Part shown: positions 1 through 33,138 of the stretch, piece after piece
How positions within the stretch are numbered: position 1 is the stretch's first letter
Layout of the letters: every line of letters starts with the position of its first letter
Source of the DNA: an uncultured Candidatus Saccharibacteria bacterium
GTDB lineage: Bacteria > Patescibacteriota > Minisyncoccia > JACPKW01 > UBA11713
Assembly (NCBI GenBank): GCA_964590055.1
Contig: CAZPXU010000001.1
Coordinates: 1 to 33,138, forward strand
Direction of reading: 5' to 3'
DNA: 33,138 bases
Translations under genes and position numbers: made by a program
Notes under the pieces: model-generated
Databases searched by the model: none
The model's input: the letters and a program-made list of their open reading frames with translations, nothing else
Told to the model about the DNA's origin: nothing

Positions 1-944
1 TTTTCGCGCGTGAGCAACCCTTCCCGCGCGCCGACGTATTGCACCACCGACATTGAGTTTACGGGCGCCCACAAAAGGGCCTGTTTTATATCCATGTCGA
101 AACAACAAAGCGCCACCACAAAAGTAGAAGAAAAAGCATCCCCCGCCCCCGTCCGCTCGTAAGGCGGCTTGGGATCAGGATAAGGCGGCATGAACCAGGC
201 GTTTTTCCCATCCGAGGCATAAGCACCCTTGGGCCCGTCGGTGATAACCACAATTTTAGGGCCAAGTTTATGGAACCAGTCAAAAAGTTTTTTTATGTCT
301 TCTTCCGTCGTCCCCAAAATTCGTTGGGCCTCTTCCCGGTTACAGATAAAAACATCCGTACGCTTATAAATTCCCGCGAGCCTTTCTTTGCCGAGCTTCA
401 TCTGGAAAGTTCCGGGCTGGAAAGCAAACTTGATTTTAGGACGCGCGTTTAAATATTTCTCAACGGTTTTGTGAAATTCCTCAGAATTTCCTCCGAGGGA
501 AGAAAAATAAACCCACTTCGGCTCGTTGACGTCTGGAAGAGAGTAGGGAAAATTCTCGTGCTTTATCAAAATAGTGCGGTCGTCCTCGTACCACAAAACA
601 TAGTGGTAGTTGGTTTTCATCCCCTTGTGGATTTTTACAAATTCCGTGGCTACTTTTTCTTTCTTGAGCGCATCCAGACACTCCTTTCCGAAATAATCGT
701 CGCCGATGTTGGAAACTAAAGCGCTGTCAAGCCCCAATCTCGCGGCCGCCACCGCCGCGTTCGCGCTATTTCCCACCGCCGGCACGACATAAACTTCCTC
801 ATAGGGAATCTTGTCGGCAAAGCGCAGGCATAGCTCCCTCGCCCCTTTGTCGATATCCAGATGCGCCGAGGCCCCTTCCTTAAGGTCAATAAAGGCATCG
901 GTTACGGTATCGCCGATTGCGATGAAGTCGAAATTTGCCTTCAT
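1..944 (-). CDS. PfkB-family carbohydrate/nucleoside kinase (ribokinase-like); 3' end runs off the window
   Basis: Absent from the ORF track because there is no in-window stop. My translation from the ATG at 944-942 reads MKANFDFIAIGDTVTDAFIDLKEG...VVPAVGNSANAAVAAARLGLD...VVITDGPKGAYA...ERTGAGDAFSSTFVVAL. The frame stays open to base 3. The N-terminal GD..D and C-terminal TGAGD motifs are typical of PfkB/ribokinase kinases. Confidence 0.8.
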   Translation of the reverse strand, partial: MKANFDFIAIGDTVTDAFIDLKEGASAHLDIDKGARELCLRFADKIPYEEVYVVPAVGNSANAAVAAARLGLDSALVSNIGDDYFGKECLDALKKEKVATEFVKIHKGMKTNYHYVLWYEDDRTILIKHENFPYSLPDVNEPKWVYFSSLGGNSEEFHKTVEKYLNARPKIKFAFQPGTFQMKLGKERLAGIYKRTDVFICNREEAQRILGTTEEDIKKLFDWFHKLGPKIVVITDGPKGAYASDGKNAWFMPPYPDPKPPYERTGAGDAFSSTFVVALCCFDMDIKQALLWAPVNSMSVVQYVGAREGLLTRE

Positions 945-1019
945 TTAAGCCCGAAATACCGTGATGGCGATCATCCCGGCAAGAAGCGCCAGAAAGAATA
1001 GCGTGGAAAAAAGGTCCAT
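945..1019 (-). CDS. possible 24-aa hydrophobic micro-protein
   Basis: This 75-nt ORF (MDLFSTLFFLALLAGMIAITVFRA*) is below the track cutoff. It exactly fills the gap between the transketolase-C stop (1029) and the pfkB start. Its TAA (947-945) abuts the pfkB ATG. It encodes one hydrophobic helix and could be chance. Confidence 0.25.
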   Translation of the reverse strand: MDLFSTLFFLALLAGMIAITVFRA

Positions 1020-1028
1020 AAGTTTATT

Positions 1029-2027
1029 TTACTTCCTTTTTAAAACTTTTGTAACAGCTGCTTTAACGTCCTTAACCCCCATGCCGAAGTGTTCGATGAG
1101 CTCGCCAGGAGCACCCGATTCGCCGAAGCGGTTCTGGACGCCGACAAATTCCATCGGCACGGGGCAATTCTTTGCCAGAACCTCGGCCACGGCCGAACCC
1201 ATCCCCCCTTGAATTTGATGCTCTTCCACGGTTACAACGGCGCCAGCGTCTTGGGCCGCGGCGATGATTGTTTTGTCGTCCATCGGCTTCACAGTGTGAT
1301 TATTTATGACGCGGATTTTGATCCCTTCTTTTTCAAGTTCCGCGGCCGCGAGAATGGCATTATGCAAAAGCGGTCCGCACGAGACAATGGCGCAATCCGG
1401 TTTCCCCTTGGAATCAAAAAATATTTCAGCTTTGCCGATTTCAAAAGGCGTGTCCGGAGTCGTAAAAACGGGAGTTTTTTCGCGCGCAAAGCGGATATAA
1501 ACCGGGCCTTCGAGGTCAGCCGCCGCGACGGTGGCTTTTCTCGCCTCATGCATGTCGCAGGGCGAAAGCACAGTCATATTCGCAATCGGCCGCGTGATCG
1601 CGATGTCCTCAACCGCCTGGTGCGTCGCGCCGTCCGGCCCCACGGAAACCCCGGCATGCGCTCCGGCAATAATCACGTGCCGTTCGTTGTAGCAAATCGT
1701 GGTACGAATCTGCTCCCAATTGCGCCCAGGCGAGAACATGGCATAGGAAGAGATGAACGGAATTTTGCCGACGGCGGCAAGACCGGAGGCTACCCCAGCC
1801 ATGTTCTGCTCCGCCACTCCCATTTCCACAAATCTCTCCGGAAATTTTTTCGCAAACGCTTCGGAACGCGTGGATTCCGTCAAATCCGCGCAAAGCACCA
1901 CCACGCGCGGGTTTTTTTCTCCGGCCTCAACCAAACCCAACCCGTATCCATCCCGAGTCGGTTTTCGCTCAAGAGACTTCGGGTCGAGAATATTCTCGAC
2001 CAATTTTGCTCTGGGATTTAGAGGCAT
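1029..2027 (-). CDS. tkt: transketolase, C-terminal subunit (pyrimidine-binding plus C-terminal domains)
   Basis: ORF-track 333-aa ORF. Motifs: RDGYGLGLVEAGEKNPRVVVLCADLTEST, FVEMGVAEQNMAGVASGLA, ...GPDGATHQAVEDIA. The ATG at 2027 is preferred over the TTG at 2030. Confidence 0.9.
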   Translation of the reverse strand: MPLNPRAKLVENILDPKSLERKPTRDGYGLGLVEAGEKNPRVVVLCADLTESTRSEAFAKKFPERFVEMGVAEQNMAGVASGLAAVGKIPFISSYAMFSPGRNWEQIRTTICYNERHVIIAGAHAGVSVGPDGATHQAVEDIAITRPIANMTVLSPCDMHEARKATVAAADLEGPVYIRFAREKTPVFTTPDTPFEIGKAEIFFDSKGKPDCAIVSCGPLLHNAILAAAELEKEGIKIRVINNHTVKPMDDKTIIAAAQDAGAVVTVEEHQIQGGMGSAVAEVLAKNCPVPMEFVGVQNRFGESGAPGELIEHFGMGVKDVKAAVTKVLKRK

Positions 2028-2033
2028 CAAAAC

Positions 2034-2204
2034 TTAAAATTTGGCCCCAATGGCAAGCACGCCCACCACCAAGGCGTTGGCAAACCAGGTCTGCCAAGTG
2101 ATGTTCATAAACTCGGCGCCGTAGTAAAGCCCGGCAAATCCGCCGACATACATCAAAACCGCCGCTGCCCAGAGAATCGCTTTGATTTTTTTCATTCCCT
2201 CCAT
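2034..2204 (-). CDS. small two-TM membrane protein (56 aa; alternative start at 2195 gives 53 aa)
   Basis: Below the track cutoff. My translation is MEGMKKIKAILWAAAVLMYVGGFAGLYYGAEFMNITWQTWFANALVVGVLAIGAKF*, with two hydrophobic helices. GGAGGG precedes the second in-frame ATG. The stop lies 6 nt before the transketolase-C ATG. Confidence 0.45.
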   Translation of the reverse strand: MEGMKKIKAILWAAAVLMYVGGFAGLYYGAEFMNITWQTWFANALVVGVLAIGAKF

Positions 2205-2281
2205 AATTTTGAACTTATTTCCCCGTTAATAAGACGACCTTTTTGTTCTGATAATCCCGGCCGCGCTCGGGGCTTGGTAAC

Positions 2282-2932
2282 TCAAAGAGAGCCGGACGGC
2301 GATCCCGGTATTTTGTGTTTTCGCTGCCACCACGCCTGGACAAGCACCGTCAAAATTGAGAAAACGACAATCAGGGTACCCAAAACGATATAGATGCCGA
2401 GTTTTTGATACTCGCTGATTACCCAGCTCCCGGCGTCAAAAAGAAGCCGGATCGTTATAGTAAGGGCAGCGATGAAATAAGGGAGCGTCACCGCGGCGTA
2501 AGCCGTGCCCCTGCGGTAAAAAGTCAGAAAGATAATCAGGGCGATAATAATGACGGGGACCACGAAAGCCGTGTGGATGAACAGTCTCTGCAGTTCTACG
2601 TTCCCGCGCTCGCGCTCGGCCGCCTGCACGGCTTCGTTGTAAGCGTTCCAGGCATCTTGAAATTCGAGATCGCTTTTATACTGGTAGCGACCGGGGTAGG
2701 ACGGAGAGGGCTGAGATTTGACCAGATTGCCGATATCCCCCCAAATCTGATTGAAGAGAAAAACGAGAGCAAGAGTCAGAAGTACGGCAAAAATGACCGT
2801 AAAAGCGGAGACTTTGTGGACGCCCCCGCCCGCAGAACCTCCCAACCGCCAGCCGGACGGAGCGACCCTCTGCCAAACGGCGATTAAGATAAGCCCAAAA
2901 ATGGACCAACCGGCTAAACTGATTATATCCAT
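2282..2932 (-). CDS. hypothetical polytopic membrane protein (216 aa)
   Basis: ORF-track ORF with an ATG start and about 5 hydrophobic segments. I recognise no family. Confidence 0.65.
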   Translation of the reverse strand: MDIISLAGWSIFGLILIAVWQRVAPSGWRLGGSAGGGVHKVSAFTVIFAVLLTLALVFLFNQIWGDIGNLVKSQPSPSYPGRYQYKSDLEFQDAWNAYNEAVQAAERERGNVELQRLFIHTAFVVPVIIIALIIFLTFYRRGTAYAAVTLPYFIAALTITIRLLFDAGSWVISEYQKLGIYIVLGTLIVVFSILTVLVQAWWQRKHKIPGSPSGSL

Positions 2933-3002
2933 GAATTACGCGTTAAGTTTTGTTAATTTAATAAACCAAAAGACCTTTGAAATAATTTTATAATAGCACC
3001 GA

Positions 3003-3467
3003 TTACCCCGGTACGAAATCGAAATTTTCAACACTAGCTTTGACCTGTCCCTGCCACTCGGCGGGCACCTCTATGCCCCCATAGCGGAATTCCGCAATAA
3101 ATCCGGGCCGAAGCGTCTTATCCACCTTGACTCTCCCCTCGCTGATGGATCGGCCCTGTAAATCCAGGTATTCGATATGAACGGAAACATTGCTAATCGT
3201 GCTGGGGCCGTTATTCACCACCTTGCCCAACAGATGGCTCAAGCGCGCTTCCTGGAAACCCTCTCCGGGGAACCTTTCTCCGGTAAATACCAGCTGAATC
3301 TTGGGCCGATAGTTCGCCTTCTCTTCAGCGAGCGAAGAGGTGTCGGGCGGCAAAGGCGCGATTTCCGCGCGGCGCAGCTCAAGATAATAAATGCCGCCGG
3401 CGTATCCCAAGAAAACAAGCAGGGCCAGACCGAGCAGAAAAAAAATAAGATTTTTATCCGGATGCAT
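3003..3467 (-). CDS. hypothetical TM-anchored protein (154 aa)
   Basis: ATG start. An N-terminal helix (LIFFLLGLALLVFLGYAGGIYY) is followed by roughly 110 aa that look beta-rich. No family recognised. Confidence 0.65.
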   Translation of the reverse strand: MHPDKNLIFFLLGLALLVFLGYAGGIYYLELRRAEIAPLPPDTSSLAEEKANYRPKIQLVFTGERFPGEGFQEARLSHLLGKVVNNGPSTISNVSVHIEYLDLQGRSISEGRVKVDKTLRPGFIAEFRYGGIEVPAEWQGQVKASVENFDFVPG

Positions 3468-3472
3468 GCTTG

Positions 3473-4333
3473 TTATTGATGCTCGCTTTTTATCTTACCT
3501 CCCAAAGTCCGGAGACGCTCCAGGAAAACTTTCGCCTGGTCTTTCGAGGGCGGGATGCCGTGCCACTTGTAATCAAATTCAATTTCGGGAACGCCCTTGC
3601 CGGGAATGGTGTGAGCGATAATCAAAACCGGTTTTTCGTAAATCGCGCGAGCGGTCTCAAAAGCGTTTGCGATTTCATTGAAATCATGGCCGTTTATCTC
3701 CAAAACGTGCCACCGGAAAGCCTCGTATTTTTCGCGAAGCGGCTCAAGCGGCATGACGTCCTCGGTCATGCCGTCAATCTGGATGTTGTTGCGGTCAATC
3801 AGGGCGGTTAAATTGTCCAATTTTAATTTTCCGGCGAGCATCGCGGCCTCCCAGGTGTTTCCCGCCTCCTGTTCGCCGTCAGACATCAGGCAGATTACTT
3901 GATTCGGCTTTGCGTCCATTTTGAATCCAATCGCCATGCCCACGGCCTGCGAAAGTCCGGAGCCCAAAGGCCCGGAAGTGGTTTCAATCCCGGGCAAAGA
4001 GCCGCGGTGCGGGTGGCCTTGAAGGCGCGTTCCGAACTTACGCAAAGTTTTCAACTCTTCCATCGGAAAATACTTGGCATGCGCCAAAGTCGCGTACTCG
4101 ACGGGGCAGATATGTCCGTTTGAAAGCACCAGTCTGTCTCTCTCCTCCCAGTCCGGATTTTTAGGATCGTTATTCAAAATATGGAAATAAAGCGCCGTGA
4201 AAACATCAGCCATACCCAACGGCCCCGCGGTGTGCCCACTTCCCGCCTCCACCAGCATTTCAATAACAGATTGGCGAATCTGATTCGCTCGCTCCTCCAA
4301 AAACTTGATTTTTTCCTCATGCAGATGCGGCAT
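3473..4333 (-). CDS. tkt: transketolase, N-terminal (TPP-binding) subunit
   Basis: 286 aa. Motifs: GSGHTAGPLGMADVFTALYF, LSNGHICPVEYA, GHPH, GPLGSGLSQAVGMA, LMSDGEQEAGNTWEA. Confidence 0.9.
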   Translation of the reverse strand: MPHLHEEKIKFLEERANQIRQSVIEMLVEAGSGHTAGPLGMADVFTALYFHILNNDPKNPDWEERDRLVLSNGHICPVEYATLAHAKYFPMEELKTLRKFGTRLQGHPHRGSLPGIETTSGPLGSGLSQAVGMAIGFKMDAKPNQVICLMSDGEQEAGNTWEAAMLAGKLKLDNLTALIDRNNIQIDGMTEDVMPLEPLREKYEAFRWHVLEINGHDFNEIANAFETARAIYEKPVLIIAHTIPGKGVPEIEFDYKWHGIPPSKDQAKVFLERLRTLGGKIKSEHQ

Positions 4334-4964
4334 GTTTTAAATTCTCGACTGCTTTTTTAATATCCCCAGACTTAAAAATATAAGCTCCCGAAACTAAAAT
4401 ATTTGCTCCCGCTTTGATACACCTCCCGCCAATGGCAAGGTCGACGCCTCCATCTACTTCAAGTATAGCTTGCGGGTGCTTTTCACGGATGTGCCTAATT
4501 TTGTTTAAAATTTCTGGCTGAAATTTCTGCCCTGACATGCCCGGAAACACAGCAAGCGTCTGCATAAGATCAACTTTAGAGAAAAATGGGTTAAGCTCGA
4601 CCCACGGCGTCTCCGGACGAACCGCAAGGCCGACTTGCTTCCCCTCTCTGTTAATTTTTTCTATAACAAAGTCCGGATCGTGAGCCGCCTCCAAGTGAAA
4701 AATTATTCGATCTACATTTGGCAAAATCCAATCTCGCCACCTGAAATCCATATCAGCTATCATTAAGTGAACCTCGATTTTTGTCCGTGCCTCAAAATCA
4801 ATGAGGTCGCGCGCGTCATGCCAGCTGACATATCCATTTGTAAATTGACCATCCGAGATATCCAAATGCACCCAGTCCACATAGGGCGAAACGAGTTCTA
4901 TTTTTTTATCTACCTCCTCAAAAGAAGACTCGTTGATTGAAGGAATTATCTCAATTTTTGGCAT
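4317..4964 (-). CDS. rpe: ribulose-phosphate 3-epimerase
   Basis: Motifs: MPKIEIIPSINESSF..., WVHLDISDGQF, FPGMSGQKF, EVDGGV. The track ORF begins at a GTG (5033). The ATG at 4964 matches the family N-terminus and cuts the overlap with mutM to 19 nt. Confidence 0.85.
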   Translation of the reverse strand: MPKIEIIPSINESSFEEVDKKIELVSPYVDWVHLDISDGQFTNGYVSWHDARDLIDFEARTKIEVHLMIADMDFRWRDWILPNVDRIIFHLEAAHDPDFVIEKINREGKQVGLAVRPETPWVELNPFFSKVDLMQTLAVFPGMSGQKFQPEILNKIRHIREKHPQAILEVDGGVDLAIGGRCIKAGANILVSGAYIFKSGDIKKAVENLKHAASA

Positions 4965-5767
4965 TTTGGACAAATAAAAGTTCCACGGCTCGCGACTTTT
5001 ATTCTTCTTATTATAGCATTGCATCTTTGGCACTTCTCCCCTGCTCTTTGATACACAAAACGCGCTTGGTAATATCGCCCTTCCGAGCTATCCGGATGCA
5101 GCCAATCGCGCATGGTCGTACCGCCCAAGCGTATGGATTTTTTCAGAACAAATTTCAGCGCAGAAAATAAATTTTTCAGTTCCCGAATCTCCAGATTTTG
5201 AATTTTTCTTTTCGGATGGATTTTAGCTTTCCACAAAACCTCGTCAGCCACAATGTTCCCGATGCCGGAGAAAACATCCTGGCGTAAAAGAAGCGGCTTT
5301 ATTATCCCTTTTCTAGTTTTCAATAATTCCATGAATTCTTCAAAAGAAAGCGAAAGCGGGTCAGCTCCGAGCCTCGCAAGATATTTATCTTTCAAAATAT
5401 CTTCGGCCGAGCCATACCAAACTACTCCAAATTTCCTAATGTCGTGCATGACCAAAGACTCATACCTCGATATATCGAGGTGGAAGTGAATATGCTTGTC
5501 TGAAAATTTTTTAGGAACAACAAGCAATTTCCCGCTCATCCGCTGGTGGAAGCCCAAAATTTTTCCTCCGGACAAATGGACTAAAACCGCTTTGCCTTTT
5601 CGTTCCAGGCGCAAAATTTTTCTCCCGCGGATATCCCGAGAAATTTCTTTTCTGCTCGAAATCCTCAAACCCCGCGGCCAATCCGTCCAAAAACTCAAAA
5701 TCCGCTTGCCTCTCAAAAGTGGCTCAAGTTTTCTTTTTGTAGTTTCTACTTCCGGAAGCTCAGGCAA
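4946..5767 (-). CDS. mutM: formamidopyrimidine-DNA glycosylase (Fpg/MutM)
   Basis: It has the invariant N-terminus (M)PELPEVE and a C-terminal zinc finger, CQRCNAIIRRIKVASRGTFICPKC. The start codon is TTG (5767-5765). Confidence 0.9.
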   Translation of the reverse strand: MPELPEVETTKRKLEPLLRGKRILSFWTDWPRGLRISSRKEISRDIRGRKILRLERKGKAVLVHLSGGKILGFHQRMSGKLLVVPKKFSDKHIHFHLDISRYESLVMHDIRKFGVVWYGSAEDILKDKYLARLGADPLSLSFEEFMELLKTRKGIIKPLLLRQDVFSGIGNIVADEVLWKAKIHPKRKIQNLEIRELKNLFSALKFVLKKSIRLGGTTMRDWLHPDSSEGRYYQARFVYQRAGEKCQRCNAIIRRIKVASRGTFICPKCQKLR

Positions 5768-7380
5768 GCTTTAATAAATTCCCTGAATAAAGGATGCGGA
5801 TTTAACGGGCGGGATTTGAATTCGGGATGAAACTGCGTGCCCACAAAAAAGGGATGGTCTTTTAATTCGATTATCTCCACGAGTCCGGATTCGGGATTGA
5901 TACCGGATGAGACCAACCCTTTGGATTCCAAAACTTCCTTCAGGGCATTATTGAATTCATAGCGGTGGCGATGGCGTTCCTGGACGGTTCTTTCTCCATA
6001 AGCGCGCCGCGCCGTGGTTTTATCTTTGAGGCGGCAGGCATAGGCGCCAAGTCGCATCGTTCCGCCCATTTTCCCTTTGAAAATCTTCTCCTTCTGCTCC
6101 GACATCAAATCAATCACGGGATATTTCGTCCGCGGATTTACCTCTGTGGTATGCGCCCCCTTCATTCCCGCCGCGTGGCGCGCGAACTCAATCACGGCAA
6201 GCTGCATTCCGTAGCAAAGACCCAAAAACGGCTTCTTGTTTTTCCGCGCGTATTCAATCGCCTTGATTTTCCCTTCCACCCCCCTGGAGCCGAAGCCCCC
6301 TGGGACAACAACTCCGTCGAGCCCGGAAAGCTCTTCTTTCATGCGTTTGGAATCTCTCTCATAAGCTTCGGCGTCAAGCCATAATATTTTCGGGTGGCGG
6401 GAAAAATGCCACGAGGCGTGCTTTACTGCCTCAATCACGGAAAGGTAGGAATCCGAGAGCGTGAAATTGCCCGTGCCGAAATATTTCCCAACGATGCCGA
6501 TTTGAACTTCTTTTTTGGAATTCGCGGCTCGCCTTACCATCCGCCCCCAATCTTTCAAATCGCGCCCGCTCTCCTTCAGCCCGAATTTTTTCAAAATTTT
6601 ATTTCCCAGGCGATCTTTCTCGAAATTAAGCGGCACTTGATAAATGACGTCAATGTCGGGGGCGGAAATAATATCCTCCGGGCGCACATTGCAGAAAACG
6701 GAAAGTTTCCTTTTTCGCGGCTCGTCCAAACCCACTTCCGAGCGCGCGATTATGAAATCCGGCTGAATGCCCGCGGAGTTCAAAGCGCGCACAGCGTGCT
6801 GGGTGGGTTTGGTTTTCATCTCGCCGATTTTAGAGGGAATGGGGAGATATGTTATCAACAGAAACATCACGCTTGCTGGATTTTTCAGATGCATCATCCG
6901 CGCCGCTTCCAGAAACAAAATGTTTTCGTATTCCCCGGCCGTGCCGCCGATCTCCACCAAAACAAAATCAGCTTTCGTCCGCTTCACTACCGAACCGAGG
7001 CGCCGGATGACCTCTTCGGGAATGTGCGGAACAATCTGGACGCAAGCCCCGTCGTATTTGAGCGAGCGTTCCTTCTCGATCACGGAAAGATAGACCGAGC
7101 CCGAGGTCATGTAATTCGACGCCAGAATATTTTCGTCCAAAAACCTCTCGTAGTTGCCCAAATCCTGGTCGGTTTCCATCCCATCCTCGGTCACAAACAC
7201 CTCTCCGTGCTCAATCGGGTTCATCGTACCCGCGTCCACGTTCAGATACGGGTCGATTTTAACGCAGGTCGCGGTAAAACCCTTGGATTTTAAAATCCTC
7301 GCGAGGGAGGCGACGGAAATGCCCTTGCCGATGCCGGACATCACGCCGCCTATAATAAAAATAAACCTTGGGCTCGCCAT
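5746..7380 (-). CDS. pyrG: CTP synthase
   Basis: Motifs: FIFIIGGVMSGIGKG, the GATase domain GLCYGMQ, and HRHRYEFN. The ATG at 7380 matches the family N-terminus. The track's extra 13 aa start at a GTG. Confidence 0.95.
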   Translation of the reverse strand: MASPRFIFIIGGVMSGIGKGISVASLARILKSKGFTATCVKIDPYLNVDAGTMNPIEHGEVFVTEDGMETDQDLGNYERFLDENILASNYMTSGSVYLSVIEKERSLKYDGACVQIVPHIPEEVIRRLGSVVKRTKADFVLVEIGGTAGEYENILFLEAARMMHLKNPASVMFLLITYLPIPSKIGEMKTKPTQHAVRALNSAGIQPDFIIARSEVGLDEPRKRKLSVFCNVRPEDIISAPDIDVIYQVPLNFEKDRLGNKILKKFGLKESGRDLKDWGRMVRRAANSKKEVQIGIVGKYFGTGNFTLSDSYLSVIEAVKHASWHFSRHPKILWLDAEAYERDSKRMKEELSGLDGVVVPGGFGSRGVEGKIKAIEYARKNKKPFLGLCYGMQLAVIEFARHAAGMKGAHTTEVNPRTKYPVIDLMSEQKEKIFKGKMGGTMRLGAYACRLKDKTTARRAYGERTVQERHRHRYEFNNALKEVLESKGLVSSGINPESGLVEIIELKDHPFFVGTQFHPEFKSRPLNPHPLFREFIKACLSFRK

Positions 7381-7448
7381 TGAATTTCGAGAGCCAAAGG
7401 CTCTTTTCCACCATACCACAGCGCCCGCAAAATCCCGCTGTGAATAAG

Positions 7449-7904
7449 TTATTTGAAGTTCTTTTTCTCTATTTCGGCTATTTTTTGAAGCCTTCTTGCT
7501 CGCCTCTCCACCGCCTCAAAGGGCGTTTTTAGAAAAATCTCCGCGATGTCTCTTGTTTCGTCAACGTTTAAAAAATCAGCCGGAAGAGAAATTACGTTAA
7601 CATCGTCATCATTGCGGGCGGCGCGGGCGACTTGGGCGGAAGACGCGAGAGTGGCGCGAATTCCTTTGACTTTGTTCGCAGCCGCGTCCATCCCTGTGCC
7701 GGAGCCGCAAAGCAAAATCCCCCGCGCCGAGCCGTCTTTGGAAACTTTTTCGGCGACAGCCAAAGCGAAGTCCGGATAATCGTCGTCTTTATCATATTCA
7801 AACGCCCCGACGTCCTCCACATCATATCCTTTTTCGTCCAAAAAGTTTTTGAGTTCCGCTTTTAGTTCAAACCCGCGATGGTCCGCTCCGATATAGATTT
7901 TCAT
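7449..7904 (-). CDS. rpiB: ribose-5-phosphate isomerase B
   Basis: Motifs: MKIYIGADHRGFELK and the catalytic LLCGSGTGM. It is 151 aa, and its start forms an ATGA overlap with the upstream gene. Confidence 0.9.
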   Translation of the reverse strand: MKIYIGADHRGFELKAELKNFLDEKGYDVEDVGAFEYDKDDDYPDFALAVAEKVSKDGSARGILLCGSGTGMDAAANKVKGIRATLASSAQVARAARNDDDVNVISLPADFLNVDETRDIAEIFLKTPFEAVERRARRLQKIAEIEKKNFK

Positions 7905-8584
7905 TTTAAATTTTTATTGACTAACTGCGCGAGGGCAATCAACTGCTCGCGGGTGAATTTTTCGGCGCCTAAACCGTCAAATTCTAATCCGATATAAAAT
8001 TGTTTATTACCGTTCTCAAATCCTAGCGTCTTGCGCATAGCGTCATAAAATCCGAGCGATCCGACTTGGACTTGCTCAATCCCGCTCCCCGGAATTTTTG
8101 AAAAGCCCTGCGATTGTTCTAACGCAGACTGAAAAATATCAGTCATGTGGTAAATCACTGCGTTTACTCCCGCACGATCTTTAATATTACCGTTCGGATA
8201 ATAGGTATATGATCGATAATTACAGATTGTGGTCCCTTGTATCAATCCCCCGTATCTTGCATCATCCTCCGGAGGAAGCGCTTGGCGCAAAGCTTCCTTG
8301 GCCTGGCTTTCAATTTCTGGACTGGCGTTCTCAGCCACGATATTCTCACCAAAAATTTTTCTAACATCCGATTCTGGCGCAATTTTTTCACAAATCGGAG
8401 ATTGGCGGCTTCCGCGAGGCGCTTCACTGCCTACAATCTGGCCGGGGCTTTTCTTGGGTTCCGACAAAATTGGAGATACAGTTCTATTGTAGATATAAAT
8501 TCCTGTGCCAACCACGACAGCCGCCACTACAAGCGTTACAACAATACCAATAAAACCTTTTTCATTTTTAACTTTATTTGTCAC
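7901..8584 (-). CDS. hypothetical TM-anchored protein (227 aa)
   Basis: The GTG start sits in a GTGA overlap with the RCC1 gene stop. The N-terminal helix is FIGIVVTLVVAAVVVGTGIYIY. No family recognised. Confidence 0.6.
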   Translation of the reverse strand: MTNKVKNEKGFIGIVVTLVVAAVVVGTGIYIYNRTVSPILSEPKKSPGQIVGSEAPRGSRQSPICEKIAPESDVRKIFGENIVAENASPEIESQAKEALRQALPPEDDARYGGLIQGTTICNYRSYTYYPNGNIKDRAGVNAVIYHMTDIFQSALEQSQGFSKIPGSGIEQVQVGSLGFYDAMRKTLGFENGNKQFYIGLEFDGLGAEKFTREQLIALAQLVNKNLK

Positions 8585-10428
8585 TTTATTTTTTCTTCTT
8601 CACCAATATTTACTATGGACGGTTCTGTGATAGAATATTTGCGAACAAAATAAATATCGCTGAAATGGGGCGTTGTATTAATACCTCGAGTTTTATCATA
8701 TCTGCCGCCTAAATTATAATTTGTTATAGAGATTGGCGTAATATTCTGATCGGTTTTGGAACCAATACCAAGTTGGCCGGATTTATTGTTTCCCCAACAT
8801 TTCATTGAACCGTCATTCAATAAAACGCACGTATGATAAGATCCTGCCGCCAGAGCCACAGCGTTGCTTACGCCTAAAACATTTATTGGCGTATTTGTAT
8901 CTACCGTGGTGCCGTTACCTAGTTGGCCATTGGAATTGCTGCCCCAGCATTTTACTGTGCCATCAAAAATAAGTGCGCAAGTATGATAATCTCCCCCAGC
9001 GACCGCTATAGCGTTTGACACGCCAACTACAGTGGTGGGCGAATATCCATGACCCGGTTCTTTGCCGATGCCTAACTGCCCACTACCATTTCCACCCCAA
9101 CACTTCACTTTGCCGTCATTAATTAAAGCGCAAGTAAAATTAAGTCCAGCGGAAACAGCAGCGGCGCCTGATACGTCTGGCACTAAAGTTGGAGTATGTT
9201 TGTCAGTTCCGGGCCCGAATGTGCTCAAATCCATACCAAGCTGTCCTTCAACGTTCCATCCCCAGCATTTTACCGACCCATCATTAATTAAAGCGCAAGT
9301 GTGCGTTCCACCACCCGAAATGGCAATTGCATTGTTAAGTCCCACAACACTAACTGGCGTATTTTTATTTTGTGTAGTTCCATCTCCCAGTTGACCATGT
9401 GAATTTGAACCCCAGCATTTTGCACCACCGTCAGATGTCATCGCGCAAGCATGTTGTCCACCGGTAGCTAGATATCTTGCGCTGGAAAGTTCTAAAACAG
9501 AAACTGGCGCATTGCGGTAGGTGTTAGTGCCATCTCCCAATCTGCCATAAAGATTATTTCCCCAGCACTTTACAGAGCCGATCGAAAGAAGTGTGCACGT
9601 AAATCCGCTACCACCAGCAATCGCTATCGCCGAACTTATGCCAGAAACAGTTGCCGGAGTAGAGGCAGAGGAATTCGTGCCATTTCCTAATTCTCCATCA
9701 TTATTTGATCCCCAACACTTAATCGCTCCTAAAACTAAACCGCAAGTATGAAAACCTTGAAACAAAACTGGCTTTTCCCCGGCTTCAATTGGTCCTTCAT
9801 TTTTTAAATCAAAGGCCAAAAAAGTATTGCGGCCGTTGCTAGTCAAAGCGGCCGATAAGTTTCCATAATAAAAATAAATTTTGCCTCCGGAGGCGGCGAT
9901 AGATGGAACTCTTACCCAAACTTTCGTATTTACAGAATTGCATCCGGATTCTATCCAGTAGCTAAGCAGAGTGGCGCCATCCGAAGCCGTAAATCGCGCG
10001 TCACCGCAATCCGAACGCATTTTGCCGGACGAGATGAGAGCGGCGGTATCTAAATTGACGGCAACTTGATAGTCCGCCAAATTTGAAGTCGCGCTCATCA
10101 ATAAGGATTTCCTGTAACTCCAGCCGGAAAGTGTTCTCGGGCCGGGAGGTTCAGACGGCGGAGAATCAGCGATTTGAGACGGAGGGGGCGGCGGTGTTGC
10201 CGCGGATGGCGGCGTTTGGACTTCTTCCGCCGGCGGCGGAGCGGAGGGAGGCGGACTCTGCTTTTGTCGAGCGACTTCTCCGTCCGACCCAGGAAAGAGA
10301 TTAGGAAAAGGATTCTTGAATTCGGCTTCCGGCCCAAGAGAAGAAGGAGCGTTAACTACATCCACATAAAACCAAATGCCGCCGAAAACAATAAGGGCGG
10401 ACGCTATAACCACGAGCAATAACTTCAT
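8581..10428 (-). CDS. TM-anchored surface protein: Pro-rich linker, DUF2341-like domain, seven RCC1 repeats
   Basis: The N-terminal helix is followed by a linker, QSPPPSAPPPAEEVQTPPSAATPPPPPS. The DUF2341-like stretch reads GWSYRKSL...DARFTASDG..LLSYWIE....KVWVRVPSI...IYFYYGN. There are seven (V/I/A/M)KCWG.N..G(Q/E/R)LG repeats. At DNA level ccccagcaytt recurs every 150-165 nt. Confidence 0.85.
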   Translation of the reverse strand: MKLLLVVIASALIVFGGIWFYVDVVNAPSSLGPEAEFKNPFPNLFPGSDGEVARQKQSPPPSAPPPAEEVQTPPSAATPPPPPSQIADSPPSEPPGPRTLSGWSYRKSLLMSATSNLADYQVAVNLDTAALISSGKMRSDCGDARFTASDGATLLSYWIESGCNSVNTKVWVRVPSIAASGGKIYFYYGNLSAALTSNGRNTFLAFDLKNEGPIEAGEKPVLFQGFHTCGLVLGAIKCWGSNNDGELGNGTNSSASTPATVSGISSAIAIAGGSGFTCTLLSIGSVKCWGNNLYGRLGDGTNTYRNAPVSVLELSSARYLATGGQHACAMTSDGGAKCWGSNSHGQLGDGTTQNKNTPVSVVGLNNAIAISGGGTHTCALINDGSVKCWGWNVEGQLGMDLSTFGPGTDKHTPTLVPDVSGAAAVSAGLNFTCALINDGKVKCWGGNGSGQLGIGKEPGHGYSPTTVVGVSNAIAVAGGDYHTCALIFDGTVKCWGSNSNGQLGNGTTVDTNTPINVLGVSNAVALAAGSYHTCVLLNDGSMKCWGNNKSGQLGIGSKTDQNITPISITNYNLGGRYDKTRGINTTPHFSDIYFVRKYSITEPSIVNIGEEEKIK

Positions 10429-10928
10429 TGCATTGGGCCGACGTTTTGCATCAGCGGATTATAATATCTCCCCGCCCCCTGCTCCATAAGCGAAGCAAAA
10501 GCGTAAATCCCGACAAGTCCGCCGACGGCGTTAATCAGCCAAAACATCATACCAAATGCGGATCCCAGAAATCCCCCCAAAACGCTGAAGAGCAGCCAAA
10601 ACACAATCCCCGGGTAAAAATAGAGCTGGAAAAGATTCTGGAAGTTAAACAGCCAACCGAAAATAATGCGGGCAAGTTTCAGCCAAAAATCAAACGCGTA
10701 AGCAAAAATTGCCCCGCCTACGGCGCCGCCAACTGCTCCCCAAACAAGGCTGCTGATAATACTGCCAAAGCCGAAACCTGGCGCCAAAGGCGCCAGTCCG
10801 CCTAAAAACCCAATCCCCGGCACAACAAAGAAATTGACCGCGATATAACTGCTAACGCCGGTAATAACCGCGTAAACTCCGGAAGCTATCGCCCCCCAAT
10901 AAATTGTCGCCTTCATTCGTTCGTCCAT
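10425..10928 (-). CDS. hypothetical Gly-rich polytopic membrane protein
   Basis: ORF-track ORF. I prefer the ATG at 10928 to the TTG at 10934. The stop forms an ATGA overlap with the RCC1 gene start. Confidence 0.6.
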   Translation of the reverse strand: MDERMKATIYWGAIASGVYAVITGVSSYIAVNFFVVPGIGFLGGLAPLAPGFGFGSIISSLVWGAVGGAVGGAIFAYAFDFWLKLARIIFGWLFNFQNLFQLYFYPGIVFWLLFSVLGGFLGSAFGMMFWLINAVGGLVGIYAFASLMEQGAGRYYNPLMQNVGPMQ

Positions 10929-10974
10929 AAACAATAATTTGTTAAATTAATAATATCTCCACAACTAAGGCGTC

Positions 10975-12615
10975 CTAAAAAAAGACATCAAAGCAAAAGC
11001 GCCGATTTGTCGTGCCGTCGCAACCGGCTCCGTCACCTCCGTTTACGCGATCCGAAGCGCAAAGTTTGGTCTTGTCATCATCATTTTGTAAAGCGGGATT
11101 ATCAGAATTTTCCAAATTCGCGCCGAGGTGGTAAGAATTGGAAGCGCACCGGTAATAATAGTATGGCGCGCCATCGAGGGGATCAACCGGTATCTTATTA
11201 AGATAATCCGGGGCGAGTTTTTCAAGGGAAGCGGCATACGCTCCGGTGGCGTCAAAATAAAGTTCATCAGCCAACTGTAGCTGTCTCACGTCCGCGACGC
11301 GGCGGGCATCTCGCGCTTTTGCGCGATCCGATTCCAATTCAGACTCAGAAGTAAACGCATTATATAACTCCGTGTTCGACGGAGAGGCGGCTTTTATGAA
11401 TTCATCAATGAAAGCATAGCTTAAAACTCCGCCAATGCTCTCCAGTTCTCCCAAAACCACGCTGGTGGGGATCCCCAAAGTGCAGCCGTCTTTCTCCAAA
11501 ATAGCGATTCCGCCGGAGTTACCGTGCTCAATTTTAGCCGAGGTTTTGATAAAGCCGGGGCTGTCAAAACCGCTCACAATTCCCTCCGTCACCGTCATAT
11601 TTCTGCCGCCGATTCCCGGGTAGCCGAGGATAAAAAGCTTCTCGCCGATCTCAATCTTTCGCTCTTTTTTACAGGTTTTTTGGGACAGCCGGTTAATGTC
11701 CGGAAAAGTGCGCAGACGGGGAAAAAACGTTCCGTCTTCTTTCTGGCCCGGAGCGGTTATTCTCAAAACCGCGTAATCCAATCCAACCCAGCGTTCCCCA
11801 CCGATAAGGGCCTCGGCTTGGTCAAAAGGGACAATGTCGTCCGAAAAATACGCGGACTCATAAAACGTGCCGTCGGGATTCGGAAAATAAATCCAGCAAT
11901 TCTCAACCAGCGCGCCGTTCTCGTCACGGACCACGTGCGCATTCGTCATAATCCAGTGCTTGCCGTCCGGGAAATAGGCCGAGACGCCGCTCCCGACGGA
12001 AGTAAAGCCGCCGTCCAGATCGCAGTTCAACTGCACCACCGCCGGGATAACGGAGGTGAGTTTGAAATCCTGCGGAATATCGGCCTTCTCCGTAAGCTCG
12101 TCGGAGAGCTTCGGCAGAGTAAGTTTCGCGATTTTGCCGACGACGTAATCGAAGGTCGAAGGGAAAAAATAAAAAAGCGCAATCCCTATAACAATCACGG
12201 CCGTGACTGCGGAAATAATCAGCGCGGCGACATTGCGTCTGGGCTTGAAAACTATAATTGGCGTTGCTTGGGGAGACAGGGAGGGAGCCGACGGGGAAAC
12301 TGATACGGCAGCTGGCGTCGGAGGCAGAGTCGGCAAAGGAGAAGCGCTGGCGCCGATTTCTCTCCGAAAGAAAAGGAGGGCAATGAAAACGGAGAGCAGG
12401 ACAAAACCGAAAGCAACGTAGCCGAGATATACATTCATCCCGTCCGATACGGCAACTTTAAAATATCCCAAAAGAAAAAAAACGAGAGCCGGAAGAAGCG
12501 CTACGACTCCAAGGGTTCTCGCCGCCGCCGGGGGAAGCTCGCTTTTCCCCGAAACCTTCACGCCTCCTTTCACAAGGAGGAGAATGCCGAGGAAAGCAAG
12601 AATAAGGCCCGGCAT
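10975..12615 (-). CDS. membrane-anchored trypsin-like (S1) serine protease with a C-terminal pilin-head-like domain
   Basis: About 4 N-terminal TM helices. The catalytic triad context is TNAH(227)VV, GLD(280)YAVLRI and HGNS(367)GG. The C-terminal ~115 aa (KARDARRVADVRQLQLADELYFDATGAY...L.KLAPDYLNKIPVDPL) resemble the post-helix region of type IV pilins/pseudopilins. Confidence 0.8.
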   Translation of the reverse strand: MPGLILAFLGILLLVKGGVKVSGKSELPPAAARTLGVVALLPALVFFLLGYFKVAVSDGMNVYLGYVAFGFVLLSVFIALLFFRREIGASASPLPTLPPTPAAVSVSPSAPSLSPQATPIIVFKPRRNVAALIISAVTAVIVIGIALFYFFPSTFDYVVGKIAKLTLPKLSDELTEKADIPQDFKLTSVIPAVVQLNCDLDGGFTSVGSGVSAYFPDGKHWIMTNAHVVRDENGALVENCWIYFPNPDGTFYESAYFSDDIVPFDQAEALIGGERWVGLDYAVLRITAPGQKEDGTFFPRLRTFPDINRLSQKTCKKERKIEIGEKLFILGYPGIGGRNMTVTEGIVSGFDSPGFIKTSAKIEHGNSGGIAILEKDGCTLGIPTSVVLGELESIGGVLSYAFIDEFIKAASPSNTELYNAFTSESELESDRAKARDARRVADVRQLQLADELYFDATGAYAASLEKLAPDYLNKIPVDPLDGAPYYYYRCASNSYHLGANLENSDNPALQNDDDKTKLCASDRVNGGDGAGCDGTTNRRFCFDVFF

Positions 12616-12616
12616 A

Positions 12617-13066
12617 TTATTGAGGCGAGGGTTCCAGCGTTAAAACTTCGCGTCCGGTCTGATTCGACAAAATTGAGGACCATTCCCCTTCGAGCTTGCC
12701 CTCGCCCACCAGGCGGAAAGAAACCACGCCGCTATCCTGAATATCCCCGCCAGTGATGTCAACATAACCGACGCTCAAAACCGGTCCCGCCAGAATCCCG
12801 ACACCGCGCTGGTCCTGCCGTCCGCCTATGTCCCATTGGAGTTTAAAAACCGCGCCCGTTTTTTCTATTTTCACTTTACCTTTATAGTTCGGCTCTTGGG
12901 CAGTAGCGGAATTATAGCCTGCGAGATCGTAAATTCCCGCTTTCAAGGTTAAAATTTCCTGCGGTTTGGCAGTTTTGTTGACCTCGCTTAAGGGAAAATA
13001 AAATCCGGCCGCAAAAGCCGCCACCGCCACCACGAGTACGACAATTAAAATTGAAATCTTGTTCAC
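12617..13066 (-). CDS. hypothetical TM-anchored protein (149 aa)
   Basis: GTG start, with an N-terminal helix ISILIVVLVVAVAAFAAGFYF. No family recognised. Confidence 0.55.
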   Translation of the reverse strand: MNKISILIVVLVVAVAAFAAGFYFPLSEVNKTAKPQEILTLKAGIYDLAGYNSATAQEPNYKGKVKIEKTGAVFKLQWDIGGRQDQRGVGILAGPVLSVGYVDITGGDIQDSGVVSFRLVGEGKLEGEWSSILSNQTGREVLTLEPSPQ

Positions 13067-13083
13067 GGAATTGGAAATTAATC

Positions 13084-14055
13084 TTATAAACCTGCGACTA
13101 CGCGGCGCACATGCTCTACCAAAGTCGCCGTGTAGCCGGCTTCGTTGTCGTACCAGGAAAAAACTTTGACTAAATCGCCGCCCAAAACTTGGGTGAGCGT
13201 CGCGTCAATAATCGCGCCGTAGGGCTCGCCCACTACGTCTGTGACGACAATCGGGTCTTCAACAACTTTCAAAACATGTTCCCAACGCGGTTTTGCCGCT
13301 TCTTTTTTGAAAAGTTCGTTTACCGCCTCGCGCGTAGTTTTTTTCTCAACTATGGCTGTGGTCACGCTGATAGAACCGGTAATCACCGGCACGCGGATGG
13401 ATTCCGCCTGGAATTTTCCTTCCAATTCCGGAATGGATTGGATTACGGCTTCGGCCGCGCCAGTTGTGGAGGGAATAATATTTAGCGCGGCCGCCCGGCC
13501 GCGCCGCGGATCTTTCATGTCCGGCCCATCAACTAATTTTTGCGACGCGGTATAGCCGTGCACCGTGGTCATCGCGGCTTTTTTGATTTCAAAATTTTCC
13601 AAAAGAATTTTCATAACCGGCGCCACGGAATTGGTGGTGCAGGAAGCATTGCAGGTCAAAGGATGACCCTTCGAAAAAAGCTCGTCGTTCACGCCGACCA
13701 AAGCCGTAACCACATCCCCAGTTGACGGAGCCGTAATCACCACTCTTTTTGCGCCGGCGTCCAAATGCACTTTGGCTTTTTCGCCGTCCGTAAAAAAGCC
13801 GGTTGATTCAACAACAATATCCACCCCCAATTTTTTCCACGGAAGCTTGGCCGGATCTTTTTCCGCAAGAAATTTAACGCCTTTGGGCTCTTTTAGATAA
13901 CGCCCGTAAACAGAGTCATATTTAAGCAAATAGCGAAGCGTTTTTTCGTCTCCCAGATCATTTACGGCAATAATGTCAAAATCCTTAAGCCCAAAAGCGG
14001 CTCGGAAAAACGACCGCCCAATCCTCCCGAACCCGTTTATCGCGATTTTTGCCAT
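13084..14055 (-). CDS. gap: glyceraldehyde-3-phosphate dehydrogenase
   Basis: Motifs: MAKIAINGFGRIGR and the catalytic NASCTTNS; WYDNEAGY near the C-terminus. Confidence 0.95.
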   Translation of the reverse strand: MAKIAINGFGRIGRSFFRAAFGLKDFDIIAVNDLGDEKTLRYLLKYDSVYGRYLKEPKGVKFLAEKDPAKLPWKKLGVDIVVESTGFFTDGEKAKVHLDAGAKRVVITAPSTGDVVTALVGVNDELFSKGHPLTCNASCTTNSVAPVMKILLENFEIKKAAMTTVHGYTASQKLVDGPDMKDPRRGRAAALNIIPSTTGAAEAVIQSIPELEGKFQAESIRVPVITGSISVTTAIVEKKTTREAVNELFKKEAAKPRWEHVLKVVEDPIVVTDVVGEPYGAIIDATLTQVLGGDLVKVFSWYDNEAGYTATLVEHVRRVVAGL

Positions 14056-14059
14056 ATCT

Positions 14060-15319
14060 TTATTTTAACTTACCCGAGAGGTTTTCCAAAGCTACGGCGT
14101 AAGCCGCGAGACGCAGGTTTGTTTTCAGTTCATTTTTCTTCGCCCAAATTTTCATGACCGCGCTTTTCATAAATTTCTCGATTTCACCGACCTCCTGCTC
14201 TTTCTCCGGCCTCTGGTTGTTTTTATTGGCTCTCCATTCCAGATAACTCCCCACCACTCCCCCGCCGTTCGCAAGGATGTCCGGAATTATTAAAATCCCG
14301 CGATTCTCCAAAATTTCATAGGCATCTCTGGCCACCCCGCCGTTGGCCATCTCCAAAATCACTTTCGCCCTGATCCGGCCGGCGTTGGCGGCGTTGACGG
14401 CGCCCTCAATCGCGGCCGGCACCAGGACATCGACTTCAAGTCCCAAAAGTTCTTCATTGGAAATTACACGGCAGCCCTCCTCGGCGGCAAGCCCCTCGAT
14501 GGGTTTAAAGTAACAAACGTTCCGGCTAAGCCGCCCCTGCTTCTCGCGGTCTTTGATTACCTTCCCAATCTCAAGACCGGAGGGAGCGTAAAGAGCGCCT
14601 TTCGAATCTGAAACGGCTACGACCCTAAAACCGTTTTCATCGAGAATTTCGGCCAAGTGCGAACCGACGTTTCCAAAACCCACTATCGCGGTGCCAAGCC
14701 CCGCCGGATCTCCGCCCAACAACTTTAAAATTTCGCGAAGCGCGACATATCCGCCCAAGCCCGTGGCGGCCTCGCGCGCGGGAGATCCGCCCGCCTGGAC
14801 GGGTTTTCCGGTAAAAGCGGCCGGCTCCTTTTTGCGGCAAAGTTTCTCATATTCATCGAGCATCCAGGCCATGACGGTGGTATTGGTGTTGACGTCCGGC
14901 GCCGGCACGTCTTTATCCGGGCCCAGAACTTCAAAAAAATAATCCACCCAGGCGCGCGACAGGCGCTCGATTTCGCCCGAGGAAAGCTCCTTGGGATTTA
15001 CGCGAACCGCTCCCTTGGCTCCCCCGAACGGCAGGCCCATGGCGGCGTTTTTAAAGGTCATTAAAAACGAAAGCGCCTTCACCTCCTCGAGAGAGCTTGC
15101 GGGGTGGTACCTAATGCCTCCCTTAAAGGGGCCCAAAGCATCCGAATACTGGACCCGCCAGGCCTTAAAAATTTCAACTCGGCCCGAATCGCGCTTGACG
15201 GGAAGGTTGGCCTCGATAATCCTTTGCGGCTCTTTAAGAATTTCCAAAATTTCCCGACGGGTCCCGGTGAGCCGCCCCGCTTCCTCCAAAAGTTTCACTT
15301 CGTCATCAAAGAAATTCAT
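14060..15319 (-). CDS. gdhA: glutamate dehydrogenase (Glu/Leu/Phe/Val dehydrogenase family)
   Basis: 419 aa. Motifs: GPFKGGIRYHP, PFGGAKGAV, and the NAD(P) site VGFGNVGS. Confidence 0.85.
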   Translation of the reverse strand: MNFFDDEVKLLEEAGRLTGTRREILEILKEPQRIIEANLPVKRDSGRVEIFKAWRVQYSDALGPFKGGIRYHPASSLEEVKALSFLMTFKNAAMGLPFGGAKGAVRVNPKELSSGEIERLSRAWVDYFFEVLGPDKDVPAPDVNTNTTVMAWMLDEYEKLCRKKEPAAFTGKPVQAGGSPAREAATGLGGYVALREILKLLGGDPAGLGTAIVGFGNVGSHLAEILDENGFRVVAVSDSKGALYAPSGLEIGKVIKDREKQGRLSRNVCYFKPIEGLAAEEGCRVISNEELLGLEVDVLVPAAIEGAVNAANAGRIRAKVILEMANGGVARDAYEILENRGILIIPDILANGGGVVGSYLEWRANKNNQRPEKEQEVGEIEKFMKSAVMKIWAKKNELKTNLRLAAYAVALENLSGKLK

Positions 15320-15422
15320 CCCGTTAGAAATCTACGGCTAATTATAGTTGTAACTAACATAGTAAATGAGTTTTAAGGTCGATAAAAAAATAATCTCATC
15401 GGCATAATATTTCTAACGGGAT
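15318..15422. repeat. perfect 14-bp inverted repeat flanking the trxB-gdhA spacer
   Basis: atcccgttagaaat at 15318-15331 is the exact reverse complement of atttctaacgggat at 15409-15422. The left arm covers the A and U of the gdhA AUG. Confidence 0.8.
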
Positions 15423-15433
15423 ATGCCGCTCTT

Positions 15434-16390
15434 TTAACCGTTGGGTTTTTCCGCGGCCGGGCTTTGGTGGTCCCTTTCTAAAATATAATTGTAAGCCGAG
15501 AGCGCGGCCCGCACGCCGTCCCCCGCCGAGATATTATTCTGCTTGTAGAGTTCGTCCGTAATGTCGCCGGCCGCGAAAATTCCGGGCCGCGAGGTTGCGG
15601 CGCGCCGATGGTCCAGCGCTATTTCTCCAAACTGGTTTATTTCCACCAAGCCCCTGGCAATCTCGGAATTCGGCACCGAGCCGATTTCCACGAAGATCCC
15701 CTCCAGCTTCAGTTCTTTCGTCTCGCCGCTCTTATTGTTCGCAAGCACGACTCCCTCGACGAATTTATCGCCTTTAATCTCCCTAACTTCGGTGTTAAAC
15801 ATAATCTCAACTTTATCCGAAGCCGTCACTTTCTCCTGAGTGATCTGATCGCCCCTCAAAGCATCGCCGCGCGAGACAAGATGGATTTTGGCGGCATACG
15901 GGAAAAGGTCCACTACCGCCTCCAGGGCCGCGTTCCCGCCGCCCACCACCGCAACCGCCTTGCCGCCGAACAGGGGCGCGTCGCAAGTGGAGCAATACGC
16001 CACTCCTTTTCCTTCAAGTTTATCCTCGCCGGGGACTTTAAGGCGGCGGCGTCTCGCTCCGGCGGTTACGATCAAGGCTTTGGCCTCAAGTTTTTCTCCG
16101 CCTTCCGTCGTCACGGAAAAGTTTTTTCCGCTTTCCTCTATTTTTGCGGCCTTCTCCGGCATTTTAACTTCAACCGTCTCCTGCGCCCGGACATGCTCCT
16201 CCATCTTTTGGGCGAGTTCAAAACCCGAAATGGATTTAGTCCCGATCCAATTCTGAATGTCGTCGGAGGTTATGGACTGCCCGCCGAAAGACTCGGTTAT
16301 CAAAAGAGTGTTCAGGCGCTTGCGGCCCGCGTAAACCGCCGCCGCCGCTCCGGCGGGGCCTCCGCCAATAATGATTAAATCGTATAACAT
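15434..16390 (-). CDS. trxB: thioredoxin-disulfide reductase-like flavoprotein
   Basis: Motifs: IIIGGGPAGAAAAVYA, the redox motif CSTCD, VVGGGNAALE, GIFAAGD. Length 318 aa. Confidence 0.8.
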   Translation of the reverse strand: MLYDLIIIGGGPAGAAAAVYAGRKRLNTLLITESFGGQSITSDDIQNWIGTKSISGFELAQKMEEHVRAQETVEVKMPEKAAKIEESGKNFSVTTEGGEKLEAKALIVTAGARRRRLKVPGEDKLEGKGVAYCSTCDAPLFGGKAVAVVGGGNAALEAVVDLFPYAAKIHLVSRGDALRGDQITQEKVTASDKVEIMFNTEVREIKGDKFVEGVVLANNKSGETKELKLEGIFVEIGSVPNSEIARGLVEINQFGEIALDHRRAATSRPGIFAAGDITDELYKQNNISAGDGVRAALSAYNYILERDHQSPAAEKPNG

Positions 16391-16407
16391 ATGAATAACA
16401 TATGAGT

Positions 16408-17784
16408 TTATGGAACCAGCTCTGGCCCCTTGTTCCGGTATTTCGTAATGAAGCCGGTGACGCGCCCGTTGTCCAGGGGACTTCCCTCCAGGTCAAATTT
16501 ATCCAAACGACCCCAGGCGGCAAGCGCGATATCGGCATCATTTTTGGAACGGGGCGTTAAAACCACTTTGGAAAAATCCCGCGCGATATCTTCCAGTTCT
16601 TTTGTTACTTCTGCCGGAATGCCGGGGCGGTAGGAAATCCAAACCTCGCCGTGCTCCAAATTATGCACCAGATATTCATCCGCCACCTCCTCCTTGTGAA
16701 TCCCGCGGGAGGTCGTCTCCGGCCAATGCGGCCCCGAAGTCGGGGGATTGGAATTGTAATTTCTGACTTCGGTCCCGATGCTGACGTGGTCTCTCGATAA
16801 AATTTCAACCGCCCGGCTCAAATCCGGACCGGAAAGGTCTTGTCGCCCTGCCAACAAATAATAACCGCCATACAAAACCGCAGCCAAAACGGCCAAGATT
16901 AAAACCCACTTCAAAATCTTTTTCATAACCAGGCGCTTTTGGGACGCCTCGAGCCCGCTTTTGCGCTCCTGCCTTCTAAGCTCGCGGCGCTCTTTTCTGA
17001 ATAAAACCTGAATGTTTTCTTCCATTAAAATATTTTCTCCCAAAAGATAGCGATAATCAATAATCCTCTCATAATTTATGAAATCAAAAAGACGATATCC
17101 CCATTGTATCATAAGCGAAAAACGATTCGTAAGAAGCAAAATCCCGAGGCCGATTAAAATTAAACCTCCAACCACTGAAAAAATCCAAAGATATTTTGAA
17201 AGTTTCTCAATGTACTCTTGGGCCGAGCCCCAAGCCCAGGCTACCGCCAAGAAAGGGACGGCGAGTCCCGCGGAAAAAACGGCCAAAAGTCCGGCGCCTT
17301 GAATTGCCGTGGTCGAGGTGGAAGCCAGAAGCAAAATTGAACCGAGCACGGGACCCACGCAAGGCGTCCAGCCGAAGGCAAAAGCCGAACCTAGAAGAAA
17401 AGAAGTAGTGGGTCTGCCCCGTTCCAAACCGAAAGGCAACTTAATTTGTCGCGCTCGCTCTAAAAACGGGAGGCGAATCACATTCAGCATCACGAGCCCG
17501 AAAAGGATAACGAAAACTCCGGCTATCTTGGTAAGTCCTAGACGATACGGCCCCAAATTTGCGCCTAAAAATCCAAAAGCGCTGCCAAATAGAATAAAAA
17601 CAAGAGAGAAACCCAAAACGTAAGCCCAACCGTTCAGAAAAACCTTCCGGCGCACCCCGGTTTTATCCTCCGAAGAGACTCCCGAAATAAATCCCAAATA
17701 GGCCGGCACCAGGGGAAAAGTGCAGGGGGCAAGAAAAGTCAAAAGCCCCGCAACAAAAGCCGGAATTATAAGCGAGTACTCCAT
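16408..17784 (-). CDS. CcdA/DsbD-type thiol-disulfide transporter fused to a DUF3105 domain
   Basis: Residues 1-~235 form six TM helices carrying APC(21)TFP and TPC(142)VGP. A K/R/E-rich linker and one more TM helix (KWVLILAVLAAVLYGGYYLL) follow. The DUF3105 motifs are PPTSGPHWP and VHNLEHGEVWISYRP. Confidence 0.8.
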   Translation of the reverse strand: MEYSLIIPAFVAGLLTFLAPCTFPLVPAYLGFISGVSSEDKTGVRRKVFLNGWAYVLGFSLVFILFGSAFGFLGANLGPYRLGLTKIAGVFVILFGLVMLNVIRLPFLERARQIKLPFGLERGRPTTSFLLGSAFAFGWTPCVGPVLGSILLLASTSTTAIQGAGLLAVFSAGLAVPFLAVAWAWGSAQEYIEKLSKYLWIFSVVGGLILIGLGILLLTNRFSLMIQWGYRLFDFINYERIIDYRYLLGENILMEENIQVLFRKERRELRRQERKSGLEASQKRLVMKKILKWVLILAVLAAVLYGGYYLLAGRQDLSGPDLSRAVEILSRDHVSIGTEVRNYNSNPPTSGPHWPETTSRGIHKEEVADEYLVHNLEHGEVWISYRPGIPAEVTKELEDIARDFSKVVLTPRSKNDADIALAAWGRLDKFDLEGSPLDNGRVTGFITKYRNKGPELVP

Positions 17785-18218
17785 GATTTCAAAGCGCTGC
17801 GCTGAACCTCTTCCAGATGCATAGAGGGTCGCTTTTCTTTAACAAATACCTCGGCTTTCTCCGGCGGCGCGCCTTTGGTTTTCATTAAATAGGCGGCAAC
17901 CAAAGTTGGAGCCCGGCCGTGCCCGTTCCGGCAGTGAACATAAATTTTCTTTTTCATCTGAACTAATTTTTCTAAAACTGCAACCCCAAATTCCAGCTGC
18001 TCCGGAGTCGGCGCGGCGTTATTTTTAACCGGAATCCAGACATAAAATTGAACCCCGAAAGGCGCATCAATCCTTTCTTCCTCCAAAGATAGGTCGGAAG
18101 AAATCCCCTCTTTCAAAAGCTTCTCGTCAAAATGCGTTTGGCAGCACTGATTGGTGCCGATATAAATGCCGTCCGCGATATAACTATATTCAAGCTCTTT
18201 AATGGAGTGCGGGGTCAT
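17766..18218 (-). CDS. dual-specificity/tyrosine protein phosphatase-like protein
   Basis: 150 aa, with the HCX5R P-loop VHCRNGHGRAPTLVAAYLM. Confidence 0.8.
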   Translation of the reverse strand: MTPHSIKELEYSYIADGIYIGTNQCCQTHFDEKLLKEGISSDLSLEEERIDAPFGVQFYVWIPVKNNAAPTPEQLEFGVAVLEKLVQMKKKIYVHCRNGHGRAPTLVAAYLMKTKGAPPEKAEVFVKEKRPSMHLEEVQRSALKSWSTRL

Positions 18219-18225
18219 AAAGAAT

Positions 18226-18266
18226 AAAAGCGCTGCTTGTTTATATTAAATCCAAGCAGCGCTTTT
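18226..18266 (-). terminator. intrinsic-terminator-like hairpin spanning the AroE-like stop codon
   Basis: The 14-bp perfect arms are aaaagcgctgcttg (18226-18239) and caagcagcgctttt (18253-18266), with a 13-nt loop that contains the TAA. On the minus-strand RNA the GC-rich stem is followed by UUUUAUUCUUU. Confidence 0.55.
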
Positions 18267-19262
18267 CATTACTTGTTTCACCTCCTCCTTGTTAATATTT
18301 TTTGCAGCGAGTTCCCGGCCGTGGAGAATCCAGAACGCCTCGACCGCTTGATTTACCACCATCCCGGTGCCGTCCAGAACTTTAAATCCCATCTTCCCGG
18401 CCTCCGCCAAAGTTCTGGTAGGCTCTTTTCTGAGCATGATGTCAGAAATTATAACCTCTCTATTTAACTGTCCCAGAATCCTTCGGCCGCTCTCAATATT
18501 CTTCCGGAGATTCTCTTCACTTGCGGGCAGCTCGACTTCTCCGAAAGCAACATATTGTTCTAAAGGCGAGTGAGGATCGTCAATCGCCGCCACCACCGCT
18601 TGGACTTCCAGAACTCGCGACGGTATTTCCTCTCTCCCCCCGCCGTAAGCCCTCGGCTTTCCGAAAAAATCGTTAATCCGCTTTGCCAGGGCTGCTGCCT
18701 TCCCCGGCGTCCGATTCAAAATAATAACTTCATTTGCTGACTCGGCCAGCGCAAAGGCAATGGCGTTCCCGGCGCCGCCTGCTCCCAGGACAAGAATTTT
18801 CTTCCCTTCAAGCTTCCCGCCTCTCTCGCTAAATACCGCCTCGAGGCTCTGGCGGTAGCCAACCCCGTCAGTACTTATCCCCCGCAATTTCCCTTCCTCG
18901 GTCTTAAGAATAAAATTTACCGCCCCGATGGCTTTTTCAATCTGCCCCAGCTCGTCAAGCCACCCGAGAGCTTCATCCTTAAAACCTATGCCGGTATTGC
19001 TGCCAAGAAATTTCGGATCGCACCTGAATACTTCGAAAATCTCGGGAATCCGAGCCGGGTCGCCCACTAGTGCGACATTGCCAGCTGCGAGCGAGAACTT
19101 GCGATAAGCCGCATTCCAAAGCTGAGGGGTTCTTGCGGGGTAGTCTTTTTCGCCGAGCCAGATGGTATAGCGAGAGAAATCAAGACGAGCTGGATTATCT
19201 TGCGGCTCCTGAGCATAGGACAAAAGCTCGTGCTCAATTAAATCGGATATTTGCATTGTCAT
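18246..19262 (-). CDS. shikimate/quinate dehydrogenase family protein (divergent, 338 aa)
   Basis: Motifs: ARTPQLWNAAY, GSNTGIGFKDE, IGAVNFIL....GKLRGISTDGVGY, and the Rossmann motif VLGAGGAGNAIAFAL. Confidence 0.7.
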   Translation of the reverse strand: MTMQISDLIEHELLSYAQEPQDNPARLDFSRYTIWLGEKDYPARTPQLWNAAYRKFSLAAGNVALVGDPARIPEIFEVFRCDPKFLGSNTGIGFKDEALGWLDELGQIEKAIGAVNFILKTEEGKLRGISTDGVGYRQSLEAVFSERGGKLEGKKILVLGAGGAGNAIAFALAESANEVIILNRTPGKAAALAKRINDFFGKPRAYGGGREEIPSRVLEVQAVVAAIDDPHSPLEQYVAFGEVELPASEENLRKNIESGRRILGQLNREVIISDIMLRKEPTRTLAEAGKMGFKVLDGTGMVVNQAVEAFWILHGRELAAKNINKEEVKQVMKSAAWI

Positions 19263-19273
19263 TGTTTCCTCCT

Positions 19274-19675
19274 TTAGATATACTCGAAGTGAATGAGACT
19301 GATAATGTCCTCGTAGCTGAACTCTTGGTTATAGATTAATCCCAAATGATATTTTATTAGTTCTCTCGACTGGCAATCTGGCGAAGCGAACTTTAATTCT
19401 GCTTTTCTTGTCCAACCCAGCTCTTTTACAACGATCTTCAAAATCCTAGCCCTGGCCTCAAACCCGTCAAAAATAGGAAGCAAATTCCACTTTTCCGCTC
19501 CGGGCTCTTGTAACACCCTTAATCTGACTTTCTGATGTTCCTTGAACCCCTTTGGATTCGGATACCTTCTGTCTCCGGGTTTTATGATAAGCTTCAGCCG
19601 CTTGTCCTTCAATAACGCTCGGTAAGGAAAGCGAAACCAGAGTTCATCAGCTAAATTCGACCTTTTTCCTTTCAT
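19274..19675 (-). CDS. hypothetical protein, possibly ASCH/PUA-like
   Basis: I chose the ATG at 19675; the track start at 19735 is a TTG that overlaps the SIS gene further. The ASCH resemblance is loose (..LKLIIKPGDRRY..., C-terminal ISLIHFEYI). Confidence 0.45.
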   Translation of the reverse strand: MKGKRSNLADELWFRFPYRALLKDKRLKLIIKPGDRRYPNPKGFKEHQKVRLRVLQEPGAEKWNLLPIFDGFEARARILKIVVKELGWTRKAELKFASPDCQSRELIKYHLGLIYNQEFSYEDIISLIHFEYI

Positions 19676-20312
19676 CTTGATTTCCTTTCTTTTTTGATTT
19701 TTTACCCAATGTTCCGCCGGGATGAATTTTGGCAAAATGTTTCAATTTAATCCCTTTAAGTTCTTGAAGCGCACTCGCCAGCGCATCTCCAATCGCAAGC
19801 GTAACCAAGGTAGAGGTAGTCGGCGCCAGATTAAAAGTGGTGCAGATTTTACAAGCCTCCTCGGCAACGCGGGTCAGCAAAACCACATCCGCCACCTTCG
19901 CCAGCGTGGAATTTTCAGTTCCGGCAATCAAAACTATTTTATTTTTAAAGTTCTTTCTAACGGCGGCGACGAAACTCACAACCTCGGGGGTCTCGCCGCT
20001 ATGGGAGATTAACACAATCGCGTCCTCTGTTTCAACCATTCCCAAATCCCCGTGCAACGCCTCCGTTGGATGCAAAAATAAGCTGAAGGTGCCGGTGGAG
20101 GAAAGGGTCGCCGCAATTTTTCGGGCCACAATCCCGGATTTTCCAAGGCCAGATAGTATTATTTTCCCTTTGCACTCACAGATCAGTCTAACCGCTTTTG
20201 CAAAGTTCGAATCCAGCTTCTCCGCGACGTGCTTTACCGCCGCAGCTTCATTCTCCAAAACTTCCCTTCCGATTCGTAAGATATCATTTTTTTTAAAACT
20301 ATTACTTTTCAT
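19647..20312 (-). CDS. SIS-domain sugar-phosphate isomerase, KpsF/GutQ-like but without CBS domains
   Basis: GKIILSGLGKSGIVARKIAATLSSTGTFSLFLHPTEALHGDLGMV...VLISHSGETPEV closely follows the KpsF SIS signature. The protein ends just after HPGGTLGKK, where KpsF would continue into its CBS pair. Confidence 0.8.
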   Translation of the reverse strand: MKSNSFKKNDILRIGREVLENEAAAVKHVAEKLDSNFAKAVRLICECKGKIILSGLGKSGIVARKIAATLSSTGTFSLFLHPTEALHGDLGMVETEDAIVLISHSGETPEVVSFVAAVRKNFKNKIVLIAGTENSTLAKVADVVLLTRVAEEACKICTTFNLAPTTSTLVTLAIGDALASALQELKGIKLKHFAKIHPGGTLGKKSKKKGNQDERKKVEFS

Positions 20313-20322
20313 TTTTGCCTAG

Positions 20323-21682
20323 CTATACCATGTAAGCGACGTCTGAAAAACTGGTGGGATAGGCCCAGGGAATTTCCCGAAGTTCGGAAGCGGGAAAACC
20401 TTTTCGGATGGCGAGAGCAAAAACATTGATTACTTCTTCGGCATGCGCCCCAAAAAGATGCGCTCCCAAAATTTTCCCGCTCCCCTCCTCTATCAGCACC
20501 TTATAACCGGTGGGCCGCAGGTTCAGTCGCCGCGAGGAGTACCATTCCGAGGTATCGGCGTGATTCACTCGAAACTTCAAACCCTGCTTCTGCGCGATCT
20601 CCTCGCTTAATCCGACTGCCGCCAGGGGCGGGAGAGTGAACACTACACTTGGTACTCCGAGGTAATTTAGGGTGGCGTGATTTTTGTCAAGAAGATTTTT
20701 CGCAGCCACCGCCCCTTCCAGGCCCGCCACCGGCGTCAAGGGAAAGCCGCCCGAGACCGCGGCATCGCCAGCCGCATAGACGCGCGGGTTGGTAACGCTC
20801 TGAAGATATTCATTTACCACCACTCCTTTTCGCTCCCTCTTGATATGCGCCCTCTCCAGTTCTAAATCGTCAATATCGGGAATCCGACCTGCGCCGTGGA
20901 CCACCAATTCGGCTTCAAACTTTTTGGTATGACCGTCCGAGGAGGCATAGACGTAAAAACCATTCGCGCCTTTTTCAATTCGTTCGACGGCGCTACTGAC
21001 TGCCAGGTTTATGCCGACTTCCCGGCTTGTTTCCGAAAGCATTCTTACCAGATCCGGATCAAATAATTCCAAGGGCCTGGGCCCGCGATGAAGAATCGTA
21101 ACCCCGGCGCCGGCCCGCGCCGCCACATGCGCGAATTCGAAGGAGATATAGCCGCCCCCCGACAAAAACAATTTGCCTGGGAAGCGCCGCAAGTTCTAAA
21201 AATTGGGTACTGGTGGCAAGATGTTCTTCCCCGGGAATACCCAGCGTTTGGGGCTTGGCGCCGGCGGCGATTAAAAAATAATCGGCGCTAAAAATTTTTT
21301 CTCCAACTTGAACGGCATCGTCATCAACAAATCTAGCCCGCCCCTTCAGAAGCTCGATGCCCGCCGCTTGGGCTGAACTACGGTAATGTTCCGAAACGGA
21401 GCCGGTAAAGCTCTTTTTGAAACGAATCAAGGCGGGCCAATCAATTTCGGTATTCCCCCGGATGATTTTTTTAGCTAAAAACCGCCTCTGCCAATCCATG
21501 AACTCTGCGCCTCCCACCAGAACTTTTTTAGGGTCGCAACCGCGTAGGGCGCAGGTTCCGCCGAAAGGATTAGAATCAATTATCAAAACCTCCCAGCCTC
21601 GCTTGCGGCAAGCGTAAGCGGCAGCGGACCCGGCGGCCCCGCTTCCTATTACGATTAGATTAAATTTATCATTAGACTTCAT
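20323..21682 (-). pseudogene. class-I pyridine nucleotide-disulfide oxidoreductase (glutathione-reductase-like), interrupted by a 1-nt frameshift
   Basis: ORFs 21059-21682 and 20323-21192 are the two halves of one ~452-aa protein. It carries GSGAAGSAAA (FAD) and GGTCALRGCDPKK (redox centre). The frame breaks inside IVFVGG|GYISFEFA at the C6 run 21155-21160. Deleting one base restores the frame. Confidence 0.8.
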
Positions 21683-21848
21683 TTAATTTTTCCGGCATTA
21701 TTCCCTGCTTGATAATTTCTAGGTTGCAGCTTTTCTTCTCGCGGCACCAATCTTCGCATTTTTGGGCAATCTCTTTGTCTTGGTACAAAAATCCGCAGGC
21801 TTCGCACTGGTAATGGGTTTTATTGTTCTCTTGAATAATTTTTACCAT
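21672..21848 (-). CDS. small Cys-rich (zinc-ribbon-like) protein, 58 aa
   Basis: MVKIIQENNKTHYQCEACGFLYQDKEIAQKCEDWCREKKSC... The ATG at 21848 lies 1 nt after the LUD stop. The 3' end overlaps the oxidoreductase start by 11 nt. Confidence 0.55.
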   Translation of the reverse strand: MVKIIQENNKTHYQCEACGFLYQDKEIAQKCEDWCREKKSCNLEIIKQGIMPEKLNEV

Positions 21849-21849
21849 A

Positions 21850-22470
21850 CTAAAATCCAAGTTTTTCCTTGACCAGGATAATAGTAATGCGGCCAGGTTG
21901 AAATTCTTTATTGATAATCAAAATTTTATTGACTCCGCTCCCCATGCCGTAAACCTTTCTGGCGCGCTCGTCTTCCAACGGCAAAGCATATTCATAAAGG
22001 CGCTTTAATCCTTCTGCAACGTTCTTTACAATTTTTTGGGCACCGACCACCCAAACCACTTTCGCTGCGCCGTAAGCATAAGCCGGGAGTTGGCTGCCGG
22101 TGGCGGAGGCCACCAGAACTTCCCCATCCTCGGTTACGGCATGCGCGCTCCCCACCGCCCATTCCGGCGCCGCTCCCAGGCGGCGCTTCTCGGCGCTTTG
22201 AGTTTTATCGTCCATCTGATTCAAAAGATTCCGCACGGATTTAAAATCCCCTCCTTTGTTTATTTCCGCGGGAACGCCGATGGCCTCCAAGGTCATTGAG
22301 GTCATATCCATGACCTCGGCGCCTTCGGGAATAATCTCAAAAAGCTTTGCCCTCGCCTCGGCCCCGTTCCCTGCCACCAAAGCCGTAATGCCGTTTTTCT
22401 CAAGCGCCGCTTTAGCTCTTGCGATTGAGGCGTCATCAGGAAGCTCTCCAAATTTGTCGTTTATTTCCAT
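21850..22470 (-). CDS. LUD-domain (DUF162, LutC/YkgG-like) protein
   Basis: 206 aa. The overall pattern (N-terminal ...ALEKNGITALVAGNGAEA..., central GSAHAVTEDGEVLVAS) resembles LUD-domain proteins. This is recognition by eye only. Confidence 0.65.
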   Translation of the reverse strand: MEINDKFGELPDDASIARAKAALEKNGITALVAGNGAEARAKLFEIIPEGAEVMDMTSMTLEAIGVPAEINKGGDFKSVRNLLNQMDDKTQSAEKRRLGAAPEWAVGSAHAVTEDGEVLVASATGSQLPAYAYGAAKVVWVVGAQKIVKNVAEGLKRLYEYALPLEDERARKVYGMGSGVNKILIINKEFQPGRITIILVKEKLGF

Positions 22471-22475
22471 ATTTT

Positions 22476-23000
22476 TTAATTGTTAGCCATTAAACTTGTA
22501 ATCCGGCCTTTAATTTCTTCCAAATCCATCGGGCCGCGCTTATGAAACGCGATATTTCCATCTTTGCTGACAAAAATCGTCTCCGGCATGGAAAAACCGC
22601 CGATGGACTGATAAAAAGAATCAGCCGGGTCAAGCAGAAAAACCAAATCATCCGTCACCCCCAAGTCATCCGTGAATTTTTTGGCCGTTGCCAACGGTTC
22701 GGCGCGGTCAATCGCGATTATAACAATTTTATCGCCGAATTCTTTTTGAGCCGTCGCAAAATCCTCCAGCTCCTTTACGCAAAAGGGGCACCAGGCCGCC
22801 CAAGCGTTTAGGACGAGGGGCTTTCCTTTAAAATCCGCCAGGCTTACGCTCTTGCCATTATAATCATTAAGCGAAAATTCCGGAGCTTTGCGAGAGTTGC
22901 CGGTTGAATTCATATTTTGGTGTTGACCCGTGTTGGAAATCAGCAACCACCCGACTATAACTAAAACCGCAATGCTGATAATAATTAAAGGTATTTTCAT
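22476..23000 (-). CDS. TM-anchored TlpA/ResA-like thioredoxin-fold thiol-disulfide oxidoreductase
   Basis: An N-terminal helix is followed by GKPLVLNAWAAWCPFCVKE. Confidence 0.85.
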   Translation of the reverse strand: MKIPLIIISIAVLVIVGWLLISNTGQHQNMNSTGNSRKAPEFSLNDYNGKSVSLADFKGKPLVLNAWAAWCPFCVKELEDFATAQKEFGDKIVIIAIDRAEPLATAKKFTDDLGVTDDLVFLLDPADSFYQSIGGFSMPETIFVSKDGNIAFHKRGPMDLEEIKGRITSLMANN

Positions 23001-23015
23001 ATTATAATTTTGGTA

Positions 23016-23408
23016 CTACGTTTGTAATTGCGGAGCCGGCGGCTTTTTAAAGAGATATTTATTGTAGATCACCGCTCCGATGATGAGTACGGCACCCGGT
23101 CCCCAAATCTGCCACGCGCCCCATGTGCTTAAAAATACGTATCGACCGACATAAAGAAGTGCCGCACCAAGAGAAAGAAGTGCTAACGGATAGGGGTTTC
23201 TATGAGATCTGTAGTCAAAGATAAAGCCGATTGCGCCAAGAGCAATCAACCCGAATGCAAACCAACGCCATGCCGGTATGAGAGCTCCCAAACCTAAATA
23301 TGTTAAAAGAGAAGCCGAACCAATCCAGCAAAGCGGGCAGACTCCAATTGCTCCCGCTCCCAAAATCGGCGTCAATCTTATTGATAACTTTTTGAAATTA
23401 TTTGTCAT
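23016..23408 (-). CDS. 4-TM membrane protein with an intramembrane CPLC motif (loosely MerC-like)
   Basis: GAGAIGVCPLCWIGSASLL lies in TM1. The loop DYRSHRNPYP sits between TM2 and TM3. Architecture and Cys placement recall MerC, but the assignment is weak. Confidence 0.6.
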   Translation of the reverse strand: MTNNFKKLSIRLTPILGAGAIGVCPLCWIGSASLLTYLGLGALIPAWRWFAFGLIALGAIGFIFDYRSHRNPYPLALLSLGAALLYVGRYVFLSTWGAWQIWGPGAVLIIGAVIYNKYLFKKPPAPQLQT

Positions 23409-23417
23409 CGCTCATGA

Positions 23418-24455
23418 TTATTTAAATAATTCTGTCTCCGGATGCGTCGCCGCCCAAGAAAACCAAAAGGCCGAAAAAGGGTTTATACGCTCTAATTTAC
23501 CATCTGGAAATTTTTTATACATACGGATAACGTCCAACTCTTTTTCATACCTAAGTAAAAAGGTCTCACCGGCAAAAGCGTCTTCCGCCTCTCCGGCTTT
23601 CTTCACCGCCTCCACGCTCCAGGCCTTTGCCTTTTCTCCGGACGCGAGCCCGAAAACGAAGGCGTTGGGCGCGAGGCGCCGGTCGGAAAAATTCGTTAAG
23701 TCCAAAGAAAAGCCGGTAACGGCGTAGTAATCGCCGTAAGGGTTATAGCCGTAAGACCTCATAGTGCCGGTCTCCTGGGACAGGACTTCGCCGTCGGGAT
23801 GCGAGCGTTTCCATTCCCCGAAGCGCAGCTGGTCGGAGGGCAGAAGTTTCAATTTTGTCCCCGTCATTTCGCCGACCACCGCCTCCCCCAAAATCTGCGG
23901 CCACAGAGATTCGGTTTTGCGGTCGTACATTACGAGATTGGATTTCCATAAACTTCCCGAAGTTCCGAACTCAACCCGCTCCCCCTTCACCAAAGGGTCA
24001 AAGACAAAACCCGTAAGGCACAAGGGACAATAGGTCACCAAAACGCGCTCGCCGGAGACAACATCGTTCACAATCTCATGCCAAACTAAAATCCGGTAGG
24101 GGTAAAAGCGATGGGCAGAGCCGCGAGAAAACGCGACCCCGGGATTATCGTCCGGCAACCATTTCTTCGCCTCCGTGACGGACACAAACTTGGGGCGGTC
24201 AATGGACGGTATCCCGTCTTTGCCCGGCCCGCCGGAGATAATTTCATTAAGCGGAACGCTATGTTTTACGCCATCGGTAACCATGATTTTCTTTTCAACA
24301 ATTTCACCATCTTTATCATTTTCAACAACTCCAACACTCTCGACTTTAGTCTCGCCGCCTTGCGGCAATTTAAAATCTTCCCTGAAAAATCTCGACCAGA
24401 TGAAAACGCCTCCCGCAACCAGAATTAAAATTACCAAAACCCAATTCGCTTTCAT
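23418..24455 (-). CDS. DUF3179-domain secreted or anchored protein
   Basis: An N-terminal helix is followed by DGIPSIDRPKF...YPYRILVWHEIVND...VLVTYCPLCLTG, which is characteristic of DUF3179. Confidence 0.8.
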   Translation of the reverse strand: MKANWVLVILILVAGGVFIWSRFFREDFKLPQGGETKVESVGVVENDKDGEIVEKKIMVTDGVKHSVPLNEIISGGPGKDGIPSIDRPKFVSVTEAKKWLPDDNPGVAFSRGSAHRFYPYRILVWHEIVNDVVSGERVLVTYCPLCLTGFVFDPLVKGERVEFGTSGSLWKSNLVMYDRKTESLWPQILGEAVVGEMTGTKLKLLPSDQLRFGEWKRSHPDGEVLSQETGTMRSYGYNPYGDYYAVTGFSLDLTNFSDRRLAPNAFVFGLASGEKAKAWSVEAVKKAGEAEDAFAGETFLLRYEKELDVIRMYKKFPDGKLERINPFSAFWFSWAATHPETELFK

Positions 24456-24688
24456 TTGATTTTCAAAAGCTCCCGCAATTTTTCCTCATCAAAACCAATC
24501 ACAATCCCGCCGTCGATTTCCGTAACCGGAACGCCCATCTGCCCGGATTTTTGAATCATTTCCCGGGCATTATCCTGATTTCCGGCAACATCTTTCTCCT
24601 CATAAACTACCGCGTTCTTTTTGAAAAACTCCTTGGTGGCGCGGCACCAGACGCAAGTGGGAGTGGAATAGATGGTTACTTTTGGCAT
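24452..24688 (-). CDS. glutaredoxin-like (NrdH/YruB-type) small redoxin
   Basis: 78 aa, VTIYSTPTCVWCRATKEFF...GVPVTEIDG. Its stop forms a 4-nt overlap with the DUF3179 start. Confidence 0.85.
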   Translation of the reverse strand: MPKVTIYSTPTCVWCRATKEFFKKNAVVYEEKDVAGNQDNAREMIQKSGQMGVPVTEIDGGIVIGFDEEKLRELLKIK

Positions 24689-24689
24689 G

Positions 24690-25004
24690 TTAAATTCTTA
24701 AAACTCTAATAATGGCTCCAACCGCGGGATCGCTTTTTTTCACTTCATAACAAATCATCTGGCCGTGGCGTTCCCTCCGGACAAGCCCGGCCCGCTCCAG
24801 AACGCGAAGTTGCTGGGAAGCGGCCGGCACCGAGATCCCCAGCACGCGGGCGATATCGGTCACGCAGGCTTCCGACTCCGAGAGCAGTATTTTAAAAATA
24901 CGAAAGCGCCCGGGGTCTGAAAGCGCCGCAAAAAAAACCGACAGCCGTTCCTCGCCTGGCTCCAGCACCTTCTTCAATTTTATGATTTTCGTCTTTGGAA
25001 ACAT
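24690..25004 (-). CDS. ArsR/SmtB-family winged-helix transcriptional regulator
   Basis: Motifs: FFAALSDPGRFRIFKILL..EACVTDIARVLGISVPAASQQLRVLERAGLVRRERHGQ. The ATG at 25004 is preferred to the TTG at 25022. Confidence 0.85.
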   Translation of the reverse strand: MFPKTKIIKLKKVLEPGEERLSVFFAALSDPGRFRIFKILLSESEACVTDIARVLGISVPAASQQLRVLERAGLVRRERHGQMICYEVKKSDPAVGAIIRVLRI

Positions 25005-25029
25005 TATTAAGTGTTTAAGCAATTATTTA

Positions 25030-25058
25030 ATAATAAAAACATAATAAAAAGCCGTCAA
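25030..25058 (-). promoter_or_regulatory. candidate sigma70-type promoter for the arsR operon
   Basis: On the minus strand: TTGACG (25058-25053), a 17-nt spacer, then TATTAT (25035-25030), about 25 nt upstream of the arsR ATG. Pattern match only. Confidence 0.35.
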
Positions 25059-25101
25059 GCGCGGCTGGGGATAAGTCGGATTAGGACTTACTGCTCTTGG
25101 T

Positions 25102-25281
25102 CTATTCTTCGTCTTCTTCCGGCATCAAAACCCGGACTTCTTTCTTGCACTCGCACCATTGGCAGCGCCCATCCTTGTATTTCTTGCCGTGCTGATGTTT
25201 GCACTTTGCGCAGGAAACTATCGGACAGCCGCAGGGGCAGACTTTTAAATGGTGGTGCCCGCATTCTTCGCAGTGGGGCAT
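25102..25281 (-). CDS. 59-aa Cys/His-rich, metallothionein-like small protein
   Basis: One codon below the track cutoff. My base-by-base translation is MPHCEECGHHHLKVCPCGCPIVSCAKCKHQHGKKYKDGRCQWCECKKEVRVLMPEEDEE*, with 10 Cys and 6 His. It is co-oriented with all neighbours and starts 14 nt after the DsbA-like stop. The 90-aa plus-strand ORF in the track is antisense to it. Confidence 0.5.
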   Translation of the reverse strand: MPHCEECGHHHLKVCPCGCPIVSCAKCKHQHGKKYKDGRCQWCECKKEVRVLMPEEDEE

Positions 25282-25295
25282 GAAATTATTTTTAC

Positions 25296-26018
25296 TTAAT
25301 CAAGGCCGAGAGTTGCCGCGAAACTTTTAAGATTCCGGTCCGAAAACGCGCCAACGTTCTCGCCGCTTATGTTTTTGGAGTAATAGTTGTCCCAGATGTA
25401 ATTAAAAAGGTAATCATGGTACTCCCAGAATTTCCCCTGCTCCCCGGCGCACCTGGCCGCCTCGGCCGCGCGCGCTGATTCCTCGCCCAAAAAAGCGAAA
25501 TCGCGCCAGACAAACGCGGTTTTCCCGGATTTCAAATACGTTTCTTTCAGCTGCTGTTCGGTGGTCTTAAAAAATTTCCCGCAAAACGGGCACTGGAAAT
25601 CCCCGTATTCGATAATCGCGACTTTGGCCGCGGGAGACCCCAAAACAAAATCATCTTCGCGGATTTTCAAAGCATCCGGCAAGGAGGAATTCTGCGACGC
25701 CAGCTCCGCTTCAATCGGCTCCTGAAAAGACGAAAACGGCACCGCGCCGGAAACCATCCGGCCATTTACGAAAGTGGCCGGCGTGCCGTTAACGCCCAAA
25801 GTTTTTCCCTCTTCCGTCGCGGCTTCAACGGCTTTCCTGTGCTTGCCCGAATCCAGACAGGAAGCAAAAACGGGAGGAAACGAGGCATCGTCTCCGGAAC
25901 CGGAGGGCGCAGAAGAAAGTTTCAGCCCCGGCCTGGCATAAACCACCGCCGCGGCTATCAGAACCCCAGCAACGATGATGCTGGCAGGTACAAGATAGGG
26001 ATTTCGTCCTTGGTCCAT
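25296..26018 (-). CDS. TM-anchored DsbA-family (Thioredoxin_4-like) protein with permuted segment order
   Basis: The CPFC segment (AKVAIIEYGDFQCPFCGKF...GKFWEYHDYLF...FAATLGLD) lies C-terminal. The segment that normally ends the domain (FASCLDSGKHRKAV....LGVNGTPATFVNG) lies N-terminal, right after the TM helix. Confidence 0.85.
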   Translation of the reverse strand: MDQGRNPYLVPASIIVAGVLIAAAVVYARPGLKLSSAPSGSGDDASFPPVFASCLDSGKHRKAVEAATEEGKTLGVNGTPATFVNGRMVSGAVPFSSFQEPIEAELASQNSSLPDALKIREDDFVLGSPAAKVAIIEYGDFQCPFCGKFFKTTEQQLKETYLKSGKTAFVWRDFAFLGEESARAAEAARCAGEQGKFWEYHDYLFNYIWDNYYSKNISGENVGAFSDRNLKSFAATLGLD

Positions 26019-28669
26019 GGATTAAACAGAGGATTAAACACCTCGATAAAATCGGGATTTTGAATGTTGACCGTGAGATTCAGGGCGGTGGTTCTGACGG
26101 TTCCTCCGGAGGAGCCCTGGATGGTTATGACGTAGGTTCCGGGGGTGGTACTGCCCGGTATGGTAACACGGTAGCTGGAGCCAGTCGAATACTCGTTCGA
26201 ACAGGAAGGCGGGTTTTGACAGGAAAGAGTCGGGTCCGAAAAGAGATGCTGGGTTCCGGAAGGAAGGGGCGGAGAGACCGAGAGGAGGGAGAGGGCGACA
26301 GGAGAGGAGAAGTTGTTGAAGGGAGTGACGCGGACGGTGGAGAGGGTGGAAGTGGCGGAAGCGGAGCCGACGATGGTGGCGGCGATGTTGCCGGAGTTGG
26401 TGAGAGAGTAGTCCGGGGGCGGGACGCACTGGCTCGAACTCTGGCAGGCCGAGACGCCGCAGGACGGGATGGAAACGCAGGAAGTGCCGCTGCATTCGTT
26501 GTGGGGGGTGCTCTGGCCTACGGGGCAGTCGTTCTCGTCGTTATCCGAGACCGAGGAGCAGCCGGGATCGGTGGCAGCCGAACCCACAAGCAGGGAGTCG
26601 GCGTGGTCAATCTTGCCGTCGCCGTCGTTATCAATGCCGTCGGTGCACTGGCTGTTTCCGCCCCCTCCGCCTCCACCGCCGCCTCCTCCGCCTCCGGTGC
26701 AGTAGTTATTGTTCAAACAAGTACTGGCTCCGCAGGCGTCCACGGAAACACAAGAACCCGACTGGCAGGTGACGTAAGGTTTTGTCTGGCCCACCGGGCA
26801 GAGAGGGTTTACGGTGATAGTGACATAGGAAGGGCCAGCCGTTCCTCCGGGACCCTGGCAGGTTACGGAGTAAGTGGTCGTGGAGGGCGGGGTTACCGGC
26901 TTGGAGCCGGAGGTGGCACCCCCGGTGTCAAAGTTGCCGCCGGTGCAGCTCGTGGCGTTCTGGGAGGTCCAGGAAAGAGTGGAGGACTGGCCTTGGATAA
27001 TGGTGGTCGGGTTTCCGGTGAAAGTGAGGGTGGGCGAGGAGGCCGCTCCGACATTCACCGTGACGCTGTCGGAAGATGGATTTCCTCCGCCTGTGCATGA
27101 AAGAGTGTAAGTTTGCGAAGAAGTCAGATTGCCAGTGGATATGCCTGTGTTAAAAGTTCCTGTCCAACCGGTTGGAGAAACCGAGCAGCTAGCCGCATTC
27201 TGCGAAGTCCAGCTGTCGGTGGCGGCGGTGTTGTACGCGATGGTAATCGGGCCGTCCGAGCTATTGGCTTTGATGTCCGCAGCCGTGGGGGCCGCGCCCA
27301 CGTTTACGGTGACGCTGTCGGAGGCGGAACCGGAAGCATTGGCGCAGGTAATGATATAAGTCTTGTTTTGAGTCAGGTTCCCGGTGGACTCGGAGCCGGA
27401 GGTAGCTTTGGCTCCAGACCAGGAGCCGGAAGCGCTGCAGTTTTCGGCATTGGTTGAGGACCAGGAAAGAGTGGCTGCGGCATTGTGGGCGATGCTGACC
27501 GGGCCGTCCGAGCTATTGGCTTTGATGTCTGCCGTGGGAGGAGGAACGACATCTATGTTCCAAGATAGAGTGGCGGCGTTAATTGTGCCTGGAGTGTAAA
27601 AGTTGGTGACGTTGACCTTGTCTGTTCCATAAGAAGTTATATGGTTATCTCCTGTGCACAGGTTAGTGCAGTTGAATGCCTGTCCTTCGTCAAACTCACA
27701 AAGTCTGTTGCAACCCCCTTCTTCTCCTTGATCACATTGTACGGTTTGAGTCTGCCCTTCAGAGTTTTCAAATTCTTTAGCGTTGCACGCTGGCCCACCA
27801 GGATTATGATCTGAAGGTTCATAACTGGGAATCGCCGATTCAAGTGCGCTAGTCCCGAATTGCCAAGAAATCTCCCGGCCACGAACAGGATAATATGCCT
27901 GTGTTGAGCCAATATTTGTAGAGATTTCCGCCTGCGGGCCGCTGGTTGTAATTGTACAAGTAGTCGTGTATTTTCTGATACCCTCCGACGTATCACTTTC
28001 GGAAAGAGTGCCGCAATTCATCCCAGAGGCGCTTAAACTAACAGACGGCTTTTTAATCGAGGTCTGTAAACAATTTGCCCGATTTTGAGCGGTATCATAT
28101 AAATGCTGGGGAGGGCAATAATTTGCCGGAACCGGTGTCGTTCCTTGGTATTGAAAGACGCTGTATGGCGCATTTTTATATTCGTATACTTGGAATTGTC
28201 CTGTATAAGAAACGCATCCGTTTTCCGGTCCGCAGAGGGTCGTGGCCGGAAAAGCGCCTCTATATGTCCATGAAGGCGGAGCGAGCTTTGAAATAAAATC
28301 GTCCCCTACCCAAGGGGCTGGTGGCGAATCAACCCAGCTGCCGGTCATCAAATAAGAACTTTCCGCGATAAGCTCAAAAGTTACTTTGTCTCCAGGCTTA
28401 AGCTTGGTATCTGATTTAATAAGCGTTCCGGAATCTTTTTCGCGCACCTCTCCGGTGTAATTTACTTTAACAATCGCGGCGATATTGTGAGTATCCGGCT
28501 GGCCTAAATTATAATAATAAACAGCATCTCTTTGGGCACTCTGCTGCCCCAAAGTCGTCGCCGCAACAGCGGAATCCGGGAGGCGCGCTTCAAAAGAGCC
28601 CGCGACCAAAAGCGCGCCGATTAAAAACAGGGTTACTAGCAATGCGTGATGATGTTCTTTGAATGTCAT
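25958..28669 (-). CDS. 903-aa N-terminally anchored, Cys-rich modular surface protein
   Basis: N-terminal helix LLVTLFLIGALLVAG, three tandem ~83-aa Ig-like repeats, two CPVGQ...SCVS..CG..C modules flanking a Gly13 tract, and a DGIDNDGDGKIDHAD Ca-binding-like motif. The 3' end overlaps the DsbA-like start by 61 nt. Confidence 0.8.
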   Translation of the reverse strand: MTFKEHHHALLVTLFLIGALLVAGSFEARLPDSAVAATTLGQQSAQRDAVYYYNLGQPDTHNIAAIVKVNYTGEVREKDSGTLIKSDTKLKPGDKVTFELIAESSYLMTGSWVDSPPAPWVGDDFISKLAPPSWTYRGAFPATTLCGPENGCVSYTGQFQVYEYKNAPYSVFQYQGTTPVPANYCPPQHLYDTAQNRANCLQTSIKKPSVSLSASGMNCGTLSESDTSEGIRKYTTTCTITTSGPQAEISTNIGSTQAYYPVRGREISWQFGTSALESAIPSYEPSDHNPGGPACNAKEFENSEGQTQTVQCDQGEEGGCNRLCEFDEGQAFNCTNLCTGDNHITSYGTDKVNVTNFYTPGTINAATLSWNIDVVPPPTADIKANSSDGPVSIAHNAAATLSWSSTNAENCSASGSWSGAKATSGSESTGNLTQNKTYIITCANASGSASDSVTVNVGAAPTAADIKANSSDGPITIAYNTAATDSWTSQNAASCSVSPTGWTGTFNTGISTGNLTSSQTYTLSCTGGGNPSSDSVTVNVGAASSPTLTFTGNPTTIIQGQSSTLSWTSQNATSCTGGNFDTGGATSGSKPVTPPSTTTYSVTCQGPGGTAGPSYVTITVNPLCPVGQTKPYVTCQSGSCVSVDACGASTCLNNNYCTGGGGGGGGGGGGGNSQCTDGIDNDGDGKIDHADSLLVGSAATDPGCSSVSDNDENDCPVGQSTPHNECSGTSCVSIPSCGVSACQSSSQCVPPPDYSLTNSGNIAATIVGSASATSTLSTVRVTPFNNFSSPVALSLLSVSPPLPSGTQHLFSDPTLSCQNPPSCSNEYSTGSSYRVTIPGSTTPGTYVITIQGSSGGTVRTTALNLTVNIQNPDFIEVFNPLFNPWTKDEIPILYLPASSLLGF
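26807..27538 (-). repeat. three tandem ~250-nt coding repeats (Ig-like domains) inside the 903-aa gene
   Basis: The repeats span aa 378-460, 461-542 and 543-621 (ADIKANSSDGP.(S/T)IA...LSW.S.NA..C....TY...C....G...DSVTVNVGAA). A 30-nt identical block, cgggccgtccgagctattggctttgatgtc, occurs at 27248-27277 and 27500-27529, a period of 252 nt. Confidence 0.8.
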
Positions 28670-29976
28670 AAGTTTGCGGCTTCTTCTTTTCTAAAATGCC
28701 TCCGCAAAAAATACAAGGCAATTATTATAATCAAAATCCCCGCTCCCAAAAGATAGAAATTTATGCGGCTTTTCAGGCAAAGCGGCTCGGAAAATTTAGA
28801 GCAGTCGTAATTCACGTCTGCCGAGTCCACAAGATTGCCAGCTCCATCGTAAAGCTTTGCCGAAAGCGTCAGTTTGTCGTATCTTGAGCCGCGAATTTCC
28901 TTCGCCAAAACATTTATCGCGCCGGTGATATCCCCGTCGTAGGATGCCGAATCCAAAGCCCTGCCGCTTGCGGATTTCAAGGCCAGCTCAAGTTTTCCTT
29001 TTCCCGCGCCGTCAGCCGTGTTGTGGTAGCAGGCAAACACCTCGGCTTTCTCGCCGGTCAGCGGGAAATTAGTAATGCCGACATCGTTGAGGCGCGGCCT
29101 GAAGCCGTTTTTTACCAATCTGATGTGGATTTCGCTTTGCTGGTCCCCGGCTTGGGCTTTTATTTTCACAAAATAAACCGGGCGCCCGGCGACGGCGACG
29201 TCAAAGGAAAGAGTTTTAGAAGAATTGGCCGCAATGTCTTGGGATTCGGACCAGGATTTAATCAGGTTTTTCTCATCCCGTCCATCCCAGCCGTAAAAAG
29301 AGTAGCTGATGGAAGTTTTAAGGGATTTGCCAGTTTCATTCTTCAAAGGGACGCTCACGGAAATGGATTTCGCGTCCTCTGGGAAAATTTTTGGCATGAA
29401 CCCGAAAATGCGGTAGCTCTCGCCGTCCGCCTTCACTCCCGAGCGGTCAAAACGCAGGGTTTTCTCACCCTTTCCCTCCACGCTAAAAGTGGCGTACCCT
29501 CCGTAAATATCGTCGGTGAAAGAAAGTCCGGAGATGTTGAATTTATTCTGGGTTAGAAAATAGGAGGTGAGGGTGTAATTCCCGGTGGGAAGCCCCGAGG
29601 GAAGCTGATAGAGAACAGAAACGAATTGCTTCTCGCCCGCTCTCAAGTTTATGTCATCCTTGGCAACCCATTCCTGAACAATGTCGTTGCCGACCTGGGA
29701 GCGCGGATCGAATTTCGATACGCGCAGAACCAAAGAACCTTCCACCAAAGGATAACTGTTTGTGTTAGTCAGAAATCCTATGAATTTGGCTCCTTCGCCC
29801 GCTTTATAAATCTGCTTTTCGCCGTGCAGGTCTATCTCAACGGATTGGAAATGATAGTAATCAAAACAGGATGGACTCTTGGGCGCGGGGCTGGCGGGAG
29901 CGGCTTGAGCCGCGGCCAAAAGCGGAGAAACAATCAAACTTAGGGTAAATATGGTTTTTTTAACGGATGGGGGCAT
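28666..29976 (-). CDS. 436-aa secreted protein with signal peptide and C-terminal TM anchor
   Basis: The N-terminus is KKTIFTLSLIVSPLLAAAQA and the C-terminus is FYLLGAGILIIIIALYFLRRHFRK. Its stop forms a 4-nt overlap with the 903-aa gene start. No family recognised. Confidence 0.7.
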   Translation of the reverse strand: MPPSVKKTIFTLSLIVSPLLAAAQAAPASPAPKSPSCFDYYHFQSVEIDLHGEKQIYKAGEGAKFIGFLTNTNSYPLVEGSLVLRVSKFDPRSQVGNDIVQEWVAKDDINLRAGEKQFVSVLYQLPSGLPTGNYTLTSYFLTQNKFNISGLSFTDDIYGGYATFSVEGKGEKTLRFDRSGVKADGESYRIFGFMPKIFPEDAKSISVSVPLKNETGKSLKTSISYSFYGWDGRDEKNLIKSWSESQDIAANSSKTLSFDVAVAGRPVYFVKIKAQAGDQQSEIHIRLVKNGFRPRLNDVGITNFPLTGEKAEVFACYHNTADGAGKGKLELALKSASGRALDSASYDGDITGAINVLAKEIRGSRYDKLTLSAKLYDGAGNLVDSADVNYDCSKFSEPLCLKSRINFYLLGAGILIIIIALYFLRRHFRKEEAANL

Positions 29977-29984
29977 AAATCACA

Positions 29985-30812
29985 TTAAAAGTATTTCTTT
30001 TGTAGAATTGATTTTATCTTACCAACAATCTCGCCCGGGGTAAAGTGGGCTTTTACCATGAAATCTTCGGCCCCCACGGATAAGGCCCGCTCCATGTCCT
30101 CTTTCTGGCCGAGGTTGGAAAGCACTATCACCGGAATGGAAGAAGTCGCGCCGTCCGATTTCAACCGGCGCAAAATTTCAAATCCGTCCAGGCCCGGCAA
30201 AATCAAATCCAGCAGGATCACATCGGGATGCTCGTCGGCGGCAAGCTTCACGCCCGACTCGCCATCCACCGCTTCCAGCGTTTTAAATCCTTCGCGCCCC
30301 AACTTCTGAACTATCAAGTCGCGCAGGAATTTATCGTCTTCTATGATCAAAACGTTCATTTTATTCCCGGTCCCCTGAACTCCCCCGCTGTCTTGGGAGA
30401 CCTTTTTGCTCCCGCCGGCGGCTTTCGTTTCCCGCCGAAGCGCACCCGGAGTATCCGCCAAAACCTTGCGAACTTTTTCGAGCACATCCGAGGGATTGAA
30501 TTCGGCTTTAACCAGATAATCCTTCGCCCCCAGTTCCAAGGCCTTGTCCACCTCCACCGGCTGGCCGGAGTTGGAAACCACTATGATCGGTACGGCGATT
30601 TTCTCGTCCCGGACGCGCTTTAAAATTTCGAAACCGTCGAGCTTCGGCAAAATTATGTCCAACAGCACCAGATCCGGCTTTTCTTTTTTTATCATCTTGA
30701 AACCCTCCTCTCCGTCCACCGCCGACAGCACTTCGTAGTCCTCGTGTTCCAGCTTGGCTTTCATCACCCCCAGGTGCACCGGCTCGTCTTCAATTATTAG
30801 AATTTTTACCAA
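29985..30812 (-). CDS. response regulator with two tandem receiver (REC) domains and no output domain
   Basis: REC1: KILIIEDEP...PDLVLLDIILPKLDGFE...VVSN. REC2: NVLIIEDDK...PDVILLDLILPGLDGFE...VLSN. The two are joined by a ~30-aa linker. TTG start. Confidence 0.85.
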   Translation of the reverse strand: MVKILIIEDEPVHLGVMKAKLEHEDYEVLSAVDGEEGFKMIKKEKPDLVLLDIILPKLDGFEILKRVRDEKIAVPIIVVSNSGQPVEVDKALELGAKDYLVKAEFNPSDVLEKVRKVLADTPGALRRETKAAGGSKKVSQDSGGVQGTGNKMNVLIIEDDKFLRDLIVQKLGREGFKTLEAVDGESGVKLAADEHPDVILLDLILPGLDGFEILRRLKSDGATSSIPVIVLSNLGQKEDMERALSVGAEDFMVKAHFTPGEIVGKIKSILQKKYF

Positions 30813-30976
30813 TTTTATTTTATACCAACGCCGGTGAGTTAATCCGCCCGCCTTGACTTCGACGCTTTGATAAAGTTATTTTCTTCCCCAAAATAGCAGT
30901 CAAGGCGAAGTCGGGCGCGGTAAAATCGAGCGCCCCGCCCTCCGTGCTCCTGAAAAATTATTCGATGCATATTTTT

Positions 30977-31005
30977 ATATTAACGCGTTCTCAACGGTTA
31001 GGCAA
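30977..31005 (-). promoter_or_regulatory. candidate promoter for the REC-REC gene
   Basis: On the minus strand: TTGCCT (31005-31000), a 17-nt spacer, then TAATAT (30982-30977). It would give a ~155-nt leader. Pattern match only. Confidence 0.25.
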
Positions 31006-31034
31006 ATCTGCTGGTCTAGGGGGCGGGCAGAGGC

Positions 31035-31070
31035 TTGGCAACCAATCCCGCCGCGGCGGGATTGGGCCAA
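31035..31070 (-). terminator. strong GC-rich hairpin 7 nt after the histidine kinase stop (no U-tract)
   Basis: ttggc-aa-ccaatcccgcc-gc-ggcgggattgg-gccaa gives 16 bp of pairing with a 2-nt bulge. The downstream sequence on the minus strand is not U-rich, so its terminator function is uncertain. Confidence 0.35.
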
Positions 31071-31076
31071 TTCGCT

Positions 31077-33138
31077 CTAAATGGTGTCCAAAAACTCGGT
31101 AAGATCTTGACGCTCCTCTTTGGGAACGCGCTCTTTTTGAAGCGGCAGAGTGAAAACAAACTCCGTCCCCTCCCCTTCCCGGGAAGAAAAAGAAATGTCG
31201 CCGCCGTGACGCTTGATAATGTTCTTTACAATGAAGAGGCCGAGCCCGGTTCCCTCCGTTTCCATTCGTATCACGTTGGAAGCGCGAAAAAACTTCGAAA
31301 ACACCCTAAGTTGGTCCGCCGCCGGTATTCCCGCCCCTGTGTCCTTTATCTTCACTTTGACGAAATCTTTCTCCGGTGCGACTTGCACGCTGACGCTTCC
31401 GCCCTCCGGCGTATATTTGACGGCGTTGTCAATCAAGTTAGAGACGGCCAAGGAAAGTTTCTCCTGGTCGGCAAACAAAAGCGGCATCGCTCCGGCCGGC
31501 TTTTCAAACTGCAAATTGATTTTCTTCTCATGGGCCTCCACGCCGAAACTCGCAATGACCTCCGCGAGAAACGGAATGAAATCCAGATCTTTGAATTCGT
31601 AGCCGAAGCGTCCTTCTTCAATCCGCGCCGCCGACAAAAGATCGTTCACCAGCTTGATCATCCGCTCGTTGGTAACATAGCCCCGCTCCACGAAAGACAG
31701 CTGCTCGGGATTAAGCTCGCCGGCGTCTCCGTCCAAAAGAAGTTTAAGCGTCCATTTGATGGCGGACAAGGGAGTCCTCAACTGGTGAGCGGCGATCGAG
31801 ACGAACTCGGATTTAATTCTCTGAATCAGTTCCTCCCGGGAAATGTCGTGCAAAATTTTTAAAAAGCCCCGGGTGGAGCCGTCGCGTTCAAAAACAGAGG
31901 TCAAGGTAACCAGGAGTTTCAAGGACGGTTCGGAAGTGTGAATCTCCATGGTTTTCGCAACGGCTCCCGGGAGTTCCTTGGTCTGGGAAGCGTAAGGAGC
32001 AAGCGCCGGATACATAACCTCGGTCAACGCCCTAAGCCCGGGCCTGGTTTTCAAAATATCGGGAGTTATGGCCAATCCCTGGACATCGCCGAATTTGACT
32101 CCCAGCAAATCCTGGGCTTTTAAATTCATCAGCACCACCCGGGATTTATCGTCATATTCCAGCACGCCGTCATAAAGCGAGGTTAAAATGGCTTCACGCT
32201 GGTTGCGTTCGTTGTAGAACAAAAGCGCCGTTTTTTGAAGGTTGAGATAGTTCCAAACCAACAAAATTACGAGTAAAATTTCAAGGCCGAAGGAAACAAG
32301 AGCTACGTTTAAAATTCGCTCCCGGGACGCCAGAGCGCGCGCGCGCGGATTTTCCACCGCCACCGCCCAGCCATTGGGTTCGAACGGAAGCGCCACCGCG
32401 AATACTTCCTCGTTGTTTTGATTTCTATAGACGAATTTTTTGTCCCTGGTATCGGCTTCTTCGCCTCCCAGGGCCTGTTTGATTAACGCTCTGGAAAGCA
32501 CGTTGGTTCGGCCGAAAACCAAAGAAGAGTCGGGATGGGCAATCACGTAACCTTCGCTGTCCACCACGTAGGCGGCGCCCACCTCTCCCACTTTCACGTT
32601 TCTGACCACATCCAGCAAAAACTTAAGGTTGACTTCGGCGACCAGGGCCGAAAATCCAGAATCCGGGTTAAGCGGCAGGGCAATCGTGACAATGGGCTCG
32701 GAAACTCCGGAGATGAGAACCGGCGAGCGGTAAACGTTCTTTTCCCTAATCGCGCGGAAAAGCTCATCGCCGGAGCGATCGCGCAATTCGGAAGCGGATA
32801 TCAATAAAAAGCGGTGGTTTTTGAAAATCTCGCGGCCGGCAAGATCCAAAAGCGCCAGGGACTCAACGGGGGGGTTCTCTTTTAAAATTCTTCCCAGGAT
32901 CTCGTTTCGCGCGCTCTTTTTCTGATTTAAAATATCTGCCGCATCCGCGAGCGCCCGTTCGTGTTTAGCGAGAAAACCTGAGAGCTGATTGTTGACGTCA
33001 AGCGCAATGGAGCGATGCAGGAGGTAGGCATCGTGCGTGAGTTCGCTGAGGGTGGGCGCGAGCCAAGCGAAGTTGGCCGCAATGAGCGCAAAAATGGCGA
33101 TGGAGCCAAGGAGCCACAGTTGGTAGCGTTGGCCAGGG
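31077..33138 (-). CDS. sensor histidine kinase (TM - extracytoplasmic Cache-like domain - TM - PAS - HisKA - HATPase_c); 5' end off the window
   Basis: The frame stays open upstream of the track's TTG (32849) to the window edge and encodes TM1 (LWLLGSIAIFALIAANFAWL). H-box FVSIAAHQLRTPL, N-box DNAVKYT, then DTGAGIP and GTGLGL. Confidence 0.9.
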   Translation of the reverse strand, partial: PGQRYQLWLLGSIAIFALIAANFAWLAPTLSELTHDAYLLHRSIALDVNNQLSGFLAKHERALADAADILNQKKSARNEILGRILKENPPVESLALLDLAGREIFKNHRFLLISASELRDRSGDELFRAIREKNVYRSPVLISGVSEPIVTIALPLNPDSGFSALVAEVNLKFLLDVVRNVKVGEVGAAYVVDSEGYVIAHPDSSLVFGRTNVLSRALIKQALGGEEADTRDKKFVYRNQNNEEVFAVALPFEPNGWAVAVENPRARALASRERILNVALVSFGLEILLVILLVWNYLNLQKTALLFYNERNQREAILTSLYDGVLEYDDKSRVVLMNLKAQDLLGVKFGDVQGLAITPDILKTRPGLRALTEVMYPALAPYASQTKELPGAVAKTMEIHTSEPSLKLLVTLTSVFERDGSTRGFLKILHDISREELIQRIKSEFVSIAAHQLRTPLSAIKWTLKLLLDGDAGELNPEQLSFVERGYVTNERMIKLVNDLLSAARIEEGRFGYEFKDLDFIPFLAEVIASFGVEAHEKKINLQFEKPAGAMPLLFADQEKLSLAVSNLIDNAVKYTPEGGSVSVQVAPEKDFVKVKIKDTGAGIPAADQLRVFSKFFRASNVIRMETEGTGLGLFIVKNIIKRHGGDISFSSREGEGTEFVFTLPLQKERVPKEERQDLTEFLDTI

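Follow-up and report, generated by a model that had tools for sequence, protein, structure and literature searches.

What kind of system is encoded by the ten-gene block at positions 20323–26018 of the window, the 33,138-nt stretch of DNA from an uncultured Candidatus Saccharibacteria bacterium analysed here? A sequence-only reading had described a thiol- and soft-metal-handling operon distinct from mercury-resistance (mer) operons. Our analysis leans, with modest confidence, toward a mer-type cluster of a CPR bacterium combined with conserved thiol-reducing envelope genes.

Gene content of the block

The ORF list bore out that all ten genes lie on the minus strand with junctions from an 11-nt overlap to a 79-nt gap, and every Cys motif reported earlier was found (CPFC, CVWC, CPLC twice, CPFC, CALRGC and CSTC). 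Pfam and NCBIfam profiles upheld the domain calls, and the thiol/CxxC and soft-metal character of the proteins was supported. All ten members of the set were present; the flavoprotein gene, previously counted as a single ORF, proved to be two. TrxB (15434–16390) and a CcdA-DUF3105 fusion follow downstream, as described. The features were as follows.

14060–16390, minus strand: TrxB (CSTC) and glutamate dehydrogenase (GDH) (NCBIfam TRX_reduct, AhpF)
16408–17784, minus strand: CcdA (DsbD_TM) fused to DUF3105 (PF02683, PF11303)
17766–18218, minus strand: DSP/PTP-like CX5R protein, overlapping the ccdA start (PF00782)
20323–21682, minus strand: GbsMerA-type flavoprotein (CC-less mercuric-reductase family), frameshifted (402 bits against PDB 8K40)
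21155–21160, minus strand: G6 homopolymer with an extra base splitting the reductase ORF (ORF repair)
21672–21860, minus strand: DUF7128 small Cys protein, 58 or 62 aa, 58 aa from the ATG at 21848 (PF23447)
21850–22470, minus strand: LUD-domain protein (PF02589)
22476–23000, minus strand: TM-anchored TlpA/ResA-like thioredoxin (CPFC) (Redoxin, AhpC-TSA, ResA subfamily model)
23016–23408, minus strand: MerC-family 4-TM transporter, CPLC in TM1 (PF03203, 27.6 bits)
23418–24455, minus strand: TM-anchored extracytoplasmic DUF3179 protein (CPLC) (PF11376, E = 1e-84)
24452–24688, minus strand: cytoplasmic glutaredoxin-like (Grx-like) protein (CVWC), YruB/NrdH-like (PF00462, TIGR02196)
24690–25004, minus strand: ArsR/SmtB repressor, window type (type 1) (HTH_5, NF033788)
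25003–25047, unstranded: operator-like inverted repeats I1 and I2, between the -10 box and the arsR ATG
25030–25058, minus strand: sigma-70-like promoter TTGACG-N17-TATTAT upstream of arsR (10/12 consensus positions)
25102–25281, minus strand: 59-aa Cys10/His6 peptide, rare conserved family (2 relatives)
25296–26018, minus strand: TM-anchored DsbA-like protein (CPFC), circularly permuted (Pfam Thioredoxin_4, DSBA)

The mer-type genes

The earlier conclusion that the block is not mer failed on the 4-TM protein, which its profile match assigns to the MerC transporter family. The PF03203 score equals the gathering score exactly, all 20 of 20 orthologs tested matched the profile, and the window CPLC aligns with the CAAC of Tn21 MerC, with a low hhalign probability. 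A match only at threshold and the low hhalign probability count against our preferred reading. The sequence-only reading had missed the MerC match. We compared 56 species-representative CPR loci anchored on MerC orthologs. In 22 of them a canonical MerA with the CC end was found no more than 6 kb away on the strand of the ortholog, often at a distance of only 16–160 nt, and these enzymes carry GGTCVNVGCVP, FPTLSE and ...LSCC[IV].

The flavoprotein is encoded by two overlapping ORFs in different frames (21059–21682 and 20323–21192). Removal of one G from the G6 run gave a 452-aa protein collinear with the homologs whose ORF is intact, every one of which is ~450 aa long. The repaired protein matched GbsMerA (PDB 8K40) at E = 1.7e-119 and kept C44, C49, D50, Y178, Y441 and S446, all the residues named in PMC10587081. 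It has a Cys44/Cys49 redox pair, Asp50 and, where His is usual, Tyr441, and it lacks the C-terminal Cys pair. Judged by this alignment, it belongs to the GbsMerA family, and it does not carry the canonical MerA signature (no C628/C629). GbsMerA is a characterised mercuric reductase that likewise lacks the C-terminal Cys pair (PMC10587081). The lack of this pair had been taken to exclude mer, an argument that does not hold, because the family is CC-less and elsewhere embedded in mer operons. In 80 metagenome loci the genes most often found immediately beside it are MerB (7 upstream, 7 downstream), zf_CopZ (CopZ-type zinc-binding domain; 7), MerT (5 and 2), HMA (5 and 3) and canonical MerA, and an NC10 genome has the order ArsR-MerB-MerT-HMA-reductase. 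Biochemically, the reductase family is known from a single study.

Among the closest known systems is the ArsR-MerT/P-GbsMerA operon of Gelidibacter salicanalis (PDB 8K40/8K41; PMC10587081). Both systems have an ArsR-family regulator at the head, a membrane Hg transporter with a Cys pair upstream of the reductase, and a ~450-aa reductase with CALRGCD, Tyr for the catalytic His, no NmerA and no C-terminal CC. In contrast, the window transporter is MerC-type rather than a MerT/P fusion, six extra genes lie between regulator and reductase (Grx-like, DUF3179, MerC, TlpA-like, LUD and DUF7128), and the window reductase is frameshifted. Similar simple mer operons are also headed by ArsR-type regulators (PMC10587081), so an ArsR at the head is no bar to a mer reading. 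With canonical mer (Tn21 merRTPCADE) the block shares the MerC family and the scheme of a regulator, a transporter and an NADPH flavoprotein reductase, whereas it has no MerR-family regulator, MerP, MerT, MerD or MerE, its reductase lacks C628/C629, and an extracytoplasmic thioredoxin relay is added. CPR/archaeal-type MerA is known (Christakis, Barkay and Boyd 2021; PMC8261052), and in CPR relatives of the window locus a canonical MerA (Phe at position 605, CC tail) is directly beside the same MerC.

The thiol-reducing genes and their regulator

Somewhat in preference to other layouts, we see two joined parts in the block: mer-type genes and a CPR-wide ArsR-headed operon. A conserved CPR module of ArsR, Grx-like, DUF3179, TlpA-like, DUF7128, DSP phosphatase and CcdA is found in the company of mer genes and also where they are absent, and gene order proved to be conserved outside the source genome across many CPR phyla. 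One locus (L061) has the order ArsR-MerC-GDH-reductase(window type)-DUF3179-TlpA-CcdA, and a complete Sungiibacteriota genome (L148) has DsbA-ArsR-Grx-DUF3179-Cys/His peptide-TlpA-CcdA-TlpA-MerC-MerA(CC)-TlpA-Grx-SIS-AroE; the two gene sets are also mixed in L058, L052, L032 and L009. ArsR-Grx-DUF3179-TlpA-CcdA stands without MerC or MerA in 2 of the 3 DUF3179-anchored loci, and MerA is missing from the relay module in many MerC-anchored loci. Because the module is so often without these genes, dedication to mercury is not required. The thiol-reducing envelope gene set to which the mer-type genes are joined is conserved, and the literature searched held no account of the module or of its DUF3179/TlpA/CcdA/Grx set, in support of the claim that it was undescribed.

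The Grx-like protein matched PF00462 and scored 86.9 against the TIGR02196 cutoff of 88.55, and its gene comes after ArsR in module loci. In DUF3179 the CPLC is invariant among 30 homologs, and the family includes some selenoproteins, whose motif is UxxC/T. No solved structural relative of this protein was found and its predicted model is of mediocre quality (pLDDT 69), so any role given to it is guesswork. CcdA, which comes after TlpA in the conserved module, would be the membrane electron conduit of the relay. In 11 of the 56 loci the DSP/PTP-like gene precedes CcdA on the strand that carries MerC; it is present in L001, L061 and L149 as well. TrxB and GDH, both within the module in L006, L008, L011 and L013, are likely to supply the relay with reductase activity and NAD(P)H. 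The electron chain had been proposed to start at the class-I flavoprotein; this was not supported, and TrxB with the Grx-like protein is the probable start. In Clostridium pasteurianum, Cp34/Cp9 form a comparable TrxB-like/Grx-like pair, with a small CxxC Grx-like gene beside a low-Mr thioredoxin-reductase homolog and a peroxiredoxin as acceptor. The Grx-like and TrxB genes are likewise adjacent in 4 loci related to the window, where the likely acceptor is CcdA instead. CcdA-ResA/TlpA of cytochrome c maturation and the CcdA-dependent reducing pathway CcdA-Etrx1/2-MsrAB2 of S. pneumoniae (PMC3914529) share with the window a DsbD_TM/CcdA protein, a TM-anchored CxxC thioredoxin and a cytoplasmic TrxB/redoxin donor. 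Unlike them, the window pathway has no apocytochrome machinery or Msr partner, has DUF3179 as its conserved downstream partner, and is ArsR-repressed and interleaved with MerC.

The ArsR ORF spans 24690–25022, the likelier start being the ATG at 25004 (104 aa). The protein scored 54 bits with HTH_5 and 80.8 with NF033788 (cutoff 55), and its nearest solved structures are SmtB and CadC. Its orthologs have two invariant Cys, in CVTD and GQM[IV]CYE, whereas the ArsR directly beside MerC-MerA is another subtype with three conserved Cys. The promoter-like element reported upstream of arsR was found at 25058–25030, and both it and an operator-like dyad are conserved: among the window and 7 loci with window-type ArsR, TTGAC is invariant and the -10 box aligned. 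The operator-like core on the minus strand (25030–25007) reads TTAAATAATT-GCTT-AAACACTTAA, and the dyad TTAAgTAaTT-n4-AAtTACTTAA is kept across the 8 aligned sequences.

Four further genes lie in the block. DUF7128 has five conserved Cys (14 relatives); its gene is placed between ArsR and MerC in L028 and L029. In L034 it immediately precedes MerC, and in L019 the domain forms a fusion with a membrane protein that has a CPVC motif. LUD is an infrequent companion, near MerC in 3 loci only (L022, L028 and L040). The 59-aa peptide has only 2 relatives in 1.84 billion representatives, all 10 Cys are kept, and it is probably a metal-binding protein. Cys/His-rich peptides or tails (window, L148 and P0065) hint at metal handling, as does a heavy-metal (P-type) ATPase that adjoins the module in L149. 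In the DsbA-like protein, Thioredoxin_4 and DSBA profiles match two stretches in swapped order; six homologs from other loci show the usual order, with a homologous N-terminal anchor. A relative of the 59-aa peptide likewise comes after a DsbA gene in L147, and the two window genes look like a unit apart from the rest, tied to the upstream secreted protein.

Proposed mechanism and alternatives

We favour, by a little over even chances, a defence against thiophilic metal (Hg) in which MerC uptake and NADPH-dependent reduction are linked to an extracytoplasmic dithiol relay. The sequences show the family identities, the conservation of gene order, promoter and dyad, and the frameshift; from these we infer which metal is handled, in which direction thiols and metal are transferred, what DUF3179 does and which signal ArsR senses. 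The MerC-family transporter would use its intramembrane CPLC pair to move Hg(II) through the membrane, and the GbsMerA-type NADPH flavoprotein would reduce it to Hg(0), with DUF7128 and the Grx-like protein probably handing over the metal and standing in for the NmerA domain and CC tail that the enzyme lacks. Reducing power would pass from NAD(P)H through TrxB, the Grx-like protein, CcdA and the TM-anchored TlpA-like thioredoxin to extracytoplasmic DUF3179, and the relay would hold outward-facing CxxC thiols reduced for metal binding or passing on. The two-Cys ArsR repressor would bind the dyad overlapping its own promoter. Besides the marginal MerC match, several findings weigh against this reading: the relay module also stands without mer genes, the ArsR directly beside MerC-MerA is of another subtype, the reductase lacks the canonical MerA signature and comes from a family with a single biochemical study behind it, its gene is frameshifted, and the DUF3179 model matches no solved fold.

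Appreciably less probable, at about one chance in four, is a general extracytoplasmic thiol-homeostasis or oxidative-stress operon, for which S. pneumoniae CcdA-Etrx-MsrAB2 is a characterised analogue (PMC3914529). ArsR would then be a redox (dithiol/disulfide) sensor, and TrxB/Grx, CcdA, TlpA and DUF3179 would repair surface Cys proteins or keep them reduced in a cell without glutathione. The absence of mer genes from the module in L149, L150 and many other loci agrees with this, as does its regular linkage to NADPH-generating genes (GDH, G6PD/6PGD and pentose-phosphate genes), and on an Acidobacteria-type contig the reductase family occurs close to Redoxin-CMD-CcdA-Trx and mer genes are absent. 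On this view MerC and the reductase would be extras carried by only some genomes, but a MerC ortholog sits inside the module, directly beside TlpA in 11 of the 56 loci. The window ArsR has only two conserved Cys, at positions unlike any known metal site, yet Cys/His-rich peptides and DUF7128 indicate metal binding, and the reductase, like MerA, carries Tyr at the site at which disulfide reductases require His (PMC10587081). Moreover, the block and the window ORFs scanned yielded no gene for Msr, a peroxiredoxin substrate or cytochrome-c maturation.

The extra G in the assembly is either an assembly error or real inactivation. In the latter case the mer part could be decaying, with the reductase a true pseudogene and the block a thiol relay only, or non-working. 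We consider this unlikely: the reductase is split by a single-base frameshift, the neighbouring DsbA is rearranged and canonical MerA was found nowhere in the window, but both reductase halves are otherwise intact (60–65% identity over full length), the repaired frame is stop-free, no further split gene was seen in the window, and an extra homopolymer base is a common assembly error.

Slightly less probable still is copper/silver handling, in which the flavoprotein would be an RclA-like Cu(II) reductase, the TlpA-like protein (a weak SCO1-SenC match) would deliver copper as TlpA/Sco proteins do, and Cys/His peptides would act as Cu(I) buffers. In its favour, GbsMerA clusters with E. coli RclA and reduces Ag and Mn too, at lower rates (PMC10587081), zf_CopZ proteins precede the reductase family in 7 of the 80 metagenome loci and L149 has its P-type ATPase. 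Against it, the block has no CopA, CopZ, CusF or multicopper oxidase, RclA keeps a His-Glu pair where the window enzyme has Tyr-Ser, MerC orthologs are paired with canonical MerA, and the genes beside the reductase family are mostly the mercury-specific MerB and MerT.

Composition of the block and recurrence of its relay module

The ten minus-strand genes at 20323–26018, together with the genes downstream of them, most likely form a conserved thiol/soft-metal system that should be annotated as mer-related, judged from homology and gene context, and part of which is undescribed. The sequence-only reading had proposed an undescribed thiol or soft-metal system outside mer; conservation and the partly undescribed make-up were borne out, but the placement outside mer was wrong. 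The main rival explanation takes the module (ArsR, Grx-like, DUF3179, TlpA-like, DUF7128, DSP, CcdA) to serve general thiol homeostasis of the envelope, with mer genes as optional attachments. Our ORF list agreed with the coordinates of the ten genes and with the spacing given for them, in which overlaps reach 11 nt and gaps 79 nt, except that the tenth gene was split by a frameshift. The features needed here, all on the minus strand, are:

15434–16390, TrxB
16408–17784, CcdA-DUF3105 fusion (DsbD_TM)
17766–18218, DSP/PTP-fold protein with HCxxGxxR, overlapping the ccdA start
20323–21682, flavoprotein reductase (CALRGC), split
22476–23000, TlpA-like protein (Redoxin)
23016–23408, MerC-like four-TM protein with CPLC
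24690–25004, window-type ArsR
25058–25030, promoter TTGACG-N17-TATTAT
25102–25281, 59-aa Cys/His-rich peptide
25296–26018, DsbA-like protein

Pfam and NCBIfam searches confirmed the domain calls that had been made from the sequence alone: DsbA/Thioredoxin_4, Redoxin/ResA-like, LUD, DUF7128, Pyr_redox_2 and DUF3179 (E = 1e-84), with the Grx-like protein falling just below the cutoff of the YruB family. TrxB and the CcdA-DUF3105 fusion were found downstream as described, along with the DSP-type phosphatase and a glutamate dehydrogenase (GDH). The CcdA-TlpA/ResA/Etrx pathway set was complete (DsbD_TM, Redoxin, TrxB); known clients of CcdA pathways, namely cytochrome c maturation proteins (ResBC/Ccm) and MsrAB, were not found among the 33 window ORFs scanned.

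We also compared the window with related genomic and metagenomic loci (designated by L numbers). Gene order proved to be conserved: the module recurred across many CPR phyla in the order ArsR, Grx-like, (TlpA), DUF3179, TlpA, (DUF7128), (DSP), CcdA, and was seen in Sungbacteria, Gottesmanbacteria, Taylorbacteria, Liptonbacteria, Azambacteria, Wildermuthbacteria and others. Because DSP and CcdA are part of this recurring order, the genes at 16408–18218 belong to the block. TrxB and GDH genes, or G6PD/6PGD, were often inside or beside the module. The complete Sungiibacteriota genome (L148) carried DsbA-ArsR-Grx-DUF3179-Cys/His peptide-TlpA-CcdA-TlpA-MerC-MerA(CC)-TlpA-Grx-SIS-AroE, which agrees with the layout of the window, including the SIS and AroE-like genes after it. 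In Parcubacteria Gr01-1014_38 the window-type reductase lay inside ArsR-MerC-GDH-reductase-DUF3179-TlpA-CcdA. An embedded MerC counts against the thiol-homeostasis explanation, whereas modules that stand alone, as at the DUF3179-anchored loci L149 and L150, favor it.

DUF3179 was TM-anchored with an invariant CPLC, and its family included UxxC/T selenoprotein forms. The AlphaFold model was of moderate quality (pLDDT 68.9), and Foldseek gave no match of this model to the PDB at E <= 0.001; faint, partial Rieske-like matches were disregarded. A database copy 100% identical to the DUF3179 protein exists, but exact look-ups of either sequence led to no recorded contig. In the papers searched, DUF3179 occurred only in selenoprotein lists, nothing was found on DUF7128, and neither CcdA nor TlpA was linked to mer operons. 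DUF7128 had five conserved Cys and in one locus (L019, about 2864, minus strand) was joined in one chain to a long, CPVC-bearing membrane protein. Cys/His-rich peptides or tails recurred as the 59-aa peptide of the window, a 58-aa peptide inside the L148 cluster (8061–8237, with CMACSCPCD twice) and the C-terminal tail of an Uhrbacteria MerC (P0065). The DUF7128 fusion, the Uhrbacteria tail and the L148 peptide link small Cys proteins with CxxC transporters of the membrane, and the probably metal-binding peptides count against the thiol-homeostasis explanation.

Across CPR phyla a DSP gene recurred a short way upstream of CcdA (L001, L006, L008, L012, L013, L061, L149). The known CcdA pathways offer no obvious role for a cytoplasmic CX5R protein that is coupled to CcdA.

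The reductase and its mercury-linked relatives

As assembled, the reductase gene consisted of two overlapping ORFs (21059–21682 and 20323–21192, minus strand), its frame broken by one additional G. Shortening the G6 run (21155–21160) by a single base yielded a 452-aa reductase that was collinear with intact homologs of ~450 aa at 60–65% identity. Either an error of assembly or a true lesion could account for the frameshift. When metagenome contigs were scanned with an exact pattern across the site, there was no match, and so no second assembly in which to compare G5 with G6. No further split genes were seen in the window, and the idea of an assembly rich in frameshifts was dropped, the other suspect ORF overlap (Fpg/Rpe, 4946–5033) being an artefact of start-codon choice. 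The annotation should flag the gene as frameshifted; activity as an Hg(II) reductase is predicted for the repaired frame, the frame being broken as assembled.

Signature residues of canonical MerA were taken from Barkay/Boyd (PMC8261052), with B. cereus RC607 numbering for C207/C212. This redox-active pair was present in the reductase as C44 and C49 of GGTCALRGC. The vicinal C-terminal pair C628/C629 was absent; the protein ended ...WAYPTSFSDVAYMV and had Cys only at positions 25, 44 and 49. At position 605, where Tyr (bacterial) or Phe (archaeal) replaces the catalytic His of disulfide reductases, the reductase had Tyr441 (AYPT), which aligned with Tyr437 of the mercuric reductase of Gelidibacter salicanalis (GbsMerA), equivalent to Tyr441 of the Tn501 core. 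Such a Tyr-for-His reductase is a point against the thiol-homeostasis explanation. The Tyr264 site is Val in GbsMerA; Tyr100 of the reductase corresponds to it by offset arithmetic only, in a column not conserved across the family.

GbsMerA reduces Hg(II) although it has neither an NmerA domain nor the Cys pair at the C-terminus; activity is lost in Y437F, and its gene is within an ArsR-MerT/P-MerA operon (PMC10587081). Its structure (PDB 8K40) was the best solved relative of the reductase (402 bits, E = 1.7e-119), 200 bits above any glutathione reductase. The GbsMerA residues C41/C46, Asp47, Tyr174, Tyr437 and Ser442 corresponded to C44, C49, D50, Y178, Y441 and S446 of the reductase, all of them present; the first five of the latter were invariant among 21 family members and S446 was at least 90% conserved. 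The repaired reductase also resembled GbsMerA in its size of ~450 aa and in lacking both NmerA and a CC tail. Scores against canonical MerA of related CPR loci reached only 120–205 bits, and no canonical MerA was found anywhere in the window. A glutathione reductase or dihydrolipoamide dehydrogenase was rejected, because their His-Glu pair is Tyr-Ser here and GbsMerA was the best solved match, 200 bits above any glutathione reductase.

Recognisable mer-type neighbors were found at 28 of 80 metagenome loci of the reductase family (single-sequence search). The commonest Pfam families among immediate neighbors at these 80 loci were MerB (7 upstream, 7 downstream), zf_CopZ (7), a CC-tailed second flavoprotein (6), MerT (5 and 2), HMA (5 and 3) and MerR (2). 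In an NC10 genome, ArsR-MerB-MerT-HMA preceded the same reductase family, and in the window MerC lies upstream of the reductase. The sequence-only reading had argued chiefly that the block is not mer because the reductase lacks a C-terminal CC; given the kinship to CC-less GbsMerA and the occurrence of the family in mer loci, this argument fails, and a MerC-like protein is present besides. One biochemical paper, together with the genomic context, is the support for assigning the family to mercury. The earlier exclusion of ars stood: a true ars system was rejected, since ArsB, Acr3 and ArsC are all missing and no arsenate-reductase family was matched by the DSP-like CX5R protein.

A Cys-rich zf_CopZ family of ~165 aa (MSxCC...CYCFGF...CACEVKNPxGxCCLG) preceded GbsMerA-type reductases at seven soil-metagenome loci, and may be their metallochaperone partner. 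Loci with this family upstream of the reductase were L067, L088, L094, L097, L105, L111, L117, L145 and others.

The MerC-like protein and two ArsR subtypes

The four-TM CPLC protein had been recognized from the sequence, but its MerC match had been missed. The match to Pfam MerC (PF03203) was borderline (E = 4.8e-6), its 27.6 bits being equal to the gathering score. PF03203 was matched by every one of 20 orthologs (E <= 0.001), and CPLC (C24, C27), located in TM1, was invariant among them. Alignment by hhalign with Tn21 MerC, using a reference sequence 100% identical to an annotated merC, placed CAAC on CPLC and SHR on SHR (E = 0.008, 28% identity, 86 columns) at low probability. Homologs numbered in the hundreds (70–87% identity) across many CPR phyla, several of them named "MerC domain-containing protein" by NCBI; a tblastn search of plasmids gave no match. 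The assignment to MerC is borderline by score and draws its strength from context.

To obtain this context one genome per species was scanned, giving 56 loci, nearly all CPR; window proteins were mapped on their six-frame ORFs and flavoprotein C-termini were read. In 22 of the 56, the MerC ortholog had a canonical MerA on its own strand within 6 kb, at a spacing of 16–160 nt in 13 loci, and an ArsR gene usually preceded the MerC ortholog. These neighboring CPR MerA were canonical in sequence (GGTCVNVGCVP, FPTLSE, ...LSCC[IV]). They are the CPR MerA whose kinship to archaeal MerA was described by Christakis, Barkay and Boyd (PMC8261052).

The ArsR genes of related loci fell into two subtypes. 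The window ArsR is a winged-helix protein (HTH_5 PF01022, 54 bits; NF033788, 80.8 against a cutoff of 55), and its subtype, which heads the relay module, had two invariant Cys, in alpha3 'CVTD' and wing 'GQM[IV]CYE'. The alpha3 Cys aligned with C61 of SmtB and C58 of CadC, the nearest solved relatives, whereas the beta-wing Cys had no counterpart among solved relatives. The known ArsR sensory sites (alpha3/alpha3N CxC, alpha5 His/Asp, BigR-type Cys pair) were absent from the window ArsR. This two-Cys ArsR favors the thiol-homeostasis explanation. Upstream of window-type arsR, a -35 TTGAC, a -10 box and the dyad TTAAgTAaTT-n4-AAtTACTTAA were kept throughout an alignment of eight sequences, from the window and seven other loci, which supports the promoter first noticed in the sequence-only reading and suggests that window-type ArsR is autoregulated.

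The second subtype, in contrast, directly preceded MerC-MerA and had three conserved Cys (N-terminal 'xCA' and 'KIC[YW]LLC'); its operator differed from the window type, with a conserved CATTTGAATA-n-TATTCAAATG. It was found in L015, L022, L023, L028, L029, L031, L032, L036–L038, L040, L045, L049, L052, L054 and L060, and appears to be a sensor dedicated to Hg, separate from the window ArsR.

Proposed working and neighboring genes

Homology and context support a system with a transporter of the MerC type, an NADPH reductase of the CC-less MerA type, a CcdA/TlpA-type reducing relay into which TrxB and a Grx-like protein feed, and an ArsR repressing its own promoter. The substrate would be Hg(II) or another thiophilic metal. 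DUF3179, with its TM anchor, invariant CPLC and selenoprotein forms, would be the client of the relay and would capture metal in partnership with MerC, and DUF7128 and the Grx-like protein might replace the missing NmerA/CC hand-over. A more ambitious version, which we consider doubtful, would make DUF3179 (membrane-anchored CxxC; Sec-xx-Cys in some organisms) a new metal-defence part that captures Hg(II) or another soft metal outside the cell and hands it to MerC, while a CcdA-TlpA relay of its own, controlled by a two-Cys ArsR as a new sensor, keeps it reduced. Such a 'reductive capture' branch of mer would extend across CPR and replace MerP/MerT, with DUF7128 and the DSP-like CX5R protein as further uncharacterised parts.

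A large fraction of groundwater communities consists of CPR bacteria, whose envelope and redox biology is little known. The chief interest lies in the DUF3179-TlpA-CcdA relay and the CC-less MerA family in CPR. If our reading is true, mercury or soft-metal defence is wired to an extracytoplasmic thiol-reducing relay in many CPR lineages, DUF3179, DUF7128 and the two-Cys ArsR subtype gain their first testable functions, and CC-less GbsMerA-type reductases are widespread in mer contexts. Standard merA signature screens reject CC-less reductases; in that case mercury-cycling surveys may undercount them.

The DsbA-like protein and the 59-aa peptide had been counted in the same operon, but are probably a separate unit: a hairpin-plus-promoter spacer parts them from arsR, and in the related locus L147 they accompany a homolog of the window's 903-aa secreted protein and a DUF3105 protein. 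There the 59-aa relative (5001–5180) follows the DsbA gene, downstream of the secreted-protein homolog and upstream of the DUF3105 protein. The peptide had two relatives among 1.84 billion representatives, with a fixed Cys pattern, CxxC-x7-CxCxC-x4-CxxC-x12-CxxCxC. Compared with six homologs of other loci, the predicted DsbA-like protein was circularly permuted, in the order TM anchor, C-terminal third (cis-Pro GTP loop), N-terminal CxxC part. Its end (...AATLGLD) was the exact start point of the moved segment (...KTLGVNGTP), the pattern expected of tandem duplication followed by truncation.

The 903-aa protein (25958–28669, minus strand) is a Cys-rich repeat protein with a 13-Gly run, probably secreted and without a Pfam match. 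Its gene end overlaps the dsbA start by 61 nt, its G+C (0.61) and GC skew differ from the rest of the window, and in L147 a homolog of its C-terminal part, at 49% identity, lies upstream of DsbA.

Non-oxidative pentose-phosphate genes (split transketolase, Rpe, RpiB), GAPDH and GDH (1029–7904 and 13084–15319, minus strand) flank the cluster, and relatives have G6PD/6PGD or GDH inside it, which suggests a selected link between the cluster and NADPH supply. A KpsF/GutQ-like protein (19647–20312, minus strand; 221 aa) matches its family model in the SIS part only (model positions 1–155 of 268), the CBS pair seemingly missing. Its end is overlapped by a 153-aa ORF (19274–19735, minus strand) with no family match, whose homolog in L060 shares a reading frame with an AroE-like protein. 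No RNA families were found in the window by Rfam. Lastly, at 29985–32849 (minus strand) a response regulator of two receiver domains and no output domain adjoins a Cache-domain histidine kinase; these regulators are unconnected to the cluster.

Follow-up and report, generated by a model that had tools for sequence, protein, structure and literature searches.

A conserved Cys/His-rich microprotein gene of Giovannonibacteria lies in a dsbA–trxB block, and its ArsR neighbour is very probably secondary

The window (the whole 33,138-nt stretch of DNA analysed here) carries on its minus strand, at positions 25102–25281, a 59-codon gene for a Cys/His-rich microprotein. Our reading, to which as a whole we assign a probability of roughly 0.55, is that (i) the 59-codon frame is a real gene, (ii) it belongs to a dsbA–trxB block, (iii) the ArsR/SmtB-family regulator gene beside it is a secondary neighbour, and (iv) its product would be a multi-metal zinc-thiolate redox module. 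The gene defines an orphan family of Cys/His microproteins, which standard pipelines label at most as "hypothetical". Its analysis also overturns an appealing inference, the analogy with smtA/smtB that a first-pass annotation of this DNA had drawn.

The 59-codon frame is a real gene

The coding sequence (25102–25281, minus strand) begins with ATG and ends with TAG (25102–25104). Codons 1–45 (25147–25281) form a conserved core rich in potential metal ligands; the remaining codons (25105–25146) encode a variable tail, the C-terminus of which (EEDEE) is acidic, as described in the first-pass annotation. The reported Cys/His richness was likewise verified from the letters: 16 of the 59 residues are Cys (positions 4, 7, 15, 17, 19, 24, 27, 40, 43 and 45) or His (positions 3, 9, 10, 11, 29 and 31). 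Among 3096 open reading frames (ORFs) of at least 50 aa, mechanically called across the whole 553-kb genome, this ORF has the highest Cys content (17%; runner-up, 11%), and a proteome proxy of the same genome contains 0.7% Cys and 2.0% His. The Cys content is thus far above chance. Neither a signal peptide nor a transmembrane segment was found in the 59-aa protein, and it is predicted to be cytoplasmic.

Could the frame nevertheless be open by chance? It is short, it lacks a Shine-Dalgarno sequence, and the ORF on the opposite strand is open too: a track-listed 90-aa ORF (25011–25283, plus strand) does overlap it in antisense, as had been pointed out. The substitution pattern refutes this possibility, which we give next to no credence. 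The closest relative, on metagenome contig ORJL011393608.1 (locus L016), encodes a peptide that is 97% identical. The two genes differ at 26 of 177 coding positions, distributed 1/1/24 over the three codon positions, with 24 synonymous and 2 non-synonymous changes (pS 0.77, pN 0.014). Scored in the frame of the 90-aa ORF, only 1 of the differences from L016 is synonymous and 25 are non-synonymous, so that ORF is a by-product and not a gene; antisense open frames in the relatives vary in length (47, 73 and 88 aa). A second close pair of loci (L002 and L030) gives an omega of 0.06, and values for unsaturated or near-identical pairs lie between 0.02 and 0.06.

The checks that had been proposed, dN/dS and conservation of the frame, hence both favour the small gene: its reading frame is kept in 16 other loci, the 11 distinct sequences align without frame disruption and share invariant ligands, and the opposite 90-aa frame is not conserved. 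Gene callers in other assemblies record relatives as hypothetical proteins. With regard to translation signals, AGGAGG was found at 1 of the 32 window genes examined and the rest have A/T-rich leaders; as 31 of these 32 genes are also without a Shine-Dalgarno sequence, its absence from the small gene is normal here. We are almost certain that the 59-codon frame is a real gene, and its substitution pattern argues for strong purifying selection.

Constraint on this gene stands out locally. Its flanks are, on both sides, unalignable between the window and L016, and proteins encoded next to it on these two contigs share just 44–69% identity (against 97% for the 59-aa peptide), which makes the latter the most constrained gene of the area. 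Given the tiny genomes of the Candidate Phyla Radiation, the 97% amino acid identity and the saturation of synonymous sites, the gene probably does something specific.

An orphan family with 14 invariant ligands

Ten distinct relatives of the 59-aa protein were found in the 16 other loci, all from Candidatus Giovannonibacteria or groundwater metagenomes (the groundwater contigs carrying the gene came from metagenome scans). A HMMER search of 1.84 billion representative proteins added two further clusters of the family, and a word-indexed profile search returned four clusters, near relatives only, one of which is recorded as a "hypothetical protein" from a Paceibacterota MAG. Strong genome matches (E ≤ 2.3e-23) occur in four of the 401 genomes sampled from the class, all four in the window's own taxonomic family; within that family, the gene is present in four of ten genomes and four of seven genera, with six genomes lacking it. 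The protein family is confined to part of the Giovannonibacteria. Weak class-wide HMM matches in three genomes of other taxonomic families (G235, G241 and G141; E-values 3e-4 to 9e-3) were discounted, that in G235 being rejected as off-frame inside a 418-aa gene.

The family alignment holds 11 distinct sequences, that of the window included; with so few, statistics on co-variation and on presence/absence are weak. Invariant in all 11 are M1, C4, C7, G8, H9, H11, C15, C17, G18, C19, C24, C27, H29, H31, G38, C40, C43 and C45, a set that contains ten Cys, four His and three Gly and places 14 potential metal ligands, soft or borderline in character, within 45 residues. Elsewhere, loop length varies, a basic loop is conserved, the charged tail is variable, and the C-terminal 10–20 residues differ in both length and sequence. 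Dense, invariant Cys and His residues under purifying selection, in 11 sequences, are what a small Cys/His-rich, putatively metal-binding microprotein in the generic sense presents.

On direct reading the core consists of two repeats: C-x2-C-x-H-x-H-x3-C-x-C-G-C, followed by C-x2-C-x-H-x-H-x5-8-C-x(1-2)-C-x-C. The internal repeat is supported by locus L004, in which the second tri-Cys motif (CxCGC) is the same as the first.

No known family or fold is matched

Pfam and NCBIfam scans with the 59-aa protein and all 11 family members returned no match at E ≤ 10, including to PF02069, the SmtA/BmtA family. A profile search of the PDB at E ≤ 10 gave chance-level matches only (cytochrome c3, E = 0.16; Not4 RING, E = 0.56), with no SmtA chain among them. 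Two proposals made from the letters of this stretch thus hold: the peptide has no similarity to SmtA/BmtA, and it represents a new small family, an orphan without a Pfam, NCBIfam or PDB match. AlphaFold modelled the protein with a confidence too low to locate metal sites (pLDDT 58 with seven sequences, 63 with 11), and Foldseek comparison of both models against the PDB gave nothing below E = 0.3; no fold is claimed.

One alternative that these searches bear on is a structural zinc finger: an adaptor or regulator of cross-brace, RING-like or zinc-ribbon type that binds protein or nucleic acid and plays no role in metal homeostasis or redox. The Cys order fits a C4C4 RING (C4-x2-C7 ... C17-x-C19-x4-C24-x2-C27-x12-C40-x2-C43), in line with the weak Not4 alignment. 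The non-significant top matches from Foldseek are all zinc modules (PHD, RING and zinc-ribbon, with the three-zinc RING of APC11 among them), and the conserved basic loop and variable charged tail would suit an adaptor. However, no match is significant, and H9, H11, C15, H29, H31 and C45 are left unexplained by a two-zinc cross-brace. RING proteins further differ in context, the protein being bacterial and without any E2/E3 setting, and the E-values of the comparison are 0.56 and above 1. Compatibility of the Cys spacing with a RING-like cross-brace is a lead, not a finding, and we consider a purely structural zinc finger distinctly unlikely.

Zinc-finger microproteins with CPxCG motifs from haloarchaea offer a comparison in size. 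These proteins are about 60 aa long and cytoplasmic, carry four Cys pairs, form orphan families and usually act as regulators or adaptors. The 59-aa protein resembles them in size and in its build from CxxC knuckles, a likeness in kind only; they are without conserved His, whereas the present family combines ten Cys with two HxH pairs and tri-Cys motifs. Overall, its ligand pattern appears to match no described metallothionein or zinc finger.

Two further assignments were considered and rejected. For a haem protein or c-type cytochrome, the CxxC pairs would have to run CxxCH and instead run CxxCxH; there is no signal peptide, and the cytochrome c3 match has E = 0.16. For a rubredoxin- or ferredoxin-type carrier, there is neither a Pfam match nor a CxxCxxCxxxCP motif.

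The small gene belongs to a dsbA–trxB block

Gene order is the same in 16 of 16 other loci: a gene for a DsbA-like protein, the small gene, optionally a DUF3105 gene, and a gene for a TrxB-like reductase. Gaps within this ancestral block are mostly −14 to +22 nt, with longer upstream spacers in L004 (77 nt) and L016 (172 nt). In the relatives, the stop codon of the small gene is followed by DUF3105 or TrxB within 1–22 nt (55 nt in L004); in L016, DUF3105 begins 4 nt past it, and there is no ArsR gene. The spacing of the small gene to the genes for the membrane-anchored DsbA-like protein and the TrxB-like flavoprotein is consistent with co-transcription. Five related genomes contain DsbA-(DUF3105)-TrxB, with gaps of 3–22 nt, and no small gene, which makes the latter an accessory member of the block. 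Across the 16 other loci, the ancestral context of the small gene includes no metal transporter or sensor, and an ArsR gene is absent from all of them.

In the window, the DsbA-like gene (Thioredoxin_4 in Pfam; 25296–26018, minus strand) lies 14 nt upstream of the small gene. The gene for TrxB, a thioredoxin-reductase-like flavoprotein and conserved block member, is at 15434–16390 (minus strand); after it come the genes for glutamate dehydrogenase and GAPDH, an order shared with L021. The window's DUF3105 and TrxB genes lie about 8 kb further downstream of the small gene.

An ArsR-led block of about 8 kb has been inserted beside the small gene

Positions 17026–25101 (minus strand) are occupied by a block of about 8.1 kb. 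Its content comprises ArsR, a Grx-like protein, DUF3179, a MerC-like protein, a redoxin, LUD, DUF7128, a split flavoprotein disulfide reductase, SIS, a shikimate-dehydrogenase-like protein, a DSP phosphatase and CcdA. At its far end, CcdA (DsbD_TM in Pfam) is fused in frame to DUF3105, giving a 458-aa protein (16408–17784, minus strand), the DUF3105 part of which (16408–17025, minus strand) represents the gene that ancestrally followed the small gene. The complete 200-aa DUF3105 protein of L016 aligns to residues 258–458 of the fusion at 60% identity, and at residue 254 the sequence MEEN... still marks where DUF3105 used to start. From this alignment and old start, together with the tight adjacency in relatives, it follows that 17026–25101 is an insertion placed exactly between the small gene and DUF3105, and it is on account of this insertion that the small gene adjoins ArsR in this genome only. 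GC content is 0.487 in the block and 0.526 in the flanks; no direct or inverted repeats of at least 9 nt flank its edges.

The CcdA–DUF3105 fusion, which apparently was made at the right edge of the insertion, places a membrane-spanning shuttle for thiol electrons and an extracytoplasmic domain of unknown function in one polypeptide. Literature searches on DUF3105 and on the thiol-redox system of Patescibacteria returned nothing relevant.

The inserted module itself is widespread: ArsR-Grx-DUF3179 (with or without MerC-like, redoxin and CcdA genes) occurs in 19 other loci, spread over many other Paceibacteria families, and a homologue of the small gene accompanies it at none of the 19. One genome (G006) has both the small gene and the module, on different contigs. 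What appears to be a ten-gene "ArsR operon" is hence a composite, in which this module has been inserted into the older dsbA–trxB block, and dsbA and the small gene are outside the ArsR-led unit.

The smtA/smtB analogy is largely refuted

The gene for the ArsR/SmtB-family HTH regulator (24690–25004/25022, minus strand; HTH_5, E = 1.3e-14; NF033788, 80.8 bits) is the first of the inserted block. It does begin next to the small gene, 79 nt downstream and co-directional, and the first-pass annotation had taken the two for the classic smtA/smtB arrangement, in which the adjacent repressor would sense metal and control the small gene. Physical adjacency in the window, across the 79-nt gap, speaks for such a pair, as does the best PDB match of the regulator, SmtB (1r1t, E = 6e-12).

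Three observations stand against it. Firstly, a search for homologues beside arsR-family genes, suggested as a check, finds the homologues and an ArsR gene beside none of the 16 loci; the adjacency stems from the insertion of a module that travels without the small gene. Secondly, the regulatory arrangement differs. In the known pair, smtB is transcribed divergently from smtA, with a shared intergenic operator (PMC7387436), whereas here the small gene is upstream and co-directional, and a terminator-like hairpin and a promoter-like site lie between the two genes. The hairpin (25050–25066, minus strand), described earlier as weak and followed by a U-rich tract, was also found by a terminator scan downstream of the small gene, where a T-run follows it; folding of the spacer gives an unremarkable z-score of −1.74. 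The promoter candidate for the ArsR-led unit (25030–25058, minus strand) is sigma-70-like (TTGACG, 17 nt, TATTAT; 10/12). An inverted repeat over the arsR start (25004–25017 / 25034–25047) may be an operator; no further copy of its arm was found within the window, so the candidate operator sits solely at the start of arsR.

Thirdly, the regulator lacks a complete canonical metal site. Its alignment with SmtB stops at residue 103, before alpha-5; the alpha-5 His/Asp/Glu site is absent, and the remaining 15 C-terminal residues contain no His. The N-terminal arm contains no Cys or His, and so offers no alpha-3N ligands, while the ELCV(C/G)D motif reads EACVTD, with a single Cys. The window regulator thus differs from SmtB in the missing alpha-5 site as well as in an adjacency that is not conserved.

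The microprotein does share features with SmtA/BmtA, the metallothioneins of cyanobacteria and Pseudomonas with a Zn4(Cys9His2)-type cluster: a length of about 55–60 aa, a cytoplasmic location, mixed Cys/His ligands at similar density and, in this window, an adjoining ArsR/SmtB-family gene. It differs in having no sequence match to that family and a ligand pattern of its own, which is internally duplicated. As tests by profile, by comparison with sequences of known structure and by regulatory arrangement all failed, we do not count the protein among SmtA/BmtA. The smtA/smtB-like model is largely refuted and in our judgement very improbable, and the link of ArsR to the small gene is very probably secondary.

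Some ORFs in ArsR modules merit separate mention. In genome G258 (L082:1614–1850, plus strand), the ORF directly after an ArsR-Grx pair begins with a CxxC, followed by five tandem GKCCG repeats; this ORF, which really is part of an ArsR module, is the more metallothionein-like candidate. In the window, a class-I flavoprotein disulfide reductase (MerA/GR/lipoamide-DH-like; 20323–21682, minus strand) is split into overlapping ORFs of 207 and 289 aa, a frameshift that would reflect either a pseudogene or an assembly error. Between this reductase and the LUD gene lies a Cys-containing ORF of 62 aa (21672–21860, minus strand; Pfam DUF7128, E = 1e-7), which was considered as a relative of the 59-aa protein and found to be unrelated. 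A similar ORF follows ArsR in another genome (L080, 1896–2126), which makes it a recurrent member of the ArsR module.

A putative zinc-thiolate module in a thiol-redox setting

Based on its ligand pattern, the 59-aa protein quite probably binds some metal. We propose that about three metal ions, or perhaps four, would be held by the 14 invariant ligands; Zn(II) is the likeliest metal, its identity being a guess. The peptide would owe its fold to two sites of Cys4 type, and an additional site, from which metal would exchange more readily, would be built from the two HxH pairs together with spare Cys. Such a zinc-thiolate module would be coupled to thiol redox in the cytoplasm, as a redox-labile metal store or switch or as an adaptor of the thiol-redox system. 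This specific redox role, the link to redox coming from gene order only, is tentative and somewhat doubtful. Six of the ten related genomes do without the small gene, and its position beside TrxB may be without functional significance, since the block also holds housekeeping GDH and GAPDH genes.

The setting is as follows. TrxB and a Grx-like protein of about 80 aa are found in ten of ten genomes of the taxonomic family (G000–G009). A canonical thioredoxin of about 105 aa was not detected in these ten genomes (the best PF00085 match, 42 bits, is inside longer frames; G000 is 89% complete), which suggests a TrxB/Grx-like redox couple in Giovannonibacteria. If the protein is a redox-coupled zinc protein, it would be a new component of the poorly understood Patescibacteria thiol-redox system, which seemingly consists of TrxB and the Grx-like protein.

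Redox-labile zinc-thiolate centres occur in the N-terminal zinc finger of E. coli Trx2, in Hsp33 and in RsrA. The likeness to these lies in Cys-ligated zinc sites in or beside genes of the thioredoxin system, where, in the proposed scheme, zinc is lost on oxidation and the site is then restored by the thioredoxin system. The 59-aa protein differs from all three in being unrelated in sequence, free-standing and equipped with many more ligands, and its redox behaviour is taken from context.

A bolder version of the proposal, which we regard as rather unlikely, would make the protein the founding member of a new metalloprotein family, with a pseudo-symmetric Cys10His4 centre of three to four metals that would store or sense zinc in a redox-switchable manner and be serviced by TrxB and the Grx-like protein. 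At the more extreme end, it would relay electrons or metal between TrxB and the membrane branch of CcdA and DsbA.

The protein may also work like a metallothionein. In this alternative, it would be a cytoplasmic buffer or detoxifier (of Zn, Cd or Cu(I)) from a new family, co-transcribed with dsbA and free of ArsR control. It is an extreme compositional outlier, with 27% Cys plus His; its 14 invariant ligands in 45 residues would suffice for a Zn3-4 cluster with bridging thiolates; and it is accessory in its lineage, as metal-tolerance genes often are. Dense Cys and His with only ligands and Gly invariant, and with loops of variable length, fit such a buffer equally well. There is, however, no match to PF02069 or to an SmtA chain in the PDB, and the ancestral context lacks a metal transporter or sensor. 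In addition, between close relatives the non-ligand residues are under very strong purifying selection too, which suggests a defined fold or a partner surface over a simple sponge. We deem a metallothionein-like buffer unlikely.

A likeness by description exists to MymT, the mycobacterial Cu(I) metallothionein: it is likewise small, lineage-restricted and Cys/His-rich, with motifs of CxC/CGC type. MymT is copper-induced, whereas nothing links the small gene to copper. MymT is mentioned in an article that also covers smtA (PMC7387436).

Finally, the even number of Cys residues, and a DsbA-like oxidoreductase encoded always directly upstream, could point to an exported peptide whose ten Cys are oxidised by that enzyme to five disulfides, such as a signalling peptide or one resembling a leaderless bacteriocin. 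Yet neither a signal peptide or leader nor a transporter gene is present, Cys4 lies only three residues from the start, and the HxH pairs, being invariant, speak for a role as metal ligands. Relatives that lack the small gene have the DsbA gene too, which is a housekeeping one. An exported peptide thus appears even less credible than an smtA/smtB-like pair, and we retain the zinc-thiolate module as our preferred reading.

The locus is a mosaic

The DsbA-like protein of the window is circularly permuted relative to its L016 orthologue (66–69% identical): it runs from the transmembrane anchor through the C-terminal segment (aa 51–106) to the catalytic segment with CPFC (aa 111–240). The permuted form is common to a group of metagenome loci (L020–L028), at about 90% identity. 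At the DNA level, the window's dsbA and the spacer between dsbA and the small gene are about 91% identical to the L020/L021 group (dsbA pS 0.13). Divergence then jumps at the small gene, with a pS of 0.63 to L020, and the encoded protein is of the L016 type (97%); the DUF3105 and TrxB genes of the window are also nearer to L016. The locus is thus mosaic, L021-like in dsbA and the spacer and of L016 type from about the start of the small gene, with a recombination breakpoint at or just inside this gene. This pattern indicates homologous recombination between Giovannonibacteria lineages at 25100–25300.

At its other end, dsbA is overlapped by a gene for a 903-aa surface protein, which covers the dsbA start by 61 nt (25958–26018). 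The same overlap is seen in L016, which suggests conserved translational coupling of envelope-protein genes with dsbA.

Follow-up and report, generated by a model that had tools for sequence, protein, structure and literature searches.

A reverse-strand gene of the window (the whole stretch of 33,138 nucleotides of DNA that was analysed) encodes a membrane-anchored DsbA-like protein whose domain is written in swapped order. We consider it very probably a genuine, selectively maintained natural circular permutant, a predicted DsbA/BdbD-type thiol:disulfide oxidoreductase of Patescibacteria (CPR) with a single anchor, which originated in situ and independently of a second permuted family, here called the P0229 type. 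The encoded sequence agrees with that quoted in an earlier, sequence-only reading of this DNA and a public collection has an identical protein on record.

Order of the two segments and their junction

The chain runs from a transmembrane anchor into the canonical C-terminal third of the domain (C-part, residues 49-107), a 14-residue linker and the canonical N-terminal two thirds (N-part, residues 122-240), which end at the stop codon (Table 1). Residues 50-106 read FASCLDSGKHRKAVE...GVNGTPATFVNG...IEAEL and are followed by the linker ASQNSSLPDALKIRED and by DFVLGSPAAKVAIIEYGDFQCPFCGKF...FWEYHDYLF...FAATLGLD. At the anchor, pairwise alignment reveals MDQERN.YLIPASIIVAGLLIAFAVVYT as common to the proteins P0006 and P0003, and the equivalent segment forms helix H6-25 in the model of the canonical protein P0005. 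The linker retains the segment DALKIREDDF; in the canonical proteins P0005, P0007 and P0010, DALKIR(E/K)DDF stands ahead of strand 1.

Concerning domain profiles, residues 122-206 match positions 4-88 of the 165 positions of Pfam Thioredoxin_4 (PF13462; 106.4 bits, curated cut-off 23.2 bits) and residues 51-101 match positions 139-189 of the 191 positions of Pfam DSBA (PF01323; 56.5 bits, curated cut-off 25.6 bits). Positions 139-189 thus precede positions 4-88 along the chain, and the linear order of elements of the family is not kept, whereas canonical P0005, taken as control, is matched in a single stretch from profile position 4 to 165. The same swap appears against Corynebacterium diphtheriae DsbA/TsdA in a phmmer search of PDB sequences, and in pairwise alignments to P0005, P0006, P0007 and P0010 two swapped segments jointly span the domain once. 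E-values from 1e-15 to 1e-30 exclude chance as the source of the homology. When the permuted alignment A2 was compared with the canonical alignment A3, hhalign reported the match of the N-part only (query residues 117-240, 82% identity, E 4e-80) and none for the C-part; both halves were obtained from Pfam and the pairwise alignments. Homology thus makes the window protein a member of the DsbA/BdbD type, and topology makes it a variant.

The residues that align to the last residue of the protein (D240) and to F51 lie two to four positions apart in 116 canonical homologs, and in 103 of these the distance is exactly three. Joining the two ends therefore gives the canonical motif, ..LGLD-xxx-F.SCLDSG, with three residues (xxx) missing and no sequence duplicated, as expected of a clean cut. 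The sequence-only reading had described canonical C- and N-terminal segments in swapped order, whose GLD end and F.SCLDSG start join precisely; the agreement of Pfam, the phmmer search of PDB sequences and the pairwise alignments bears out the order, and the spacing in the 116 homologs bears out the join. That reading was to fall if residues ~50-105 did not correspond to the C-terminal elements of the fold; their match to DSBA positions 139-189 and the AF2 model indicate that they do.

Table 1. Positions in the window of the permuted DsbA gene, its parts and its neighbours
Feature	Positions	Strand	Description and basis
Whole gene, predicted membrane-anchored, circularly permuted DsbA/Thioredoxin_4 oxidoreductase	25296..26018	-	240 aa, ATG start, stop at 25296-25298; ORF list and Pfam
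N-terminal hydrophobic membrane anchor	25935..25991	-	residues ~10-28, VPASIIVAGVLIAAAVVYA; read from the sequence, aligns to the anchor of canonical relatives
Tether 1, from anchor to new domain N-terminus	25875..25934	-	residues 29-48, RPGLKLSSAPSGSGDDASFPPV; pLDDT <50 up to residue 40
C-part, placed first	25698..25874	-	residues 49-107: α5, α6, cis-Pro loop, β4, β5, α7; DSBA profile, identity to canonical C-terminal segment, AF2
Thr79-Pro80, GTP cis-Pro loop	25779..25784	-	invariant in permuted (A2) and canonical (A3) alignments
Linker 2, from old C-terminus (α7) to old N-terminus (β1)	25656..25697	-	residues 108-121, SQNSSLPDALKIRE; alignment and AF2, no strand or long helix predicted
N-part, placed last	25299..25655	-	residues 122-240: β1, β2, α1 with active site, β3, helical-insert α2-α4, end ..FAATLGLD; Thioredoxin_4 profile, hhalign, AF2
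Active-site motif Cys143-Pro-Phe-Cys146	25581..25592	-	reverse complement reads TGCCCGTTTTGC
Nine-residue extension YIWDNYYSK of helix α3	25374..25400	-	residues 207-215; variable within permuted clade
Upstream Cys-rich surface-type protein	25958..28669	-	903 aa, last 60 nt overlap DsbA start; ORF list, no Pfam match
Downstream Cys/His-rich gene	25102..25281	-	59 aa, 14 nt past DsbA stop; no Pfam match, marks orthology with canonical loci
CcdA(DsbD_TM)-DUF3105 gene	16408..17784		
Redoxin (TlpA-like)	22476..23000		
TrxR	15434..16390		

Predicted fold, conserved residues and known relatives

From an input alignment of 68 natural permuted homologs, containing permuted sequences only, AF2 produced a model with a mean pLDDT of 82.4 and a pTM of 0.78; means over ten-residue blocks were 88-98 over most of residues 51-240, with two blocks at 74 and 84. 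The C-part is predicted as H49-57, H61-73, E81-84, E87-90 and H96-107 (pLDDT 90-98), the N-part as E124-127, E133-139, H144-162, E167-173, H179-193, H197-213 and H227-236. These 5 strands and 7 helices are the same 12 elements as in the model of canonical P0005, rotated by a cut between α4 and α5. The two parts are predicted to pack as one compact DsbA-like domain in which the linker joins the old termini. The sequence-only reading had proposed both an AlphaFold prediction and a search for homologues of the same order. In the prediction, residues 49-107 form, within one confident domain, the helix-helix-strand-strand-helix series of five elements that ends canonical P0005, and the search found the permuted order in many independent assemblies.

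Foldseek placed DsbA, TsdA, BdbD and ScsC structures at the top of its matches (probability 1.00). As it aligns sequentially, only partial alignments with a TM of about 0.4 resulted; the longest among the first 30 matches was to the engineered permutant 1UN2 (179 columns, E 0.024, TM 0.38/0.47).

The cysteines of the CPFC motif are invariant in alignments A1 (36 canonical homologs permuted in silico), A2 and A3 and lie at the start of α1, predicted as helix 144-162. T79 and P80 directly precede strand E81-84, the position of the Thr/Val-Pro loop before β4. Two further cysteines, C54 and C190, are invariant and common to the canonical relatives, and may correspond to the C97/C146 disulfide of Wolbachia α-DsbA1. 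The extension YIWDNYYSK is found in the window protein, L006, L007 and 16 cluster members, is absent from L001/P0003 and the nearest canonical proteins, and recurs in more distant canonical homologs.

Canonical Thioredoxin_4 proteins (B. subtilis BdbD, 3EU3; C. diphtheriae DsbA/TsdA, 4PWO/7UNN; P0005, P0006 and P0007) share the CPFC motif, the Thr-Pro loop, C54 and C190 with the window protein. Shared features also include an anchor at the N-terminus and the place in the genome. The closest canonical proteins from Patescibacteria, P0005, P0007 and P0008, are 85-88% identical to it in the N-core and 70-75% in the C-core, with 66-75% for the C-terminal segment; P0006, the canonical protein at the orthologous position, is 69% identical (BLASTP). 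In contrast to all of these, the window protein has α5-α7 first and β1-α4 last.

The single N-terminal anchor would hold the enzyme outside the cell. The chain would make α5-α6, the cis-Pro loop, β4-β5 and α7 first, cross the 14-residue linker and then make β1-β2, the CPFC-bearing α1, β3 and α2-α4. Since the predicted domain is ordinary and keeps the active site and nearly all conserved residues, the protein should act, like its canonical relatives, as a catalyst of thiol-disulfide exchange in proteins that are secreted or lie on the surface. The one obvious change would be that the membrane tether enters through the helical insert and not through strand β1.

Engineered circular permutants of E. 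coli DsbA go back to Hennecke, Sebbel and Glockshuber (1999), as cited in PMC3281007 and PMC13552848. One of these, cpDsbA_Q100T99, has the DsbA fold in its crystal structure (PDB 1UN2), and like the window protein it has a short linker at the old termini and new termini within the helical insert; it is, however, a laboratory construct of a soluble periplasmic protein and about 16% identical to the window protein. For DsbB and VKOR a relation by circular permutation was proposed, with duplication and deletion invoked for the rotated order (PMC4555120). That case concerns ancient and distant membrane-protein families and was inferred from structure, whereas here the canonical relatives are 70-88% identical in the core and an orthologous canonical gene is known. 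Our search of the literature and the PDB for natural permuted DsbA or thioredoxin-like proteins, and for DsbA in CPR/Patescibacteria, returned nothing beyond the engineered permutants of DsbA and the hypothesis on DsbB and VKOR.

The P0229 type (Paceibacterota/Patescibacteria) has the same design of anchor, C-part, linker, N-part and stop as the window protein and the same cut loop. Its C-terminus reads ..L(G/K)LK and, as in the window protein, a Pro stands shortly ahead of the first Phe. Unlike the latter, with which it is 41-51% identical overall, it has an insertion of its own in the β4-β5 region and occupies a different locus. Its members carry no annotation more specific than 'thioredoxin domain-containing protein' or 'protein-disulfide isomerase'.

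Maintenance, locus and origin of the permutation

The architecture and the stop are the same in all 19 retrieved members of three clusters that are 88-91% identical and hold 43 members in total, drawn from JGI, ENA, NCBI and Logan assemblies. The order is seen in the contigs L001 (NCBI MAG), L006 (JGI) and L007 (ENA), from independent assemblies, and in 16 listed cluster-member sequences. Among four orthologs, dN/dS is 0.14-0.37 overall, with 0.08-0.26 for the N-part and 0.15-0.65 for the C-part; tether 1 is the least constrained part of the gene (0.19-0.75, with 2.4 in one close pair). At the nucleotide level the gene is 90-100% identical to L006/L007 and 70-98% to L001, and identity drops to 55-80% in the flanks. 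Of the positions that 80% or more of the canonical proteins conserve, one alone differs in the window clade. No signal of faster C-part evolution after the permutation was seen: the identity of 66.9% lies within 1 SD of the 73.6 ± 8.9% of canonical pairs with the same N-core identity. Between the window and L001, dS is unequal in the two parts (0.16 vs 0.71), which hints at a mosaic history. Taken together, these sequence comparisons support a genuine circular permutation that appears to be kept by selection.

Regarding the locus, the 60-nt overlap of the DsbA start with the Cys-rich surface-protein gene recurs in L001, L003, L006 and L007. Canonical P0006 in L003 is a positional ortholog: its start is likewise overlapped by 60 nt by the Cys-rich surface-protein gene, the same 59-aa gene follows it (85% nucleotide identity), and TrxR, GluDH and GAPDH lie beyond. 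On the short contigs of P0005 and P0012, a Cys-rich surface-protein gene lies upstream and TrxR downstream. Canonical P0005, P0006 and P0012 thus hold the same locus in related genomes, so that the permutation very probably arose in situ. The 903-aa Cys-rich protein is a candidate substrate. No VKOR or DsbB gene is present in the window.

The most likely route, as far as sequences can tell, is the plausible one proposed in the sequence-only reading, tandem duplication with loss at both ends. An in-frame tandem duplication of linker and domain at the canonical locus, and the later disappearance of the first N-part and the second C-part, would have left C-part, linker and N-part. The pre-domain segment DALKIREDDF retained in the linker fits this route. 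Among the 150 best representatives, the majority are tandem DsbA proteins in which 3-10 stretches are matched, and such multi-domain proteins, abundant among the relatives, plausibly represent the expected intermediates. P0065 (2 domains) and P0121 (10 matched stretches, about 5 domains) contain internally the order C(i)-linker-N(i+1) of the window protein; they have complete domains to either side of it, but the window protein amounts to exactly one domain. No two-domain intermediate was found in the window lineage, and of the lost segments no remnant is left after the stop, where only a 14-nt spacer follows. This spacer with the start of the next gene (TAAGTAAAAATAATTTCATGC) loosely matches the canonical codons E-A-K-F-N-S-C in a comparison by eye; we rejected it as a remnant of the lost C-part because the ATG is part of the conserved 59-aa gene. 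Since dS to every canonical relative is saturated (>1), the steps of the permutation cannot be dated or reconstructed.

Tandem DsbA genes and domains are frequent in related genomes, and such repeats can mislead assemblers, so a mis-joined contig, a collapsed tandem repeat or a binning error might create a swapped order. We regard an artefact of this kind as scarcely credible: the order, the junctions and the stop codon are the same in the window, L001, L006, L007 and all 16 listed cluster members, these copies carry 9-12% amino-acid differences and therefore are not copies of one error, and the window holds no second DsbA copy. The tandem proteins also suggest a different reading, in which the gene is a decaying, non-functional leftover of a tandem array, the end of one copy being fused to the start of the next. 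The architecture does equal a piece of a tandem-domain protein taken in a shifted register, query residues 50-206 are matched by many representatives as one stretch over the domain boundary, and C-part dN/dS reaches 0.65 in one close pair, on few substitutions. However, decay is highly unlikely given an intact frame in every copy, dN/dS well below 1 in both parts, a gene better conserved than its flanks with all but one of the conserved family residues kept, and a complete domain predicted by AF2; moreover, the older P0229 type persists with the same design at 52-83% identity in a core-gene neighbourhood.

The swapped order might also have been reached without duplication and two losses, by acquisition of, or gene conversion from, a permuted gene (e.g. 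of the P0229 type), or by cut-and-paste of the segment encoding the C-part into the tether. The shared cut point would suit this, with a Pro two or three residues ahead of the first Phe in both the window protein (PPVF) and the P0229 type ((V/M)P(V/I)F), as would the unequal dS of the two parts and the weak, low-complexity resemblance of tether 1 to the first half, and of linker 2 to the second half, of the one tether that canonical P0006 has. We nevertheless hold such a route unlikely, as both parts are much nearer to the local canonical relatives (N-core 88%, C-core 75% identity) than to the P0229 type (73% and 46%), a joint clade with the latter received 0/100 bootstraps, the C-part is without the P0229-type insertion GTPKGFILKDGKVVDTIDGA, and tandem-domain relatives make duplication easy. 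As for the folded protein, the two parts might complement each other between chains, in a domain-swapped dimer or oligomer that acts as a dimeric isomerase (DsbC/ScsC-like) instead of a monomeric DsbA. Thioredoxin-fold proteins, permuted or split, can swap; the structural matches include multimeric proteins of the ScsC type, and CcdA and TlpA-like Redoxin genes lie nearby. Against this, the AF2 monomer is confident with both parts packed in one chain (pTM 0.78), and residues 108-123, which alone separate α7 from β1 in the model, are enough for a confident intramolecular arrangement; in engineered cpDsbA the old termini are reportedly joined by about five residues. Swapping between chains is thus distinctly unlikely, and the preferred reading is a single-chain, DsbA-like domain permuted in situ.

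Recurrence in Patescibacteria and its meaning

The P0229 type is a larger family, accounting for 65 clusters among the best 120 matches of the search that was made for it, and its locus is conserved between DUF378 and rpoD-dnaG. In a neighbour-joining tree, the window clade nests among canonical proteins (100/100 bootstraps), together with P0005, P0012 and P0014, and not with the P0229 type. The two permutations thus appear independent of each other, and the sequences do not point to one shared event. A third permuted group (L022, L027, L058, L063 and L084) is cut one helix earlier, in the α3/α4 loop. T99/Q100 of E. coli DsbA presumably precedes helix α4 and would place the engineered permutant in this class, whereas the window protein is cut after α4. 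A search of genome contigs did not return a close permuted ortholog, the best match being canonical and from Ca. Giovannonibacteria, and the same search revealed distant permuted genes. Judging from these comparisons, permutation of DsbA is recurrent in Patescibacteria, and the present case is an independent one with canonical positional orthologs; this goes beyond what the sequence-only reading had claimed.

It is conceivable, though rather doubtful, that the permutation is a recurrent selected adaptation and not a neutral accident, with at least three lineages affected independently, twice in the α4/α5 loop (the window clade and the P0229 type) and once or more in the α3/α4 loop. If so, re-tethering of the catalytic domain via its helical cap could alter the reach or orientation of CPFC towards a membrane partner or surface-protein substrates; alternatively, the parts of the fold could leave the Sec channel in an altered order.

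Natural circular permutations have mostly been inferred between distant families, where the route is no longer traceable. The case of the window combines canonical genes at the same locus, 70-88% core identity and abundant tandem relatives as possible intermediates. The permutation recurs several times independently, with cuts in two helical-insert loops; one of these loops is probably the site tolerated in engineered E. coli DsbA. The case is therefore well suited as a natural test of the duplication-deletion model, and of which loops in the thioredoxin/DsbA fold tolerate new ends of the chain. Domain annotation displays such a protein as two partial matches, and sequential aligners including Foldseek detect only half of its chain; a considerable group of CPR disulfide-bond enzymes is therefore mis-described. 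Re-tethering through the helical domain may bear on the partners and substrates that these enzymes use.

Chain order and predicted fold

A single 240-aa ORF on the minus strand encodes the DsbA-like protein and fills 25296..26018. The end of the upstream 903-aa ORF overlaps its start by 60 nt, and 14 nt separate its stop from a 59-aa ORF. In Pfam searches, residues 122-206 correspond to Thioredoxin_4 profile positions 4-88 and residues 51-101 to DSBA positions 139-189 of 191, both with scores far over the curated cut-offs. The canonical homolog P0005, used as a control, gives one unbroken stretch (positions 4-165). A phmmer search of PDB sequences again returned a swapped match pair, on Corynebacterium diphtheriae DsbA/TsdA. 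Pfam, phmmer and the control agree with the sequence-only reading, which had proposed that the part carrying the active site (N-part) follows the part carrying the cis-Pro loop (C-part). To locate the break points, the two parts were aligned separately to 116 canonical homologs. The equivalents of D240 and F51 lie 2-4 residues apart in these proteins (3 apart in 103/116). Because they nearly adjoin, the cut is clean, and the earlier description of a C-terminus and N-terminal segment joining precisely was accurate. By homology the protein belongs to the DsbA/Thioredoxin_4 family, but its topology departs from the linear order of that family. Pfam and NCBIfam contain no curated family that models the permuted order, and such proteins carry only generic names in public records.

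The AlphaFold2 model, for which 69 natural permuted sequences were aligned, has a mean pLDDT of 82.4 and a pTM of 0.78. Ten-residue block means reach 88-98 across most of residues 51-240; only the anchor and tether are poor. The models of this protein and P0005 have twelve elements in common, in rotated order, with the cut in the helical insert between α4 and α5. Foldseek, a sequential aligner, matched the model to DsbA/TsdA (7UNN, 4PWO) over about 118 columns at 2.2-2.5 Å, and further to BdbD, α-DsbA1 and ScsC. 1UN2, an engineered circular permutant of E. coli DsbA, ranked 28 with 179 aligned columns, the longest alignment in the top 30. The DsbA fold is predicted to be preserved despite the permutation.

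Features of the permuted DsbA protein, its neighbourhood and permuted genes at homologous loci
Feature	Position	Strand	Details
Hydrophobic anchor	res ~10-28		first element
Tether	between anchor and C-part		Ser/Gly/Pro-rich
C-part	res 50-106		FASCLDSGKHRKAVEAATEEGKTLGVNGTPATFVNGRMVSGAVPFSSFQEPIEAEL
Linker	between C-part and N-part		ASQNSSLPDALKIRED
N-part			DFVLGSPAAKVAIIEYGDFQCPFCGKF...GKFWEYHDYLF...FAATLGLD, then stop
AlphaFold2 elements, this protein	H49-57, H61-73, E81-84, E87-90, H96-107, linker, E124-127, E133-139, H144-162 (CPFC), E167-173, H179-193, H197-213, H227-236		chain order
AlphaFold2 elements, canonical P0005	E59-62, E68-74, H79-97, E102-108, H114-127, H132-141, H153-162, then H167-175, H180-192, E200-203, E206-209, H214-226		chain order, modelled likewise
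903-aa Cys-rich surface-type protein	25958..28669	-	no Pfam match
59-aa Cys/His-rich protein	25102..25281	-	MPHCEECGHHHLKVCPCGCP...CQWCEC...; no Pfam match
Redox/metal gene block, about 7.3 kb	17766..25022		between 59-aa gene and CcdA/TrxR/GluDH/GAPDH
Pyridine-nucleotide disulfide oxidoreductase	20323..21682	-	two overlapping ORFs
CcdA/DsbD_TM membrane domain fused to DUF3105	16408..17784	-
615-aa protein	8581..10428	-	six RCC1 repeats and DUF2341
Second-class permuted DsbA, L022	2830..3654		cut before α4
Second-class permuted DsbA, L027	5365..6210		cut before α4
Second-class permuted DsbA, L058	5647..6582		cut before α4
Second-class permuted DsbA, L063	5650..6549		cut before α4
Second-class permuted DsbA, L084	5884..6756		cut before α4

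Redox setting and neighbouring genes

The protein retains its active-site CPFC and Thr-Pro loop, plus another two invariant cysteines, C54 and C190. C54 and C190 co-occur in canonical relatives, and both are missing from TsdA and 3GYK. Wolbachia α-DsbA1 has a C97/C146 pair; by analogy, C54/C190 may form a structural disulfide tying the new N-terminal helix to α2. The protein is most simply read as a membrane-tethered, extracytoplasmic thiol:disulfide oxidoreductase for secreted and surface proteins, for which the overlapping 903-aa protein would be an obvious candidate substrate. No VKOR or DsbB was found within the window. Its redox genes encode the CcdA-DUF3105 fusion, a TlpA-like Redoxin, a glutaredoxin and a thioredoxin reductase; an ArsR regulator and a MerC-like protein are also present. 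The enzyme may act either as an oxidase or, similarly to ScsC, as a reductase/isomerase fed by CcdA. What the permutation clearly changes is the entry point of the tether, which has moved from β1 to the helical insert.

The 903-aa protein contains a 13-glycine run, a repeated 'C..G.DNDGDGKID' and Cys-spaced modules. The 60-nt overlap is kept in the permuted orthologous loci L001, L006 and L007 and in the canonical locus L003, and coupled expression with the disulfide enzyme is possible. The 59-aa gene, whose product looks like a small metal-binding protein, is kept directly 3' of the DsbA gene at permuted and canonical loci alike. The adjacent block (ArsR regulator, glutaredoxin, DUF3179, MerC-like, TlpA-like Redoxin, LUD domain, Pyr_redox_2 enzyme, SIS, shikimate-DH-like, DSP phosphatase) looks like an insertion, since the CcdA/TrxR/GluDH/GAPDH genes come straight after the 59-aa gene in the homologous loci L001 and L002. 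Of the two ORFs of the split oxidoreductase, 21059..21682 matches profile positions 2-150, and 20323..21192 matches positions 144-291 as well as the dimerisation domain; a frameshift, a pseudogene or a sequencing error could explain the split. In L002-L005, DUF3105 stands alone as a 200-aa gene. Finding RCC1 repeats together with DUF2341 is unusual in a bacterium with a small genome.

Recurrence, selection and origin

Homologues with the same permuted order, which the earlier reading had proposed to search for, were found. Among the best 120 homologs the swapped order occurs in three cluster representatives only, P0001, P0002 and P0003 (88-91% identity), from a JGI metagenome, an ENA groundwater assembly and an NCBI MAG; the other 117 are canonical (116 single-domain, one two-domain). 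The 90% cluster to which the window protein belongs comprises 39 distinct members, drawn from NCBI, JGI, ENA and Logan. GTP precedes CPFC and the chain ends ..LGLD in 16/16 members examined, 13 from this cluster and 3 from that of P0002. This recurrence across four sources argues against mis-assembly as the origin of the swapped order, as does the window itself, in which no second DsbA-like segment was found. Speaking against a decaying fragment, dN/dS (Nei-Gojobori) in a comparison of four orthologs is 0.14-0.37 for the whole gene (N-part 0.08-0.26, C-part 0.15-0.65). DNA identity of the gene is 90-100% to L006 and L007 and 70-98% to L001, whereas both flanks drop to 55-80%. Of the residues shared by at least 80% of canonical proteins, only one differs in the permuted clade (Tyr to His at residue 60). 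Given the recurrent order, dN/dS, gene-versus-flank identity and kept conserved residues, mis-assembly and decay are both very unlikely.

The anchor of canonical P0006 (locus L003) nearly equals that of permuted P0003. As at the permuted locus, the P0006 start is overlapped for 60 nt by a long Cys-rich gene. The same 59-aa Cys/His-rich gene lies downstream (85% nt identity), followed further on by DUF3105, thioredoxin reductase, glutamate dehydrogenase and GAPDH. P0005 and P0012, the canonical proteins closest by sequence, likewise have a Cys-rich surface protein on one side and thioredoxin reductase on the other. Since these canonical genes occupy matching neighbourhoods, the permutation occurred in place. 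It came before the four orthologs diverged from one another and after their divergence from the canonical lineages sampled, because dS is 0.12-0.47 inside the permuted clade and saturated to all canonical relatives.

The inter-part linker retains DALKIREDDF, the segment right before strand β1 in canonical relatives, as expected if linker and domain were duplicated in tandem. Loss of duplicated pieces would then have left one permuted domain. Tandem DsbA-domain proteins are very common: in a search of a 1.84-billion-protein library, most of the 150 best cluster representatives are 400-1200 aa long with 3-10 matched stretches, and many match query residues 50-206 as one stretch over a domain boundary. 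As neither a two-domain gene in the lineage of the window protein nor a recognisable remnant of lost pieces at the locus was found, we only infer this route. Between the window gene (25299..25874) and L001 (5748..6293), dS is 0.16 in the C-part and 0.71 in the N-part. The nine-residue YIWDNYYSK (25374..25400) is present in most clade members and in distant canonical homologs, and absent from L001 and the nearest canonical proteins. The dS contrast and this patchy segment hint at recombination inside the DsbA gene.

Further permuted DsbA genes

Circular permutation proved wider than the sequence-only reading held. A tblastn search of 80 loci from GTDB species representatives, with the query split into its two parts, brought up more single ORFs that run from anchor through C-part, linker and N-part to the stop. 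L009 and L033 share the cut point of the window gene. A second cut class (L022, L027, L058 of Levyibacteriota, L063, L084) starts one helix earlier (..A..LGLD..F.SCL) and ends about 10-17 residues past FWEYHD.LF; in L022, L027 and L058 the DSBA match begins at position 118-125 versus 139. Its hosts are Levyibacteriota and other Patescibacteria MAGs, some records being labelled 'Gammaproteobacteria' or 'Saccharibacteria'. The loop cut in this class is presumably that used in engineered cpDsbA_Q100T99; engineered DsbA permutants were reportedly described by Hennecke et al. 1999. Arrays of two or three DsbA units (N-C-N-C-N-C), as separate genes or multi-domain proteins, occur in L033 (5692..7707), L042, L060, L065, L072, L073 and L083. 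In L033 the permuted gene lies between two canonical DsbA genes. Elsewhere, single proteins reach 10 matched stretches (P0121, 1163 aa).

The exhaustive representative search yielded a second permuted family, P0229 (258 aa), matched as one stretch over query residues 6-238. With P0229 as query, 65 of the best 120 hits are permuted, each representing one 90% cluster (52-83% identity to P0229), and all but three end ..L(G/K)LK. Both members examined (P0300, P0312) lie in a conserved core neighbourhood ordered rpsB, tsf, glycosyltransferase, DUF378, permuted gene, rpoD, dnaG, rpoC. The signature of this subfamily is also seen in canonical proteins. N-core/C-core identity of the window protein is 88%/75% to canonical relatives versus 73%/46% to the P0229 type, of whose clade it is not a member. 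In a neighbour-joining tree (234 sequences, 100 bootstraps) the window clade is monophyletic (100/100), nests with canonical P0005, P0012 and P0014, and groups with the P0229 type in 0/100 replicates; in 100/100 the two are parted by a split that has canonical proteins on each side. The greater closeness to canonical relatives and the lack of a joint clade show independent use of the same loop on at least two occasions; other lineages used a neighbouring loop.

For natural permuted DsbA/thioredoxin-like proteins, the literature searched returned only engineered DsbA permutants and a hypothesis on DsbB/VKOR; on DsbA in CPR/Patescibacteria it yielded nothing relevant. That hypothesis relates DsbB and VKOR by circular permutation (PMC4555120). 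The present case is a tidy, traceable and recurrent natural circular permutation in a type of enzyme that is well known, and does not amount to a new kind of system. It would gain in interest if re-tethering through the helical domain alters partner or substrate use, or if the same loops prove to be repeatedly selected across a wider census.
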